DNA of 64,000 nucleotides, taken from Malacoraja senta (taxonomy: Eukaryota). The notes below the pieces were generated by a model, which was given only the letters and a program-made list of their open reading frames with translations, was not told the DNA's origin and ran no database searches. The stretch covers positions 7,874,001 to 7,938,000 of the forward strand of contig CM075986.1 in NCBI GenBank assembly GCA_038087875.1, in the 5' to 3' direction. Made by a program: the position numbers and the translations under genes. Positions 1-64,000 of the stretch are shown here, one piece after another (the first letter of the stretch is position 1; every line of letters begins with the position of its first letter).

Positions 1-18
1 GGAGGAAAAGGTGCTGAT
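1..18 (+). CDS. ARHGAP23: Probable 3' end of an upstream ARHGAP23 exon (EEKVL + AT), GC-type donor
   Basis: Frame 2 reads EEKVL-at|gcaagc. The phase-2 end fits the exon at 558 and gives ..[13 protein letters not shown], similar to mammalian ..RVLRRLPNRIPSL. Confidence 0.45.
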
Positions 19-557
19 GCAAGCAAAGATTCCACCAAAAAGACATGTACGTATTCTGATACCCAGAAATGGACAAAACATTGCCCTCTTTCAGGATCAG
101 ACTATTTTCTGCTGCTTAGTGCAGTTTATTTTATCCAGAGTTGTGTTTCTAGGCTGATTACACTATCTTTACATTTAGTCTAATGTCTATTTAAAAACAA
201 TCTTCGCAGAATTAAAGATTAATAATGTTTATGTTTGAACATTTATTTAAAAGTGACAGGATTAGTGCATGTGGTAGAGCCATTTATAATTGAAAATTTC
301 AATGTACAGGATCTTGCAGTTCAAGGTTATGAATCTCACAATACTTCGATAGAACACCTAGTACAGCACAATGTCACAATATTTCATACTTCTAACAAAC
401 AACTCTTATTCACTTTTGATCTCTAAAATATTTGACCTGGTAACAATTTATACTTTTTTATTTAAATCCTAGCCTTAAATTATGCATAGCTTGCAACCAC
501 ATCAGATGTCAAGCAAGTTGATGTATTTTGATCCTTGTTCCCATTTATTATTTTTAG

Positions 558-615
558 GAAATTGCCAATCCGAGTTCCTAGTCTGAAGATGCTGAGAAAC
601 TTTTTCATGGAAGGG
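558..615 (+). CDS. ARHGAP23: ARHGAP23 exon (58 nt) [19 protein letters not shown]
   Basis: ttttag|G...GGG|gtaag; similar to mammalian RLPNRIPSLRMLRSFFTDG. Confidence 0.85.
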
Positions 616-3600
616 GTAAGAATTGATTTAGAAATAAGAGTGGAGAAAAATTAGTAGCCAGTGAAGTTTGTGTTTGCAATTTTCTGCATTAACTGTACCT
701 CAAAATTACAGTCATTAAGTAATAAAATTAAATGAGAAATGACAACCAAATGGACCTTAATCGGTACATGTGACAATAAACGATCCTTGAAATCTTGAAA
801 TGGATTCCTGAAAATATAGGTCTCTATTCTTGTCCACACATCTTTTCTTATTAATTGTAGGGTTATATTCATTGGTGAGATCAGTACAGTATTCTAATCA
901 ATGAGTCAAAGTAAGCACCACGTTCAGGTGAAGAAGGAAATAAATGTGGCATTAACGGTTTGAAGCACCTGGATCTAATTAAATCTTCATTTTAAGGACA
1001 CTTTTTTTGCACTTAATTATTTTCAATTACATACAAAAACAAGGCAAATTTGGGAAGTAGAGTTGGTTGCAGTGTGGTAATATAAAGATCAGTATACTGG
1101 CACTCGCGCTGCCCTCTGGTCTCTTCAGCCACAAGCGACGCTGCTCTAGCAGAGGTTTGGAGCAAGCGGCCAACAACTAGGATGCATCACCCATGGTCAG
1201 CCATGACCGAGGGGGGGCCTCTATACTCAATCATCATAGCATGCCACTGGTGGATTGCTGTGATGGTATTAAATGGGTCGAGCTCCATCATACTTGGTGG
1301 CATCAATATGTAGTGGGTGTAGGTGATATAAAACATGACACATTTTGAAGATATATCGACCAGGAGATTAATTGGTGGTATGTAGTGCTTGGAGCACCAC
1401 ATTGTTGCATTGGTACCATGTTCCATTAACGTCAATGAAAGGTACTGCTGTTTCCTTGGTTGCATCAAGCACTACAGTGGAATTGATTGTAGACTTTAGG
1501 AGAGCTCCCCCTCCCCTAACCCCACTCACCATCAACAACACCACAGTCACATCTGTGGAGTCTTTTAAGTTCCTGGGAACTATCATCTCCAAGGACCTTA
1601 AGTGGGGGGCTGCCATTGACTCCACAGTCAAAAAGGCACAACAGAGGATGTACTTCCTGCGGCAGCTGAGGAAGCACAATCTGCCACAGGCAATGATGGT
1701 CCAATTCTACACGGCCATGGTAGAGTCTGTTCTCACCTTCTCCATCATGGTCTGGTTTGGCTCAGCCACCAAGCACGACACCTGGAGGCTGCAGCGAATC
1801 GTTCGATCAGCAGAGAAGATTATTGGCTGCAACCTTCCCTCCATTGATGAACTGTACACTGTAAGGGTATACCATGTGCCAAACCAAATTACAGAACAGC
1901 TAGATGCTGGATTTTGGGAGTACTTGAACACCACTTTGCTGCACTGGTTTACGCGTGTTTGATATATGCAAATAACGTTTTTGAAGTAATGAGCTTGTTC
2001 CTTTTTTCACCAAAGCTTGTTTTAAGCGCTGGTATTTTCGGAATAGCGTGTTCAAATGTACTGCTGACAGCATAACCACATACATGTTTAATGTAGGTGT
2101 TTTTGAATTGCACACTCTGTTCAAGCACGTAACCCTCACGTAAAACACAAGGTGCCTGGTATTACTATACATGAATAATGTGTCCAGTTTGTCTTAACAA
2201 AAAGCCATTTTTAAATTATACTGGCTTGGGCACAAACTAGAAATTATATTAAAAAAATTGTTTTTCACACACTTTTAAAGGATGACTATTCACAATTTTA
2301 TTATGTATTATTTAGTCCTCAGAAAGCTTGGATGGTTCTGAAAACAACAGATCTAAGCGCCATTCTACATCTGACCTCTGTGACGTGACCTTCAGTGACG
2401 TCAGGAAAGAGGGCTGGCTATACTATCGACAGCTGGTCACAGAGAAGGGAAAGGTAAGATTCAAGCCTGCATCAAAGCTTTTATGATTCAGACCACTTAA
2501 TAATTTAGAAAGAGAGAACGTAGTTTTATATTTTATAACATCATGAAATATTTTAGTTTTGGTGTTCAGGGAAAGTAAAGTCAAAGATGTAGGAACGAGG
2601 GCATATTGATATACTTTGACCCAAATTTTAAATAACATGTAATGTTTCAGCTAATATAAAAATTAAACAATTTAGAAAGAAGAAAGATAGAATTGGATAG
2701 ATATTAATAATTTCAGAATGTTATAAGGTTCGGAGTTGGGAGAGGGTATACATTTATAAAACGGCAATCATGACTGATCTGATCCGATTCTCCAGCTGTT
2801 TCATACAGTATATCCATGAGTTTGTGTTAGAATGAATCCTTCAGGGTGTTTTAAAGCACTTAGCAACCGATTGAGTATTTTGGAAATATTTCATAAGCCA
2901 TTCTTGTATGGATAGGTCCTTCAAACATTGCCAGATGATATCACCGAGTCCACTGCACAGAACCAGGCCTTTCTGCCCATCATGTACATGCCGACACTTT
3001 TGCCCATCTACACTAATACCTTACTGAAGAAGGGTCTGGACCCTTTCTGTTTTATTTATTTCCACAATTTTCACTCAACATTAAGTGCCAGTTTCACTGA
3101 AATATCACTTTCTCAAAAAAAACTCTTAATTAATTCAACAAACTGCAGAAATCTTTATTTTTTCAATGTTGCTGAAAAGATCGAGAGCAAAGGCTATTGA
3201 TTTACTTTGCATGTTGTACAGTGTGATCTGAATTTGAGGCAGATATTAAATAATTAATTAGCAATATGCTCTGGGGATGTTTAAAATGAGGTCATTCAAT
3301 GGTGACGTATCAAAGTGATCTGATCCGATTCTCTGGCTATTTGTTATATCCTTGAGGTAGCGTTAGAATGAAAACTAGTTATAAGCCTGCATCAGACTTG
3401 GCTTCCTTTATCAAAGCAAGAATTTTAAATGTAAGTACAACATAAGATGGTGTCTTGATATTTTTAAAGTATCATCATATTAAAAAGCCATTATACCGAA
3501 CAGGGTTTTCAATTGCTAATGAGTCTGTATACAATTTATTGGCTTTAGAATTTTTTGATAAAGCAGAACTACCTTATTAGTGAATCTATCCTGCAACATT

Positions 3601-6600
3601 AATGAAATGAAGCATATCCTTTTAAAATCTTATTTACCTGATATCACATTGGTATCACGTCTGCTATTAATTAATTAACAATCTGTCATGTGCACTTCAT
3701 TAGCCAACCACAACTGGAAATCATAACTCTGGAGAAAATAGTACGTAAAACTGAATGTGTTAGAATAGATAATTTTTTTAAAGCACAAAAGCATATTGAT
3801 GCCAAATGTCAATAATTTAACAGATCTTTTGGAACTAATGTTCAGAGATTTTGCTCTGCTGTTACTATAAAGACATGTGTATATTTACATATGCTATGTT
3901 GAATTCATAATTTAAACACTTGCATCCACAATGGTTTGCTTTATAAATTATCTATTGACATGGCCGTCTTAAAAGTGAATGAAATTTCTAGGCTGTAAAA
4001 TAGACCAGGATTCGAAAAGTACATAACATAACTGCTCTGTATTTACCAGGCTCCATAGAACTAATTTTAAATGGAATCCTTTTTGTCATTTTATTCTTGT
4101 TTGAAGGCAGATCATTTAATTAACCAGAAAATATTGATCAGTATTTTTAAAGAAAAGGGCAAATTAAATTTTGGGATAGTAGCTTTCGTCAAATATCTGG
4201 TGAAGGGACCCTTCTAACCCATCAAAATAATGCCCATGCCTACAGTTTATTTCCAGCATTTCTCATTTTGATAAATGTTAATAAGAATGGGAGTTATTTT
4301 TCTTTTCTCCCCTATACCATGGGAGGTACATCCAAACACTTGCCCAGCAACAAATAGATTGGCCTGTGGCAGAATTCTACTGTATGTATAATTCAGCTTC
4401 CACAGAAAAGGGAAAATAATTAAAATTACTGGGTTTTTTAATACATGTCCTGACACTCCATCTTCCTGAAGGATTCTGCATGTTGCTTTGGCTACTTGTA
4501 TTGTCTGTCGCAGATTAACATATTTATGTTAAAGAATCTAAACTCACTGTGGAAGAAAAAGAAAAAAACATTTTTGTTATTAAGGAAATCCTACATTAGA
4601 AAAATAACCTGTTCATTAATGTCTTAATTTGTGATTAGCACTTATTTTCACATTAGAATTTGTCGCTGTACTTTAGAATATTACACCTCTATTACAAATG
4701 TGATTGTAATTACAGCTGCTCTCTGTTGACTAGGAATAATTGAAATAAACAAAAGGATTATTTGAAAAAAAGGTATTAGGGTTTTAGATGAATGTCTTCC
4801 CTTCTCTGGATATTTGCTTTGAAATGTATTCATTTGCTTCTTTATTTACCAGTAGTTCTGCTGTTGGCTGATGCCCCATTGATTTATTTGCTCGTTCAAT
4901 TATTCATGTATTGCCATCAAGGTTAAAGCTTTCCATAGTTTTAGGGAATTTATTTCTCTTGGTTTACTGGTATTGTGTACATGAAGATTGGGCTTGTTTG
5001 TTTTTTAAATATTAAAATTAACAGATATTCAGTTGATGCTACCTTAAAGTTTTATTTAAAATATTGTTTTGTGTTATTTTACAGAGGGTTGTGAGCAGCA
5101 TTCGATCTTGGAAAAGGGTCTATGCCCTCGTGCGATCGCATTCTCTATATCTGCACAAGGACAAAAGGGACGCAGTGACCTACGTTACCTCTCCTGCTGA
5201 GGATGAACAGCCCATTTGTGTTAAAGCCTGTCTGATTGATATTTCGTACAGTGAGACTAAAAGGAAGAATGTTTTTAGGCTGACTACTTCGGATTTCTGT
5301 GAATACCTGTTTCAGGCTGAGGATAGAGATGATATGTTGAACTGGATTAAAATCATCCAAGAGAACAGTAAAACAGAGGGAGAGGTAAGCACGACACCAG
5401 TATGATTTCAAATAAGGTCGAACATTCTGCACAATACTAATAAGGTGAGGTAGCGTCTGTGGAGAGAGAAATGTTGTTAGCATCATGGGTCAGTGACCTT
5501 TAATTGGACCTACTTTGACCACAGCCACGTCTATCGACAGTACGATAGAGTGCAAATTATTTTCCTGATGTGGGCAATGATGGGAATCGTATCTTGAAAA
5601 TATCCCATAAAGATAGCAAAATGATGAATGTTATCCGGTAAACAAAAAATTGCAACTACTATGCCACATGGTAGTGTAGTTGCAATTTTTATGTTTGCCG
5701 GATAACATTCATCATTTGGATGCTCCTCCAATTCCAACTGTAAAAGGTTGAAAACAGATTACATGAACAGTCATATATAAATGTGGGCTATTGATCCTTC
5801 CACCTCCAATAATGGATTACTTTCAATGCTGGTACTAAAGAGTAAACTTGCTTTATGATGCGTTGCCATGGCAACACAATGGATTTCTTTGACGAAGATT
5901 TAATCTGATAAAAGTCTGTTGAGCCCTGCAGATGGTGCAGATGTTGACTCAGTACTTTATAAAATAGATGCACTAATACATCTTACCAATAATTGCTGAC
6001 ATGTATTAGTGCATTAATTTATAATGTAGCTGGCACAGGCACATTAGTCATAAACTGACAACCCTAAGAGGACCTCTTTGTGTTCTGTTAACCATTCCCC
6101 AATCCATGTTAGTAAATTACCACCAATTCCAAGTGCTCTAACTTTGTTCAGCACTTTTATTGAAAGCTTGCCAAAATTCAAATATGCTATACTCGTTGAT
6201 TTTTTCCCTCATCTCTAGTTAATAAAATCCTCAGAAAACTAGATTTATCAAACTCGATTTTCCCTTTATAAATTCCTGTTAACTCTATTCTCTTCCTGCC
6301 CTCTTGGTTGTTATGTGGGAGATTATGTTTGAATATATTCAAGGACTCCGGTATTTAAAGTATGTTTCTTTTATTAGGACACAAGTGCCAGATTGATACA
6401 AGTCAAATTAAAGGAGTACAGGAACCAGAGGTAATGAAACCAATTAGATGCTGAAATATTTCTTTATACTGCATTATTTATGATATAAGCGAGCAGTACT
6501 TTCCTCATTTGCTGTGTGCTAGGAATCTGCCTACTACAGTCAGCAGTCTGGAATGGCAAAAAAAGCTGATCTTTGTTGATACAATCTTTGTTGACTGAAC

Positions 6601-9600
6601 TCTTCATTCTTGTTAGCTGAGGACATTTTAGAAATGTTATTTGTCATCAACGACGTGAATGGTGCTGCATATCATTTCTTCCAGCAGAAGGGTTTTTTTT
6701 GTCTCAGTTAGACCAGGTAGCTTTCATTGTCTGCTTTTGCGATCCGGTGCAGGATTTTCATGCTGTGCAGACCAAAGGCTTTTCTTTCAGTTCTAATTTG
6801 AATTAAAGTGTTAAATGCACCTTAAAAAAATGAAGGAAATGGGTGTCGTATGCTGTACTTTGTCCAAATTGTTATCTAGTTGGCACGCAGATTATCATGA
6901 GAAACAAGTGACTCATTTCGTGGAAAAACTTCACTGTTTAAAAAAAGAAATTCCAAGGGGGAAAACATTATGAATATTTATCAAAACTTGGCAAACTTCC
7001 TTTGGTATGCAAAGCATATATAGTGCTATATAAGGTCTAACAATGCAAGTGTTGATATTGGAGCTGGTACCAGTGCCAAAGTGTTAGCAAACGAATACTC
7101 TTGAGTCCTTCCCAGGATTGTTTCAGCTACTTCAATTAAATACGATGCTTTTGCTTTTATAAAAAGTACAATGCCAATTTATTTTTCCCTTCCCTCATTC
7201 ATCATTTAAAAATTTTGGATTTGGAGGCATTAAATACTCAGCAACCCACAACCCAGACACACATTTTGTGAACCTGGACATAACGTGTCGGTGAATCCTT
7301 GCTTGCAAGCAATCTTTGGAAATAATCCAAAGAAAAATCTTCTCAAATTCAGACAATCCCATTTATAGCAGAAGTCAAGTTCAGCGTGGCACAGCTAGTC
7401 GAGCACTGCTTCAGCACCAGAGACCCAAGTGCAATCCTGACCTCGGGTGCTGTGTGTGATGCTTGCACCTTCTCCCTCTGACCGGGTGGGTTTCCTCTGG
7501 TGCTCGGGTTTCCTCTAGTGCTCACGTTCCCTCCCACATCCCATTTTCTTCTGTTTTATGTTATTCAAGTCTTCTACCCTTCTGTCTAATCAAGAACGTC
7601 ATAATAAAGCAGGTCGGTTTCTGTACATCATAAAGTGAGGAAGTCATGGCAGACCTTTGCGAAACACCACAGTTTAAATCAAAAGTGGAATAATTTGTTC
7701 AACTTCGATCACCACATATTATGAAGGATTTGAAGATTTTACAAAGGGTACAGTCAAAATTGAATAAAGTGATTCCAGGTTTGAATCACATTTAGACCAG
7801 TTTGGAATGGTGGGTTTCCTTCTCTCAAGGAGATCATTTAATCAGTGGATTATGTGACCAGAAGGATTTGTGATTGTTGGGGAGGCTGAGACCATGAGGG
7901 GATCTGAAACAAGATGGAAAACTTTGCTTCACCAGGTTGCATTCTAGGGCACAAACTGTAAGAGTATTGGGTGAATGGGCTAAGGCAAGTTAGGACATCG
8001 GAAAACATAAGTTTAGATAATCTCCCGTTGATAGAAAGTGGCGTGTAGGCAAGAGTAGATTTATCTCGTTGACTAGAAGTCACGGTAACTTTGATTAGGG
8101 TTTCAGCAGTGGGTGAGCTGAGGTTGAATCTGAGTAGGGTGATGCTAAGGAAATGGGATGACTCAGTGGTGGGAATACATGTTAAAACAAGATTTGGATT
8201 TTTAAAATCTGAGATTGTACCCTTATTGTGTTGCAGCCCTGCAAATAATAAATCCGACTCTTCTCCAAAAGGATCACGGCATCATGTCATTCGTCGACCG
8301 CGATCCCCCAGACAAGATAATGCAAACAAAGGTGAATCAGCTTAATACCTCATGCTCTCTCTCCATAACCTTGTTGTTATCTTGCAAGAGTTCTCATCAG
8401 TATTCATTTTCTTCAGTTGCTCACCCCTAACTCTAATTATTCAAAGTTAAGGCAAAATTTAGAGATAGGTTATAGATTTTTTTTAATAACAGGGATTATT
8501 GCACAATGGAGTTTAGTTTCTTCTGTTGTGGCCTCAGTCACCAGTAATCATCCTTTTAATTACAATAGTTTGGATTGGTTTGTCTTATCTTTGAATTATC
8601 CTTTAGCTAAGAATTATTTGCTGAGAGATCTAGGTGAATAATAGTGGTTCAAAGGGAAATCACAGCAAAGACAAGAAGGAAAAGAAATAAGTAGAAGGAA
8701 AAGTAAATAAGTAAGAGGTATTTCTTTAATCAGAGGTGGTGGATCTGTGGAATTCATTGCCACAGACGGCTGTGGAGGCCAAGTCATTGGGTATTTTTAA
8801 AGTGGAATTTGACAGATTCTTGATTAGTACGCGTGTCAAAGGTTATTGGGAGAAGGCAGGAGAATGGGGGTTGAGAGGGAAAGGTAGAGCAGCAATGATT
8901 GAATGGCAGAGTAGACTCGATAGGCCGAATGGCCTAATTCTGCTGCTATGACATGAAATTGCAGGAGGATGAGGTGACTGAATAAAGTAGCCCCCACTCT
9001 GATAGCACCTCCCAGTCACAGAGCCTTCCAAAGTGAGGAGCAGGACAGGGCTGTGGGACGTTCAGCATGTTCCCCCTCCAGATCGCATCCATAGTGACCT
9101 AGAAACACATTGACATTCCTTATTCATTTCTGGGACTAAATCTCAGAACTCTATGCCAACAATAATATGGGACTTCCTTCACAAATTCTTCTTGTAGTTT
9201 AAGTGATGATTCGTCACCATCTTCTCATGGGCAGTTAGAGATGGAGATTAAATGCGGGCTTTGCAAGCAAAGCCCAGGTCTCAAAATGTTTCTTTGAAGA
9301 GCAGCACCTCATCTTCCATATGGGCATGTTGCAGCCTTCTGCTCACTGCTGAATTATTCCTGCAATTTCTACTTTTATATTTGATTTCTAGCACCGGCAG
9401 TTTTATTAAATTAGATTTATGAGTAATTAATTTAATTCTGTTTGACTGACTCCAGAATTGAATCCTGAAAACCTATAAATAGCACAAGTATGGGGTGACT
9501 GATTAAAGAAAGCAGCCCCCAGTCAATACCACCTCCCAGGCACAGAGCCTCCACCAGCAAAGTATTAAGACGACAATTTTAAGCTGTCAGAAAAAAAATT

Positions 9601-12600
9601 ATTGATGGCTGAAATTTTTTCTTATTCATATATTGTTCAGCAGGGGCGTGTTATTGTTATAATTCCACAGGAAAAACTAGCGTTGGAACAAATTTCAGAG
9701 TAGGCCTGAATCTTTATCTCAAGATCTGTAAAGGCGTTGCTTCCCAGCAGGAATCAATCAGTGCACCAGAGGGCAGTCTTGTTGCAAAATGAATTGTACA
9801 TCCTAATAGATAACAGTGAGAGAGGTAAATCTGGAAGAAAGCTGTTGCATTTCAGGTTGTTTGTGTATTAAGGCTCTGTAGCCGATTCCTACCCAGACTT
9901 CTAGCAAGCAGAAAATGTGAAAAGGAGCTGCCATAATATACTTTTTATAGAAAATATAAATGTAGGAATCCCTCATTTACAATTATTTTAAGATGGTTAA
10001 GAAAACCGAAGATAGACACAAATGCAGGAGTAACTGAATTGGTCAGGCAGCATTTCTGGAGAAAAGGAATAGGTGATGTTTCGGATTGAGACCCTTCTTC
10101 AGATGCTGTGTAATGAGTTGGGGGGAATGCATTTATTTGTTCATCCCTTTTCATTGCAGAATTTTTTGTTATTTTCAGAATGGGTAAACCTATTACAACC
10201 AGCCTCGTTGAGAAGCAGGCACTAGTTTGGATAGAGGACTGAATGTCAAGTTGGTTGAGGACTGGGCAGTTATGCTATTTGAATAAGCAGTTTGGAAATC
10301 TACAGATCATGAGATGTATTTCAGACATCTGTAAAAATGGTGCAGATAATGAATCTGATAAAGAAGGAAGCTGGGGAGTGTAATTTCTTTTAGTTTAGTT
10401 TAGAGATACAGCGCGGAAACAGGCGCTTTCATCCCACGAGTCCGCGCCGACCACCGATCCCCGCACATTAACACTATCCTACACACACTAGGGACGCTTT
10501 ACAATTCTTACCAAGCCAATTAACCTACACACCTGTATGTCTTTGGCATGTGGGAGGAAACCGAAGATCTCGGAGAAAACCCACGCAGTTCACAATGAGA
10601 ACGTACAAACTCCGTACAGACAGCACCCGTAGTTATGATCGAATACGGATCTCTGGCGCTGTAAGGCAGCAACGCTACCACTGCGCCACTGTGCTGGTGC
10701 GGACATCTGACATGGGGGAGTTGTTTAAAGGCCAGTTCATCAAAGTTCAGAACTATCATATTTTGGTAAGGAGGAGAGATTAATTTTGGATGACCAACGA
10801 GATTGTAAATTTGGTTAAAAAGATTCCTGCATTAGGGGGTGTTTGCTCTATGGAACGGACAGACATGGATTGTTTTCTCTGGAATGCCGGAGCTTACGGG
10901 TAGACCTAGTAGAAGTTGACCATTTATGGGAGGCATAGATAGGGTAGACAGTTGGAAACTATTTCCCAGGATGGAATAAAATCAGATGCTAGATGACATA
11001 GCTATAAGGTGAGAGTGGCAAGATTTGAAGGAGATGTGCAGGGCAGGTATTGTACACAGAGGGTGGTGAGTGCCTAGAAAGTGCTGCCGAGGGTGGTGGT
11101 TGTGGCAGGTATGATAGTGGCATTTAAGAGACTTTTAGATAAGCATATGGATTTGCAGGGTATGGATTATGTGCAGGCAAGAGTTGGGCTTGGCATCATG
11201 TTCGGTACAGAAATTGTGGGCCAAATGGCCTGTTCTTATGCTGTACCTTTCTATGTTGAAACCCCTCAAGCTGGTGACACATCCCGCACCAGTGGTTTTC
11301 CAGGACATGGAAGGTATTGTGGAGTTCCCACGGACACAGGGTCGGCATACCGTAGATCCGAAGTGCATGTCGAGCCTCTGTCTAGTACATTAATTCACTA
11401 AGCAAAAGCTAGAACACCCCTCCCCTTCATTGCACTGAAAGCCTCCACTTACCAAAAGCCCAGGGGAAGGCCATTTACCTCACTGAGTTTTATGCAGTTC
11501 CAGTAGAGAAATTCAGTTAATCCCATTTCACTGCTCTTTCCTCATAGACCTGCATCTTATTTTCTTTGGAATTTAAAATAGATGCATGAATTCCTATCTG
11601 ACAAGACCTCTGCTTTATAAATTCAAGACTTTCCCATGTTCTGCAATAAAGTGCAGTTAACAATTCATATTCTCATCAGAGAATTCAACGTGGCCTGTCC
11701 TTTCTTACCCAAATGATGTTGCCAATGCTCACAGTGCAGTATAATTCTACTTCCAATTCTTGCAAAACAAATTTCTTAACCTTTTCCATACAACTACAAA
11801 GAACTTAAAGGAAAAGGTTGATGATTTGACAGAAATTAGCAACTTTGAAATCTTTCCATTATGATTTTAATATTCTGAGCACATTGTAATAAGAAAATAC
11901 TTAATCATGCTTCTTTTTCAGCATGCAGAAACCGAAGTGTGAATCCATGCAGTGTCCATGCAGCGAATCCACGCATCCATCATCTATCAGTGTCCATATG
12001 TAGTGTACCCACATGAATTTCATTTGTTGACATGATGACATTCATTCTATTTGAATGTGAAGGTAGTTGGCATGGTTAGTAAATTTGCACATGCAACTAA
12101 AAAAGGTACAGTTGACAGTGAAGAAGGTTATCCACAATTGCCATGGGATCTTGATCAACTGGGCTCATAGGTTTTGTGTTATTCTAATGTTGAATTGTGA
12201 CAGTATTACCCAAGAACAATACAGGAGCTTTCATTAGAACTGCATTTTCAACGGCTTTTAGGAATGGGCAATAAATACTAGCATTGCCAGCAACACCCGT
12301 GAACCAAAAATGAATACATTGAAAAGGAAGTAATCTTTCAATGCTTATTTATTTTTCCAGATGAAAGTAGCCCTCCTAAGGACAAGAGCTCTTGGTTGAA
12401 CATAATGAAGAAGACAAAAAAAACAGTTTCTGGAGCAGCTTTTGGTGTTCGGCTGGAGGAGTGTCAGCCTGGTGTAAAAAACAAGGTACTGGTTATGTGT
12501 GCATGTCTACTGAGCTGGAAATGTTTGTGAATGTAGCAATACCATGATACATACAAGTGACTTGTCTTAAAAAAGTGTTTAACTTAAATCTACCCCACTC

Positions 12601-15600
12601 CCCCTATTTATTCCACATCTCCATCTGCCTCTTCTTTAAGACATTCCTGAAATCTACCTCTGACCAAATGTAACTTAGCTTATCCTTATTACTCATATAC
12701 TCTATTTTAAATTTTATTAAATAAAGATCCTACAAAATACCTTGGGTTATTTTACTTTGTGAAGTGTTATAAATATATGTTGTGTTTTGCTGTCATCTTT
12801 TGTGTAAAAAAATAATCTGCTCTTCTGTTTTAAAGTTAAATACTGGCCTATATCGTTCCTCTGTTGATCAGATATTAATATATGTGTTTATTTGTTTTTC
12901 AGTTTATTCCGTTGATAGTGGAGATGTGTTGTAAACTGGTGGAGGAGAAGGGTTTGGAGTACACAGGGATCTATAGGGTACCAGGGAACAATGCCATGGT
13001 CTCCAGCCTGCAAGACCAACTGAATAAGGGAATGACTGATCTAAATACCTCAGAAGAAGTAAGCTTCCGGTTCTTCTACAAACTTATTGGCATCCCCTTC
13101 TCTGCAGTTGTATAGAGTCTGGTTTTGTAAGAAAGTTTCTGAAAGCCATCTGACTTATCAGTCTCCAAGAGTCAAGAGTATTTTATTGTCAGAAGTCCCA
13201 GATAGAACATGAAATTCGTATTTGCAGCAGCACAACAGAATATGTAAGCACAGTACACTGTAAATATAATAANNNNNNNNNNNNNNNNNNNNNNNNNNNN
13301 NNNNNNNNNNNNNNNNNNNNNNNNNNNNNNNNNNNNNNNNNNNNNNNNNNNNNNNNNNNNNNNNNNNNNNNNNNNNNNNNNNNNNNNNNNNNNNNNNNNN
13401 NNNNNNNNNNNNNNNNNNNNNNNNNNNNNNNNNNNNNNNNNNNNNNNNNNNNNNNNNNNNGAATATACATACAGTGCCCTCCATAATGTTTGGGACAAAG
13501 ACCCATCATTTATTTATTTGCCTCTGTACCCCACAATTTGAGATTTGTTATAGAAAAAAATCACATGTGGTTAAAGTGCACATTGTCAGATTTTATTAAA
13601 GGCCATTTGTATACATTTTGGTTTCACCATGTAGAAATTACAGTTGTGTTTATACATAGTCCCCCCATTTCAGGGCACCATAATGTTTGGGGCACACGGC
13701 TTCACAGATGTTTGTCATTGCTCAGGTGTGTTTAATTGCCTCCTTAATGCAGGTATAAGAGAGCTCTCAGCACCTAGTCTTTCCTCCAGACTTTCCATCA
13801 CCTTTGGAAACTTTTATTGCTGTTTATCAACATGAGGACCAAAGTTGTGCCAATGAAAGTCAAATAAGCCATTATGAGACTGAGAAACAAGAATAAAAAC
13901 GTGAGAGACATCAGCCAAACCTTAGGCTTACCAAAATCAACTGTTTGTAACATCATTAAGAAGAAAGAGAGCACTGGTGAGCTTACTAATTGCAAAGGGA
14001 CTGGCAGGCCAAGGAAGACCTCCACAGCTGATGACAAAAGAATTCTCTCTATAATAAAGAAAAATCCCCAAACCTGTCTGACAGATCAGAAACACTCTTC
14101 AGGAGTCAGGTATGGATTTATCAATGACCACTCTCTGTAGATGACTGCATGAACAGAAATACAGAGGCTACACTGCAAGATGCAAACCACTGGTTAACTG
14201 CAAAAATAGGATGGCCATGTTACAGTTTGCTAAGTGCTCAAAAGAGCAACCGCAGTTCTGGAAAAAGGTCTTGTGGACAGTTGAGACGAAGATTAACTCA
14301 TATCATAGTGATGGCAAGAGCAAAGTATGGAGGAGAGAAGGAACTGCCCGGAGATCCAAAGCATATCACCTCATCTGTGAAACACGGTGGTGGGGTTGTT
14401 ATGGCCTGGGCATGTATAGCTGCTGAAGGTACTGGCTCACTTATCTTCATTGATGATACAACTGCTGATGGTAGTAGCATAATGAATTCTGAAGTGTATA
14501 GACACATCCTATCTGCTCAAGTTCAAACAAATGCCTCAAAACTCATTGGCCGGCGGTTCATTCCACAGCAAGACAATGATCCCAAACATACTGCTAAAGC
14601 AACAAGGGAACAAAGCAACAAAGCTAAAAAATGGTAAAATCTTGAGTGGCCAAGTCAATCACCCGATCTGAACCCAATTGAGCATGCCTTATATGCTGAA
14701 GAGAAAACTGAAGGGGACTAGCCCCCAAAACAAGCATAAGCTACAGATGGCTGCAATACAGGCCTGGCAGAGCATCACCAGAAAAGACACCGAGCAACTG
14801 GTGATATCCATGAATCGCAGACTTCAAGCAGCCGTTGCATGCAAAGGATATGTAACGAAATACTAAACATGACTACTTTCATTTACATGACATTGCTGTG
14901 TCCCAAACATTATGGTGCCTTGAAATGGGGGGGACAATATATATATAAACACTGCTGTAATTTCTACATGGTGAAACCAAAATGTGTAAAAATGGCCTTT
15001 ATTAAAATCTGACAATGTGCACTTTAACCACATGTGATTTTTTTCTAATACAAATCTCCAATTGTGTACATAGGCAAAAAAATAAATGATGGGTCTTTGT
15101 CCCAAACATTATCGAGGGCACTGTATATACACACGTGTTGAATATGCACACACTCACAAACAATAATAGTGATCCAGCACCAATTTTTAGTCAATGAGAA
15201 CAACATTTTTGTGCTATTCATTAATGGCTTATAAGAGACTTTGGTTTTGATCCAATGCCTCAGAGACATCGTTCATCCTTTGCCCCAGGTCTCTGATACA
15301 GAGTTCATGATTCATCGAACAATGGTTAACTGTAGGGGTCTGTATGGACATGGTGTTCTCTGTGATGATTTATGATGGCTATTTATATTAGATCATGTTG
15401 TCTTCGCAGAAATGGCAGGACCTGAATGTGATCAGCAGTTTGCTTAAACTATTTTTTCGAAAGCTTCCTCAGCCTCTCTTTACAGATGGTGAGTAAAATA
15501 TCTTAATTATCAATTGATGCAGTGTGAAAAAAGTGAATCACGTGTAATGTGGTGACATTTATATCATTAGATTAAATCAATTGTGAAAAATCATAAACTT

Positions 15601-18600
15601 CCATTTAGAAGCGTTTATAAAATGATCATTGAAAATGGCCCTTCGGTCCACAATGTCTGTGCAAAACATAATGGCAAGATAAACTTTTATCTCACTGCAT
15701 CTCTACATTTCCTGCATATACATGTGCTTATCCAAAAGTCTCTTAAATGCCATTATCATATCTGCATCCACCACCATCCCTGGCAGCACATTCCAAGCAC
15801 TCACCACCCTCGGTGTATTAAAAAAAACTTGCCCCACGCAACCCCTTTAAAGTTTATCCCTTTCCCCTTAAAGCTAAAAGTTGACAAATCTTTAAATTTA
15901 TTGGTGCCTTTTCACACTCAAGCAGTGTCAAAGTGCCTCATATACAAAGGTGATTCAGAACTGCTAATGCAGACTTAGATGAAATAGCATTTGATGAATT
16001 ACTAATTAATGTTTTATTGCTGATTCTGACTCAGGATATATATCTAACTTCCCTTTCCCAACTCTTTGATATTCGTATAATTTACTTCCACTTAGGTTTA
16101 TATGGATTTTGCAATGTCTGATGCCAGCTTCATTAGACATGGCAAACCCCATATAAAGCTATGGGTACACAAGTTTTTGTGGAAACTGCAAACTCTTCCA
16201 TGAATAAGACAGAAGGTTCTTAAGTATTTTGATAATTTCCTGCTTTAATTTATCTTCTCCACTCACTATTGTCTCTGGATTCCTTGAAACCCTCAGGAAT
16301 CATCCCCCCCCCCCCCCCCCCCCGCCTATATCTCCCATTTATAAGCCGCTCGTCAGTGACATTCAAAACCTAGTCAAATTCCACTTACATTGATGACACT
16401 GTATTCTAGATCACCACCAACACTTTTAACCTCTTCAAAGTTTCTGTGTAATCAAATACTTTGTTTAACAATTAGTTCTTTAATTAGACTTTAGCAAACA
16501 TAAAGCTATCACCTTTGGTCCCCGTTACAAATTTTGTTCTGCATCTATTCATTTTGGTCACAGCCCAGCTATTTGTTCAGGCAAACTACCCTGTTTCCAA
16601 CCTTGAAGTTTTATTTGATATTGACCTGAGATTTCAACTTTAGAATCTCTGTTTCAATGAAGCTGGCTAACGTCTACCACAGGCTAACATGTATATTATT
16701 GCCTTCTGTGCCTTACAGATAAATACAATGATTTCATCGAAGCTAACAGATTGGAAGATGCAGCGGAAAGACTTCAAACATTTAAGAAACTGGTAAATTG
16801 TACTAGATAATATATCTAATACCCTGAATATATTGCAACTTCAAATAATCACTTTTGCATTCTCATTTCATGACAAATTGATATTATCAATGTCTATTGA
16901 AAATGAATTTAAAAGAAAAGCTTGTTTCCTCTGGCTTCTTTAAATCCATCCTCAACGTTCTTTGCCTCTAGGTGAATATTCCACTTTCTGTTCTTTCTAC
17001 AAAACTTATTTCTGTGATAATTTTAATGAATCTCTTACAGTATTAATTTCAAAAACCTAAATTTCCAGTGCTTTATAAAGTTTGCTTTTAAGAAAGGCGG
17101 GAGAGAGAAAACGGGGAATTGTAGACCAATTAGCCTGACATCGGTGGTGGGGAAGATGCTGGAGTCAATTATAAAAGATGAGATAGCCGCACATTTGGAT
17201 AGCAGTAACAGGATCGGTCCGAGTCAGCATGGATTTATGAAGGGGAAATCATGCTTGACTAATCTTCTGGAATTTTTTGAAGATGTAACTAGGAAAATGG
17301 ACAAGGGAGAGCCAGTGGATGTAGTGTACCTGGACTTTCAGAAAGTATTTGATAAGGTCCCACATAGGAAATTAGTGGGCAAAATTAGGGCACATGGTAT
17401 TGGGGGTAGAGTGCTGACATGGATAGAGAAGTGGTTGGCAGACAGGAAACAAATAGTAGGGATTAACGGGTCCCTTTCAGAATGGCAGGCAGTGACTAGT
17501 GGGGTACCGCAAGGCTCGGTGATGGGACCGCAGCTATTTACAATATACATCAATGATTTGGATGAAGGGATTCAAAGTAACATTAGCAAATTTGCAGATG
17601 ACACAGAGCTGGGTGGCAGTGTGAACTGTGAGGAGGATACTATGAGAATGCAGGGTGACTTGGACAGGTTGGGGGAGTGGGAAGATGCATAGCAGATGAT
17701 GTTTAATGCAGATAAATGTGAGGTTATCCAATTTGGTAGCAAAAACAGGAAGGCAGATTACTATCTAAATGGCATCAAGTTGGGAAAAGGGGAAGTACAA
17801 CGGGATCTGGGGGTCCTTGTACATCAGTCTATGAAAGTAAGCATGCAGGTACAGCAGGCAGTGAAGAAAGCGAATGGCCCCCTAATTTGAGGAAGGACAT
17901 TCTTGCTATTGAGGGAGTGCAGCGTAGGTTTACAAGGTTAATTCCCGGGATGGCGGGACTGTCATATGCTGAGAGAATGGAGCAGCTGGGCTTGTACACT
18001 CTGGAGTTTAGAAGGATGATATGTTTCTCATTGAAACATATGATATTGTTAAGGGCTTGGACACGCTAGAGGCAGGAAACATGTTCCCGATGTTGGGGGA
18101 GTCCAGAACCAGGGGCCACAGTTTAAGAATTAGGAGTAAGCCATTTAGAACGGAGACGAGGAAACAATTTTTCTCACAGAGAGTGGTGAGTCTGTGGAAT
18201 TCTCTGACTCAGAGGGCAGTGGAAGCAGGTTCTCTGGATACTTTCAAGAGAGAGCTAGATAGGACTCTTAAAAATAGCAGTGTCGGGATATGGGGTGAAG
18301 GCAGGAACGGGGTACTGATTGGGGATGATCAGCCATGATCACATTGAATGGCGGTGCTGGCTCGAAGGGCCAAATGGCCTACTCCTGCACCTATTGTCTA
18401 TTGCCTTTTTTTAACCCATCAATCTATCAAAATTCACGTGAACACCCTGTACTCACTTTTCTTGTACCTCTTTAACATTGCAACATTTAATTTAACCCTA
18501 ATTCTGCTTCTGCCACTTCTTGCTTCCAAAATGCATCACTTCAAACTTTGGGAATACTTGCCTTCTGCCATGCGTCTTCCTAATTTCACCAGTCTATGTC

Positions 18601-21600
18601 CAGCTGATTTGTATTACATTGGTCCTCGCTATTTACAACATTAAACACATTTACAGGTTTCTATCATCTATAACTTTGAAATTGTGCTCTCTACATCCAA
18701 GGGATTAAAGTATGTTCAAAAATGCAATAATCTCACTGTTTCTTGTCATCTGAAAAATGATCATTCACAAAAGGCCGCTGTCAGGTTATGCCTATATAAA
18801 AGATTAGGCTGAAACTGTGCTGTTTAATATTTAAATGTAATTTCTGTAACATTGGAAATTATAGTAAATTAACATGAATGCTCAATTCTATGCTAATATA
18901 TCCTGCATTTTTTCAGCTTTGGAATTTACCAGAATATTATTTTGAAACCCTGAAGTTTCTCACGGGTCACCTGAAGACTGTGGCAGATCACTCTGAAAAG
19001 AACAAGGTGCTCTACACTTTCAACCAATAATTTTAATCCTATGTTGATGACCAGCTACTAAAAATAAAATGTCTCTCTCTGCAGTTTTTCCCACATAAAA
19101 TTATTAAATCCAATATAAATGCATCTTGAGTTGCAAAGCTGTTAAATAGAAAACAACGTTGTTAAAAATGTGTATTAGAAGAAGCTTTGAAAAGAAAAAG
19201 AAGAAATAGGAAAGTTAGATTTTTGGACTGAGTTCCATATTCTGCCTTTGAACCTATGATGGACATTCCACCCCGGTCATTCCTTCTCCCTGCTCCCATC
19301 AGGCAAAAGATGCAGAAGCTTGAAAGTGAGCATCACCAGATTCTAGAACAGCTTCTTCCCCTCTTTATCTGGCTTATGAACAGTCCTTTCATAAGCTAGG
19401 GTACATTTAACTTTACGTCCATTGTAGACATTGGACTTTGTCCATGGAACTGATGCATTACAATGCTGAGAACCATATTCTGCACTTTGTATCATATCAT
19501 TTGCTCCATCCAATGTACTTGAGTTTGATGTGATTGTATTTATGTATAGTATTATCCAATCTAATTGGATAGCAATCGAAACAAAGCTTTTCACTGTACC
19601 TCGGTACACAGAGCAATAAAAAACCTAAAGTTACAGGTTGCAACGCGGAAAAGCAGAGGGTATGAAAATAGAGGACACTGAGTTTGGAATGGGCAGGATT
19701 TTTGAAACAAAGTGTAAATAATGGAAAGGATTTTGAATTCTGTGCATTGGATGAGACATGCAGTTTATTATCAACCCAAGTCTACTTGGATCAATATGTG
19801 GGGTAAATATCCTTGAGACACAATATCACACTTCCAGAGTTTAAACTGAGTGTATGAGTATACAGATCGGAAATAGAGCTGAATTCATCAACACGTCCCT
19901 ATTTGGAAACACTGACATTTGATTCTTTCAGTGTTTTGAATTGATTTAACTTGAAAGATACACAATGGAAACTGGCCCTTTGGACCATTGATCACCCATT
20001 CACACTAGTTATCCCACATTCGCATCCACTCCCTACTCACTAGGGACAATTAACCTACCAACCTGCACGTCTCTGGGATGTGAGAGGAAACCGGAACAAG
20101 CGGAGGAAACTGTTGCAGTCAACGAAAAAACGTGAAAACTCCACACAGACAGCACCCGAGGTCAGGTTAGAACCCAGGTCTCTGGCTCTGTAGGCAGCAG
20201 CTCTATTTTGCAATTGAACACCTTTTCTTTCCTGCAGTGAAACACAGCAGCAATAACTTATAGGATGTTTAACACTCCAGAAATTTGAGCAAATATGAAT
20301 TCTCTTTGCACTTTCCTGGCCTGATGTGCATGGTTTGACATGGTTCCCAACGTAGTACTCCTACTATAGCATTGTGGGAGAATTTGGACTAACTTGGAGT
20401 GGGAAAAGGAAACAATTCTATAGCTATGTGGAAAGTGTCAAGGAATGAAACTAATTGTGTAAAACCTCAGAGCCAACTTAGGCAAGATGAACTGAATAGT
20501 CTTTTCCTCTGCCTTTTCATTGTGAGGGACATCTGTGTCCATGCTCAGCATCATGAATTGGATTTAGGGGAACTTTTTGTAATGAATATTTTTCAAGAAT
20601 CAAGAGTGTTTAATTGTCATATTTACTGACAATAGAACAATGGAATTCTCATTTGCAGCAGTTAATATGTAATAAATAAATATTCAATAAATGAATAAGA
20701 TCAATACTAATGCAGAAAAAACCCAAAGTCCTTAATGCAAACAAAGATAGTTCACAGTTGAGGTTAGTGTTCAAGAGCCTGAGTTGTTGTAAATAAGCTA
20801 TTCTTGAACCTAGTGGTCACTGTTTTCAGAATTCTATACCTTCTTCCCGATGGTAGGAGTAAAATTATCTGTTATTAACTTTACCAATTCATTTACTCAT
20901 CACCGACGATTGCTCCTAATATGAATTTGTTTCCCAGTCTGACGTGGCCTTTTGTTTTCTCCCTCATAGATGGAACCGCGGAATCTGGCACTGGTGTTTG
21001 GCCCAACACTTGTGAGAACATCAGAGGACAAAATGATTGACATGGTGACACACATGCAAGATCGGTACAAAATCATTGAAACATTAATACAACATGTACG
21101 TTTAAAACTTTTTCTTACGACTGAATAACTGAATGATTTATTGAGAAGAATCAAATCATTCCAAATGCTACAGTTTCTGAAATGGTTCCTGGAGATTGGA
21201 AGGTTGTTATGGTTCCTGGAATGGCAGGTTTACCATCTGTAGTGAGATTGGCACAGCTCAAATTCTCCAGAATTTAATAGAAAGAGAGGCGATGCAGTTG
21301 AAACTTGCAGATGGATTGTTTCCCTTGGCTAACAAATCCAGTTACAGGGAAACAAAACTTTGAATAAGTGATAGGCCAGAGATCAGAAGAGAGATGAGGA
21401 GAAATAATAATAATAATACATTTTATTTATATAGCGCTTTTCAAGGACTCAAAGTCGCTTTACATTGAGAGTAAAAAAAACCAACAACAAAAAACAAAAT
21501 AGAGCAGTAAGACAGAGATGCAAAGGGGAGGGGGACATGGGACTAAGGGTATGCAGAGGTGAAGAGATGGGTGAGGCGGGACTGGAAGATGGAGAAATGT

Positions 21601-24600
21601 ATTCACTCAGAGGGTGGTGGTTCAGTCACTCATGCCATTCAAAAATAGCTGGAGATAAATCATCGGACAGACAAGTAATAAGAGGACAGTGCAGTAAAAT
21701 AGAGCTGAGGTGGAAGATCAGTGATAAGTTTGATGAATGACGGAGCAGGCTTGAGGGCCCGGTGCCCTACTCCTGCTCCTAGTGCTCTTGTCCTTATCCT
21801 GTTTTAAACTCAAAGGCTAACCTAGCACAGGAATAGATTGATGAAAGAGTCCAGTCATAGGAAAGAAACTAACAGAATCATGGAGCATCTGCTTAAGCAG
21901 GAGAATTCTGTGTTCAAGATACATAAATGAGAAAACATTTGTAACCTACTTATAAAGGACAAGCTCAGCAAGTCAGCAGCACCTGTGGAAAGAGAAACCT
22001 TCAATATTTGGGGTCCAAAGTTTCTAGCATTTTCCATTTTTGTTTCAGATTTCCACCATCTGCGTTTTTTTGACGCATATAAATTCAATGATTCAAGGAG
22101 CGAGTTTTGATGTGCTGAATGCTATTAATATCTAATCGAATCTATGGAGTTTTAGGCCTTTGAAACATTGAATTTTCATACAGTTAGTAATGAGCTTCAG
22201 CAATTTTTTTAATTTAACTAATTGACTGTAATGTGTCCTGCATTTGAATAATTTCTCAGAGTTTTATCATTACCAATATCGAGACAGTGCATTACTATTT
22301 AGCACCAACCCTCCAGTATTGTAGCTATTGATATAATTTGTATTATTCAAGATTATAGTACTATGGCTACAATTGTAGATGGGCCAACTGTCTGAGATAA
22401 CTTTCTAATTTGTATCGGAACCTAAAAAGGACAAGCATTGGATAAGACTATTCTAATAGAAAACTAGAAAAAGATGGAATTTCTCAGAAGGTCAGGCTGC
22501 ATCTGTGGGAACAGAAACAGTTAATATTTCAGATCAAAGATGTGGCCTGACCTGAGTCTTTTCAACATCTTCTGTTTTTCTTTTAGATTTTCAGTATTGG
22601 TAGTTTTTTTTAAATTTCCGCTAGCAAGACTGCTTCCCCTTTACCATAAACTGGTGGGATGATTTGTAGTTGGCAGCATGTCGCTGTGTCCTGTTAGTAA
22701 TCCCTCATCCTTGTAAATCACTATAGGATGAATCTCTATATTTATAGTGCTTTCAAACTGTACCATTTATAGTGCTTTCAGTCGGTACCAACAGATTATT
22801 AGGATAACTTCTGAAACCCATTTGCTTTTTTTTTAGTATGACTGGTTTTTCAATGAAGATCGGGACATGGATGGGAAAGTAAGTAGCATTCTATGTAACT
22901 TGAAGGCTTTAGATCAAATCAAAATAATTGTAGGAATTATTTACTGCAGGAATAATTCTTACAAAAAATTCTCTCACAGACTGCTGTAGGAAATAATTAT
23001 TTTTCTTAATAAATGGAGCATTAAGAAAATAAGTGATGTAATTCCTAATCTAAAAGAGAAACGGGTATTAGCAATGATAGTTTTGATGAAAATGGTTTGA
23101 ACAGCTCCATGCAAGAACCCAAGAAACCTAAAATTATTGAAGAGAACAGAAAAAAAAAGTAAAAATCAACGGTTGCAGTTTGGAGCGGTACAGTGGTGCA
23201 GTGGTAGAGTTGCAGCCTTGCAGCGCCAATTGACCCCCTTGGTGGTAGAAGTTGTGGGTTTGTGGAGTGTCATTTGATTACCCTGACAAATGACGGCAAT
23301 GCATTATGTATACGGCACCCATTGTAGCCACCATGTACTGATGATGGAGAAATTAATACTTAGGGTGGTGATAGGGCTTTGAGTAAGTGGGTTGATAACA
23401 ATTCAAAACTTTTTTTTACCTTGCAGTGTTCCAATGTCATAATGTTTTAAATCAATTTCTATTACACCCTGCTTTTAAGATTATGTTTTGTTTTTTTAAT
23501 GATTTAAATCCTTTTGAACTGATAGATTGTGCTAATCAAATACAATTTCTTTGATAGCAACAAGCTACTGAAAGGTCAAGGAACAGGACCCTGGGCCACA
23601 ATGTCACTGGTGGGCCACTTGCCTTGCAGACCTGTTAAAGCAGTGAGACGGAGCGTGCATTTAACCCCTCCGGCCACAAAATGTGTCCGGGCATAGAAAT
23701 AGCAGAAACACCAAAAACAAAAAGTAGACAGGGAAGAAAGACAATAGACAATAGGTGCAGGAGTAGGCCCTTCGAGCCAGCACTGCCATTCAATGTGATC
23801 ATGGCTGATCATCCCCAATCAGTACCCCGTTCCTGCCTTCTCCCCATATCCCCTGTGTCTGCTATTTTTAAGAGCCCTATCTAGCTCTCTCTTGAAAGCA
23901 TCCAGAGAACCTGCCTCCGCCGCTCTCTGAGGCAGAGAATTCCACAGACTCACCACTCTCTGTGAGAAAAAGTGTTTCCTCGTCTCCGTTCTAAATGGCT
24001 TACTCCTTATTCTTAAACTGTGGCCCCTGGTTCTGGACTCCCCCAACATCGGGAACATGTTTCCTGCCTCTAGCGTGTCCAAGCCCTTAACAATCTTAAA
24101 TGTTTCAATGAGATCCCCTCTCATCCTTCTAAACTCCAGAGTGTACAAGCCCTGCTGCTCCATTCTCTCAGCATACGACAGTCCCGCCATCCTGGGAATT
24201 AACCTTGTAAACCTACTCCCTCAATAGCAAGAATGTTCTTCCTCAAATTAGGGGACCAAAACTGAACACAATACTCCAGGTGTGGTCTCACTAGGGCTCT
24301 GTACAACTGCAGAAGGACCTCTTTGCTCCTATATTCGATTCCTCTTGTTATAAAGGCCAACATGCCATTCGCTTTCTTCACTGCCTGCTGTACCTGCATG
24401 CTTACTTTCATAGACTGTACAAGGACCCCCAAATCTCGTTGTACTTCCCCTTTTCCCAACTTGACGCCATTTAGATAGTAATCTGCCTTCCTGTTTTTGC
24501 TACCAAAGTGGATAACCTCACATTTATCCGCATTAAACTTCATCTCCCATGCATCTGCCCACTCACCCAACCTGTCCAAGTCACCCTGCATCCTCCTCAC

Positions 24601-27600
24601 AGTTCACACTGCCACCCAGCTTTGTGTCATCTGCAAATTTGCTAATGTTACTTTGAATCCCTTCATCCAAATCATTGATGTATATTGTAAATAGCTGCGC
24701 TCCCAGCACCGAGCCTTGCGGTACCCCACTAGTCACTGCCTGCCATTCTGAAAGGGACCCGTTAATCCCTACTCTTTGTTTCCTGTCTGCCACATAGTTT
24801 TGACCCACATAGTCACCCAACACTTATGCTTAAATTTAATTTTTAAGGTGGAATTAATCTGCAGTTTCATAGTGAAGGATATTTTAGTGATAGAAAAATT
24901 GATCTTCAGGTAAATCCCTTCGTCCATATAAGGGATAAATATCATTGATCTCATGGAGAAATCTATAATTAGCTTGACTATTTTGAATAACCGAAGACAT
25001 CTGAATGCAAGCACCTTTATAAAAGAGGTGTGATGATTTGCAACTGATAAACAATTTTTAAAAACAATATTGAGATTTTAAAAATATGCTTTTGAAATGT
25101 ATTTTGATGTTATAGGCTCCAGTTGACCATGGATGTAATACAGAGTTACACCCAGTGCCTAACATAGACCATCTCCTGTTAAACATTGGGAGAACTGGAG
25201 GAGCACCAGGGGATATCTCAGGTAACAAATACATCTCAATACTTTATAATGTTGGTTCTTCCAAACTGAGATAATATGTCAAACTGTAGAATAGTTAGCC
25301 CAGTTCCAGTTTTATTAGTTCCATACTATATTTTTCTAACTTATAGACAAAAACAAGAACCATAGGAAGCAATAGATCAGGCAGCAAAGAGAAAAATTTG
25401 GGGTCCGACCCTTCTTGATCTGCATGATTTCCACGACATGTATCCATGGTTATGCTGACTGACCCATCAGATTTATTCCCATTGTCCCATTTATCCCTCC
25501 TCCACCTTCTTTGCATCTTAAAATCAACGTTGTTTCTCTCTCCTGGATCTGTCAAAGGGTCTATGGATTGAAACATTAACTCTGTTTCTCATTCACAGAT
25601 GCTGATGATATGCCTGCTCAGCATCTTTTGTTTTCATTTTAGATTTCCGGCACCTGTTTTTTTCCATCTTTTTATTTGCTTTTATTTCTGGTTTTGATTG
25701 TTCTAATAGAGTTGCTGAATTTGAGATTGTCAGGTCAAAGTAACCTGTTGATGAATTATTAATAAACTATTGGCTTGAGTTCTTGAATGGGTTCTCGCTT
25801 ATTAGCACTGAATCATTTGCAAAATTCTCAAGTAGCTGCAGGAAATTCCATTGGCTTTTGGTCACACAAAACAATGTTCGCAACCAGGCACATTGTAGGC
25901 ATTTATTTTTATTCATGCCTGAGCTTATTATTTATCTTAAACTTAATGTTTATTTTGGCACATGATTTGGCATGCCATGATTTCATCCAAATGTCTGCAC
26001 CCAATTTGTAGTGAGACTTGCAGCCTTTGTACTCGTGTACAAAGTGCAAATCAAATGTCTCCTGAAATAGGAAAATGGGTTAGGCAATCATCAAAGTTCA
26101 TTTACCGATGCATGACCATAATTATCTGTAGAAACCTGGCAGGGATGAAGTGTCTTCTTTTTGGAACTGATCTGGGCAGTATTTCAGATGTTAGTGGCGA
26201 TGGATTGCATGGTTGCATAGAATTATCCTACTGTTTACAACTGATTGTTCAAAGTTCAGCTGAAAGTCACTCAATGACTTGGTATTTTGTCTCTGATAAA
26301 ATTACAATGGTTCTGCTGCTAGAGCCTCTCTATTTCACTTGTGAAGCAGGTTATTCCCTTTATCATGTTAACTTTATGAATAAAGTTATTCCCTTTATCA
26401 TGTATCTGTATACTGGATGGCATGATTGTAATCGAATATTGTCTTTCTGCTGACTGGTTAGCACGCAACAAAAGCTTTTAACTACCTCGGTACACGTGAC
26501 AATAAATTAAACTAAATGTATTGCCAGATGTAATAATCTGTAGAGCCTGGAAAGTCTCCGTATGTGATTTATAATCAAGTTGGCTGCTGGCCTAACTACC
26601 AGTGCTGGCTGAAGCAGCCAGGTTCAAATTCCAGCCTTGACTACCCTTTACAGCTGGATCTTCCAATCTTTATAGCCTGTGGAATGCTGCAGTGAGGTTT
26701 AGATGAAGCACCTAGCAAATGGGCAATCTGATCCTATAAAGAAGCTTAATATTCCAGATCTACATTCCTCTGTTATTTTAATTCAGGTTTTTAACTTATT
26801 TTCAATAAATGAGTCAATATCCAAGTCAAAATTGTGCAGAAAGGAAATCCAAATGAGCATGCGAAACATTCTTGTGTAGTGAAGACCAAGTAGAATTGTG
26901 CTTTTAGTTATTTTCAGCCACAGTAATATTACCTGGTTGAAGGATTCAGGTTACTGATGATGCACTTAAATGTTGACAACAAGAAAAATACAGTTCTGGA
27001 ATACACTGATCACGGCATGAAATATGATTCAAGGTAACAATGTTGCAGGTGTTCTATTATTTTACATTAAAGTGTGAGTGATTTTTAACGTTTGTTCATT
27101 TTAAATAATTGAAACCAATAATTTACATTTGCAGCAGATTCGGGTACGATGGCTACTGAACATTCAGGCTGTCCAGGGATGGGTTATGCATTGATCTGAA
27201 AATTGCATGAAAACAGGCACCTTTCTTTCTTTTGTGTGTGTGTGTTCTTTTGAGTTTTTATTAGATATGCTCTCCTAATATCTTTTACTGCTCGGCCTTT
27301 CCTATCACCATAACGCTCATTGTCACTGAGTGAAACAATGCACCAGTCATGGATTTATGAACACCCTTCACTGTTCTGACAAGCTGCAAGATTGGTTTAA
27401 TTGGAATACCTTGGCATGCAAATGGTTTAAACATTAACAACTTTGGACAGTGGCTGAAATTGGAACTGTTTTGCTAACAACGTGATCAAGAATTACTTCT
27501 GGCAATATTTAAAATTCAACTTCTGAGTAACAAACAAATCAATAGTTCTAAAGCTGTGAGCAGGCTAGTAACCATATGAACATTGTCCCTTTCCACTAAC

Positions 27601-30600
27601 ATCACGAATATTGGTCTTTTCTCAGTGGGTGTTTTGAACAGCTTGCATTCATAAAGACTTTTAACAAAATTTTTAAAAATATCTTGAAGCTCTACAAGTG
27701 TAGAGTCCAGCTTGTGATATTCTGATATGGGGCAAGTGGCCTTGGATAGCTTTTGTTAGAGAGATCTTAATAGCAGAAGACAAGTCAGGCTTTTAAACCT
27801 TTTTTATTCATTGGCTGTATGAGGCTGTAGGTGACGAGGCCTGCCTTTGTTGTCCATCATTGCATGAAACTAAGGGACTTGCTGGGCCACAGCAGAGCAT
27901 GGTTAAGAATCACCAAGTTGGTGTGGAATTGGACTGGATAAGGGGAACATGATTCCCTCTCAAAAGAACATCTTTGACCAGTTGGGCTTTTATAACAATG
28001 CTGACCGTTTCAAGTTGGCTTTACAGATCTTATTTTAATATTCTCAAGCTACACGATGAACATTAGAAGTTCTCGGGAACTCGAGGCCACACCTCTGGAA
28101 CACTAGTGACATGACCACCACATTGGAGATACAAGGAACTGCAGATGCTGGAATCTTGAGCAAAACACAAAATGCTGGAGGAACTGAGTCAGTTGGAAGA
28201 AGGTTCCCAACTTGAAACATTGCCTGTCCAATGCCTCCATTGATCCTGCCTGACCCACTGATTTACTCCAGCACTTTGTCTTTTGATCACTGCAATATTG
28301 TATTCCCATTTTCAGTTTATCACAGAATGTTTACAGTGCAGATGAAGGCCATTTCACCTGTTCAGTCCATGCCAGATCAAACTAAGAACAATTAAATTGC
28401 TCACTTCCTCAGTTCCTACACATTCCTCCCTTTCAGATACTAACCCGGCCTCTTTTTGAATGCTCCTATTAAGTATGTTTTCCCTAATCCTCCTGCTGTG
28501 CATTCCAATTCTTAACAATCATTCATTTTGTAAGAAGAACAACCCTTGCCTGTTTGAATATAATGCACCCCCCCCCCCATCCCTGCATATACATGTGCCT
28601 GTCCACAATTTTCTTAAACGCCACTATTATATCTGTCTCCACCACCACTCCCAGCAGCTGCTCCAGAAATATACCACCTCTGTGTAGAAGAACTTTGCTC
28701 TGCACATCTCCTTTAAAATGTACCCATATCACCTTAAAATTATGCCCTCAAGTATTTGATATTCCATCCTGGGGAAAAGGTTCTGACTGTCTACCCTGTC
28801 TATTCCCCTCATAATTTTATATAATTCTATCAAGTCTCCCAGTAACCTCTGGCGTTCCAGAGAAAACAATCCAAGTCTATCCAGCCTTTACCTGTAGCTA
28901 ATTCAGACCTCATTCTGGTAATAGTTTCTCTTCATCTCCTCTGTAACCTTCATCTCAATCACATCTCCATATCTATGGAGAACAACCCAAGCTTCTCCAG
29001 TTTATCTGTGTAACTAACATCTTTCATCATTTTGGTTACATTTCTCAAATCTTTTGCATTTTATCTAATGGGCAGCTCCCAAAATTGGACACGCAACTAT
29101 TTGCAGCCAAACCAATCTTTTATGGGAGGTTTTTCATGACTTCCTTGCTGTTGTACTCCAATTACTGTTGTACTCTAATACTATTAATAAACCCTGGGAT
29201 CCTCTAAGCTACTTTTAACCCTAACCTGTCCTGACAATTTCAAAGAACAATATATTCTTTATATCGCTCTATTCTTGTAGCCTTTAGAATTGCTTGTTCT
29301 GTTTAAGTCTAAATATGTCATTTTAAAATGAAGCATTACAAATATTTGTTGGCAAATGTAGAGATAGATCAAAATTGCTCAGTGTGGTGTTACAGCCATG
29401 GTGAGGGGCAAACGTATAGCTAACACTTGATTTGGGAACTTGGGAAAAGCAGCAGGGATTTCAAACAGGAGTATCCCTCCACCCAATTCACAACGTATTT
29501 GCAGATTTTCCAACCCCATGCCAGGTGGCATGTAGACAAACCTAAATGGGAATGTAGTTATTTTTAATAAATTATTTACAGACAGGTGATAGGGGCAGTG
29601 AAGTGAAGGAGTCTTCGTTTTTTTGCAGTTTTTTTTTTTCCAATTTCCTCTCTGTGCTGGATGTTTCCTTAAAATCTTTCTACTGTTTCTTGTTCCTAAA
29701 GCGGACCTCGTGGAGAAATAAAACTGGGTATGATCTAGCTCCTCTGTTGTATGCTCTGTTAAAACCAATCATTTGTTCATCATGAAGAGAGAGAGGATGA
29801 GACTTGGGTCTGTGCAATATCTATAATATTGGTTGTATGCCCAGAAGTGCAAAAAGGCACAAATTAATAAAGAGCATGAACTGGCAGCTTCCTAATCCTT
29901 ATTTTAAACAAACACAAAATTGCATTTGTATTTTTTCACCAGAATTGACCCTTGAATGGCTGGTTCTACCAAGTTAATGTCTACTAAAGTATTGTTTTTT
30001 GTTGTATATTAACTTGAGTTTGAATACACTGCCACTCTCAGTAATTTATCAGAATATTCTACGCATTGGCCTGTTTAGGATTTGCCTTGACTGGCAATGT
30101 TTCCCTGAGTCTAATAAGCTGTATTAACATTATACAGCCTCTGCATACACGCAAGTGAACTAACAGATGATTCTCAGGGATCCAGAAATAAACAGTTAAT
30201 AGAAAAATGAAACTTGGCATATCCATGTAATACATAGTACCTTTTATACATTTTAATATATTTTACATACATTCGTAAAATTTAATTTGTAGTTTTAACA
30301 GACACAAAATTAAATATTGAAACTCCCAGCCTCGTTTCCACTTTCAACCTCCTCCTGCCCAACTCACCATGTTGTGATTTTAAAACTTTAAATATCCTAT
30401 CTTGGTTTTGCCATTCAATAGTATTTTGGCCAGTTCAATAATTGGAACAATCCTCTAGTTGCTCTGAGAGTTTGTAAACTGCTGGCGATGTACTAGCTTC
30501 TATTTCAAGACTCACATCACATCCACTCTTTCTTATGATTGCAGCTCGTTACCATCTCATGCAGAGTGTAAGCTATAGTATCATAGTTAGAGGATTACTT

Positions 30601-33600
30601 ATTATTCAGGTCCTGAAAAAGTGCTCTTTCCTACACCTTGGATCAAATCAGCCAAAGAGGGTTTATTACATTTAGTGCAGCTAACTGTAGGGAGAATCTT
30701 GTATATCACAAGGTTTACACCTGAGGGAACCCGTTGTTTCTGAACTGTAGCTCAGGCTGATGTGATTTTTCACTCCAGGAGAACTAACAGGCCTCATAAA
30801 TAACTTCAATTTGGTCCATGGAATCAGTGGCAGTAAAGACAAGTGAGATTCTGCCCTATATGAGGATATTTGATAGATTGCCTTTGATCCTTCAGTTCTG
30901 TAGAAAACTATTGTAGTTCTTTCCATGTCCAAGATTGGATCTCACTTTTTCTCCTTCGTATTTTATTCTTCACAACGAATCAAGTTTTGTGGAACATTGT
31001 TAAGAACCAAATTTAAGATCACTTTTTCAATAGGGAATTTCTGACAAAAGTAATCTGTCTGCCCAGTAGTAAATTTACGCAGTGTTTGGTAAAGGCGCTA
31101 AGTGGGCAATTCATTCATTAATATATCAAGGACAAGTTGCAAACTTGGAGAGCTTGTAGGTTCCAAATAGCAGCTGGAGATGTCAATATGAAAGCAATTG
31201 GCAATTGCTGTGTCAGCACATTAATTTGCAACTTATTATTCTGTATACTTGACTTAAAGTGGTAGACTTTAACTGTCATCTCAAGTGGAAATATCGCAAT
31301 GTTAGGTCAGTTGTTTGCTGTATATCTTGCCATGTTTACTTCTTCCATAGGAGAGGATGGACACGATGCACAATAGCAGCCAATCCAGTTAAATGATCAC
31401 AGTTTAGCATTTTCATTGCAAAATACACCTGACATTGTTTTTCCAATTCTACCTTAACTTACTTATTTGAGTATCAGGCATAGTGCCAGGGCATTGACCT
31501 TCTTGTAACCTTGTTCTTGTCCAAGATAGCTAATGTGATGTCAATGAAAGACGTTAGAGCAGACTATTTCACTCTGCAGAGATAGGAGGATTAAAGGTGT
31601 AACTCATTGTTTGATTACTTGGACCAAACCGTTTAAAGAGGCATGTGCAGAGTTTTAATATATGCAGAATTTCAGCAATTTTTAAGAATATAGTTTGCAC
31701 TCTGCCTTAATTCCATCATTTCTTCATGTTTCATAGTCCACTCCAATTCTGTTTTCTTGCCTGCTGTGTTAAGTCCTAATATTAACAATTTTAATTGAGA
31801 GCAGCTTTGCTTTATGTGGACAGCACTTAATTGTCTGAACTTAAATCCTGTAACAAAACGGTATTCACATTGTGATCAATGAGCACAAAGCAATGCAAGG
31901 AAATATATTCTTTTACTCAAACTAAATCTTTGAACATTGTGACTCTATCTAATATTTTATGATACAGTGGTTGGTTGCTAATTCTGGTTAGTCTATTAAG
32001 AAAATATATCAGGAAACTATTTAGCTCCTAACAAATAAGGGATAACCTGCAGATGAATTGTCCTGGTTTCTCTGGCCGTCACCCTGGGGTTTGTACACAA
32101 TAGAATTCAATGGATTGCTGGTAAGGGCAGGTTACAGAGAGAAGGCAGGAGAATGGGGTTGAAAGGGAAAAATAGATTAGCCATGATCGAATGGCAAAGC
32201 AGACTCGATAGGCCGAATGGACTAATTCTGCTCCAATGTCTTATGATACTTGCACATGCTGCTGCAAAATAACCTCAAAGCTTTGTTTCTGTCCATGGGA
32301 AATGCATCACTTTCTGTTCACTTTTACTTTGCATACTTAAGGTTGCATTGCCTAGAATCGACCAAAAATGGCAAATAAGCCTGATCCCATGGATGTCCAC
32401 ACAACCATTCCCCATGTTCCCATGAGTATAGCAATGATCTTTTGAGTCAGTAAAATTTCTGTTAACCTTAGAGATATTTCCTCCATTTATGGGGCTTTTT
32501 CAAGCTCCACTCTTCACTAATAAACTACTCAATTAGACTTAGTTTTCATATTCCTTTAACTGAACAACAATGTCAACTTATGCTATAAATTGTTCCATAA
32601 ATAGTCATTTAGTATTGAATTTTCAATATACATTAACACTAAAAGCTGAGAGTCCAGATTAATTTGAAGTGAGATCATTTATCTCCCAGGACCAGAATTT
32701 GTGTGTATTCTCATTATCTACTAGCTGAGGAAATATTCTTTATTATGAATTTTATTCCATGTAAATCGAGTGTTGGGGCAGTTCCAATGAAGTGCATGGG
32801 TATGGATGCACAAAGCTAGCAATGTTGAATCTACTTGATTTATCTACCTGAACGTGTAGCTTACGTTATTGAAGGGACTCACTGGATTATCAATATCCTG
32901 ACCTATAAATGATTCTTCCGATTCTTCTATCTTAAACGAGGTCGAGCAGATATTGTGTTTTGTACAGAGCCGAGAGGATCAGTAACACTGACACTTCTTG
33001 GGTGTCCATATATCAGTTGGTAGGTAGTTTAGGGAGAAGCAACAAAGAACATTTCTTAACAGTTGATGGCAATTGCTTAAACATAGTGTGATCAACGTGT
33101 GTGGCCCCCTGGGGCATCCCAAATCACTTGTAGCCAAATGATTTGGGATGCCTGAGGCTAGTAGTGTTCCACAGAGATCAGTGCTGGGATCCTTGCTGTT
33201 TGTAATATAATCAATGGTTTGGATGTGGATGTTGGTGGCATGATCAGTAAGTTTATAGGTGACATGAAGGTCAGTAGAGTTGACAGTGTGGAGAGTTATT
33301 ATAAGCTGCAGGATATTGTCAATGTTTTGGTGAAATGTGCCGAGAATCTTTAACTCGGATAAATGGTTGGTGTTGGATCTTGGGAATACCAATGGGGCTT
33401 TGATGTGCACCATGAATAATAGGGTCCTAGGGAATGTAGAGGAATAGAGGGACCTTGATGTACAAGTCCAAAGATTTTTTTAAGATAGCAACGCAGGTGA
33501 ATAACGTAGTTAAAGAGACATATGCGTGGCTCGCCTTCAAGAATTAGGACATTGACTACAAAATCAGGGAGGTTATGTTCCAACATTATAAAACATTGGT

Positions 33601-36600
33601 TAGACCTCAGCTGGAGTACCGCATGTAGTTATGGTCACCGCACTATGCGAAAGACGAGATAGTAGAAACACAGAACTGCAGATGCTGGTTTACCAAGTAA
33701 GGACAGAAAATGCTGGAGTAATTCAGCAGGTCAGGAGCGGTCGTATGTGATAGTGCTGGAGAGGGTGCCGAGGAGATTCTCCAGGATGTTGCCTGGTACT
33801 GATCACCAGTTATGAGGGGAGACTGGAGCGTCTAGGTCTGTTGACCCTGCATCAAAGCAGATTTTGAGAGGGACATGATTAACAAATGTAAAATTATGAG
33901 TGGTATAGATGGGCTAGGCTTTAGGAAAGCATTCCCCACGTCAGAGTTAGATAAATCTAGAGAATACAGATTTAGGATAAGGGGTTAGAGAGGATCTGAG
34001 GGGAACGGTTTTCACCCAATGAGTGATGTGTACCTGGAACACACCACCTGAGAGAGTGGTGGAAGCAGAGCATTGAAAAGTGTCCAGATGAGTGTCCAGC
34101 TCTTGAATCACCTAGGCAGAGAAGGCTGTGGGTCAGGTGCTGGCAGATGGGGTTAATATGGATAATTATTTGGTCAGCGTGGATGGCCAAATGGACTGTT
34201 TTAGCAATTCGGAACCTTATGTACGTATTCACCTTGGTGACATGGTTTCTACTGCACAGAATGATGCTGGGAATATGGAATAATTACTGGAGTTCTTTCA
34301 ATTTACTTCACTGGAGTCAATTGATTTGATGTGCAATGTGGCAGCTGATTGCTTTGGGTTAGTAATAAAGAAACTTCACCTATCCTTGCTGCTGGGCTTG
34401 AAGAGGGCATCATGCAATACCATATTGTGTTAATGTTCTAACTCCTCATGAGCAAGGAGGAGAGTCGACGTTTTTAATGCTTCACTGGCAAGCTGCTGAT
34501 TTATGGTGAAGGCTAGAAGCCAATTTGAAGCCAAGTATTTCTCCATAGAAGGAGGCAGAGAGAAACGGGTAGATAAATCCAGTAAAACTGTCCCTCGCTA
34601 ACCTGAGTGGTATTAGCAGAGCTTGGTTTAAGCTGGTGTTATTCTGCATGGACTGGTGCTTGAAGGAAAACATAGCAGAAACAAAGTGGATCTTTAACCA
34701 ACAATTATTATTAATTCTGAAGAATCACTTAGACAGGCTTCACTTCAGCTAGAAGGCAAATGTTGCATTCATACCTGTCACCTTCAACGTAGAAAGATCC
34801 AGAAAACTCCTCTGCTGCCCAATCAACAAAGCAGGATCTGTATTAACAATTAATCATACTTAGTTTCTGATGAGCTTGGCTGAATGTTTGTGTTGGACCT
34901 AATAATGTGAGTGCCTGTTGAAGAAAATCACTTGCATATAATCAGAGATTTGCATTTTCAGGTTTTGCATGTTTGAGATGAAATATTTTGTAAAGAATTG
35001 ATGGAGGTTGTATCATTTGCTGCATCCAAATTACTTTGTTCAATGGGTTCAATATGCATGTATCATTTTTTTTTCTTTTCCACCAGCCTTGGTGATTTAA
35101 ATTACACATTTTCTTTGTTACAATAACTATGCAAAAAACAGATTCTCGTAGACATATGTCTGGTCAATTTATTTTATCTTGTTCTCCAGTTTTAGGCAGA
35201 AGCTCCTCAATTCTTTTAGAATTACTTATGAATGACAATAAATGCTGAAAATGCAAATAGGTACTTATAATTTTGTGATCTCCATGTTGCAGAGAGGGCT
35301 GCTTTATTTGTGTTATGTTGGCTGTCACGTCATGTGAATCCTAACCTTTACCATTAATCACGTTGCAATGGTAACTAATAAGCTGAGTTGCTCCTAATTG
35401 CTGCTTTTTTGTTGAACTTGCAGATTCAACCACTAGTGATTCAGCAAAGTCGAAGGTAAGGATTACAATATTTGGAGACTTCAGTAACTCAACTACCGTG
35501 TCAATATCCACATCCATTACATCTGAACATTGTTCTTTCTTTTCCTGTGCTCCAAACATGTCAACTGGGATGGTTTGCATTTTCTCTACAACATTCCAAC
35601 TGTACTGAGATAAAGTTGAATCTTGATGGTACCAACTAATTCATTTCTTAAAGAAACTCAACACTCAAAGCTCATTTCTAAATATCTTCACTTCTTCCCT
35701 TAATCTGCAGATTTCTAAAATGCAACTTCTCAAGAGATACTACCTGACCCCCTGAGCTACTCCAGCACTTTCTTTGGTATAAACCAGCATCTGTTGTTGC
35801 TTGATTCTACATTACTGTCATCTCACTTGACTGATTTCTGTGCCTCGTACCTATCATGCTGGTGTCCAGAATCTACCTTATTAAAAAAAACCAGTCTACA
35901 TTGATAACTGCATTAAATAAGTTATATTCAGAAAGAATCAATAATTATTAACATTTTCTTAGATTTATGATATTGTGACCCTATTTATTCCAAACGATTC
36001 ATGTTGGAAATGAGCAAACACAAAGTGCTATAGGAACTCAGCGGGTCAGGCAGATTCTAGGGAGGGAATGGATAGGTGATGTTTTGAGTCAGGACCTTCT
36101 TCAGACCGAGTGTCGTTGGCTGTGGGAGGGAAATTGCTGGATAAGAGGTGGGTGAGGGGCAACGCCTGGCAAGTGATAGGTGGATACAGATGAGGTGGAT
36201 TTAATTGGCGGATGGGTGGAGTCACAAAGGCTAGAGCGGAAAAGAAGATAAAAGGGTGTCAAATATGGAGAGGAGAGGAAGTGAGCCATAACTTGGGCAT
36301 CATCCACGGGGCCTGGCCTACCGTGACCTCGTAGTCGGCTGTGGGAGGAACCCCAGGGGAACAAAGGTGGATGGGTGAGGAGAGGGACGTGAAGTCCAAG
36401 GAAGGAGATGGCTGAAGGCCCGCAACAGCCTGGGACCTGCCTGGAACAGGCACCGCTCATAAGAACAAGAGCGTGGAGTTTGAAAATGGCCCCAAAACAT
36501 TGGGGCCTCTTGCATGCGGACTCAGTAGACTATTTCTCTACACTTGCTAAATGAGGACCGGGGGTATGGCTATACTCTACTGGACTGTTTGTGAGAAAAA

Positions 36601-39600
36601 TAATTTCATTGTGTTAGCACTCTGCACATGTGACAATGAAAGCAACATTGAACCAACTGGAATCCCATGTTCATGGTCTTATAGGACAAAATAACTGTTT
36701 ATACAAGTTACATTCTCAATTGTTTAATGACCTTTTTAATCCATTGAAATGTTTAAAATGCGTCCTTTGAATTTACACTACTATCCCTAGTCAGATACAG
36801 ATCCATCAGATAATCACAGATGAAATAAATCATTCATCTCAGCGTATCCATTTAAAAACCTTCCCAATATTGCATAATAAATGCTGAATTATTTCAGTAC
36901 AAAGATGTGAGGTTGGTAGAAATTTAGAACTTTATTTCACAAAAAGCTCTGTATACTTAGACAATAGGAGCTCTCACATCAGAGAGATGTTTTGGTGGAT
37001 AAGAATACTGAGGAACATGAAAGAAATGGATTCAGCTCAGATCAGTCATAATCCTACGGAATGATCAAGTAGCATAAAGGGACTAAATGGCCTATTCCTA
37101 TATATTTTTTAAATGATAGGTATCAAATATCAAATGGATGAGTAATTGATTTACATTCAAATTCAAAAACGACATCAGCATACCATTGCTGATGAGGCAT
37201 TTACATTTGTTGACGAATTAAGGCAAATTTGATGAATGAATTTTGAATTTAAAGTGCCAGTGCCACTTCAGTAACTGTTTTCCAAATCTGACCATGTACG
37301 TAGGTTGTGGCTAGAAAAAATATATCAGCTTCAAATCAGGTCAATGTCAAGTACATTTTGCATCCTGTTTTGTTGTGATTAATTGGAGTTGACTTGTTGT
37401 GGTTCTGCTACCCAACGGCTAAACTAATGGCGTTCATTTGAGGTCCATTAGAAGTGCTGACACAGGTTCAACTGTTTGTTCTGCCTCGGATGTGACTGGT
37501 GTGAATGGTGAAATTGTCCATACTCTGTAATCATGTCCTTGCTGGTCAGAAATTTAATTGTCATCTCAAACTACCACATGCTGCAATAATCAATTGTCAC
37601 AGTACAGCATGTAAAATGTGTAATGTAAAGAGAATTGGGAAGGAAGGAATGATCATTTAAAAAAAAAAAAAGCGCAACTCTGAATGGCCAAAAGGTGTCC
37701 CTGAGACTTGTTTCATTTTTCAATGAGATTATGGCTGATCTTACTCCACATATTGCTATGTCCCCATATTCCTTAATACCTTTGGTTAATTACAATTTAA
37801 CAATCATATTTAAAATTAATGATACATCCAGTTACCATTGATGTTTGTGGAAGAAAGTTCCAAATTTCTATCAGCCTTTGCATATTTTAAGCAGTTTCCA
37901 GTTTCATTCTTGAGAGCACTTTATTGATTTGCCATCAGTGCTGGATTCCTCAAACAGTGGAAATAATTTCCCTCTACTTATCCTTTCACTCTCCTTAATA
38001 TCAAACAAATCATACCTCAACTCCAGGCATCAAACTCCTGTATTGTCTATGTAATTTAAATCTGTCTTGGTAGCATCTTCGTATCAATGCTAACCTCCCA
38101 AGAGAAATTGTACATTAAAGAACACAATTACGTTTTTGATAAACTGCATAATCAGCTACATCCCAGTGATTTTTCTGAATATGGTTTTCCTCGTAACATA
38201 CAGTGAGATACGCTGGACTGCCGATATCTTTTTAAAGAATTCCCACAATCTCTTCCATTCAATAATCTGTTGAAAAAAACATTCTGTACACAAATGTTCT
38301 TTTGAAGCTGTTGAATAATTGGCTAAGAGGAAGGAGAACCCACTTTAAAAGCTTGTTTGCTGGAATACATCAGCGTAGTTTAGTTATTGGATTAAGCTTT
38401 TAAAACATCCACTCATCTATATACTTTTAAAACTCTGTGTGGGTGTGTTTGTGGGTGTCAGATTTGGCCTTTGATTCCTTGGTCCGTCAAAACCACACGC
38501 GAAAACTCCGAGATTTTTCCCATTTCGCTAGACATTACACTTTTACATACCCTAATACACTCCTTATTAGATTTAGACAATTTTATGTACACATTTTAAA
38601 ATAAAATCCCCCCCCCCACTCACTCATTTTGTCGCCTCCTGCTGGCCAGCCACCATAACGGCTGCTGCCGCCCGGCTCTGCTCCAAAAACGCTGACATTT
38701 TTATTCATTTGCTGTCGATATTCGCTGCTGCCGCCCGCCTCTCCTCCACTATCCCCCCCCCACCCCCGGGCCGGCTCTCTCACGCTGGCTCAAGCCAAAC
38801 ATCGGCTCTTCCACCGCTGCTTTTCGCCGTCCTCTGTCCGAAGACGCCGAAAAGCAGCGGCGGAACAACCGATCTTTGCCTTCAGCCAGCGTGACAGAGC
38901 AGGCGCGTCAACGACCTGTTGGCTCGCAGCCCCACTGAGGGCATACGCAGCGTCTCGACGGCCGTACGCAGCGTCTCCAACGTCGTACGCAGCGTCTTGA
39001 CGGCGTACGCCGCCTATGCCGTCAACACGCTGCGTACGACGTCCAGACGCTGCATCCGTCCGTCCAGACGCTGCCTACGCCGTCCAGACGCTGAAGCACG
39101 TTCGGGAACCAGACCCCGGGGTCTGAAGCACGTTCGGGGACCAGACCCAACGGGTCTGCACTTGGTCTAGTATATAATAAAGGTAAATTGAGTGCAGGTA
39201 TGATCACATAATTAGTGATGATTTTGTGTACAGTAGGATTGTTCATATCTTTGATTTTGTGGAAGTCCCACTATCTCAATGTGGCTATAGTCCTCTGGGA
39301 TTTGCGTGTTTGCTTTTTTTTTTCATTGGCATTTCATACAAGTGGAAGCAGATTTTCAGTATTAAACGACCATAACATTAAATGTAGAAAATTAAGAGTT
39401 GGTCAGTCATCAACTGAAATACAAGTTAACATTTTGGGGAAACCCTAAAGCAAAAAACAACTTATTCTGTTCAGATGTAGAATATCTACTTTAAATAAAT
39501 GCTTCTTTGATACAAACAAACAGAATTCCTCTTTTATTTCAGATGGTCAGCATATTCCTATTTTTGTTCTATGCTTTCTCTACGAATGTCTTTTGTTCAC

Positions 39601-41336
39601 CGTTAGTTAAATCGTCTTCATGGAACTAATTTGATGCTGTTTAATTCCAGGGATCGTGGGGGTCCAGGAAGGATCTATACAACAGGGAGCTTGTGATGTC
39701 AATCTTTGCAGCGGCCAACCGTAAGAGAAAGAAAAAGGAGGCAAAAGTGCTTGAAAGTAGCACAGATGATGATTCGGAGCATGAACCTATTAAGGCTATT
39801 AACAAAGAGAGATTATTAGACAAGAAGGAAACAGACAAAAAGAAGGATGTAGCAGGACAGAAAGAGAGGGAGCTGGGCATGAGCAGGAACAGAGGAGTGG
39901 AGCCAATTCACCAGTCCATTGTTCGTAAAGAAAGTCTGAAGAAAGCAGGAGGATCTAATCATTCAAACCAGCACTGCCATCAGCCATCTCAGTGGGAGAG
40001 CGAGGAAGCTAATGTGGACTCTTCATCTAAACCACATCTCAGCCCAACTTCAATTGGCACTGAGCATTCGCTCAAAGAAGGAACTGCCCTCAAACCTCTG
40101 GATACAGATAGAAGTAGAAAATGTACAGGTGATCCAACAACTAATACTGGTCCTCTGTGTAACAACAATAGTGAACTGTTTTCCAAAAGCTCCAAGCAGA
40201 AGATGTGGCACACACCTGAGATGGAGCACAGGGAGTTAATTCCCACCGATGCCAGCTCAATTGTTTCAGGATATTCCACCATTTCGTCCGTAATGACAAA
40301 CCTGGATCACCACTTCTGTTCTGAGGTGCAATCCATTGCAGAGAGTAGGGGCGATGAAGCTGATGATGAGAGAAGTGAGCTAATCAGCGAGTGTGGAGGT
40401 CAGATTGAAACGGACAATGAAAGTGGTTACCTCACACGCACGCTGCCAAGCAAGGCTTCCAGCTCGCAGCAGGAGAGAGGCAGGTTTTGTCGTCGTGAGT
40501 CAGATAGCAACACTAGCTCTGACAAAGAAGGAATTGCAACACAAAAGTTAAGCAGTATGCCATCTTTTAATTCTCACAGATTAATACAGTGCGACACTTT
40601 GGCTCGGAAGAAATTGACCAAACCAAAAGGAACAAATGAACTTGGCACCATGATCAATGAAGATAAAGAGCCTTCAGTGGTAACAAATCTGTTTGATAAT
40701 GCGAATCATCCCAATTCCACCAAAAAACACAGTTTCCTCAAGAGTGACTCGAACAAAGAAGACCCGACAAAAGCAGCAAAACGCATACTGGCTGATCAAA
40801 CAAAAGTTCGACTCAAAACCTCGGCAGATGATATGTTTGGCGTAGGGCTGAGAAAACAGAGTTCTCCAGAGACGCGTAGAAAGAAGAACATTAGAAGGAG
40901 ACACACAGTGGTGGTACAGAATGATTTATCAGAGTTTCACTTCAGAGAATGGAAAGAAAACCAACTGGAAAGCAAGGACAGCAGCTACAAAGGGGGCAAA
41001 GCATCTAACATGATCCAGTTAAAGCATAAAGTTGATTCTTGGGAGACGTCAGATTCAGGAGGAAAAATACAGCCGGATTTAGAATCTAAACCCAACGAAC
41101 TATCCAGACCGGGTGACCCAGATCCACAGTATTGTTCCAGTCATCTAAGTGGGAATCTTCAACCTGAACAGCCAGCATTCAATAACAAGAACTTGAGCAG
41201 CAATACAACCTCGTCTTCCCTGCCAGCTAGCTCGGCAGTAGGTCCATGTAGAGACAGTGACTCAAATTCATCCAAGTCCACAGGAATAAAGGCTCAGAAA
41301 CATCCGACCTCTTCTCGATTCCATCAGTACCTTTGA
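558..41336 (+). CDS. ARHGAP23: Rho GTPase-activating protein 23, spliced 3' portion (PH + RhoGAP + C-terminal tail); the gene starts upstream of the window
   Basis: 15 exons with AG/GT borders join in frame. Motifs that match ARHGAP23 better than its paralog ARHGAP21 (from recall): [83 protein letters not shown]. Confidence 0.92.
1470..1866 (+). mobile_element. Rex1/Babar-like LINE, RT C-terminal fragment
   Basis: ELIVDFRR...FKFLG...[13 protein letters not shown]...ESVLT...[13 protein letters not shown]...LPSIDELY. Confidence 0.8.
2316..2453 (+). CDS. ARHGAP23: ARHGAP23 exon (138 nt), start of PH domain: [46 protein letters not shown]
   Basis: tttag|TCC...AAG|gtaaga; KEGWL PH strand 1. Confidence 0.93.
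5085..5384 (+). CDS. ARHGAP23: ARHGAP23 exon (300 nt), PH domain core
   Basis: acag|AGG...GAG|gtaagc; [15 protein letters not shown]...[39 protein letters not shown]. Confidence 0.95.
6378..6430 (+). CDS. ARHGAP23: ARHGAP23 exon (53 nt) [17 protein letters not shown], post-PH helix
   Basis: ttag|GAC...AG|gtaatg; phases 0/2 fit both neighbours; similar to LISKKLNDYRK. Confidence 0.85.
7381..7540 (+). mobile_element. V-SINE 5' half
   Basis: tRNA-like head plus V core. Confidence 0.75.
8237..8331 (+). CDS. ARHGAP23: ARHGAP23 exon (95 nt) [31 protein letters not shown]
   Basis: ttgcag|C...G|gtgaat; DSSPKGSR motif. Confidence 0.88.
8718..8950 (+). mobile_element. CR1 3' fragment
   Basis: [22 protein letters not shown]..; related copies at 32115-32245 and 57260-57425. 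Confidence 0.8.
10389..10694 (-). mobile_element. tRNA-derived V-SINE (HE1-like), near full length
   Basis: Pol III A/B-box head, V core GGTTTCCTCCCACA, (TAAAC)n tail. Confidence 0.85.
10860..11250 (+). mobile_element. Older CR1 3' fragment
   Basis: Degenerate ..[19 protein letters not shown]. Confidence 0.7.
12361..12485 (+). CDS. ARHGAP23: ARHGAP23 exon (125 nt), start of RhoGAP domain ..[17 protein letters not shown]
   Basis: ttccag|AT...AAG|gtact. Confidence 0.92.
12903..13058 (+). CDS. ARHGAP23: ARHGAP23 exon (156 nt) with the arginine finger (GIYRVPG)
   Basis: ttcag|TTT...GAA|gtaagc; [37 protein letters not shown]. Confidence 0.95.
13273..13460. other. Assembly gap
   Basis: N run. 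Confidence 1.
13472..15123 (+). mobile_element. Full-length (1652 bp) Tc1-family IR/DR DNA transposon, inactivated
   Basis: TA|CAGTGCCCTC...GAGGGCACTG|TA. TIRs of ~225 bp (13472-~13696, ~14898-15123) carry the internal direct repeat CCATAATGTTTGGG. Transposase remnants: HTH (GLPKSTV), [30 protein letters not shown]. Confidence 0.95.
13832..14866 (+). pseudogene. Tc1 DD34E-type transposase pseudogene
   Basis: ATG at 13832, premature TAA at 13865, several frameshifts (ORF pieces at 13874, 14149, 14211, 14678). The first catalytic D appears mutated (WTVETK for WTDETK). Confidence 0.9.
15410..15488 (+). CDS. ARHGAP23: ARHGAP23 exon (79 nt) [26 protein letters not shown]
   Basis: cgcag|AAA...G|gtgagt. 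Confidence 0.95.
16719..16792 (+). CDS. ARHGAP23: ARHGAP23 exon (74 nt) [25 protein letters not shown]
   Basis: tacag|AT...CTG|gtaaat. Confidence 0.93.
17088..18402 (+). mobile_element. CR1 LINE, 5'-truncated and young, with an internal deletion at ~17877
   Basis: RT motifs [38 protein letters not shown]; 3' tail CTATTGTCTATTG. Confidence 0.93.
18917..19006 (+). CDS. ARHGAP23: ARHGAP23 exon (90 nt) [30 protein letters not shown]
   Basis: ttcag|CTT...AAG|gtgctc. Confidence 0.94.
19255..19625 (+). mobile_element. Rex1-like LINE 3' end (related ends at 26395-26515 and 36280-36655; minus strand at 13165-13272 and 20593-20860)
   Basis: LPSGKR.RSLK...RF.NSFFP-type coding remnant; 3' ..GCTTTTCACTGTACCTCGGTACAC..CAATAAA. 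Confidence 0.6.
19955..20205 (-). mobile_element. V-SINE
   Basis: Same family as 10389. Confidence 0.75.
20970..21095 (+). CDS. ARHGAP23: ARHGAP23 exon (126 nt) [42 protein letters not shown]
   Basis: catag|ATG...CAT|gtacgt; RhoGAP MxxxNLAxVFGPTL motif. Confidence 0.96.
21405..21465 (-). mobile_element. L2-type LINE/SINE 3' tail inserted in a decayed CR1
   Basis: Minus strand TGTAAAGCGACTTTGAGTCCTTGAAAAGCGCTATATAAATAAAATG(TAT)n. Confidence 0.65.
22837..22878 (+). CDS. ARHGAP23: ARHGAP23 exon (42 nt) [14 protein letters not shown]
   Basis: ttttag|TAT...AAA|gtaagt. Confidence 0.9.
23740..24792 (-). mobile_element. CR1 LINE, 5'-truncated, same young subfamily as 17088-18402
   Basis: [30 protein letters not shown]; near-identical by eye to 17436-18402 in reverse complement. 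Confidence 0.93.
25116..25221 (+). CDS. ARHGAP23: ARHGAP23 exon (106 nt) [35 protein letters not shown]
   Basis: tatag|GCT...G|gtaaca; VPNIxxLLxNIGRT motif shared by ARHGAP21/23. Confidence 0.92.
28330..29000 (-). mobile_element. Decayed CR1 3' fragments (similar at 15600-15880, 37680-38080, 59690-59930)
   Basis: Reverse complement of CR1 3' ORF/UTR motifs, e.g. [12 protein letters not shown]. Confidence 0.6.
33140..34200 (+). mobile_element. Old decayed CR1 RT/3' region, interrupted by a Penelope-terminus fragment at ~33660-33735
   Basis: Remnants of [27 protein letters not shown]. Confidence 0.7.
35424..35455 (+). CDS. ARHGAP23: ARHGAP23 small exon (32 nt) [11 protein letters not shown]
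   Basis: ttgcag|AT...AAG|gtaagg; phases 1/0 bridge the flanking exons. Confidence 0.9.
38416..39170 (+). mobile_element. Non-autonomous Helitron (755 bp)
   Basis: A|TC...CTAG|T termini with no TSD; 7-bp GC hairpin CAGACCC-AAC-GGGTCTG (39142-39158) ending 8 nt before the terminal CTAG. Confidence 0.8.
39651..41336 (+). CDS. ARHGAP23: ARHGAP23 terminal coding exon (GSWGSRKD...RFHQYL*)
   Basis: ttccag|GGA; contains the 547-aa ORF 39693-41336; motifs [45 protein letters not shown]. Confidence 0.94.
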   Translation, partial: GSWGSRKDLYNRELVMSIFAAANRKRKKKEAKVLESSTDDDSEHEPIKAINKERLLDKKETDKKKDVAGQKERELGMSRNRGVEPIHQSIVRKESLKKAGGSNHSNQHCHQPSQWESEEANVDSSSKPHLSPTSIGTEHSLKEGTALKPLDTDRSRKCTGDPTTNTGPLCNNNSELFSKSSKQKMWHTPEMEHRELIPTDASSIVSGYSTISSVMTNLDHHFCSEVQSIAESRGDEADDERSELISECGGQIETDNESGYLTRTLPSKASSSQQERGRFCRRESDSNTSSDKEGIATQKLSSMPSFNSHRLIQCDTLARKKLTKPKGTNELGTMINEDKEPSVVTNLFDNANHPNSTKKHSFLKSDSNKEDPTKAAKRILADQTKVRLKTSADDMFGVGLRKQSSPETRRKKNIRRRHTVVVQNDLSEFHFREWKENQLESKDSSYKGGKASNMIQLKHKVDSWETSDSGGKIQPDLESKPNELSRPGDPDPQYCSSHLSGNLQPEQPAFNNKNLSSNTTSSSLPASSAVGPCRDSDSNSSKSTGIKAQKHPTSSRFHQYL

Positions 41337-44300
41337 TGGAAATTGTTTAGAGCTAAAACATTCAGGAGCTAGGCCAACATAAGGGGGTATATTTCCTCCC
41401 CACTCCCCTCGGTAACAGGTTGGAAAACTCCCGATCATTGGAGCCAAAAAACTCAATTTTTAAAAATGTTTACCAATAGAATCCTGAAGCCCCACCATTG
41501 ATGACTTTTTTAAACACTTTTTTTAATCAATTTCCCTTCACTTAACTATCTTCGTTTTATAGAAAATTGAAAGATACTGCTGCATTGTATTTTTGGAAAT
41601 CTTATTTGTTTCTCGTAAGGGATTAAGCTAGATGGACATTAAGAGACATACTTGGATTCTTTAATGAAAATCAAATTAATTGCTTGGAAATAACATTTGA
41701 AACAAAATTACCAAAACCATTTAGACTTTGAATTCTATGCAGATTTGACCAACTTTCCATCGAAGTTCCACAGATGTAGACAAATCCTTGGAAAATGGTC
41801 TTTTAGGTCACTTAATGGTTTCTCTCCAAATTCCATTGGCTTCTCACAACAGATAGAGTGAGATATCTGTTGATCTGTTGAAATCTCCACAATTAGCATT
41901 TATCCCAGGAAATGTGGACTTTTAAATTTGAAATTTCCTTCCCTAGAAATGCAAACTCAAATCAGAATAAGCTTGGAATATAAGGTCTCAGCATTTGAAA
42001 AATATAGACTGAATATTGTTCTGTGAAGGATCTGTCCCCAAATGATTTTTCCCTTTACATTGTGGATGCATCAAGTGTATTTGGAGCATTTTATGTTCAT
42101 TACATTGGATCTATAATGGCACAGGACCGGTCAGAGTGGATGTGGGCTAAAGGGAATGATTTAAAAGGGCTGTAAATAGTCAGTGTACGGTGTAGTCACA
42201 GAATTCAAAAGACTTTAACTACTAATATGCCGTTGTGGTTAGAGGTTGTCATAAGAGTAACTAGCGTTGAAATTGCTTTGCTAACCTTCCATGTTTTGGT
42301 GCAGTTTAACTCAGTTAGTTGAACCTTGGTGCCGCAACTTATAACGATCAACATCATTTCTTTCCAACCCTGTTTGCTCGGAGAACGTGTTGCTCCCAGT
42401 TTCAGTTGCTCAAAAGAAAGGGAAGGATTTGTGATAGATGGAGCACTTAAACTCTCATATATTTAGGAAAACATTCAAAATACTATGCACGTGCCTTTAG
42501 GTACAGCAGCAAGGTGTTGCCTCATGATGAATCTTCATTACTTTCACTTCCAATTCCTTATGTTGTTCATTCGAGTCGATATTGTTCCTTACTGGCTACT
42601 TACTGCCACTGCAATTAAAACCTGGCACACGGGGCAAATTCAACAAAATTCCATTTTACTGGAGTTTTATTTTTGAGACAATGTGATCATTGTGTTTTAA
42701 ATGTGTTTTATGTTTGCCTCTTGTCCTCCTTGGATTTTATTTAATTATAAGTGAGCACAGGTGACTTGCCTTTCTTCTTCCCGTCCCCCACACTCTCACA
42801 TCAGTCTGAGGCGGGTTCTCGACCCGAAGCGTCGCCTATTTCCTTCACTCCAGAGATGCTGCCTCGCCCGCTGAGTTTCTCCAGCATTTTTGTCTCCCTG
42901 CTTCTTAGCTCTATGCTGTTATGTCAACATCTGCTGAAGAACAAGAATAGCCAGGGTATTTTAGTAGTATTAGGAGTTAACCCTGACTGCAGAGCTCCTG
43001 TGTTCAATGGCCCTTGTGATACCGAAGATTGGAGTTTAATTCTTGTGATGTCTACGTAGTCCTAATTTTGAGAGAATGCTGATTAAAAGAGCAGTCTTTT
43101 TAATTGGCTTTGATCTCTTGCTTCTCATATCTCGCCAAACAGCTTGGAAATGAATCTAAATACAAGATATTAGCCGTCAGTTAATAAGTTGTGTGACTGT
43201 CATCAGGGTGGCATCTCAACAGCCATTGATTTCAGTGTCTTAAGGTAAAAGATAGCATGATGCAGGTGGCTTACAGCCTGCACTGAGAATATCCTCCCAG
43301 CTTCTCTTCCTCCACTGCCACAACTTCACTGGAACTGAAGGGGAAATCCTGCGTGTGTATTTAAATATTGGATTTGCTGCACTCAGCTTGACAATGGTGA
43401 AACTGGAACACTGTGGAGGAAACAGAACTAAAATGCTGGAAATACTCAGCAGGTCAGGCAGCATCTGATGCAGCCTAACCAGAGCATTTCCAGCATTTTG
43501 TGTTTACTGCAGAGGTGAGGTTCAAGACGGTTGAAGCTTCCTTTGACCATCAGAATGTGCTGTTTCTTGCTCGTTGTTTCCAGATCTAGTTGTTGAAATA
43601 TTAGTCTGCATTAAATGTTTACTACCAGATGAGAGTAAATTGAAACTTTCATTTTTCCCTAGATGATTAAAGATCTTTATCTGGTCATAAATAATTCTGT
43701 TAATTGCATATTAGCTTCCTGCTGTTTAACAACAGATTTAATTATTAAGAAACCAGTTTATAAAAAGGATAAATCTAAAAAAAGTAGTTATACTTTACTA
43801 CAACTAATGCACTAATCACTAAAGTATTTATGTTTTGTACTTATTAACAGAAAGATTAGATACCCAAACTAACAAGTTAAGATTTGTTTTATTTAATTAA
43901 GATGTCTTTTGGGAGCACCATCTTTGTGTCAAAATTGGTGAAGGGTGAGTCTGGAGAATTATAAATCAGTTTTATCAAGAGGAATGTAGAACCCGTAGAA
44001 GTGCTGATGGATTTTGATGGAATTTAATGCACTAGCACAGTGGTAGAAATACATTTTACTATCTTTACCAGGCAGAACATGGATTTATAATGGCTGTATT
44101 TTAAAAATGTAACGTGAAATGGAACTCCGTTTTCATTTTAATCACAAGGATATATATTATGGTAGCACTTGGTGTCCAACATGACTACATTCATGGAGAA
44201 TAGTTGTTTTACTCAGTTCAACCCATTCTGCATCCAATATGTATTGCCACAACAAATATATCAACACAAGGTCTTATGGCATTTGTTTAGCTGGCTGAGG

Positions 44301-47300
44301 CAATGACAAAATATCCACTTTGAACCTTGTCTTTGCTGAATTAACAGATTTCAACCAGATCATGTTTCTCTGTAATGACCAGAAAGAATATCTGCTTTCC
44401 ATGGAACAAACTAAACACATGGGAGGGAGACAAAGTCAGGTGGAGGGTTATAGGATTGATGAGGGTTCAGGTGAGACATTGAGAAATTGTCATTATTCTC
44501 AGTGGAGCATATTAAAAATAATTTTGGGACACTTTATTTGCCTTTAATTTCTTGTCCATTATTTTCAGCCCCACCCAGCAAAAGTAGGCAATTTCTGTAA
44601 CTGCGAACCAGTGTTTTATTATTTTATTCAACCCTGAAAAGAACTTGCATTTCCTCACCTGTAACCCAACCTCTTCACTCCGAGTGCAACATCCAGTTGT
44701 TTCTTAATAATTCAGTTCATTATGTTCACCTGAATCAGAAGGATGTGTAACCCCCACAGAAATACATGAACAGACAATAAGGGAGACACAAGTGCCACAT
44801 TGATGAGAATACTTTCTTTGCAATTGGGGGAGGGGGGGGGGAGAGGAGGAGACAGGAGACAGGACTGGAGGTAGGAAAGGGCTGAACAAATCATTCACTT
44901 TTGTAATACTCAGATTAGGAAAAATAAACGTCTGTTTCTTAAAAATCCATGAATGTAAAGTCATAATTTATGGTCAGAACCCATTGAAAACATGGTTATG
45001 AACCAGAGCCCTGATTGCTAAATTAATATTTTACTGCCAGAAGGAATAATCATTCCAGAATACAATTTTCTTCATACTTCTATTTAAAAAGATTTACTCT
45101 TTAAAAACTGCACTTGAAGATTCATTCACTCACAGTTACAGCAAAGGATAGGTTTAGCTCTTCTCTGTAGAGCATGGTATCATATCTAGATATTGTTTCA
45201 TGAGTTTCTGTACACGACCACAAACTGAAGGACTAGGTGAGGGTTGTTGAGAGGCGAAAGAGACATGCTATTTACTTAGATGTTTAAAAAAAAGTACGAC
45301 TGCACTCCTTTGGCATTCTCTTTAAAGTTAATATATTGTACAAAGATCAGATAGTAATAAAACTTTCTGGTACATAGAGTGTTGTAGTTTATATATGTTA
45401 GCCAATACCTGCTTCTAATTACATACAGCATCGTCAGTTTGCTAATAATTAATTCTAATATGAGCATCTTTTCTAACTTCCCCATTTTAAAAACTTTCAT
45501 ATAAAACCCCAGTGAGGATGGAAATTGCAGCTCATGTTCCACATGTTTTGTGTAGGTTGGTTATCCTCGTGATTTTGACCTTTAATGTCAAGCCTTTCCC
45601 CCTTTTAATGGCCACCTGAATCTGTTGTGTGCTGTTACTTATTTAACGGAAGATAATGAATCTAAATTCATAGTGACATCTTTGTAGACAATGCTAAAGG
45701 CAGTTAGCTGGGGAGAGAATACAAGCACTGACTGGCTCCTGATGTTTTTGTTTTATTGATGCATTTGTGGCTATATGATTTTCTATGGTTTTGTATTAAA
45801 AAATTGAGCATTTAATCTTGTTTTGTGTGTGTACATATAAATATATATAATATATTTGTGTTGCATTGTTTACATTCGTGCTTCTGTGCACATTTTTTTG
45901 TTTCCACTGTTACTTGAATTTTTAATTTTCGATACTTTTGCTCCTCAGCTTGCTCAGGTCGAATTAAAAACTCGGTAACATGCTAATCCTTAAAAAATGC
46001 ATTTAAGAACTTGTTTAACCAGAGCCAGCGACTGCACATGCAGGACCTCCACGATTCTGCTATAAAAAAAATGTAGTCACCAATATAAGGTATGGGAAAG
46101 GTCACAACATCGCACTCAAATTATTTTTGAAGATTATGAAATAAGAAAATACTGAATGGTAAACCATGTTTTGGAAGTGTTGTTCAATGTTAATTTTACA
46201 AGTGAGTTCTCAGGATTTTGCTAAATAATTAATCTTTAAACCCAGTTAAACTGCTATTTTAACACCTATGTGCAAAAAGACTTAATTATTATGATTCCTT
46301 CTTGTCCCCCACAATAATGGAAAATACCTGTGATTTCTTTTCAACTTTAAAATGTAACCTGAAATCGCTGTACTGAGGGCCACAGTTCCTTCTCAACCGT
46401 GGGGTGCACAAGGAAGCATTCTGTGGCTTGTTTGTGTGGCAATTTCTTGAGGTTTAGATCATGAGCAGCAATAGCTTTTTAGTTTTGAATCTGTATAGTC
46501 AAGTGTGATTCATTGCGGTAGAAACGTGGCTTTTCAGTAAGGATCACATCTCTAACCAGTGGCGTCAGGTATAAGAACGCCCTGCTGATCCATTGTTCTA
46601 GCTGTTAAGACCAAGGTTTTTCTAAAACTACCACGGTTTGCCAAAAATTATCTTAACAAAACATGACTATTTCTTACTCATATTATTTGTAAATCTTTGC
46701 AAATTTTTTAGTGGTTTGTGAAAATATTTTCTTCATCATGTCTCTGAAATTGATTGTTACACACAGTGTGCAAATGCACCTTAAAACAAGGCAAGTAGTT
46801 TAACAGTTTTGGATTATTGTTGACCACAATTGTATTTAGACAATTTTACCTTTTCATGTAAAATGCCTCTTTTTTTGCAAGTTTTTTCACATCTCGATTC
46901 CGGACTGCTCTGGAATTTATGTTAATATAACTTTTAACTTTTTTTTAATTTAACACAAATCTTGCCTAGTTATAAACCTGTTTTGTTTTGTATATACTGT
47001 ATTTCATGTTGTTTTTCCCAACGTTTGCTGGAAAGGTTGAGAGAGAGGTGTGTGGGCTATATTTGCTGTGTTGTGCATCTTGCCAGTGCCTGGCAGCTGC
47101 TCTCTGGCCTTTTCCTGGCTCAGCTGGAATATTCCAAAACCTGATGCCTAACGTAAAGCCCTCACTTCTGAGCATCTTGGTTAAGCTTGGGGAGGGGTTG
47201 TGGGATGACCACAAGTAGTTCAGACTGACAACAGTGGCGGGGGGGGGGGGGGGGAATTTCAGTATCAACAGCCCATGCTGTGGATAAAGAAAAAACATGC

Positions 47301-47845
47301 GACACTGTCAGAGATCAATTGTACCACTTCAAGACAATTAGTAAGACACGATGTCTGACTGAGATGTTATATGCCCCACTTTTCCAGCGTTCTTTATTAT
47401 TTGTGTTCTGTTGCTGTTTACCTGCAGTATTGAGAGAGATTGTTTGGCGAACAAGCATTTCAGTGCTTCCATTTTAATACAAAAAATCAGGCATTCCAAT
47501 GGAGCTTTGGACAATGCTGTCAACATGACCTCCTTCCAATTTACAGTGCTCTGTTTATGAAATTACTCAAATTTGCTGTAAAGTTAACTGCTTATTTTGT
47601 AAATATGTTGAAGTATCATCTCTGACAAAAGCTGTGTAACATAGATATATAAATAGTGTTTAATTAAAACAAGTTTCTTTATGCCTCTGCCAATAGGCTG
47701 TAAAAGAACATTGTGATATTGTTAAATTCTGCATGAACTTCTGGAGTCTACAACTGCAAATGTACATGCAAACCGCCATGCTTTAAATAATGCACCATCC
47801 TATTTTATAATAATGAAAATAAACTGATGTCCCCTCCAGTAAAAC
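41337..47845 (+). other. ARHGAP23: Probable long 3' UTR of ARHGAP23
   Basis: Repeat-poor AT-rich sequence after the stop, U-rich blocks at 45700-47800, AATAAA at 47818-47823. Confidence 0.5.
47818..47823 (+). terminator. Candidate polyadenylation signal AATAAA
   Basis: At the end of the UTR-like region, followed by U-rich sequence. Confidence 0.45.
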
Positions 47846-48731
47846 TAGTTTCCCATGTATTTTATTCTTACTTGAGTATTGCTGCCTATAGGGTCAAAAC
47901 TGTTATTCTAGGCACATAACACATCTACTAGCTGTAATTGTTGTGGTACAGGCCAGTTAGAATTTAACTGAAGAATTATTCACTGTGTTTCCGATGATTG
48001 TGCCGTGACTCGTACTTGGGAGGAGCTGAGGCTACTTGTTTGGCCCAGCGTCTTGGGAGGGCTTTGCACAGTTATGAATGTATTCTTTGAGGCTGGAGGG
48101 TAGCTGTTACTTTGTGCCGCTAACTTCCAGAGTAAGGCTTAAATAGTGGGTCACAATCCACTGAGCATTTTCTCAATTTAAGTCGAGGCCAAATGCAACC
48201 TGATACAGAAACAAGGAACTGCAGATGCTGGTTTACAAAAAAAGACACAAAGTGTTGGAGTAAATCATTGGGTCAGGCAGCGTCCCTGGAGGACATAGAT
48301 AGGTGATTTTTGGGCTCTGGACCATTCTTAAACTTGTGGCTCATTTGTTCATGTCAGGACAATAATGCAATTTGCCACAAACAGGCAAGTATAGTTTTTC
48401 TCTTAGCCAGCAACGTGACATCCAAATGCCACCTCCCCCCTAAAATGCTTGCAAGTGGTTAAAGTTGGATTTGGTATTGCAATTAAATTAAGGTTTACTA
48501 ATTAGATTCGGGTCCCAGTGCACCATTGGAGAAAGACCATAGGGTTCATTGCATTTCTATTGTGCCCATTAACATACCGAGATATCATTCATTCAGTTGA
48601 AATTGGGTGAGACAGCATCAGTTACTTGGCAAAATGTGTTGAGACTGTAGTGCCTTTGGCAGGGGCTCCTGAAAGAGATACAAATGCTTTATAGCCAACA
48701 AGGCTTTATATTATAGATTTATATTAATTTA

Positions 48732-49967
48732 CTAGACTAAGTGGGAGGGCTGGTCCCCCAACGCAATATTCCACCTCTCCACCAATTCCAATATTGGTGG
48801 CCGGGGAGGGGGGCTTTCTGGAGCGCTAGTATGGGTGTTGTGGGCTGAAGGGACTGGTTTCCAGAGGGCTAGTATGGACATTGTGGGCCGAATGGATTCT
48901 TGGGCTGGCGGCTCACTCGCTCATGGCTGGTGGGCTGGCAGTTGACTCACGGCTATTCCTTGAAATTCCATTTCAAGCAGGGTGCAAGGCCACCAAATTC
49001 AAGTGCAGTTTCTTACCACTTCAAGCAGGGTGCAAGGCCACCAAATTCAAGTGCAGTTTCATACCATTTCAAGCAGGGTGCAAGGCCACTAAAGACAGCG
49101 AGTCATGACCTCCCTCCTCCATCTTGCAGAGACTGAGCCACGCCCACACTTCTGGGTTTTATAGTCCCTCCCTCCCACCAGAAGGGGCGTGGCTGACAGG
49201 AGAGAGAATCTCAACATTTTTACAACACTAATAACTCTTTTATTTTTCATCGATGGGAAAAATCCTCGGCATTTGATGAGCGGAGGGGGACTCTGAGTAA
49301 GATGGCCAAAAATCACAGCCGTCCGTGGTAGCGTTTTTTCTAAAATCATTATAAAGCGCAAACAGGAAGTGGTCCAGATTAGACTTTTAATTAGGCAAGG
49401 CAACTTTAATTAGGCAAGGCAACGTTAATTAGGCAAGGCAATGTTAATTAGGAAAGGCAACGTTAATTAGGCAAGGTAACTTTAATTAGGCAACACAGCT
49501 TACGCATTTCCAAACCAAAGGCAACACAGCTTTAGCATTTCCAAACCAAAGGCAACACAGCTTTAACATTTCCAAACTATATTTTCAAACCACATTAAGG
49601 GCACTGACAGGTCAGTAAAACCACTCACAGTTTAGTAGACATATATTCAGTGTTATTCACAGTTCAGACAGAGACATGACCCTCTCGCTCCCCCATCTTG
49701 CAGAGACTGACTGAGGCACTCAACACTTCCAGGTTTTATGGTCCCTCCGTAAGGGGCGTGGCCTTCAGGAGAGAGAATCTCAACCTTTTTTAAACACTAT
49801 TAACTCTTTTATTTTTCATCGATGGGAAAAATCCTCTTGTCCTGCGCAGCAGAGGGGGACTCTGAGTAAGATGGCCAAAATCACAGCTGTAGGTGGCAGA
49901 GTTTTTTCTAAAATCAATATATAGAACAACAGGAAGTGGTCAAGATCAGACTTTTAGTAATATAAGA
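48732..49967 (-). mobile_element. Non-autonomous Helitron (1236 bp) with internal tandem repeats
   Basis: Minus strand A|TCTTATATTACTAAAAGTCTG...CACTTAGTCTAG|T; both ends resemble the 38416 element; the 3' hairpin is degenerate. Confidence 0.7.
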
Positions 49968-51239
49968 TAGCTTGTTATTGGGCAGGAGAAATGGACACAC
50001 CCAAGACATTGGTTGGTTAATAGAAGCCGTAACCAATGGATTGAGGTCTACAAAGATATTCATAAGTTCTAGGAGCAGAATTAGGCCATTCAGCACATCA
50101 AGTCTACTCCGCCATTCAATAATGGAATGGTTGGTCAACATTGGTTATCCGATGGTGCTGACGTCCTCTACAAAGACATTGCAGGAATCTTGAAGGAAAA
50201 TTTCAATACAGTGGATATTCCACTGTAAATTGATCCTAATGTCAACAACAGAACAAATGAAGAGGGTGGAGGGAAGAGTGTCGGTTGGCATGAAAGATAA
50301 CTGTTTTCTGACAAATTATTCCATGATTGGGATAGTTCAGAGAACTAGCAAAGACATAATGAGACATTTTGATAAATGATTAGATTCATTTTGTGCTCTA
50401 CACTGCACACTACTCACATTCTCTTGGGTTCTAGAGTGCCAGATGAAATGCATATTAAACGTACATGGAGAGATAGGTTACCGAATCACTGGTGCCTGAA
50501 ATGGAGACATATACATGTACAACTTGCAGGAAACTATTTTGTAGATGTGAAGACCAAGAAAGTGAGTACGTTTTAGTTTGGCTAAATTTAAACTGTATAA
50601 ATCTTTAAATAATTGATCACCTGTATAACTTCACAGTGTGTTGCGTGGGGTTATGTTTAGAAGGAAAGCAGTGTATTAGGAGTGTGAGTGAACCTCTACT
50701 GATTGAGTAGATCTTGTGGTTTTAGCCTTCCTACAGTGTTGTAGTTTAGTTTGAGAATAGTCAAGGGATATTTTATTGTTCGTACTTACAGCTATAACTC
50801 GGATTAAACAATGAAATCCACAGACATCATTACAGTGATGGTGAATTGCTGTCAAGTGAGCTGGCTTGTTCAACATAGAAATCTTTGCTCCCACTGTGCC
50901 CACTGTTGAAGGCAGAATCAAAGGACCGCAAGAATATGTGAAGAGCTTTATAAGATGACTGGAATAAAGAAACGGCAGACAATGAGGAGAAATCCAAAAT
51001 GCTTTTACAAAAATGCAATCCCTTTATTTAATCTTTTCACAGAAACCACATTAATTACAGATTGTCATGGCATTGAGTACACATCTCACTACTCTACAAA
51101 TGGAAGGTCTCCCCTTACAAAACTCTGTAGATATGTTCAATACAATAACCAATCACCCCTCTTCCTGATAAATCAGTAAAGCTCCATGCATCAGGAGAGA
51201 AAGAAAGCAGTCTATAAACAAAAATGTTCCTATTGTATC

Positions 51240-54200
51240 CAGATTTAAACATTCTTTATTTCTTTAGATTAGAAGATTCACAAACAGACACTAATCTAGA
51301 TGCATCGTGCAGTTTCTTAGCATATACATGCATATTATTTAGAATCTTTTATTATCTAAAAGCAGGAATAAAGTGGAGTTTATAACGTGTTGTATGATTG
51401 CTGACACATTGTTCAGGAAACTATGAAAAATGTCACATTCATGTAAAAAAAATTAATGCAAAAAAAAGGCATTTTATATTTTTTCACTTTTACAATTTGC
51501 TTAAATAGAATTTTTTAAACTTTTTTCTTCTAAACACATACTTTATATACATCTTGAAACAATCATTGCCTTTTAATTGAATGAGGAAGGATAAAGTCGC
51601 CAGCAGACAGACATTCCCAGTCTTGCACCAAAACTGAAAACAATTTAAATTGAACGTGAAGATGCCATCTGGTGTTCTCACAGGCCACTGGCTTGAAGTT
51701 TGATGTGACTGTTAGGATTTGCATTTAGTTTTCTTTCAGTGAGGGGGAAAATGAATTGCACTCATTGTTGGAATGTTCAAAAATATACTTTTTTTTGGCT
51801 CGATTTTCCCTTCCGTTTGTTTTAAATAATTTTAAATAAAAGATTTAAAAATATGCGGAGGGTGAGGTGAATTTCTTATGTACAGACAAGGAAATGTCAG
51901 TGCAGGGAAACAAGGGTTTGTATATTTTTGAATCAGCCATCAGGTTTGCACAGTGAGGAACCCCTTAGTGTTTTAGTGCCTCAAACTGGTTCTGCTCCTG
52001 ACACAACACCAACATGGCTGTCGGCTGTCAGAAAGGTATCTTGCTGGGATAAAGCTCCGAGTTTTCAGCAGGAGAGCTTATCTTACAGCCTTGAATGGGA
52101 AACCTTGAACTAGTTACTGGTTACCTTCTGCATTGGCCATAGTCTGCCAATTTCCCCACTGTAAATGGTTGCATTGTGGTATGAACAGCTCGGGAAAATA
52201 ATATTAACAGGTTAAACTGGACGTAGAAGCACTAAAATCAAATCTTTTGGGCTGACATTTCAGAACTTCTGTGCTGTACGTCATTTAATATTCCAAAGCA
52301 CAATTTCAAAGCAGATGTTTTATATTCCCTGGGACATAATGCGCTCTCTAAACCCCTCCTTCCCCCTCCCCACCCTGTCAGGATAAAGATTTGGAAGCAT
52401 TTGACGATACTGAACCTTGCAGAAACGGAAGGATTGTTGAGCAAGGCTGGGCCATGCATGAATTCAGCTGGACTAACGGAATGAATTTTAATCAGCAAAC
52501 CCTCTTGGCCACCTGGCTGGTTTGTGTTATCTTTCACTCACACAGTTGAACACGTTTCAAAAGGGTTGTAGGCACACAGAATACCAAGTAAAACAGATAT
52601 TGCATTAATTCTCATTTACAATACAAAAGGGAATACTTCCTCTTCATCAGCAGGACTTTGTTATCACCAGATACAGAGAGAGGGTGGGGAGACTCGCTTG
52701 AAATGCTTGTAAATATAAAACAGTCAACGAGGAACCCAGTCTTTAATTAATTCTTCATCTCCTGAAGTTTAGACAGAAGACATCCAATTGGTTTTATATT
52801 GACCAAGCGAGCATTGGAACTGAACATACAAGACCCACCCTCATTCATCGAAAATCCTTTCAATTAAACTTGTTCACAGAAAGATCTTTCTCAGCTCTTA
52901 AGAGGCGGTTTTGTTTTTAACAGGATCGGTGAGGGGAACATGTGGTGGTCCCTGTGAGTTTGTCCTGAGAATGGGAACTCAGAGGGGTCAGTCTACAGGA
53001 CGGTACCCTTCCTCACAAGCCACATTCAGACAGGGATAGTCGGACACAAAAGCAGTCAGATACAATTCACACAAACTCAATACAAAGTGTTAAAAGACCA
53101 CTTAAAATGTAAAGAAACTTACTGCAATTCCAATTAATTGCTTTGTGAATACGATTCTTTGTACAAAAACTCTTTAAGACAATATACAAAAAGAATAAGT
53201 GGTACATTGACTCTGCCAGTGATAAATACTCTGCACTTCTAGATATTGATTTAACAGAAATAAATCATTCTTCATATTCTATTTCTTTTTAATCCTGTGC
53301 TTTTGTAAATATTGTTTTTGTGGTATTTTTAACCTATTTTATGGTAAAGTTCATTATCCAGTTTACCATGGTTCACCCACTATACAATAATACAACCACT
53401 GAACACAACTGGACTTCACTGTGGGCATCAAGCTGCATTTCAGAGCTATAATGTGTTATGCCAGCAGAACAGAGGGGAGAGTGTGAGCAGAGGGGGAAGC
53501 AGGAAAACTGAGAGCAAGAGATGAGTGGGTGTAAGGCAGGAAGGGGGTTAACCGAGTAAAAGAGAAAATGTTGGAAAGATTGAAAATGACAGGAGGTGAT
53601 TGAAGGGAAAAATCAAAGAACCCTTGGTTACTTTTACACTGTACATTGTAGTTCTGAGCAGTTCATTATTATTGTGCTAATCTTTAGTTTACAAAATAGA
53701 TGTTATCCTAATATAGACAACGGTGCTGAGGGGTCTCTTGTGCAATCTTGAGGTCCTCAGGACAGCTGTAGGTATGTAGGGGATAGATCCAGGTCGATCA
53801 CACAACACGTGATGCTCTCAGGTTAACAGGCGGGGGGGGGGGGGGGGCTCCTGATGCATTACAACAAAAGTGCCGATGCAAGACATCAGAAAAACGCAAG
53901 TCCCACCCCTGCCTCCACGCTTTATTATAAGCGGCCCTGATGTAGGATAGAGGGTTAAAGTTGCTGATCTGCCTTGAGCGGAGAGTGCCAGATGTAGTGA
54001 TGTTTTAAGCAGCGGGTGCAGGCTGCGGGCACACACTGTGTAGCTTGTACACCTTCATTAAATGGTGGACCCAACACAAATCACTGACATAAGATATAAT
54101 TATACTTCTTTAGATACCAATGTAAAATGCACAGAACATGTCAAGTGATGAGAATTGTGTGCAGAGTTTGTGAAGTGAAACGTGTCATTTTTTTCACATC

Positions 54201-55100
54201 TATTGTGGTGACACCTTTGTAAACTGCTTGTGCTATTCTCACTAGTAACGGCTAAGTTAACACACGACAGCTCTGACAGCACTGGGCATCTTGGTGTGAG
54301 AGCGGGCAACTGGCTGGTAAGTGCTGGCTGGCGTGGACGTCCCATGTGGAGCATTCTCGGTGATGGGGTCTTCCTCTTCGCGCAGTGCCTCGTGGCTGGG
54401 GAGGTGGAGAGGAGGGAGAAAGGGAGGGAGAGAAAGAGAGAAGGAAGGAAACTGTGTGAGGAGAAATGGGGAAGACCAGGAAGGAGAGCAGATAGGGAGA
54501 GAGGGAGCAGGAAGTGAGGGAGAGACAGGAGAGGGGATGGGGAGACATGCATTGCACGTGAGGGGAGGGGGGTAGAGAGGAGGGGAGGGGGGAGGGGGGA
54601 GTGCAAGAGACGGGGAGAGAGAAGGGGAGTGGGGGGAGGGGGAAGAGAGAAGGGCGAGGAGTAGGGCACAGGAGAGAGGAAGTGAGGGAGAGAAAGCAGG
54701 GGAGAGGGTGGATTCATGGCTCTGATTCTCCTCTGAGTCACAGGTTCAAGATAGAAGGGCAGGAACAGGAGAAGAATCAGCTAGAATGTTGGGGGCTGCA
54801 GGATGGAAAGGGTTACTGGGGCATCTTAGCCAGTGACTGCCCCTCTGGGCACTGCACTGGCAGTGGGTATGGAAGCAGACAGTGCGGAAGACTGCATTGT
54901 GGGCACAGTTAGGTAACGACATTGGGGACAGGGAGCGGAAGCAGAAACGGTGATTTCAGGTTGTGGGGTCGTCCTTGCTAGCAGCAGTAATGACAGGACC
55001 CCCCCAAACCCATTACTGAGGTCTACGAGGATCCTGGGAGGCAAACAGTCTTGTCAGAGTGGCTGACTGGCAAGTCCTCTGAGCCTGCCACAAAATGTCC
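51240..55100 (-). other. SRCIN1: Probable 3' UTR of the convergent gene (SRCIN1); minus-strand AATAAA at 51255-51260
   Basis: Repeat-poor; plus-strand TTTATT and A-rich blocks typical of a reversed AU-rich UTR. The terminal coding exon was not identified. Confidence 0.4.
54400..54710. repeat. GA-rich low-complexity tract
   Basis: Strongly purine-rich plus strand with G-runs. Confidence 0.8.
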
Positions 55101-56197
55101 CCTTGTCATTACAGAGAGGGAAGGGAAGAGATGTGAGCCTCACTGCACGAAACATAGACCAGGCACAACGGGGAACAGAAAGGGGGGTGGAACAGGAGGG
55201 GGGGGGGGGGGAGACAAGAAATTAACAATTAGAATCTTACATTGGTTGCAACGAAGATTACTTTTGACAAGAAAACAACAGTGAACATCAGTAGCCGTAC
55301 AAAGACAACTGTAGACAGCAGAGGATCGGAGTCAATGAATGACTACACAGGCACAGATACACCTGGGTGGACTTTGAAGAAGGGAGTGACACAGTTTAGC
55401 CACAGTTACAAATTCTGATACTAATCCCACATGACCTCTCGTGACTGCTCTACAACGTTTCAAGGATTCACGTTCCTACCTTTCTGTGTTCTTGGTCTTT
55501 TTCTCAGGAACTTTGGCCCAACCAAGTATTTCAGTTACTTGGGAGATACAAGGAAGTGCAGATGCTGGTGTACAAAAAAAGACAAAGTGCTGGAGTAACT
55601 CAGTGGGTCAGGAAGCATCTCTGGAGAACGTGCTTGGGTGATGTTCAGCTTCAAAGTCACCTATCCATGTTCTCCAGAGATGCTGCCTGACCCGCTGAGT
55701 TACTCCAACACTTTGTGTCTATTTCAGTTACTTATTCCAGGCAACCCATTTCCCAGCACTTGAGAACCACCGACATGCTGACTGCCTCCACCAGGTGAAC
55801 CTTGTATGGGTCCAGGTATATTTTGAAGGTCTCAACTCGAAACGTCCCCCTTTCCTTCTATCCAGAGATGCTGTCTTTTCCACTGAGTTAATCCAGCATT
55901 TTGTGTCTATTTTCCTTCTTAATCCCTCTTATTCCCTCTGCTGTAGTCCTATCCCTGGTTCAGCCAGTTATCCCACATTTTATTTATCTTACACACGATT
56001 CCCATGGCTACGTTCATTGGTCTCTACTGACGTACATTTTATTTCCCACATTAAAATGCAGTCAGGAAACTTCAGAAATGCAAATGGAATTAGGCACTAA
56101 CAGGACCTGTTTCCACAAATCTAATTCTGAATCTAATCTAACTGGTCCAAAAACAACCCACTCTGAGATGGTCAAAACTTCAACATAATTGACTGAT

Positions 56198-56400
56198 TAT
56201 AGACAATAGGTGCAGGAGTAGGCCATTCTAGCCAGCACCGCCGTTCAATGTGATCATGGCTGATCATCCCCAATCAGTACCCCGTTCCTGCCTTCTCCCC
56301 ATATCCCCTGACTCCACTATCTTTAAGAGCCCTATCCAGCTCTCTCTTGAAAGTATCCAGAGACCAGCCCCCACCGCCCTCTGAGACAGACTCACAACTC
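56198..56400 (-). mobile_element. CR1 3' end, same subfamily
   Basis: AGACAATAGGTGCAGGAGTAGGCC..., shared with 23745 onward. Confidence 0.85.
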
Positions 56401-56404
56401 TCTG

Positions 56405-56925
56405 ATTGAAAGATACAGCATGAAAACGGGCCCTTCGACCCACCGAGTCCACATCGATCACCCCTTCCCACTAGTTCTACGTTATCCCACTTTCTCATCG
56501 ACTCCCCACATATTAGGGACAATTTACGGAGTGCCAGTTAACCTACAAACCCGCACATCTTTGGGATGTGGGAGGAAGATCATGTGGGAATAAACGGATA
56601 ATTCTCGGGATGGAAGAATGGTTCATTGTCCAACTGTTCACAATATCACCGATTTGTACAAGGCACTGTATCCTGTGTTGAATTTAGTTCAGAGATACAG
56701 TGCAGAAACGAACCCTTCAGCCCATTGAGTCCACGCTGACCATCCATCACCCATTCACACTAGTTGTGTGTTAATCCCACTTTCTCATCCACTCTCTACA
56801 CACACAAGGGCCAATTAATTTACAAACCCGCCTGTCTTAGTGATGTAGGAGGAAACCGGAGCAAACCTATGTGGTCACAGGGAGAACGTGCAAACTCCAC
56901 ACAGACAGCACCCAAGGTCAGGTTA
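56405..56925 (-). mobile_element. Two V-SINE copies (56405-56578, 56683-56925)
   Basis: GAGATACAG..GGCCCTTCG.CCCACCGAGTCC shared with the other copies. Confidence 0.75.
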
Positions 56926-57551
56926 GCATCTCTAACTGCTGGGCTGAAGGGAGGGTAACGGAGTGGAGAGTAATAGGCAGATGGAGTGGTGGGTAAGACG
57001 GGAGGGGGGGGGGGGGGCGGTGGACGGCAGGGATGGGAGGGTGGGGGGATGGGGAGGGACCCCAGGTGTGTCAGTGGGAATGGGGAAAGAAAACAGGACG
57101 TGGGTTAGTGAAAGTTGGAAGATTCAGTGATGGTACAATGGGCTGTGGAAGCCTTGGAATATGAGGTGCTGATCGTGTATGTTGCAGCCGGTGTCTGTGG
57201 AGAAAGCTGAGACAGAGGTTGGTGTGGGCACAGAGAAGAGAGTGGGTCCCTGTAGCCCCCGCTGTGGAGGCCAAGTCATTGGATATTTTTAAGGTGGAGA
57301 TTGACAGATTCTTGATCAGGGGTTATGGGGAGAAGGCAGGAGAATGGGGTTGAGAGGGAAAGATAGATCAGCCACGATTGAATGGCGGAGTAGGCTTGAT
57401 GGCCCATCATTCTCCTCCCATAACTTATGAACGTATGAGTGAGTGACAAAGGCTTTGTGTCTCCTGAACAGGAGTCAAAATGGCGTCAGGTAAGGAGGGA
57501 CGAGGTGAAATGGAAAGCGGGAGGGAGGGATATAGGAAGGGGCAGTTCCCT

Positions 57552-57932
57552 CGCCGTGGCTAGTGTGACCAACATGCTGGTTGCCCGTGGCTACTGGGAC
57601 CTACCTGCTAGAGCCCTACTTGCCGGTGGCTAGTGGGACCTACCTGCTAGAGCCCTGGTTGCCGGTGGCTAGTGGGACCTACCTGCGGGGTGCCCTGGTG
57701 GCCGGTGGCTAGTGGGACCTACCTGCGGGGTGCCCTGGTGGCCGGTGGCTAGTGGGACCTACCTGCGGGGTGGCCGGTGGCTAGTGGGACCTACCTGCAG
57801 GGTGCCCTGGTTGCCGGTGGCTAGTGGGACCTACCTGCTAGAGCCCTGGTTGCCGGTGGCTAGTGGGACCTACCTGCTAGAGCCCTGGTGGCCGGTGGCT
57901 AGTGGGACCTACCTGCGGGGTGCCCTGGTGGC
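57552..57932. repeat. Minisatellite, 39-40 bp unit, about 9.5 copies, derived from an exon-intron junction
   Basis: Unit GCCGGTGGCTAGTGGGACCTACCTGC(GGGGT/TAGA)GCCCTGGT(G/T). Confidence 0.95.
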
Positions 57933-58035
57933 CCTGCAGCTTCAGGTAGTCCTCCCGCTGCTTGTTATGCTTCAACTTCTCGCAGCCTTGCTGCTTCAGC
58001 TTCGGGGCCGGTGGGATGGGCATCCAGCCTCCACC
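57913..58035 (-). CDS. SRCIN1: SRC kinase signaling inhibitor 1 (p140Cap), near-terminal exon (123 nt): GGGWMPIPPAPKLKQQGCEKLKHNKQREDYLKLQGHQGTPQ
   Basis: Minus strand ctgttccccag|GGT...CAG|gtaggt. KHNKQREDYLKLQ resembles mammalian SRCIN1 KHGKQRAEYMRIQ (recalled). The convergent position downstream of ARHGAP23 matches known synteny. Confidence 0.72.
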
Positions 58036-58182
58036 CTGGGGAACAGAGACACGGTCAGCAAGTCACCCCCCCCCTCCTCAGTGTATACCCCCCCCCAACA
58101 CACCCCTCCCACTGGGAAACACACTCCCAACTCTCCCCCACCCTGGGGAACAGAGACACGGTCAGCATGGCTCCCCCAGAGA

Positions 58183-58270
58183 CTGAAGAAGGGTCTCGAC
58201 CTGAAACGTCGCCCGTTCCTTCTCTCCAGAGATGCTGCCTGTCCCGCTGAGTTACTCCAGCATTTTGTGT
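58183..58270 (+). mobile_element. Penelope terminal repeat with hammerhead-like core. Related copies: ~10005-10102(-), 28125-28285, 36015-36270(-), 42800-42898(+), 48203-48330(-), 55543-55910, 58730-58915, 61043-61152(-)
   Basis: CTGAAGAAGGGTCTCGACCTGAAACGTC...CCAGAGATGCTGCCTGTCCCGCTGAGTTACTCCAGCATTTTGTGTC; variants recur more than 10 times. Confidence 0.75.
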
Positions 58271-58998
58271 CCCCCTGGGGCACCCCCTCCCCCCCAGTGT
58301 ACACCCCCTCCACCCCGCCCCCCCCAACTCTGACACACCCCTCCCACTGGGAAGCGCTCTCCCAACACCCCCCCCCTCACCTAGCCCCATCACACACACC
58401 CCCTTCCCCCAGTGGCAACATCAATCCTCCCACCACCAGACACGCATGGCCTGGTGGGTGGGGGGAGCCGGTCTATGGTGAGCCTTGGATCCAGACCCAG
58501 GGGACGGGACAGGGGTTGTCCTCTGCTCTCCAGGGCTGAACCATCCTGGTGCCACAATCCCAGCCCCGGCCGAGATAACAACCCCTCTTGTTTATATCCC
58601 AACTATTGCAATGATTATTTTACACATTTCAGCCAATTGGCTGAAGCTCAGTTTGAAGACAGCTTCATCTGTCAAATTCATCTGTCAAAGACCAATAAAA
58701 GGTTTAAAACTCAGCACATGACACCTTTGCTGGATAGATACAATGTTGGAGTAACTCCGCGGGTCAGGCAGCCTCTCTGGACAACATGGAGAGATGACGC
58801 TTTGGACCTTGAACATCACCCATCCATGTTCTCCAGAGATGCTGCCTGACCCGTTGAGTTATTCCAGCACTTTGTGTCTATCTTTGGTGTAAAGCAGCAT
58901 CTGCAATTCCTTTTTTATTCCAACTTCTCTGGAACCGGGTTTACACCTGATGACCGGAGGGAGGTGTGATTAACAGGACCGTTTCCCTCAGTTCCATC

Positions 58999-59228
58999 TT
59001 TAGATTTAGTTTAGAGATACAGCGCACAAACAGGCCCTTCGGCCCAGCAAGTCCGCGCCGACCAGCGATCACCCCAAACACTAGCACTATCCTACATACC
59101 AGGGAGAATTTACAGAAGCCAATTAACCTACAAACCCAAACATTTTGGAGTGTGGGAGAAAACCCATGGGGAGAACGTACAAACTCCGCAGACAGCACCC
59201 GTAGTCAGGATCGAACCTGGGTCTCTGG
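58999..59228 (-). mobile_element. V-SINE
   Basis: TTTAGTTTAGAGATACAGC...ACAGCACCCGTAGTCAGGATCGAACC. Confidence 0.82.
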
Positions 59229-59932
59229 CCCGCCCCCACACACCACGCAGCCCCTTACCTTCCCCGCACCCCCCTCTCTCCGGAAAGGCAGCGTCACACA
59301 GCAAGAGCAGAGACTTAGAGAAGGTGACAAGGTGGAGTTCAGCCCGAGACAGCAGCAGGAGATCAGGGCGCTGAAAGCACCATCAGCTTGGTGGAGAGAG
59401 CTGAGACGTTGGTTGGCAAGGAGAGGGGAGATGGGCCGAAGGGTCTGAGCGGGACTCCGCCGTCACTGGCACCCAGGCCTCACGACAGCCAGAGAGAAAC
59501 AAAGGGCAGACCAGAGGAGAGCAGCAAACTATCTGAACGTCAGGAGGGAGACAGGAGCTTCAGAGAGTCTCTACACAAGATTCATCCTGATCTCCACCTG
59601 CAGGCTGAGGAGATTAGTTAACCTGGGCCTTATGTTGGCATGGACATTATGGGCCGAAGGGCCTGTTCTGCGATCAGGTTAGAGTTGTATGGAAACAGGC
59701 CCTTCAGCCCACCTTGTCCATGCCGTCCATGTTGACATACTGGGCACATCCCATTTGCCTGGCATTTGGACCATTGGCCTCTAAACGTTCCCATCCATAT
59801 ATCTGTTCAAATATCTTTTATTAGCCATAACTGTATCGATCCTATAGCTTCCTCTGACAGCGCGCTCCAGATATGGACCACCCTCGGAGAGAGTGGTGCC
59901 CCCAGCTCGCTCTTAAATCTCTCTCCGCTCAT

Positions 59933-60195
59933 CTTTAGTTTAGTTTACAGATACAGACCTTTTGGGCCACCGAGTCCGCGCCGACCAACGATCCCCGCAC
60001 ACTGACACTATCCCACACACATTAGGGACACTTTACAATCCTTACCAAAGCCAATTAGCCTACAAACCTGTACGTCTTTGGAGTGTGGGAGGAAACCAGA
60101 GCACCCGGAGAATACCCACACAGGTCACGGGGAGAACGTACAAACTCCGTACAGTCAGCACCCGTAGTCAGGATCGACCCGGGTCCCTGGCGCTG
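59933..60195 (-). mobile_element. V-SINE
   Basis: Same family as 10389. Confidence 0.82.
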
Positions 60196-60419
60196 GAAGA
60201 CAACAAACCTACTGCTGCCCAAACATGCTACTAAAGTACTGGAGCGCCTCTGATCCGGGTAAGCCCAGGTAAGGCCTAATAAGGTCACTTCTCAACCTCC
60301 AATACTCTGAAGAAGAAAGTACCAGCCTAGCCAACCCTCCCTACAACTCGAGCCTGCAATTCCAGGTAACATGCTGTGTCGAGTGTGAAGCAAAGAGACA
60401 GGAGGCTGCACAAGTGCCC

Positions 60420-60682
60420 AGAGTGGAGGGGGGCAGAGGCCCGGAGCGGAGTGGAGCAGGGCAGAGGCCCAGAGCGGAGTGGAGCAGGGCAGAGGCCCGG
60501 AGCGGAGTGGAGCAGGGCAGAGGCCCGGAGCGGAGTGGAGCAGGGCAGAGGCCCAGAGTGGAGTGGAGTGGAGTAGAGGCCCGGAGCGGAGCGGGGCAGA
60601 GGCCCAGAGCGGAGCGGGGCAGAGGCTCGGAGTGGAGTGGAGTGGAGGGGGGCAGAGGCCCGGAGTGGAGCGGGGCAGAGGC
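60420..60682. repeat. G-rich 28-bp minisatellite running into an assembly gap
   Basis: (GGAGCGGAGTGGAGCAGGGCAGAGGCCC)n. Confidence 0.9.
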
Positions 60683-60882
60683 NNNNNNNNNNNNNNNNNN
60701 NNNNNNNNNNNNNNNNNNNNNNNNNNNNNNNNNNNNNNNNNNNNNNNNNNNNNNNNNNNNNNNNNNNNNNNNNNNNNNNNNNNNNNNNNNNNNNNNNNNN
60801 NNNNNNNNNNNNNNNNNNNNNNNNNNNNNNNNNNNNNNNNNNNNNNNNNNNNNNNNNNNNNNNNNNNNNNNNNNNNNNNNNN
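60683..60882. other. Assembly gap
   Basis: N run. Confidence 1.
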
Positions 60883-61280
60883 GTGATAATGAGTTATTCA
60901 GACAATGAAACTCAACAGGGTGACATTCCAAATGATCTCTGGCCCCACCACTACGTTTTAACCCACTGCAAACCTACTTATCATTCATGTTTCCTCTAAA
61001 ATAATTGTCCTAGATTGTCCAAAAGTACTTTGATTTGTTGTGTAAGAAAGAACTGCAGATTCTGGTAAAATTCGAAGGTCGACACAAAATGCTGGAGTAA
61101 CTAAGCGGGACAGACAGCATCTCTGGAGAGAAGGAATGGGTGACGTTTCGGACTTGATTTGTTGTTTCCTTCTTGACGAAAGGAGATTTGCAGATCAGAT
61201 GGACAACTTCTCAGACGTGCAAGGAACAGAGGCAAATATCCCAAGTGAGGATGGCATCTAGTATCCTTCTACACCTAGAG

Positions 61281-61449
61281 CAGTGGTTCTTAACCTGGGG
61301 GTCATTTGGGGCTTTGCTGGAGGTCATGAAGGGGACACAAATAACATATCAATTTGTTGTGCCCATGTTTAGGAACCTAAGGTACATACCACATACAGTA
61401 TTTTGTTCACGTATGCGCGTACTGGTGCCAAAAAGGTTAAGAACCACTG
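61281..61449. mobile_element. hAT (Charlie-like) MITE, 169 bp
   Basis: Perfect 16-bp TIRs CAGTGGTTCTTAACCT / AGGTTAAGAACCACTG; 8-bp TSD ACCTAGAG at 61273-61280 and 61450-61457. Confidence 0.92.
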
Positions 61450-61607
61450 ACCTAGAGGAAGCACACTCGCCAGGCAGTGGAGAGACCGTGATCAGAAAGG
61501 CAGATGTCCCAGGACGAGGTTGTCCCACGACACTTCATGCTGATGCAGGAGATGTGCCCAAAACGCCACTGCACAATTTGTGGTCATGGGGAACTGCGGA
61601 TAAAAAT

Positions 61608-62206
61608 GCGGGCCTCACGGTGGCACTGCAGTAGAGCTGCTACCTTACAGCGCCAGAGACCCGGGTTCCATCCTGACCACGGGTGCTATCTGTACGGAGT
61701 TTGTACATTCTCTCTGTGACTGTGTGGATTTTCTCCGGGTGATCATAGTTGTAGCAGGTCTCCGAAAAAACGGCGACTGGACCCCCCCACAACATAAAAT
61801 TTGAAATAGAATCATTACTTTAACAAAAAAAAAAATGAAGTCACCACCGGCGACAACCTACGTTAACCTGGCGACAACTACGACAGCACCTACGTCAGGA
61901 GAAGTCAAGCTACGCTCAATGGCGCCAAAACAACTGTCGCCGACTGTTTCCGAAATTTTTTCAACATGTTGAAAATCCAGCGGCGACCAGAAAGACGCTA
62001 CGACTCTTTGGGCGAATGAGGAGAAAACTCACGACCATAAAGGCGATACCCTGGCGACCATGTGGCGACAGCCTAGTCGCCTGTAGTCACCTAAAAAATC
62101 GCCTAAGTGGGACAAGCCCTCAAGATAGCGTTAGCGTACAGGAATCGCTGGTCGGCGTGGACTCAGTGGGCTGATGGGTCTGTTTCTGCGCTGTATCTCT
62201 AAACTA
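61608..62206 (+). mobile_element. V-SINE (61608-61741 and 62121-62206) interrupted by a truncated MITE-like element (61742-62120)
   Basis: SINE head and tail flank a CpG-rich insert ending ..AAGTGGGACAAGCCCT. Confidence 0.7.
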
Positions 62207-62612
62207 CACTGAGTTTATACAACAGGGTTTAATGTCCTTCAGCTGCACACACTTTGATATATGGCAGGATGTATGGAGGGTGTCATACGCACATACTAAT
62301 TCATTAGCTTGGACAGTGTGTAAAGCAGCCACTTGGGTCGAAGGGCCTGTTTCCACGCAGTATAACCCTATGACACCATGACAGCCTATTATTTCCATAT
62401 GAAATGCTTGTCCACACACCTTCAGAATGGGAGGAGAGAGGCAAGGTGGGTTAAACACTTACATCCTGTTATAATTCTTCATTATGTACACCCATATGCT
62501 AACATTATTATATCTTGTACTGATCTTTCTTTTCTTGCAGTCTGTGTCCTGTCTGACCTATTGCAGTCTGTGTCCTGTCTGACCTATTGTTGTCGAACCA
62601 ACTTATCGTTAA

Positions 62613-62902
62613 GTTTAGTTTAGAGATACAGCATGGACACAGTCCCTTCGGCCCACCCAGTCCGTGCCGACCAGCGATCCCCCTTCACTAGCACTATCCT
62701 ACACACTAGGGACAATTTTACAGAAGCCAATTAACCTTCAAACCTGCACGTCTTTGGAATGTAGGAGGAAACCAGAGCACCCGGAGAAAACCCACAGGGT
62801 CACAGGGAGAACGTGCAAACTCCGTACAGACAGCACCCACAGTCAGGATTGAACCCGGTTCTCTGACGCTGTGAGGCAGTAGCTCTACTGCCGCGCCACT
62901 GT
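62613..62902 (-). mobile_element. V-SINE, full length
   Basis: Same family as 10389. Confidence 0.85.
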
Positions 62903-62964
62903 TCTTTTGAAAGATTTTTGCAAAGGAATATTTCACTCTGCATCACTGGCACAGCCAGTAACCT

Positions 62965-64000
62965 ATTTCCACATACCTCGACTCCATCCTATCCGCCCCC
63001 TGGTTAAATCCCTCCCGACCTATGTTCAAGACACCTCAGACACTCTCCGTCTTCTCCGGGCATGCCGTTCTCTAGGCCCCCATCTCCTCATGTTCACCGT
63101 GGACGTCCAGTCACTCTACACCTCCATCCCCCACCAGGAGGGTCTCAAAGCCCTGCGGTTCTTCCTCGACCGGAGAACCAACCAATCCCCGTCTACAGAT
63201 ACTCTCCTCTGCCTAGCGGAGCTGGTCCTTACCCTTAATAACTTTTTGTTTGACTCCTCCCATTTCCTCCAAATACAAGGCGTAGCTGTGGGCACGCGCA
63301 TGGGCCCCAGCTATGCCTGCCTCTTTGTAGGGTACGTCGAACAATCCTTGTTCGAGGCGTACCAGGGCCCCATCCCCGACCTCTACCTCTGCTACATCGA
63401 CGATTGCATTGGTGCTACCTTCTGCACCCACACACAACTCACTGACTTCATCAACTTCAAATACACCTGGACCATTTCCGACATTTCCCTACCATTTCTT
63501 GACCTCACTATCTCCATCGCAGGTGATAGACTTCTGACCGACATCCACTATAAACCCAATGACTCCCATGGCTATCTGGACTACACTTCTTCCCAACCTG
63601 CTTCCTGTAAGGACTCCATCCCCTACTCCCAATTCCTTCGTCTACGCCGCATCTGCTCCCAGGATGAGGTGTTCCACACCAGGGCATCGGAAATGTCCTC
63701 ATTCTTCAGGGAACGGGGGTTCCCCTCTTCTACCATAGATGAGGCTCTCACCAGGGTCTCTTCAATACCCCGCAACACTGCTCTCTCTCCCCATCCCCCC
63801 ACTCGGATCAAGGGCAGAGTCCCCCTAGTCCTCACCTTTCACCCCACTAGCCGTCGCATACAACAAATAGTCCTCCGTCATTTTCGCCACCTCCAACGTG
63901 ACCCCACCACTCGCCACATCTTCCAATCTCCCCCCCCTGTCTGCTTTCCGCAAAGACCGCTCCCTCCGTAACTCCCTGGTCAATTCTTCCCTTCCCTCCC
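62965..64000 (+). mobile_element. Penelope-like retroelement RT fragment (5'-truncated, runs off the window)
   Basis: PTYVQDT, DVQSLYTSIPH, G.AVGTRMGPSYACLF, YIDD, FLDL, YKP..SH.YL, SIPYSQFLRLRRICS; a small in-frame deletion and a terminal frameshift. Confidence 0.9.

What the first reader, a model, noticed from the sequence alone, without database searches (positions are those of the whole stretch)
57552..57932. Minisatellite built from the SRCIN1 splice donor: nine tandem CAG|GTAGGT sites
Seen: the repeat unit is the last ~18 nt of the putative SRCIN1 exon plus the first ~22 nt of its intron. The minus strand therefore carries nine intact CAG|GTAGGT donors ~39-40 nt apart (one unit is shorter), plus one decayed copy at ~57567. 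Reading past the first donor gives VGPTSHRPPGL then TAG (57879-57877). Inference: any distal donor truncates the C-terminus. The next two donors lie only ~3 and ~42 nt past the stop (NMD escape by the established 50-55 nt rule), while farther ones exceed it (NMD target). Donor choice or repeat copy number could act as a dial on SRCIN1 isoform and dose.
Basis: partly seen in the sequence, partly recalled or inferred. Interest (0 to 1): 0.72.

Follow-up and report, generated by a model that had tools for sequence, protein, structure and literature searches.

The report
Splice-donor minisatellite in skate SRCIN1 intron
The last intron of a skate's SRCIN1 gene begins with a real tandem repeat that copies the exon's splice donor eight more times, but this kind of repeat is already known from human genes such as F7, and the only transcripts seen (from two related skates) use the first donor.

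Summary
A 39-40-nt minisatellite (about 57560-57933, minus strand) carries nine exact CAG|GTAGGT sites. Its first unit spans the 3' end of a 123-nt exon (58035-57913).

That exon is a real SRCIN1 exon. It is the last coding exon in every Amblyraja radiata and Leucoraja erinacea SRCIN1 isoform retrieved (15 of the 21 cluster members).

Spliced contigs from two related skates join 57913 directly to 55142, so the first donor is the one used. The terminal exon opens with TGA (55142-55140). A distal donor would therefore not truncate SRCIN1. It would add 11 residues (VGPTSHRPPGL) before the TAG at 57879-57877.

No distal-donor transcript was seen. However, no RNA of the window's own species was available, and contigs hide rare forms.

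The class is known: minisatellites whose first unit spans an exon-intron border occur in human F7, IFI6 (6-16), CBS, LMNB2 and PDGF. In these, the first donor, or the first donor plus the two nearest copies, is used. Earlier notes of this scan, which I did not re-check, report six more such arrays on other DNA of this genome.

Verdict: a new member of a known kind, most likely a neutral intronic repeat. Interest is low.

The parts
57913..58035 (-). Last coding exon of SRCIN1. It is 123 nt long, phase 0 to 0, and encodes GGGWMPIPPAPKLKQQGCEKLKHNKQREDYLKLQGHQGTPQ.
   Evidence: Translation is. The only hit among 1.84 billion representative proteins is the C-terminus of Hypanus sabinus SRCIN1-like (E 3.7e-4). 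tblastn against skate SRCIN1 isoforms gives E about 1e-20 and 93% identity, and all of them end exactly at this exon's end. Spliced contigs cover 57913-58037.
57907..57915 (-). Authentic 5' splice site CAG|GTAGGT. The last exon base is 57913 and the GT is at 57912-57911.
   Evidence: Contigs X1 record 3 and X3 record 17 pass from 57913 straight to 55142 with adjacent record positions.
57560..57933 (-). Minisatellite of nine 32-40-nt units plus one decayed copy. The first unit spans the exon-intron border. Two unit types occur: A ends ...CACCCCGCAG like the exon, and B ends ...CTCTAGCAG. Two A-B-B blocks of 127 nt are 122/127 identical.
57599..57876 (-). Eight pseudo-donors CAG|GTAGGT, with last exon bases at 57874, 57835, 57795, 57763, 57723, 57683, 57644 and 57605.
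   Evidence: No contig uses any of them.
57877..57879 (-). In-frame TAG reached if the first donor is bypassed. It ends an 11-residue extension, VGPTSHRPPGL.
55143..57912 (-). Last intron of SRCIN1, 2770 nt. It runs GT...AG, with a pyrimidine-rich tract before the acceptor.
   Evidence: Joint seen in the contigs of X1 and X3. Sequence.
55140..55142 (-). TGA stop codon, the first codon of the terminal exon.
   Evidence: Consistent with all retrieved skate isoforms ending at ...PQ.
52300..55142 (-). Terminal exon, consisting of 3' UTR after the TGA. It continues below 52300, beyond the stretch that was laid.
   Evidence: X1 records 1-3 and X3 records 15-17 lie along it at even depth. The intron just above it (55300-55499) has zero depth in X1 and X3, while the DNA run X17 covers it.

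Best explanation
This is an intronic minisatellite that grew by tandem duplication of a roughly 40-nt piece straddling the exon-intron border of SRCIN1's last coding exon. Growth was probably by slippage or unequal exchange, including one three-unit block. As a result, the authentic donor is followed by eight sequence-identical pseudo-donors.

Splicing most likely takes the first, authentic donor and joins it to the acceptor at 55143/55142. The reading frame then stops on the first codon of the terminal exon. The downstream copies are removed with the intron and have little or no effect.

The array is tolerated for two reasons. The first donor wins. And even an occasional slip to the next copy would only add 11 residues.

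Shown: the array, the exon's identity, the junction 57913>55142 in two related skates, and the TGA. Inferred: silence of the pseudo-donors in this species, and neutrality.
For: - The array and its nine identical donors are real.
- The exon's tail is part of a coding sequence conserved across sharks and rays (...KQRE[ED][YF]L[KR][LM]...QQ). The exon therefore came first and the array was copied from it.
- Few private substitutions and a 122/127-identical three-unit block point to recent growth by duplication.
- Spliced contigs from two organisms join 57913 to 55142 with no array letters in between.
- TGA is the first codon of the terminal exon.
- The array RNA is no more structured than shuffled sequence (z +2.09), so no special fold is involved.
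- Precedent: in human F7 intron 7, a 37-bp array of 5-9 units with identical donors uses only the most upstream one. LMNB2 and PDGF behave likewise (PMC1557585).
- Minisatellites are common here, with about seven arrays in this 64-kb window.
Against: - No RNA from the window's own species was available. The two spliced contigs come from relatives that differ from the window at about 4-6% of exon bases, and I could not see their arrays.
- Logan contigs drop minor isoforms.
- In IFI6 and CBS the two nearest pseudo-donors are used alongside the authentic one (PMC1557585 introduction), so complete silence cannot be assumed.
- All nine 9-mers are intact. This could hint at constraint, but with so few private substitutions it is not significant.
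Confidence: 0.72

Rival explanations
1. There is minor constitutive use of the one or two nearest pseudo-donors (57874, 57835), as in human IFI6 and CBS. This would give a small fraction of SRCIN1 with an 11-residue tail (VGPTSHRPPGL). The mRNA would escape NMD because the TAG lies 3 or 42 nt before the last junction. No regulatory role is implied.
For: The donors are identical 9-mers lying 39 and 78 nt downstream. [quoted passage not shown] The array has no structure that would hide the sites.
Against: The only junction in the contigs of two related skates is from 57913. F7, the case closest in unit size (37 bp), shows no use of pseudo-sites even at low level.
Confidence: 0.15
2. Regulated choice among the nine donors, or variation in repeat number, would set the SRCIN1 isoform and dose. 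Near donors would give a stable variant and far donors would feed nonsense-mediated decay.
For: The stop-to-junction distances fit the 50-55-nt rule, and this is the last junction: 3 and 42 nt for the near donors against 82-272 nt for the far ones.
Against: No distal-donor transcript was seen. There is no truncation, because the canonical stop is the first codon of the next exon. Experiments on F7 show a cell-type-independent preference for the first of several identical donors. Earlier notes of this scan report similar arrays in six unrelated places of the same genome (not re-checked), which suggests a mutational by-product rather than a device specific to SRCIN1.
Confidence: 0.04
3. The repeated U1-binding sites just inside the intron act as a platform. 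They would strengthen recognition of the authentic donor or protect the last intron from premature cleavage. Copy number would then affect expression without any use of the extra donors.
For: Each unit is a near-consensus U1 site, matching MAG|GURAGU at 8 of 9 positions. From memory only, and not checked here: F7 intron 7 repeat number has been linked to FVII levels, and intronic U1 binding is known to suppress premature polyadenylation.
Against: The 9-mers show no demonstrable constraint. The exon is conserved and spliced in sharks and rays, though I could not check whether their introns carry an array.
Confidence: 0.06
4. This is an assembly artefact: the true genome has fewer units or none.
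For: Contigs of the same-species DNA run X17 give almost no depth over 57700-57899 (4.4 against about 22 beside it). Nearby, a 28-nt minisatellite abuts an assembly gap at 60683-60882.
Against: Low depth is what k-mer contigs give over any 39-nt repeat, and the tool itself skips repeats. The array has ordered unit variants and a 32-nt short unit. It has unique flanks on both sides and no adjoining N run.
Confidence: 0.03

Closest known systems
Human F7 (coagulation factor VII) intron 7 minisatellite (Borensztajn et al. 2006, PMC1557585)
   Same: Its unit is 37 bp, against 39-40 here, and it has 5-9 copies, against 9 here. The first unit spans the exon-intron border, so the authentic donor is followed by identical pseudo-donors. 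Only the most upstream donor is used, which matches the single junction seen here in two related skates.
   Different: The F7 unit holds only 4 exon bases, against about 21 here. F7 exon 7 is internal and coding continues after it. Here the exon is the last coding one and the next exon opens with the stop. F7 polymorphism and pseudo-site silence are shown by experiment, whereas neither was tested here.
Human IFI6 (6-16) intron 2 and CBS intron 13 minisatellites (as summarised in PMC1557585)
   Same: Both are donor-spanning minisatellites. They show that the two nearest pseudo-donors can be used constitutively. In this array, the two nearest copies are exactly the ones that would escape NMD.
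   Different: They have many more copies (25 pseudo-sites in IFI6, 15-20 repeats in CBS), and use of the pseudo-sites is documented. None is documented here.
Human LMNB2 (100-bp units) and PDGF intron 4 (81-bp units) minisatellites (as summarised in PMC1557585)
   Same: Both are donor-spanning arrays in which only the authentic donor is used.
   Different: Their units are much longer.
Other donor minisatellites noted by this scan in the same skate genome: ZBTB16 (two), FUT11, GNPTG, lamin LIII and an NKp30-like receptor
   Same: They share the same anatomy, with an exon's donor copied in tandem into its own intron. The earlier follow-up notes reached the same verdict, a known kind with no sign of use.
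   Different: They lie in other genes, with other unit lengths (21-41 nt) and copy numbers (3-43). I did not re-check them.

Membership tests
Minisatellites whose first unit spans an exon-intron border (F7 / IFI6 / CBS / LMNB2 / PDGF type) | Head-to-tail array of units of roughly 10-100 nt | tested here: met
   Period 39, 8.8 copies, score 485. Unit lengths are 39, 39, 40, 32, 40, 40, 39 and 39 nt.
Minisatellites whose first unit spans an exon-intron border (F7 / IFI6 / CBS / LMNB2 / PDGF type) | The first unit contains the authentic exon-intron junction, so the donor sequence is repeated identically in the intron | tested here: met
   There are nine exact CAG|GTAGGT sites. Units 5 and 6 repeat the last 21 exon bases exactly.
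Minisatellites whose first unit spans an exon-intron border (F7 / IFI6 / CBS / LMNB2 / PDGF type) | The exon is real and the first site is the donor actually used | tested here: met
   The exon matches annotated SRCIN1 of skates, rays and sharks. Spliced contigs of two related skates join 57913 to 55142.
Minisatellites whose first unit spans an exon-intron border (F7 / IFI6 / CBS / LMNB2 / PDGF type) | Downstream pseudo-donors are silent, or only the nearest ones are used | tested here: inconclusive
   No contig carries array units between the exon and the terminal exon. But the RNA is from relatives, contigs drop rare forms, and no RNA run of this species was found.
Minisatellites whose first unit spans an exon-intron border (F7 / IFI6 / CBS / LMNB2 / PDGF type) | Copy number varies among individuals (VNTR) | not testable with these tools
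   Only one assembly is available, plus k-mer contigs that cannot span the array.
SRCIN1 (SRC kinase signaling inhibitor 1, p140Cap) gene | The exon's product matches annotated SRCIN1 proteins at the corresponding position | tested here: met
   tblastn gives E about 1e-20 and 93% identity to the C-terminal 43 residues of Amblyraja radiata and Leucoraja erinacea SRCIN1 isoforms. E is 1e-6 to 1e-12 for most other ray and shark models and weaker (about 0.006) for the two Heterodontus models. These proteins carry Pfam PF03915.
SRCIN1 (SRC kinase signaling inhibitor 1, p140Cap) gene | The rest of the gene (AIP3 domain and so on) lies upstream on the same strand | not testable with these tools
   No other SRCIN1 exon lies in 58036-64000, so the gene continues beyond the window's end.
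Splicing coupled to nonsense-mediated decay (regulated unproductive splicing) | A stop lies more than 50-55 nt before the last exon-exon junction in the alternative form | tested here: met
   This holds for donors 4-9 only, on paper: 82, 114, 154, 194, 233 and 272 nt. For donors 2 and 3 the distances are 3 and 42 nt. The junction is the last one.
Splicing coupled to nonsense-mediated decay (regulated unproductive splicing) | The alternative junctions exist in RNA | tested here: not met
   Only 57913>55142 was seen. The power of this test is weak, as noted above.
Splicing coupled to nonsense-mediated decay (regulated unproductive splicing) | The alternative form rises when NMD is blocked | not testable with these tools
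   This needs an experiment.

The most novel reading that the evidence does not exclude
In skate brain the pseudo-donors are really used. The two nearest would give a stable SRCIN1 with an 11-residue tail, and the farther ones would feed nonsense-mediated decay. Array length, which may vary between individuals, would then shift SRCIN1 dose. This is a heritable copy-number dial acting through donor choice.
Probability: 0.04. Interest if true: 0.6.

Novelty: new member of a known kind. Interest (0 to 1): 0.15.

Why it matters
If the extra donors were used, this would be a natural case in which repeat number sets the amount of a synaptic scaffold protein. On the evidence here it is instead one more example of a repeat type described in human genes decades ago.

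Its modest value is twofold:
- It fixes the 3' end of skate SRCIN1: the last coding exon, a 2770-nt last intron, and a stop codon as the first codon of the terminal exon.
- It adds a seventh case to the donor minisatellites already noted in this genome. Together they could serve as a natural test set for the rule that the first of several identical donors wins, outside mammals.

Tried and rejected
- Pfam scan of the exon and of two proline-rich stop-free stretches downstream (56823-57104, 54103-54780) found no family. The latter stretch lies in the 3' UTR. The former lies in the intron.
- I looked for genomic DNA of other skates, to see whether the array is shared. The exact look-up of A. radiata SRCIN1 isoforms X3 and X2 found nothing on record. 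A search with the 61-residue stop-to-stop reading that runs from the exon into the first unit found no fragment. Conservation of the array is therefore untested.
- I looked for RNA of the window's own species and found none. The only good holders (X17, X18) look like DNA.
- I tested whether a fold might hide the pseudo-donors. The array RNA is less stable than shuffled sequence (z +2.09), so this idea was rejected.
- I considered that the exon might be unspliced and terminal, with a lost stop. This was rejected because contigs splice it to 55142 and some ray and shark models continue into other downstream exons.
- The 288-codon stop-free stretch on the plus strand (57673-58536) has no support as a gene. 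It is best explained as a by-product of repeat composition.
The exon was searched alone, by reference.

Full report
**The observation**

The stretch 57552-57932 was read on the minus strand. Tandem Repeats Finder reports an array at 57577-57916 with period 39, 8.8 copies, 89% matches and score 485.

The 9-mer CAGGTAGGT occurs nine times in the whole 64-kb window. All nine are on the minus strand inside the array, against 0.45 expected by chance. The last exon bases are 57913, 57874, 57835, 57795, 57763, 57723, 57683, 57644 and 57605. Unit lengths are 39, 39, 40, 32, 40, 40, 39 and 39 nt.

The 22-nt intronic core of the unit is identical in eight units and is found nowhere else in the window. 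A tenth copy has decayed to CAT|GTTGGT near 57573.

There are two unit types. Type A ends like the exon (...GGCCACCAGGGCACCCCGCAG). Type B ends ...GGCAACCAGGGCTCTAGCAG. Units 5 and 6 repeat the last 21 bases of the exon exactly. A three-unit A-B-B block of 127 nt occurs twice at 122/127 identity. This shows growth by block duplication and a young age.

**Is the 123-nt segment an exon of SRCIN1?**

Yes. Its translation is GGGWMPIPPAPKLKQQGCEKLKHNKQREDYLKLQGHQGTPQ. I searched it alone, by reference, against 1.84 billion representative proteins.

- The single hit was residues 1694-1730 of a 1734-residue protein (E 3.7e-4). NCBI names this protein SRC kinase signaling inhibitor 1-like of Hypanus sabinus.
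- A search with that protein's C-terminal part returned SRCIN1 models from rays, skates and sharks, nearly all with Pfam PF03915.
- tblastn of those proteins against the window hits only 58041-57913. E is about 1e-20 and identity 93% for Amblyraja radiata and Leucoraja erinacea.
- All 15 retrieved isoforms of those two skates, out of 21 cluster members, end exactly at the last codon of this exon (...KLQGHQGNPQ). So do most shark and ray models.
- The window differs from both skates at two residues. It therefore comes from a third skate species.

On the plus strand the window carries a PH domain and a RhoGAP domain. From memory, this fits the ARHGAP23-SRCIN1 neighbourhood of other vertebrates.

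**Which donor is used, and what follows?**

No RNA run of the window's own species was found. I laid four runs on 52300-58299.

- Run X17 is DNA of the same species. It has no differences over 52300-55243.
- Runs X1 and X3 come from two other organisms and behave as RNA. They have even depth along 52300-55142, nothing over 55300-55499 or 57700-57899, and depth again on the exon.
- X1 record 3 (2037 nt) runs 53216-55142 and then, at the very next letter of the record, 57913-58037.
- X3 record 17 (326 nt) runs 54999-55142 and then 57913-58037.

Both contigs therefore join the first donor (57913) to an acceptor at 55143/55142, removing a 2770-nt intron. No array unit lies between the two sides. 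Their two extra matching letters at 58036-58037 fit an upstream exon ending in AAG (Lys), as in the annotated ...DPK|GGG junction.

The window sequence at the acceptor reads ...tttcgtgcag|TGAggctc. The first codon of the terminal exon is a stop. This explains why all the annotated proteins end at this exon. It also makes this exon the penultimate one, so the 57913>55142 junction is the last junction of the mRNA.

A distal donor cannot truncate SRCIN1, because nothing coding follows the exon. It would extend the protein by VGPTSHRPPGL up to the TAG at 57879-57877. The result is the same whichever distal donor is used.

From that TAG to the junction the distances are 3, 42, 82, 114, 154, 194, 233 and 272 nt for donors 2 to 9. 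By the established 50-55-nt rule the first two would escape decay and the rest would not.

No transcript of that kind was seen. The test is weak, however. The RNA is from relatives whose arrays I could not inspect, and contigs drop minor forms.

**Mechanism**

The conserved coding tail of the exon shows that the exon came first and that the array was copied from the border into the intron. The array RNA has no unusual structure (z +2.09 against shuffles). The sites are therefore probably accessible and functional in principle.

The best-studied parallel is human F7 intron 7. It has a 37-bp array of 5-9 units whose first unit spans the border. There, all pseudo-donors are functional when tested, but only the most upstream one is ever chosen, in several cell types (PMC1557585).

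The same paper lists other cases:
- LMNB2 and PDGF, where only the first donor is used.
- IFI6 (6-16) and CBS, where the authentic donor plus the two nearest copies are used.

I therefore hold that the first donor is used essentially always (0.72). The main rival is low-level use of the one or two nearest copies, giving an NMD-immune form with 11 extra residues (0.15). The dial (0.04), a U1-platform role (0.06) and an assembly artefact (0.03) are less likely.

**Context in this genome**

Earlier notes of this scan report six other donor-spanning minisatellites on other DNA of the same genome: ZBTB16 twice, FUT11, GNPTG, lamin LIII and an NKp30-like receptor. Each was judged a known kind with no sign of use. 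I did not re-check them.

Minisatellites are frequent here, with about seven arrays in this window. A rough estimate gives seven array starts per 64 kb times a 40-nt target, or about 0.4% per donor. By that estimate, many such coincidences are expected genome-wide by chance. Selection would then keep only those arrays that extend into the intron. This estimate is inference, not a test.

**What could not be done**

I could not obtain the orthologous intron of other skates, so conservation and copy-number variation remain open.

**Verdict**

The repeat is real and was accurately described. It lies on a correctly identified gene. It is a new member of a long-known kind, and the one testable part of the functional reading came out in favour of the ordinary explanation.

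Noticed in passing
window 58028-58177 (minus strand): The acceptor of the same exon is duplicated too. A 43-nt piece (pyrimidine tract, AG and the first exon bases GGTGG) recurs 107 nt upstream at 91% identity (58135-58177 against 58028-58070). It is part of a G-rich repeat of about 107 nt that reaches to about 58400 and is interrupted by a dispersed element. Use of the upstream copy would shift the frame. The contigs stop matching at 58037, as expected for the annotated acceptor.
   Followed up: partly
window 55140-55142 and protein ends: The SRCIN1 stop codon is the first codon of the terminal exon. Nearly all annotated skate, ray and shark isoforms end at the same exon border. This 'stop-first' last exon therefore seems conserved in cartilaginous fishes. 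The conservation is inferred from protein ends only, except in this window.
   Followed up: partly
window 54497-54649: This is a CT-rich, low-complexity part of the 3' UTR. It lies inside 54103-54780, which is stop-free in all three minus-strand frames. It differs in length between species: the related skate's contig has 86 letters where the window has 153.
   Followed up: no
window 60421-60682: A 28-nt minisatellite (9.4 copies) in the upstream SRCIN1 intron runs straight into the assembly gap at 60683-60882. Its true length is unknown. The gap was left untouched.
   Followed up: no
window 55500-57500 and 58183-58271: Dispersed repeats show enormous summed contig depth in all four runs, and there are many false 'joints' between copies (for example 55722 to 58183). 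The 58183-58271 element is the one another first-stage note calls a Penelope terminus with a hammerhead core. A related inverted pair lies at 58744-58869.
   Followed up: no
window 5037-5402, 12879-13112, 39645-41333 (plus strand): PH-domain and RhoGAP-domain exons, together with a 563-codon open stretch, belong to a gene convergent with SRCIN1. It is probably the ARHGAP21/23-type neighbour. Only the two domains were checked.
   Followed up: partly
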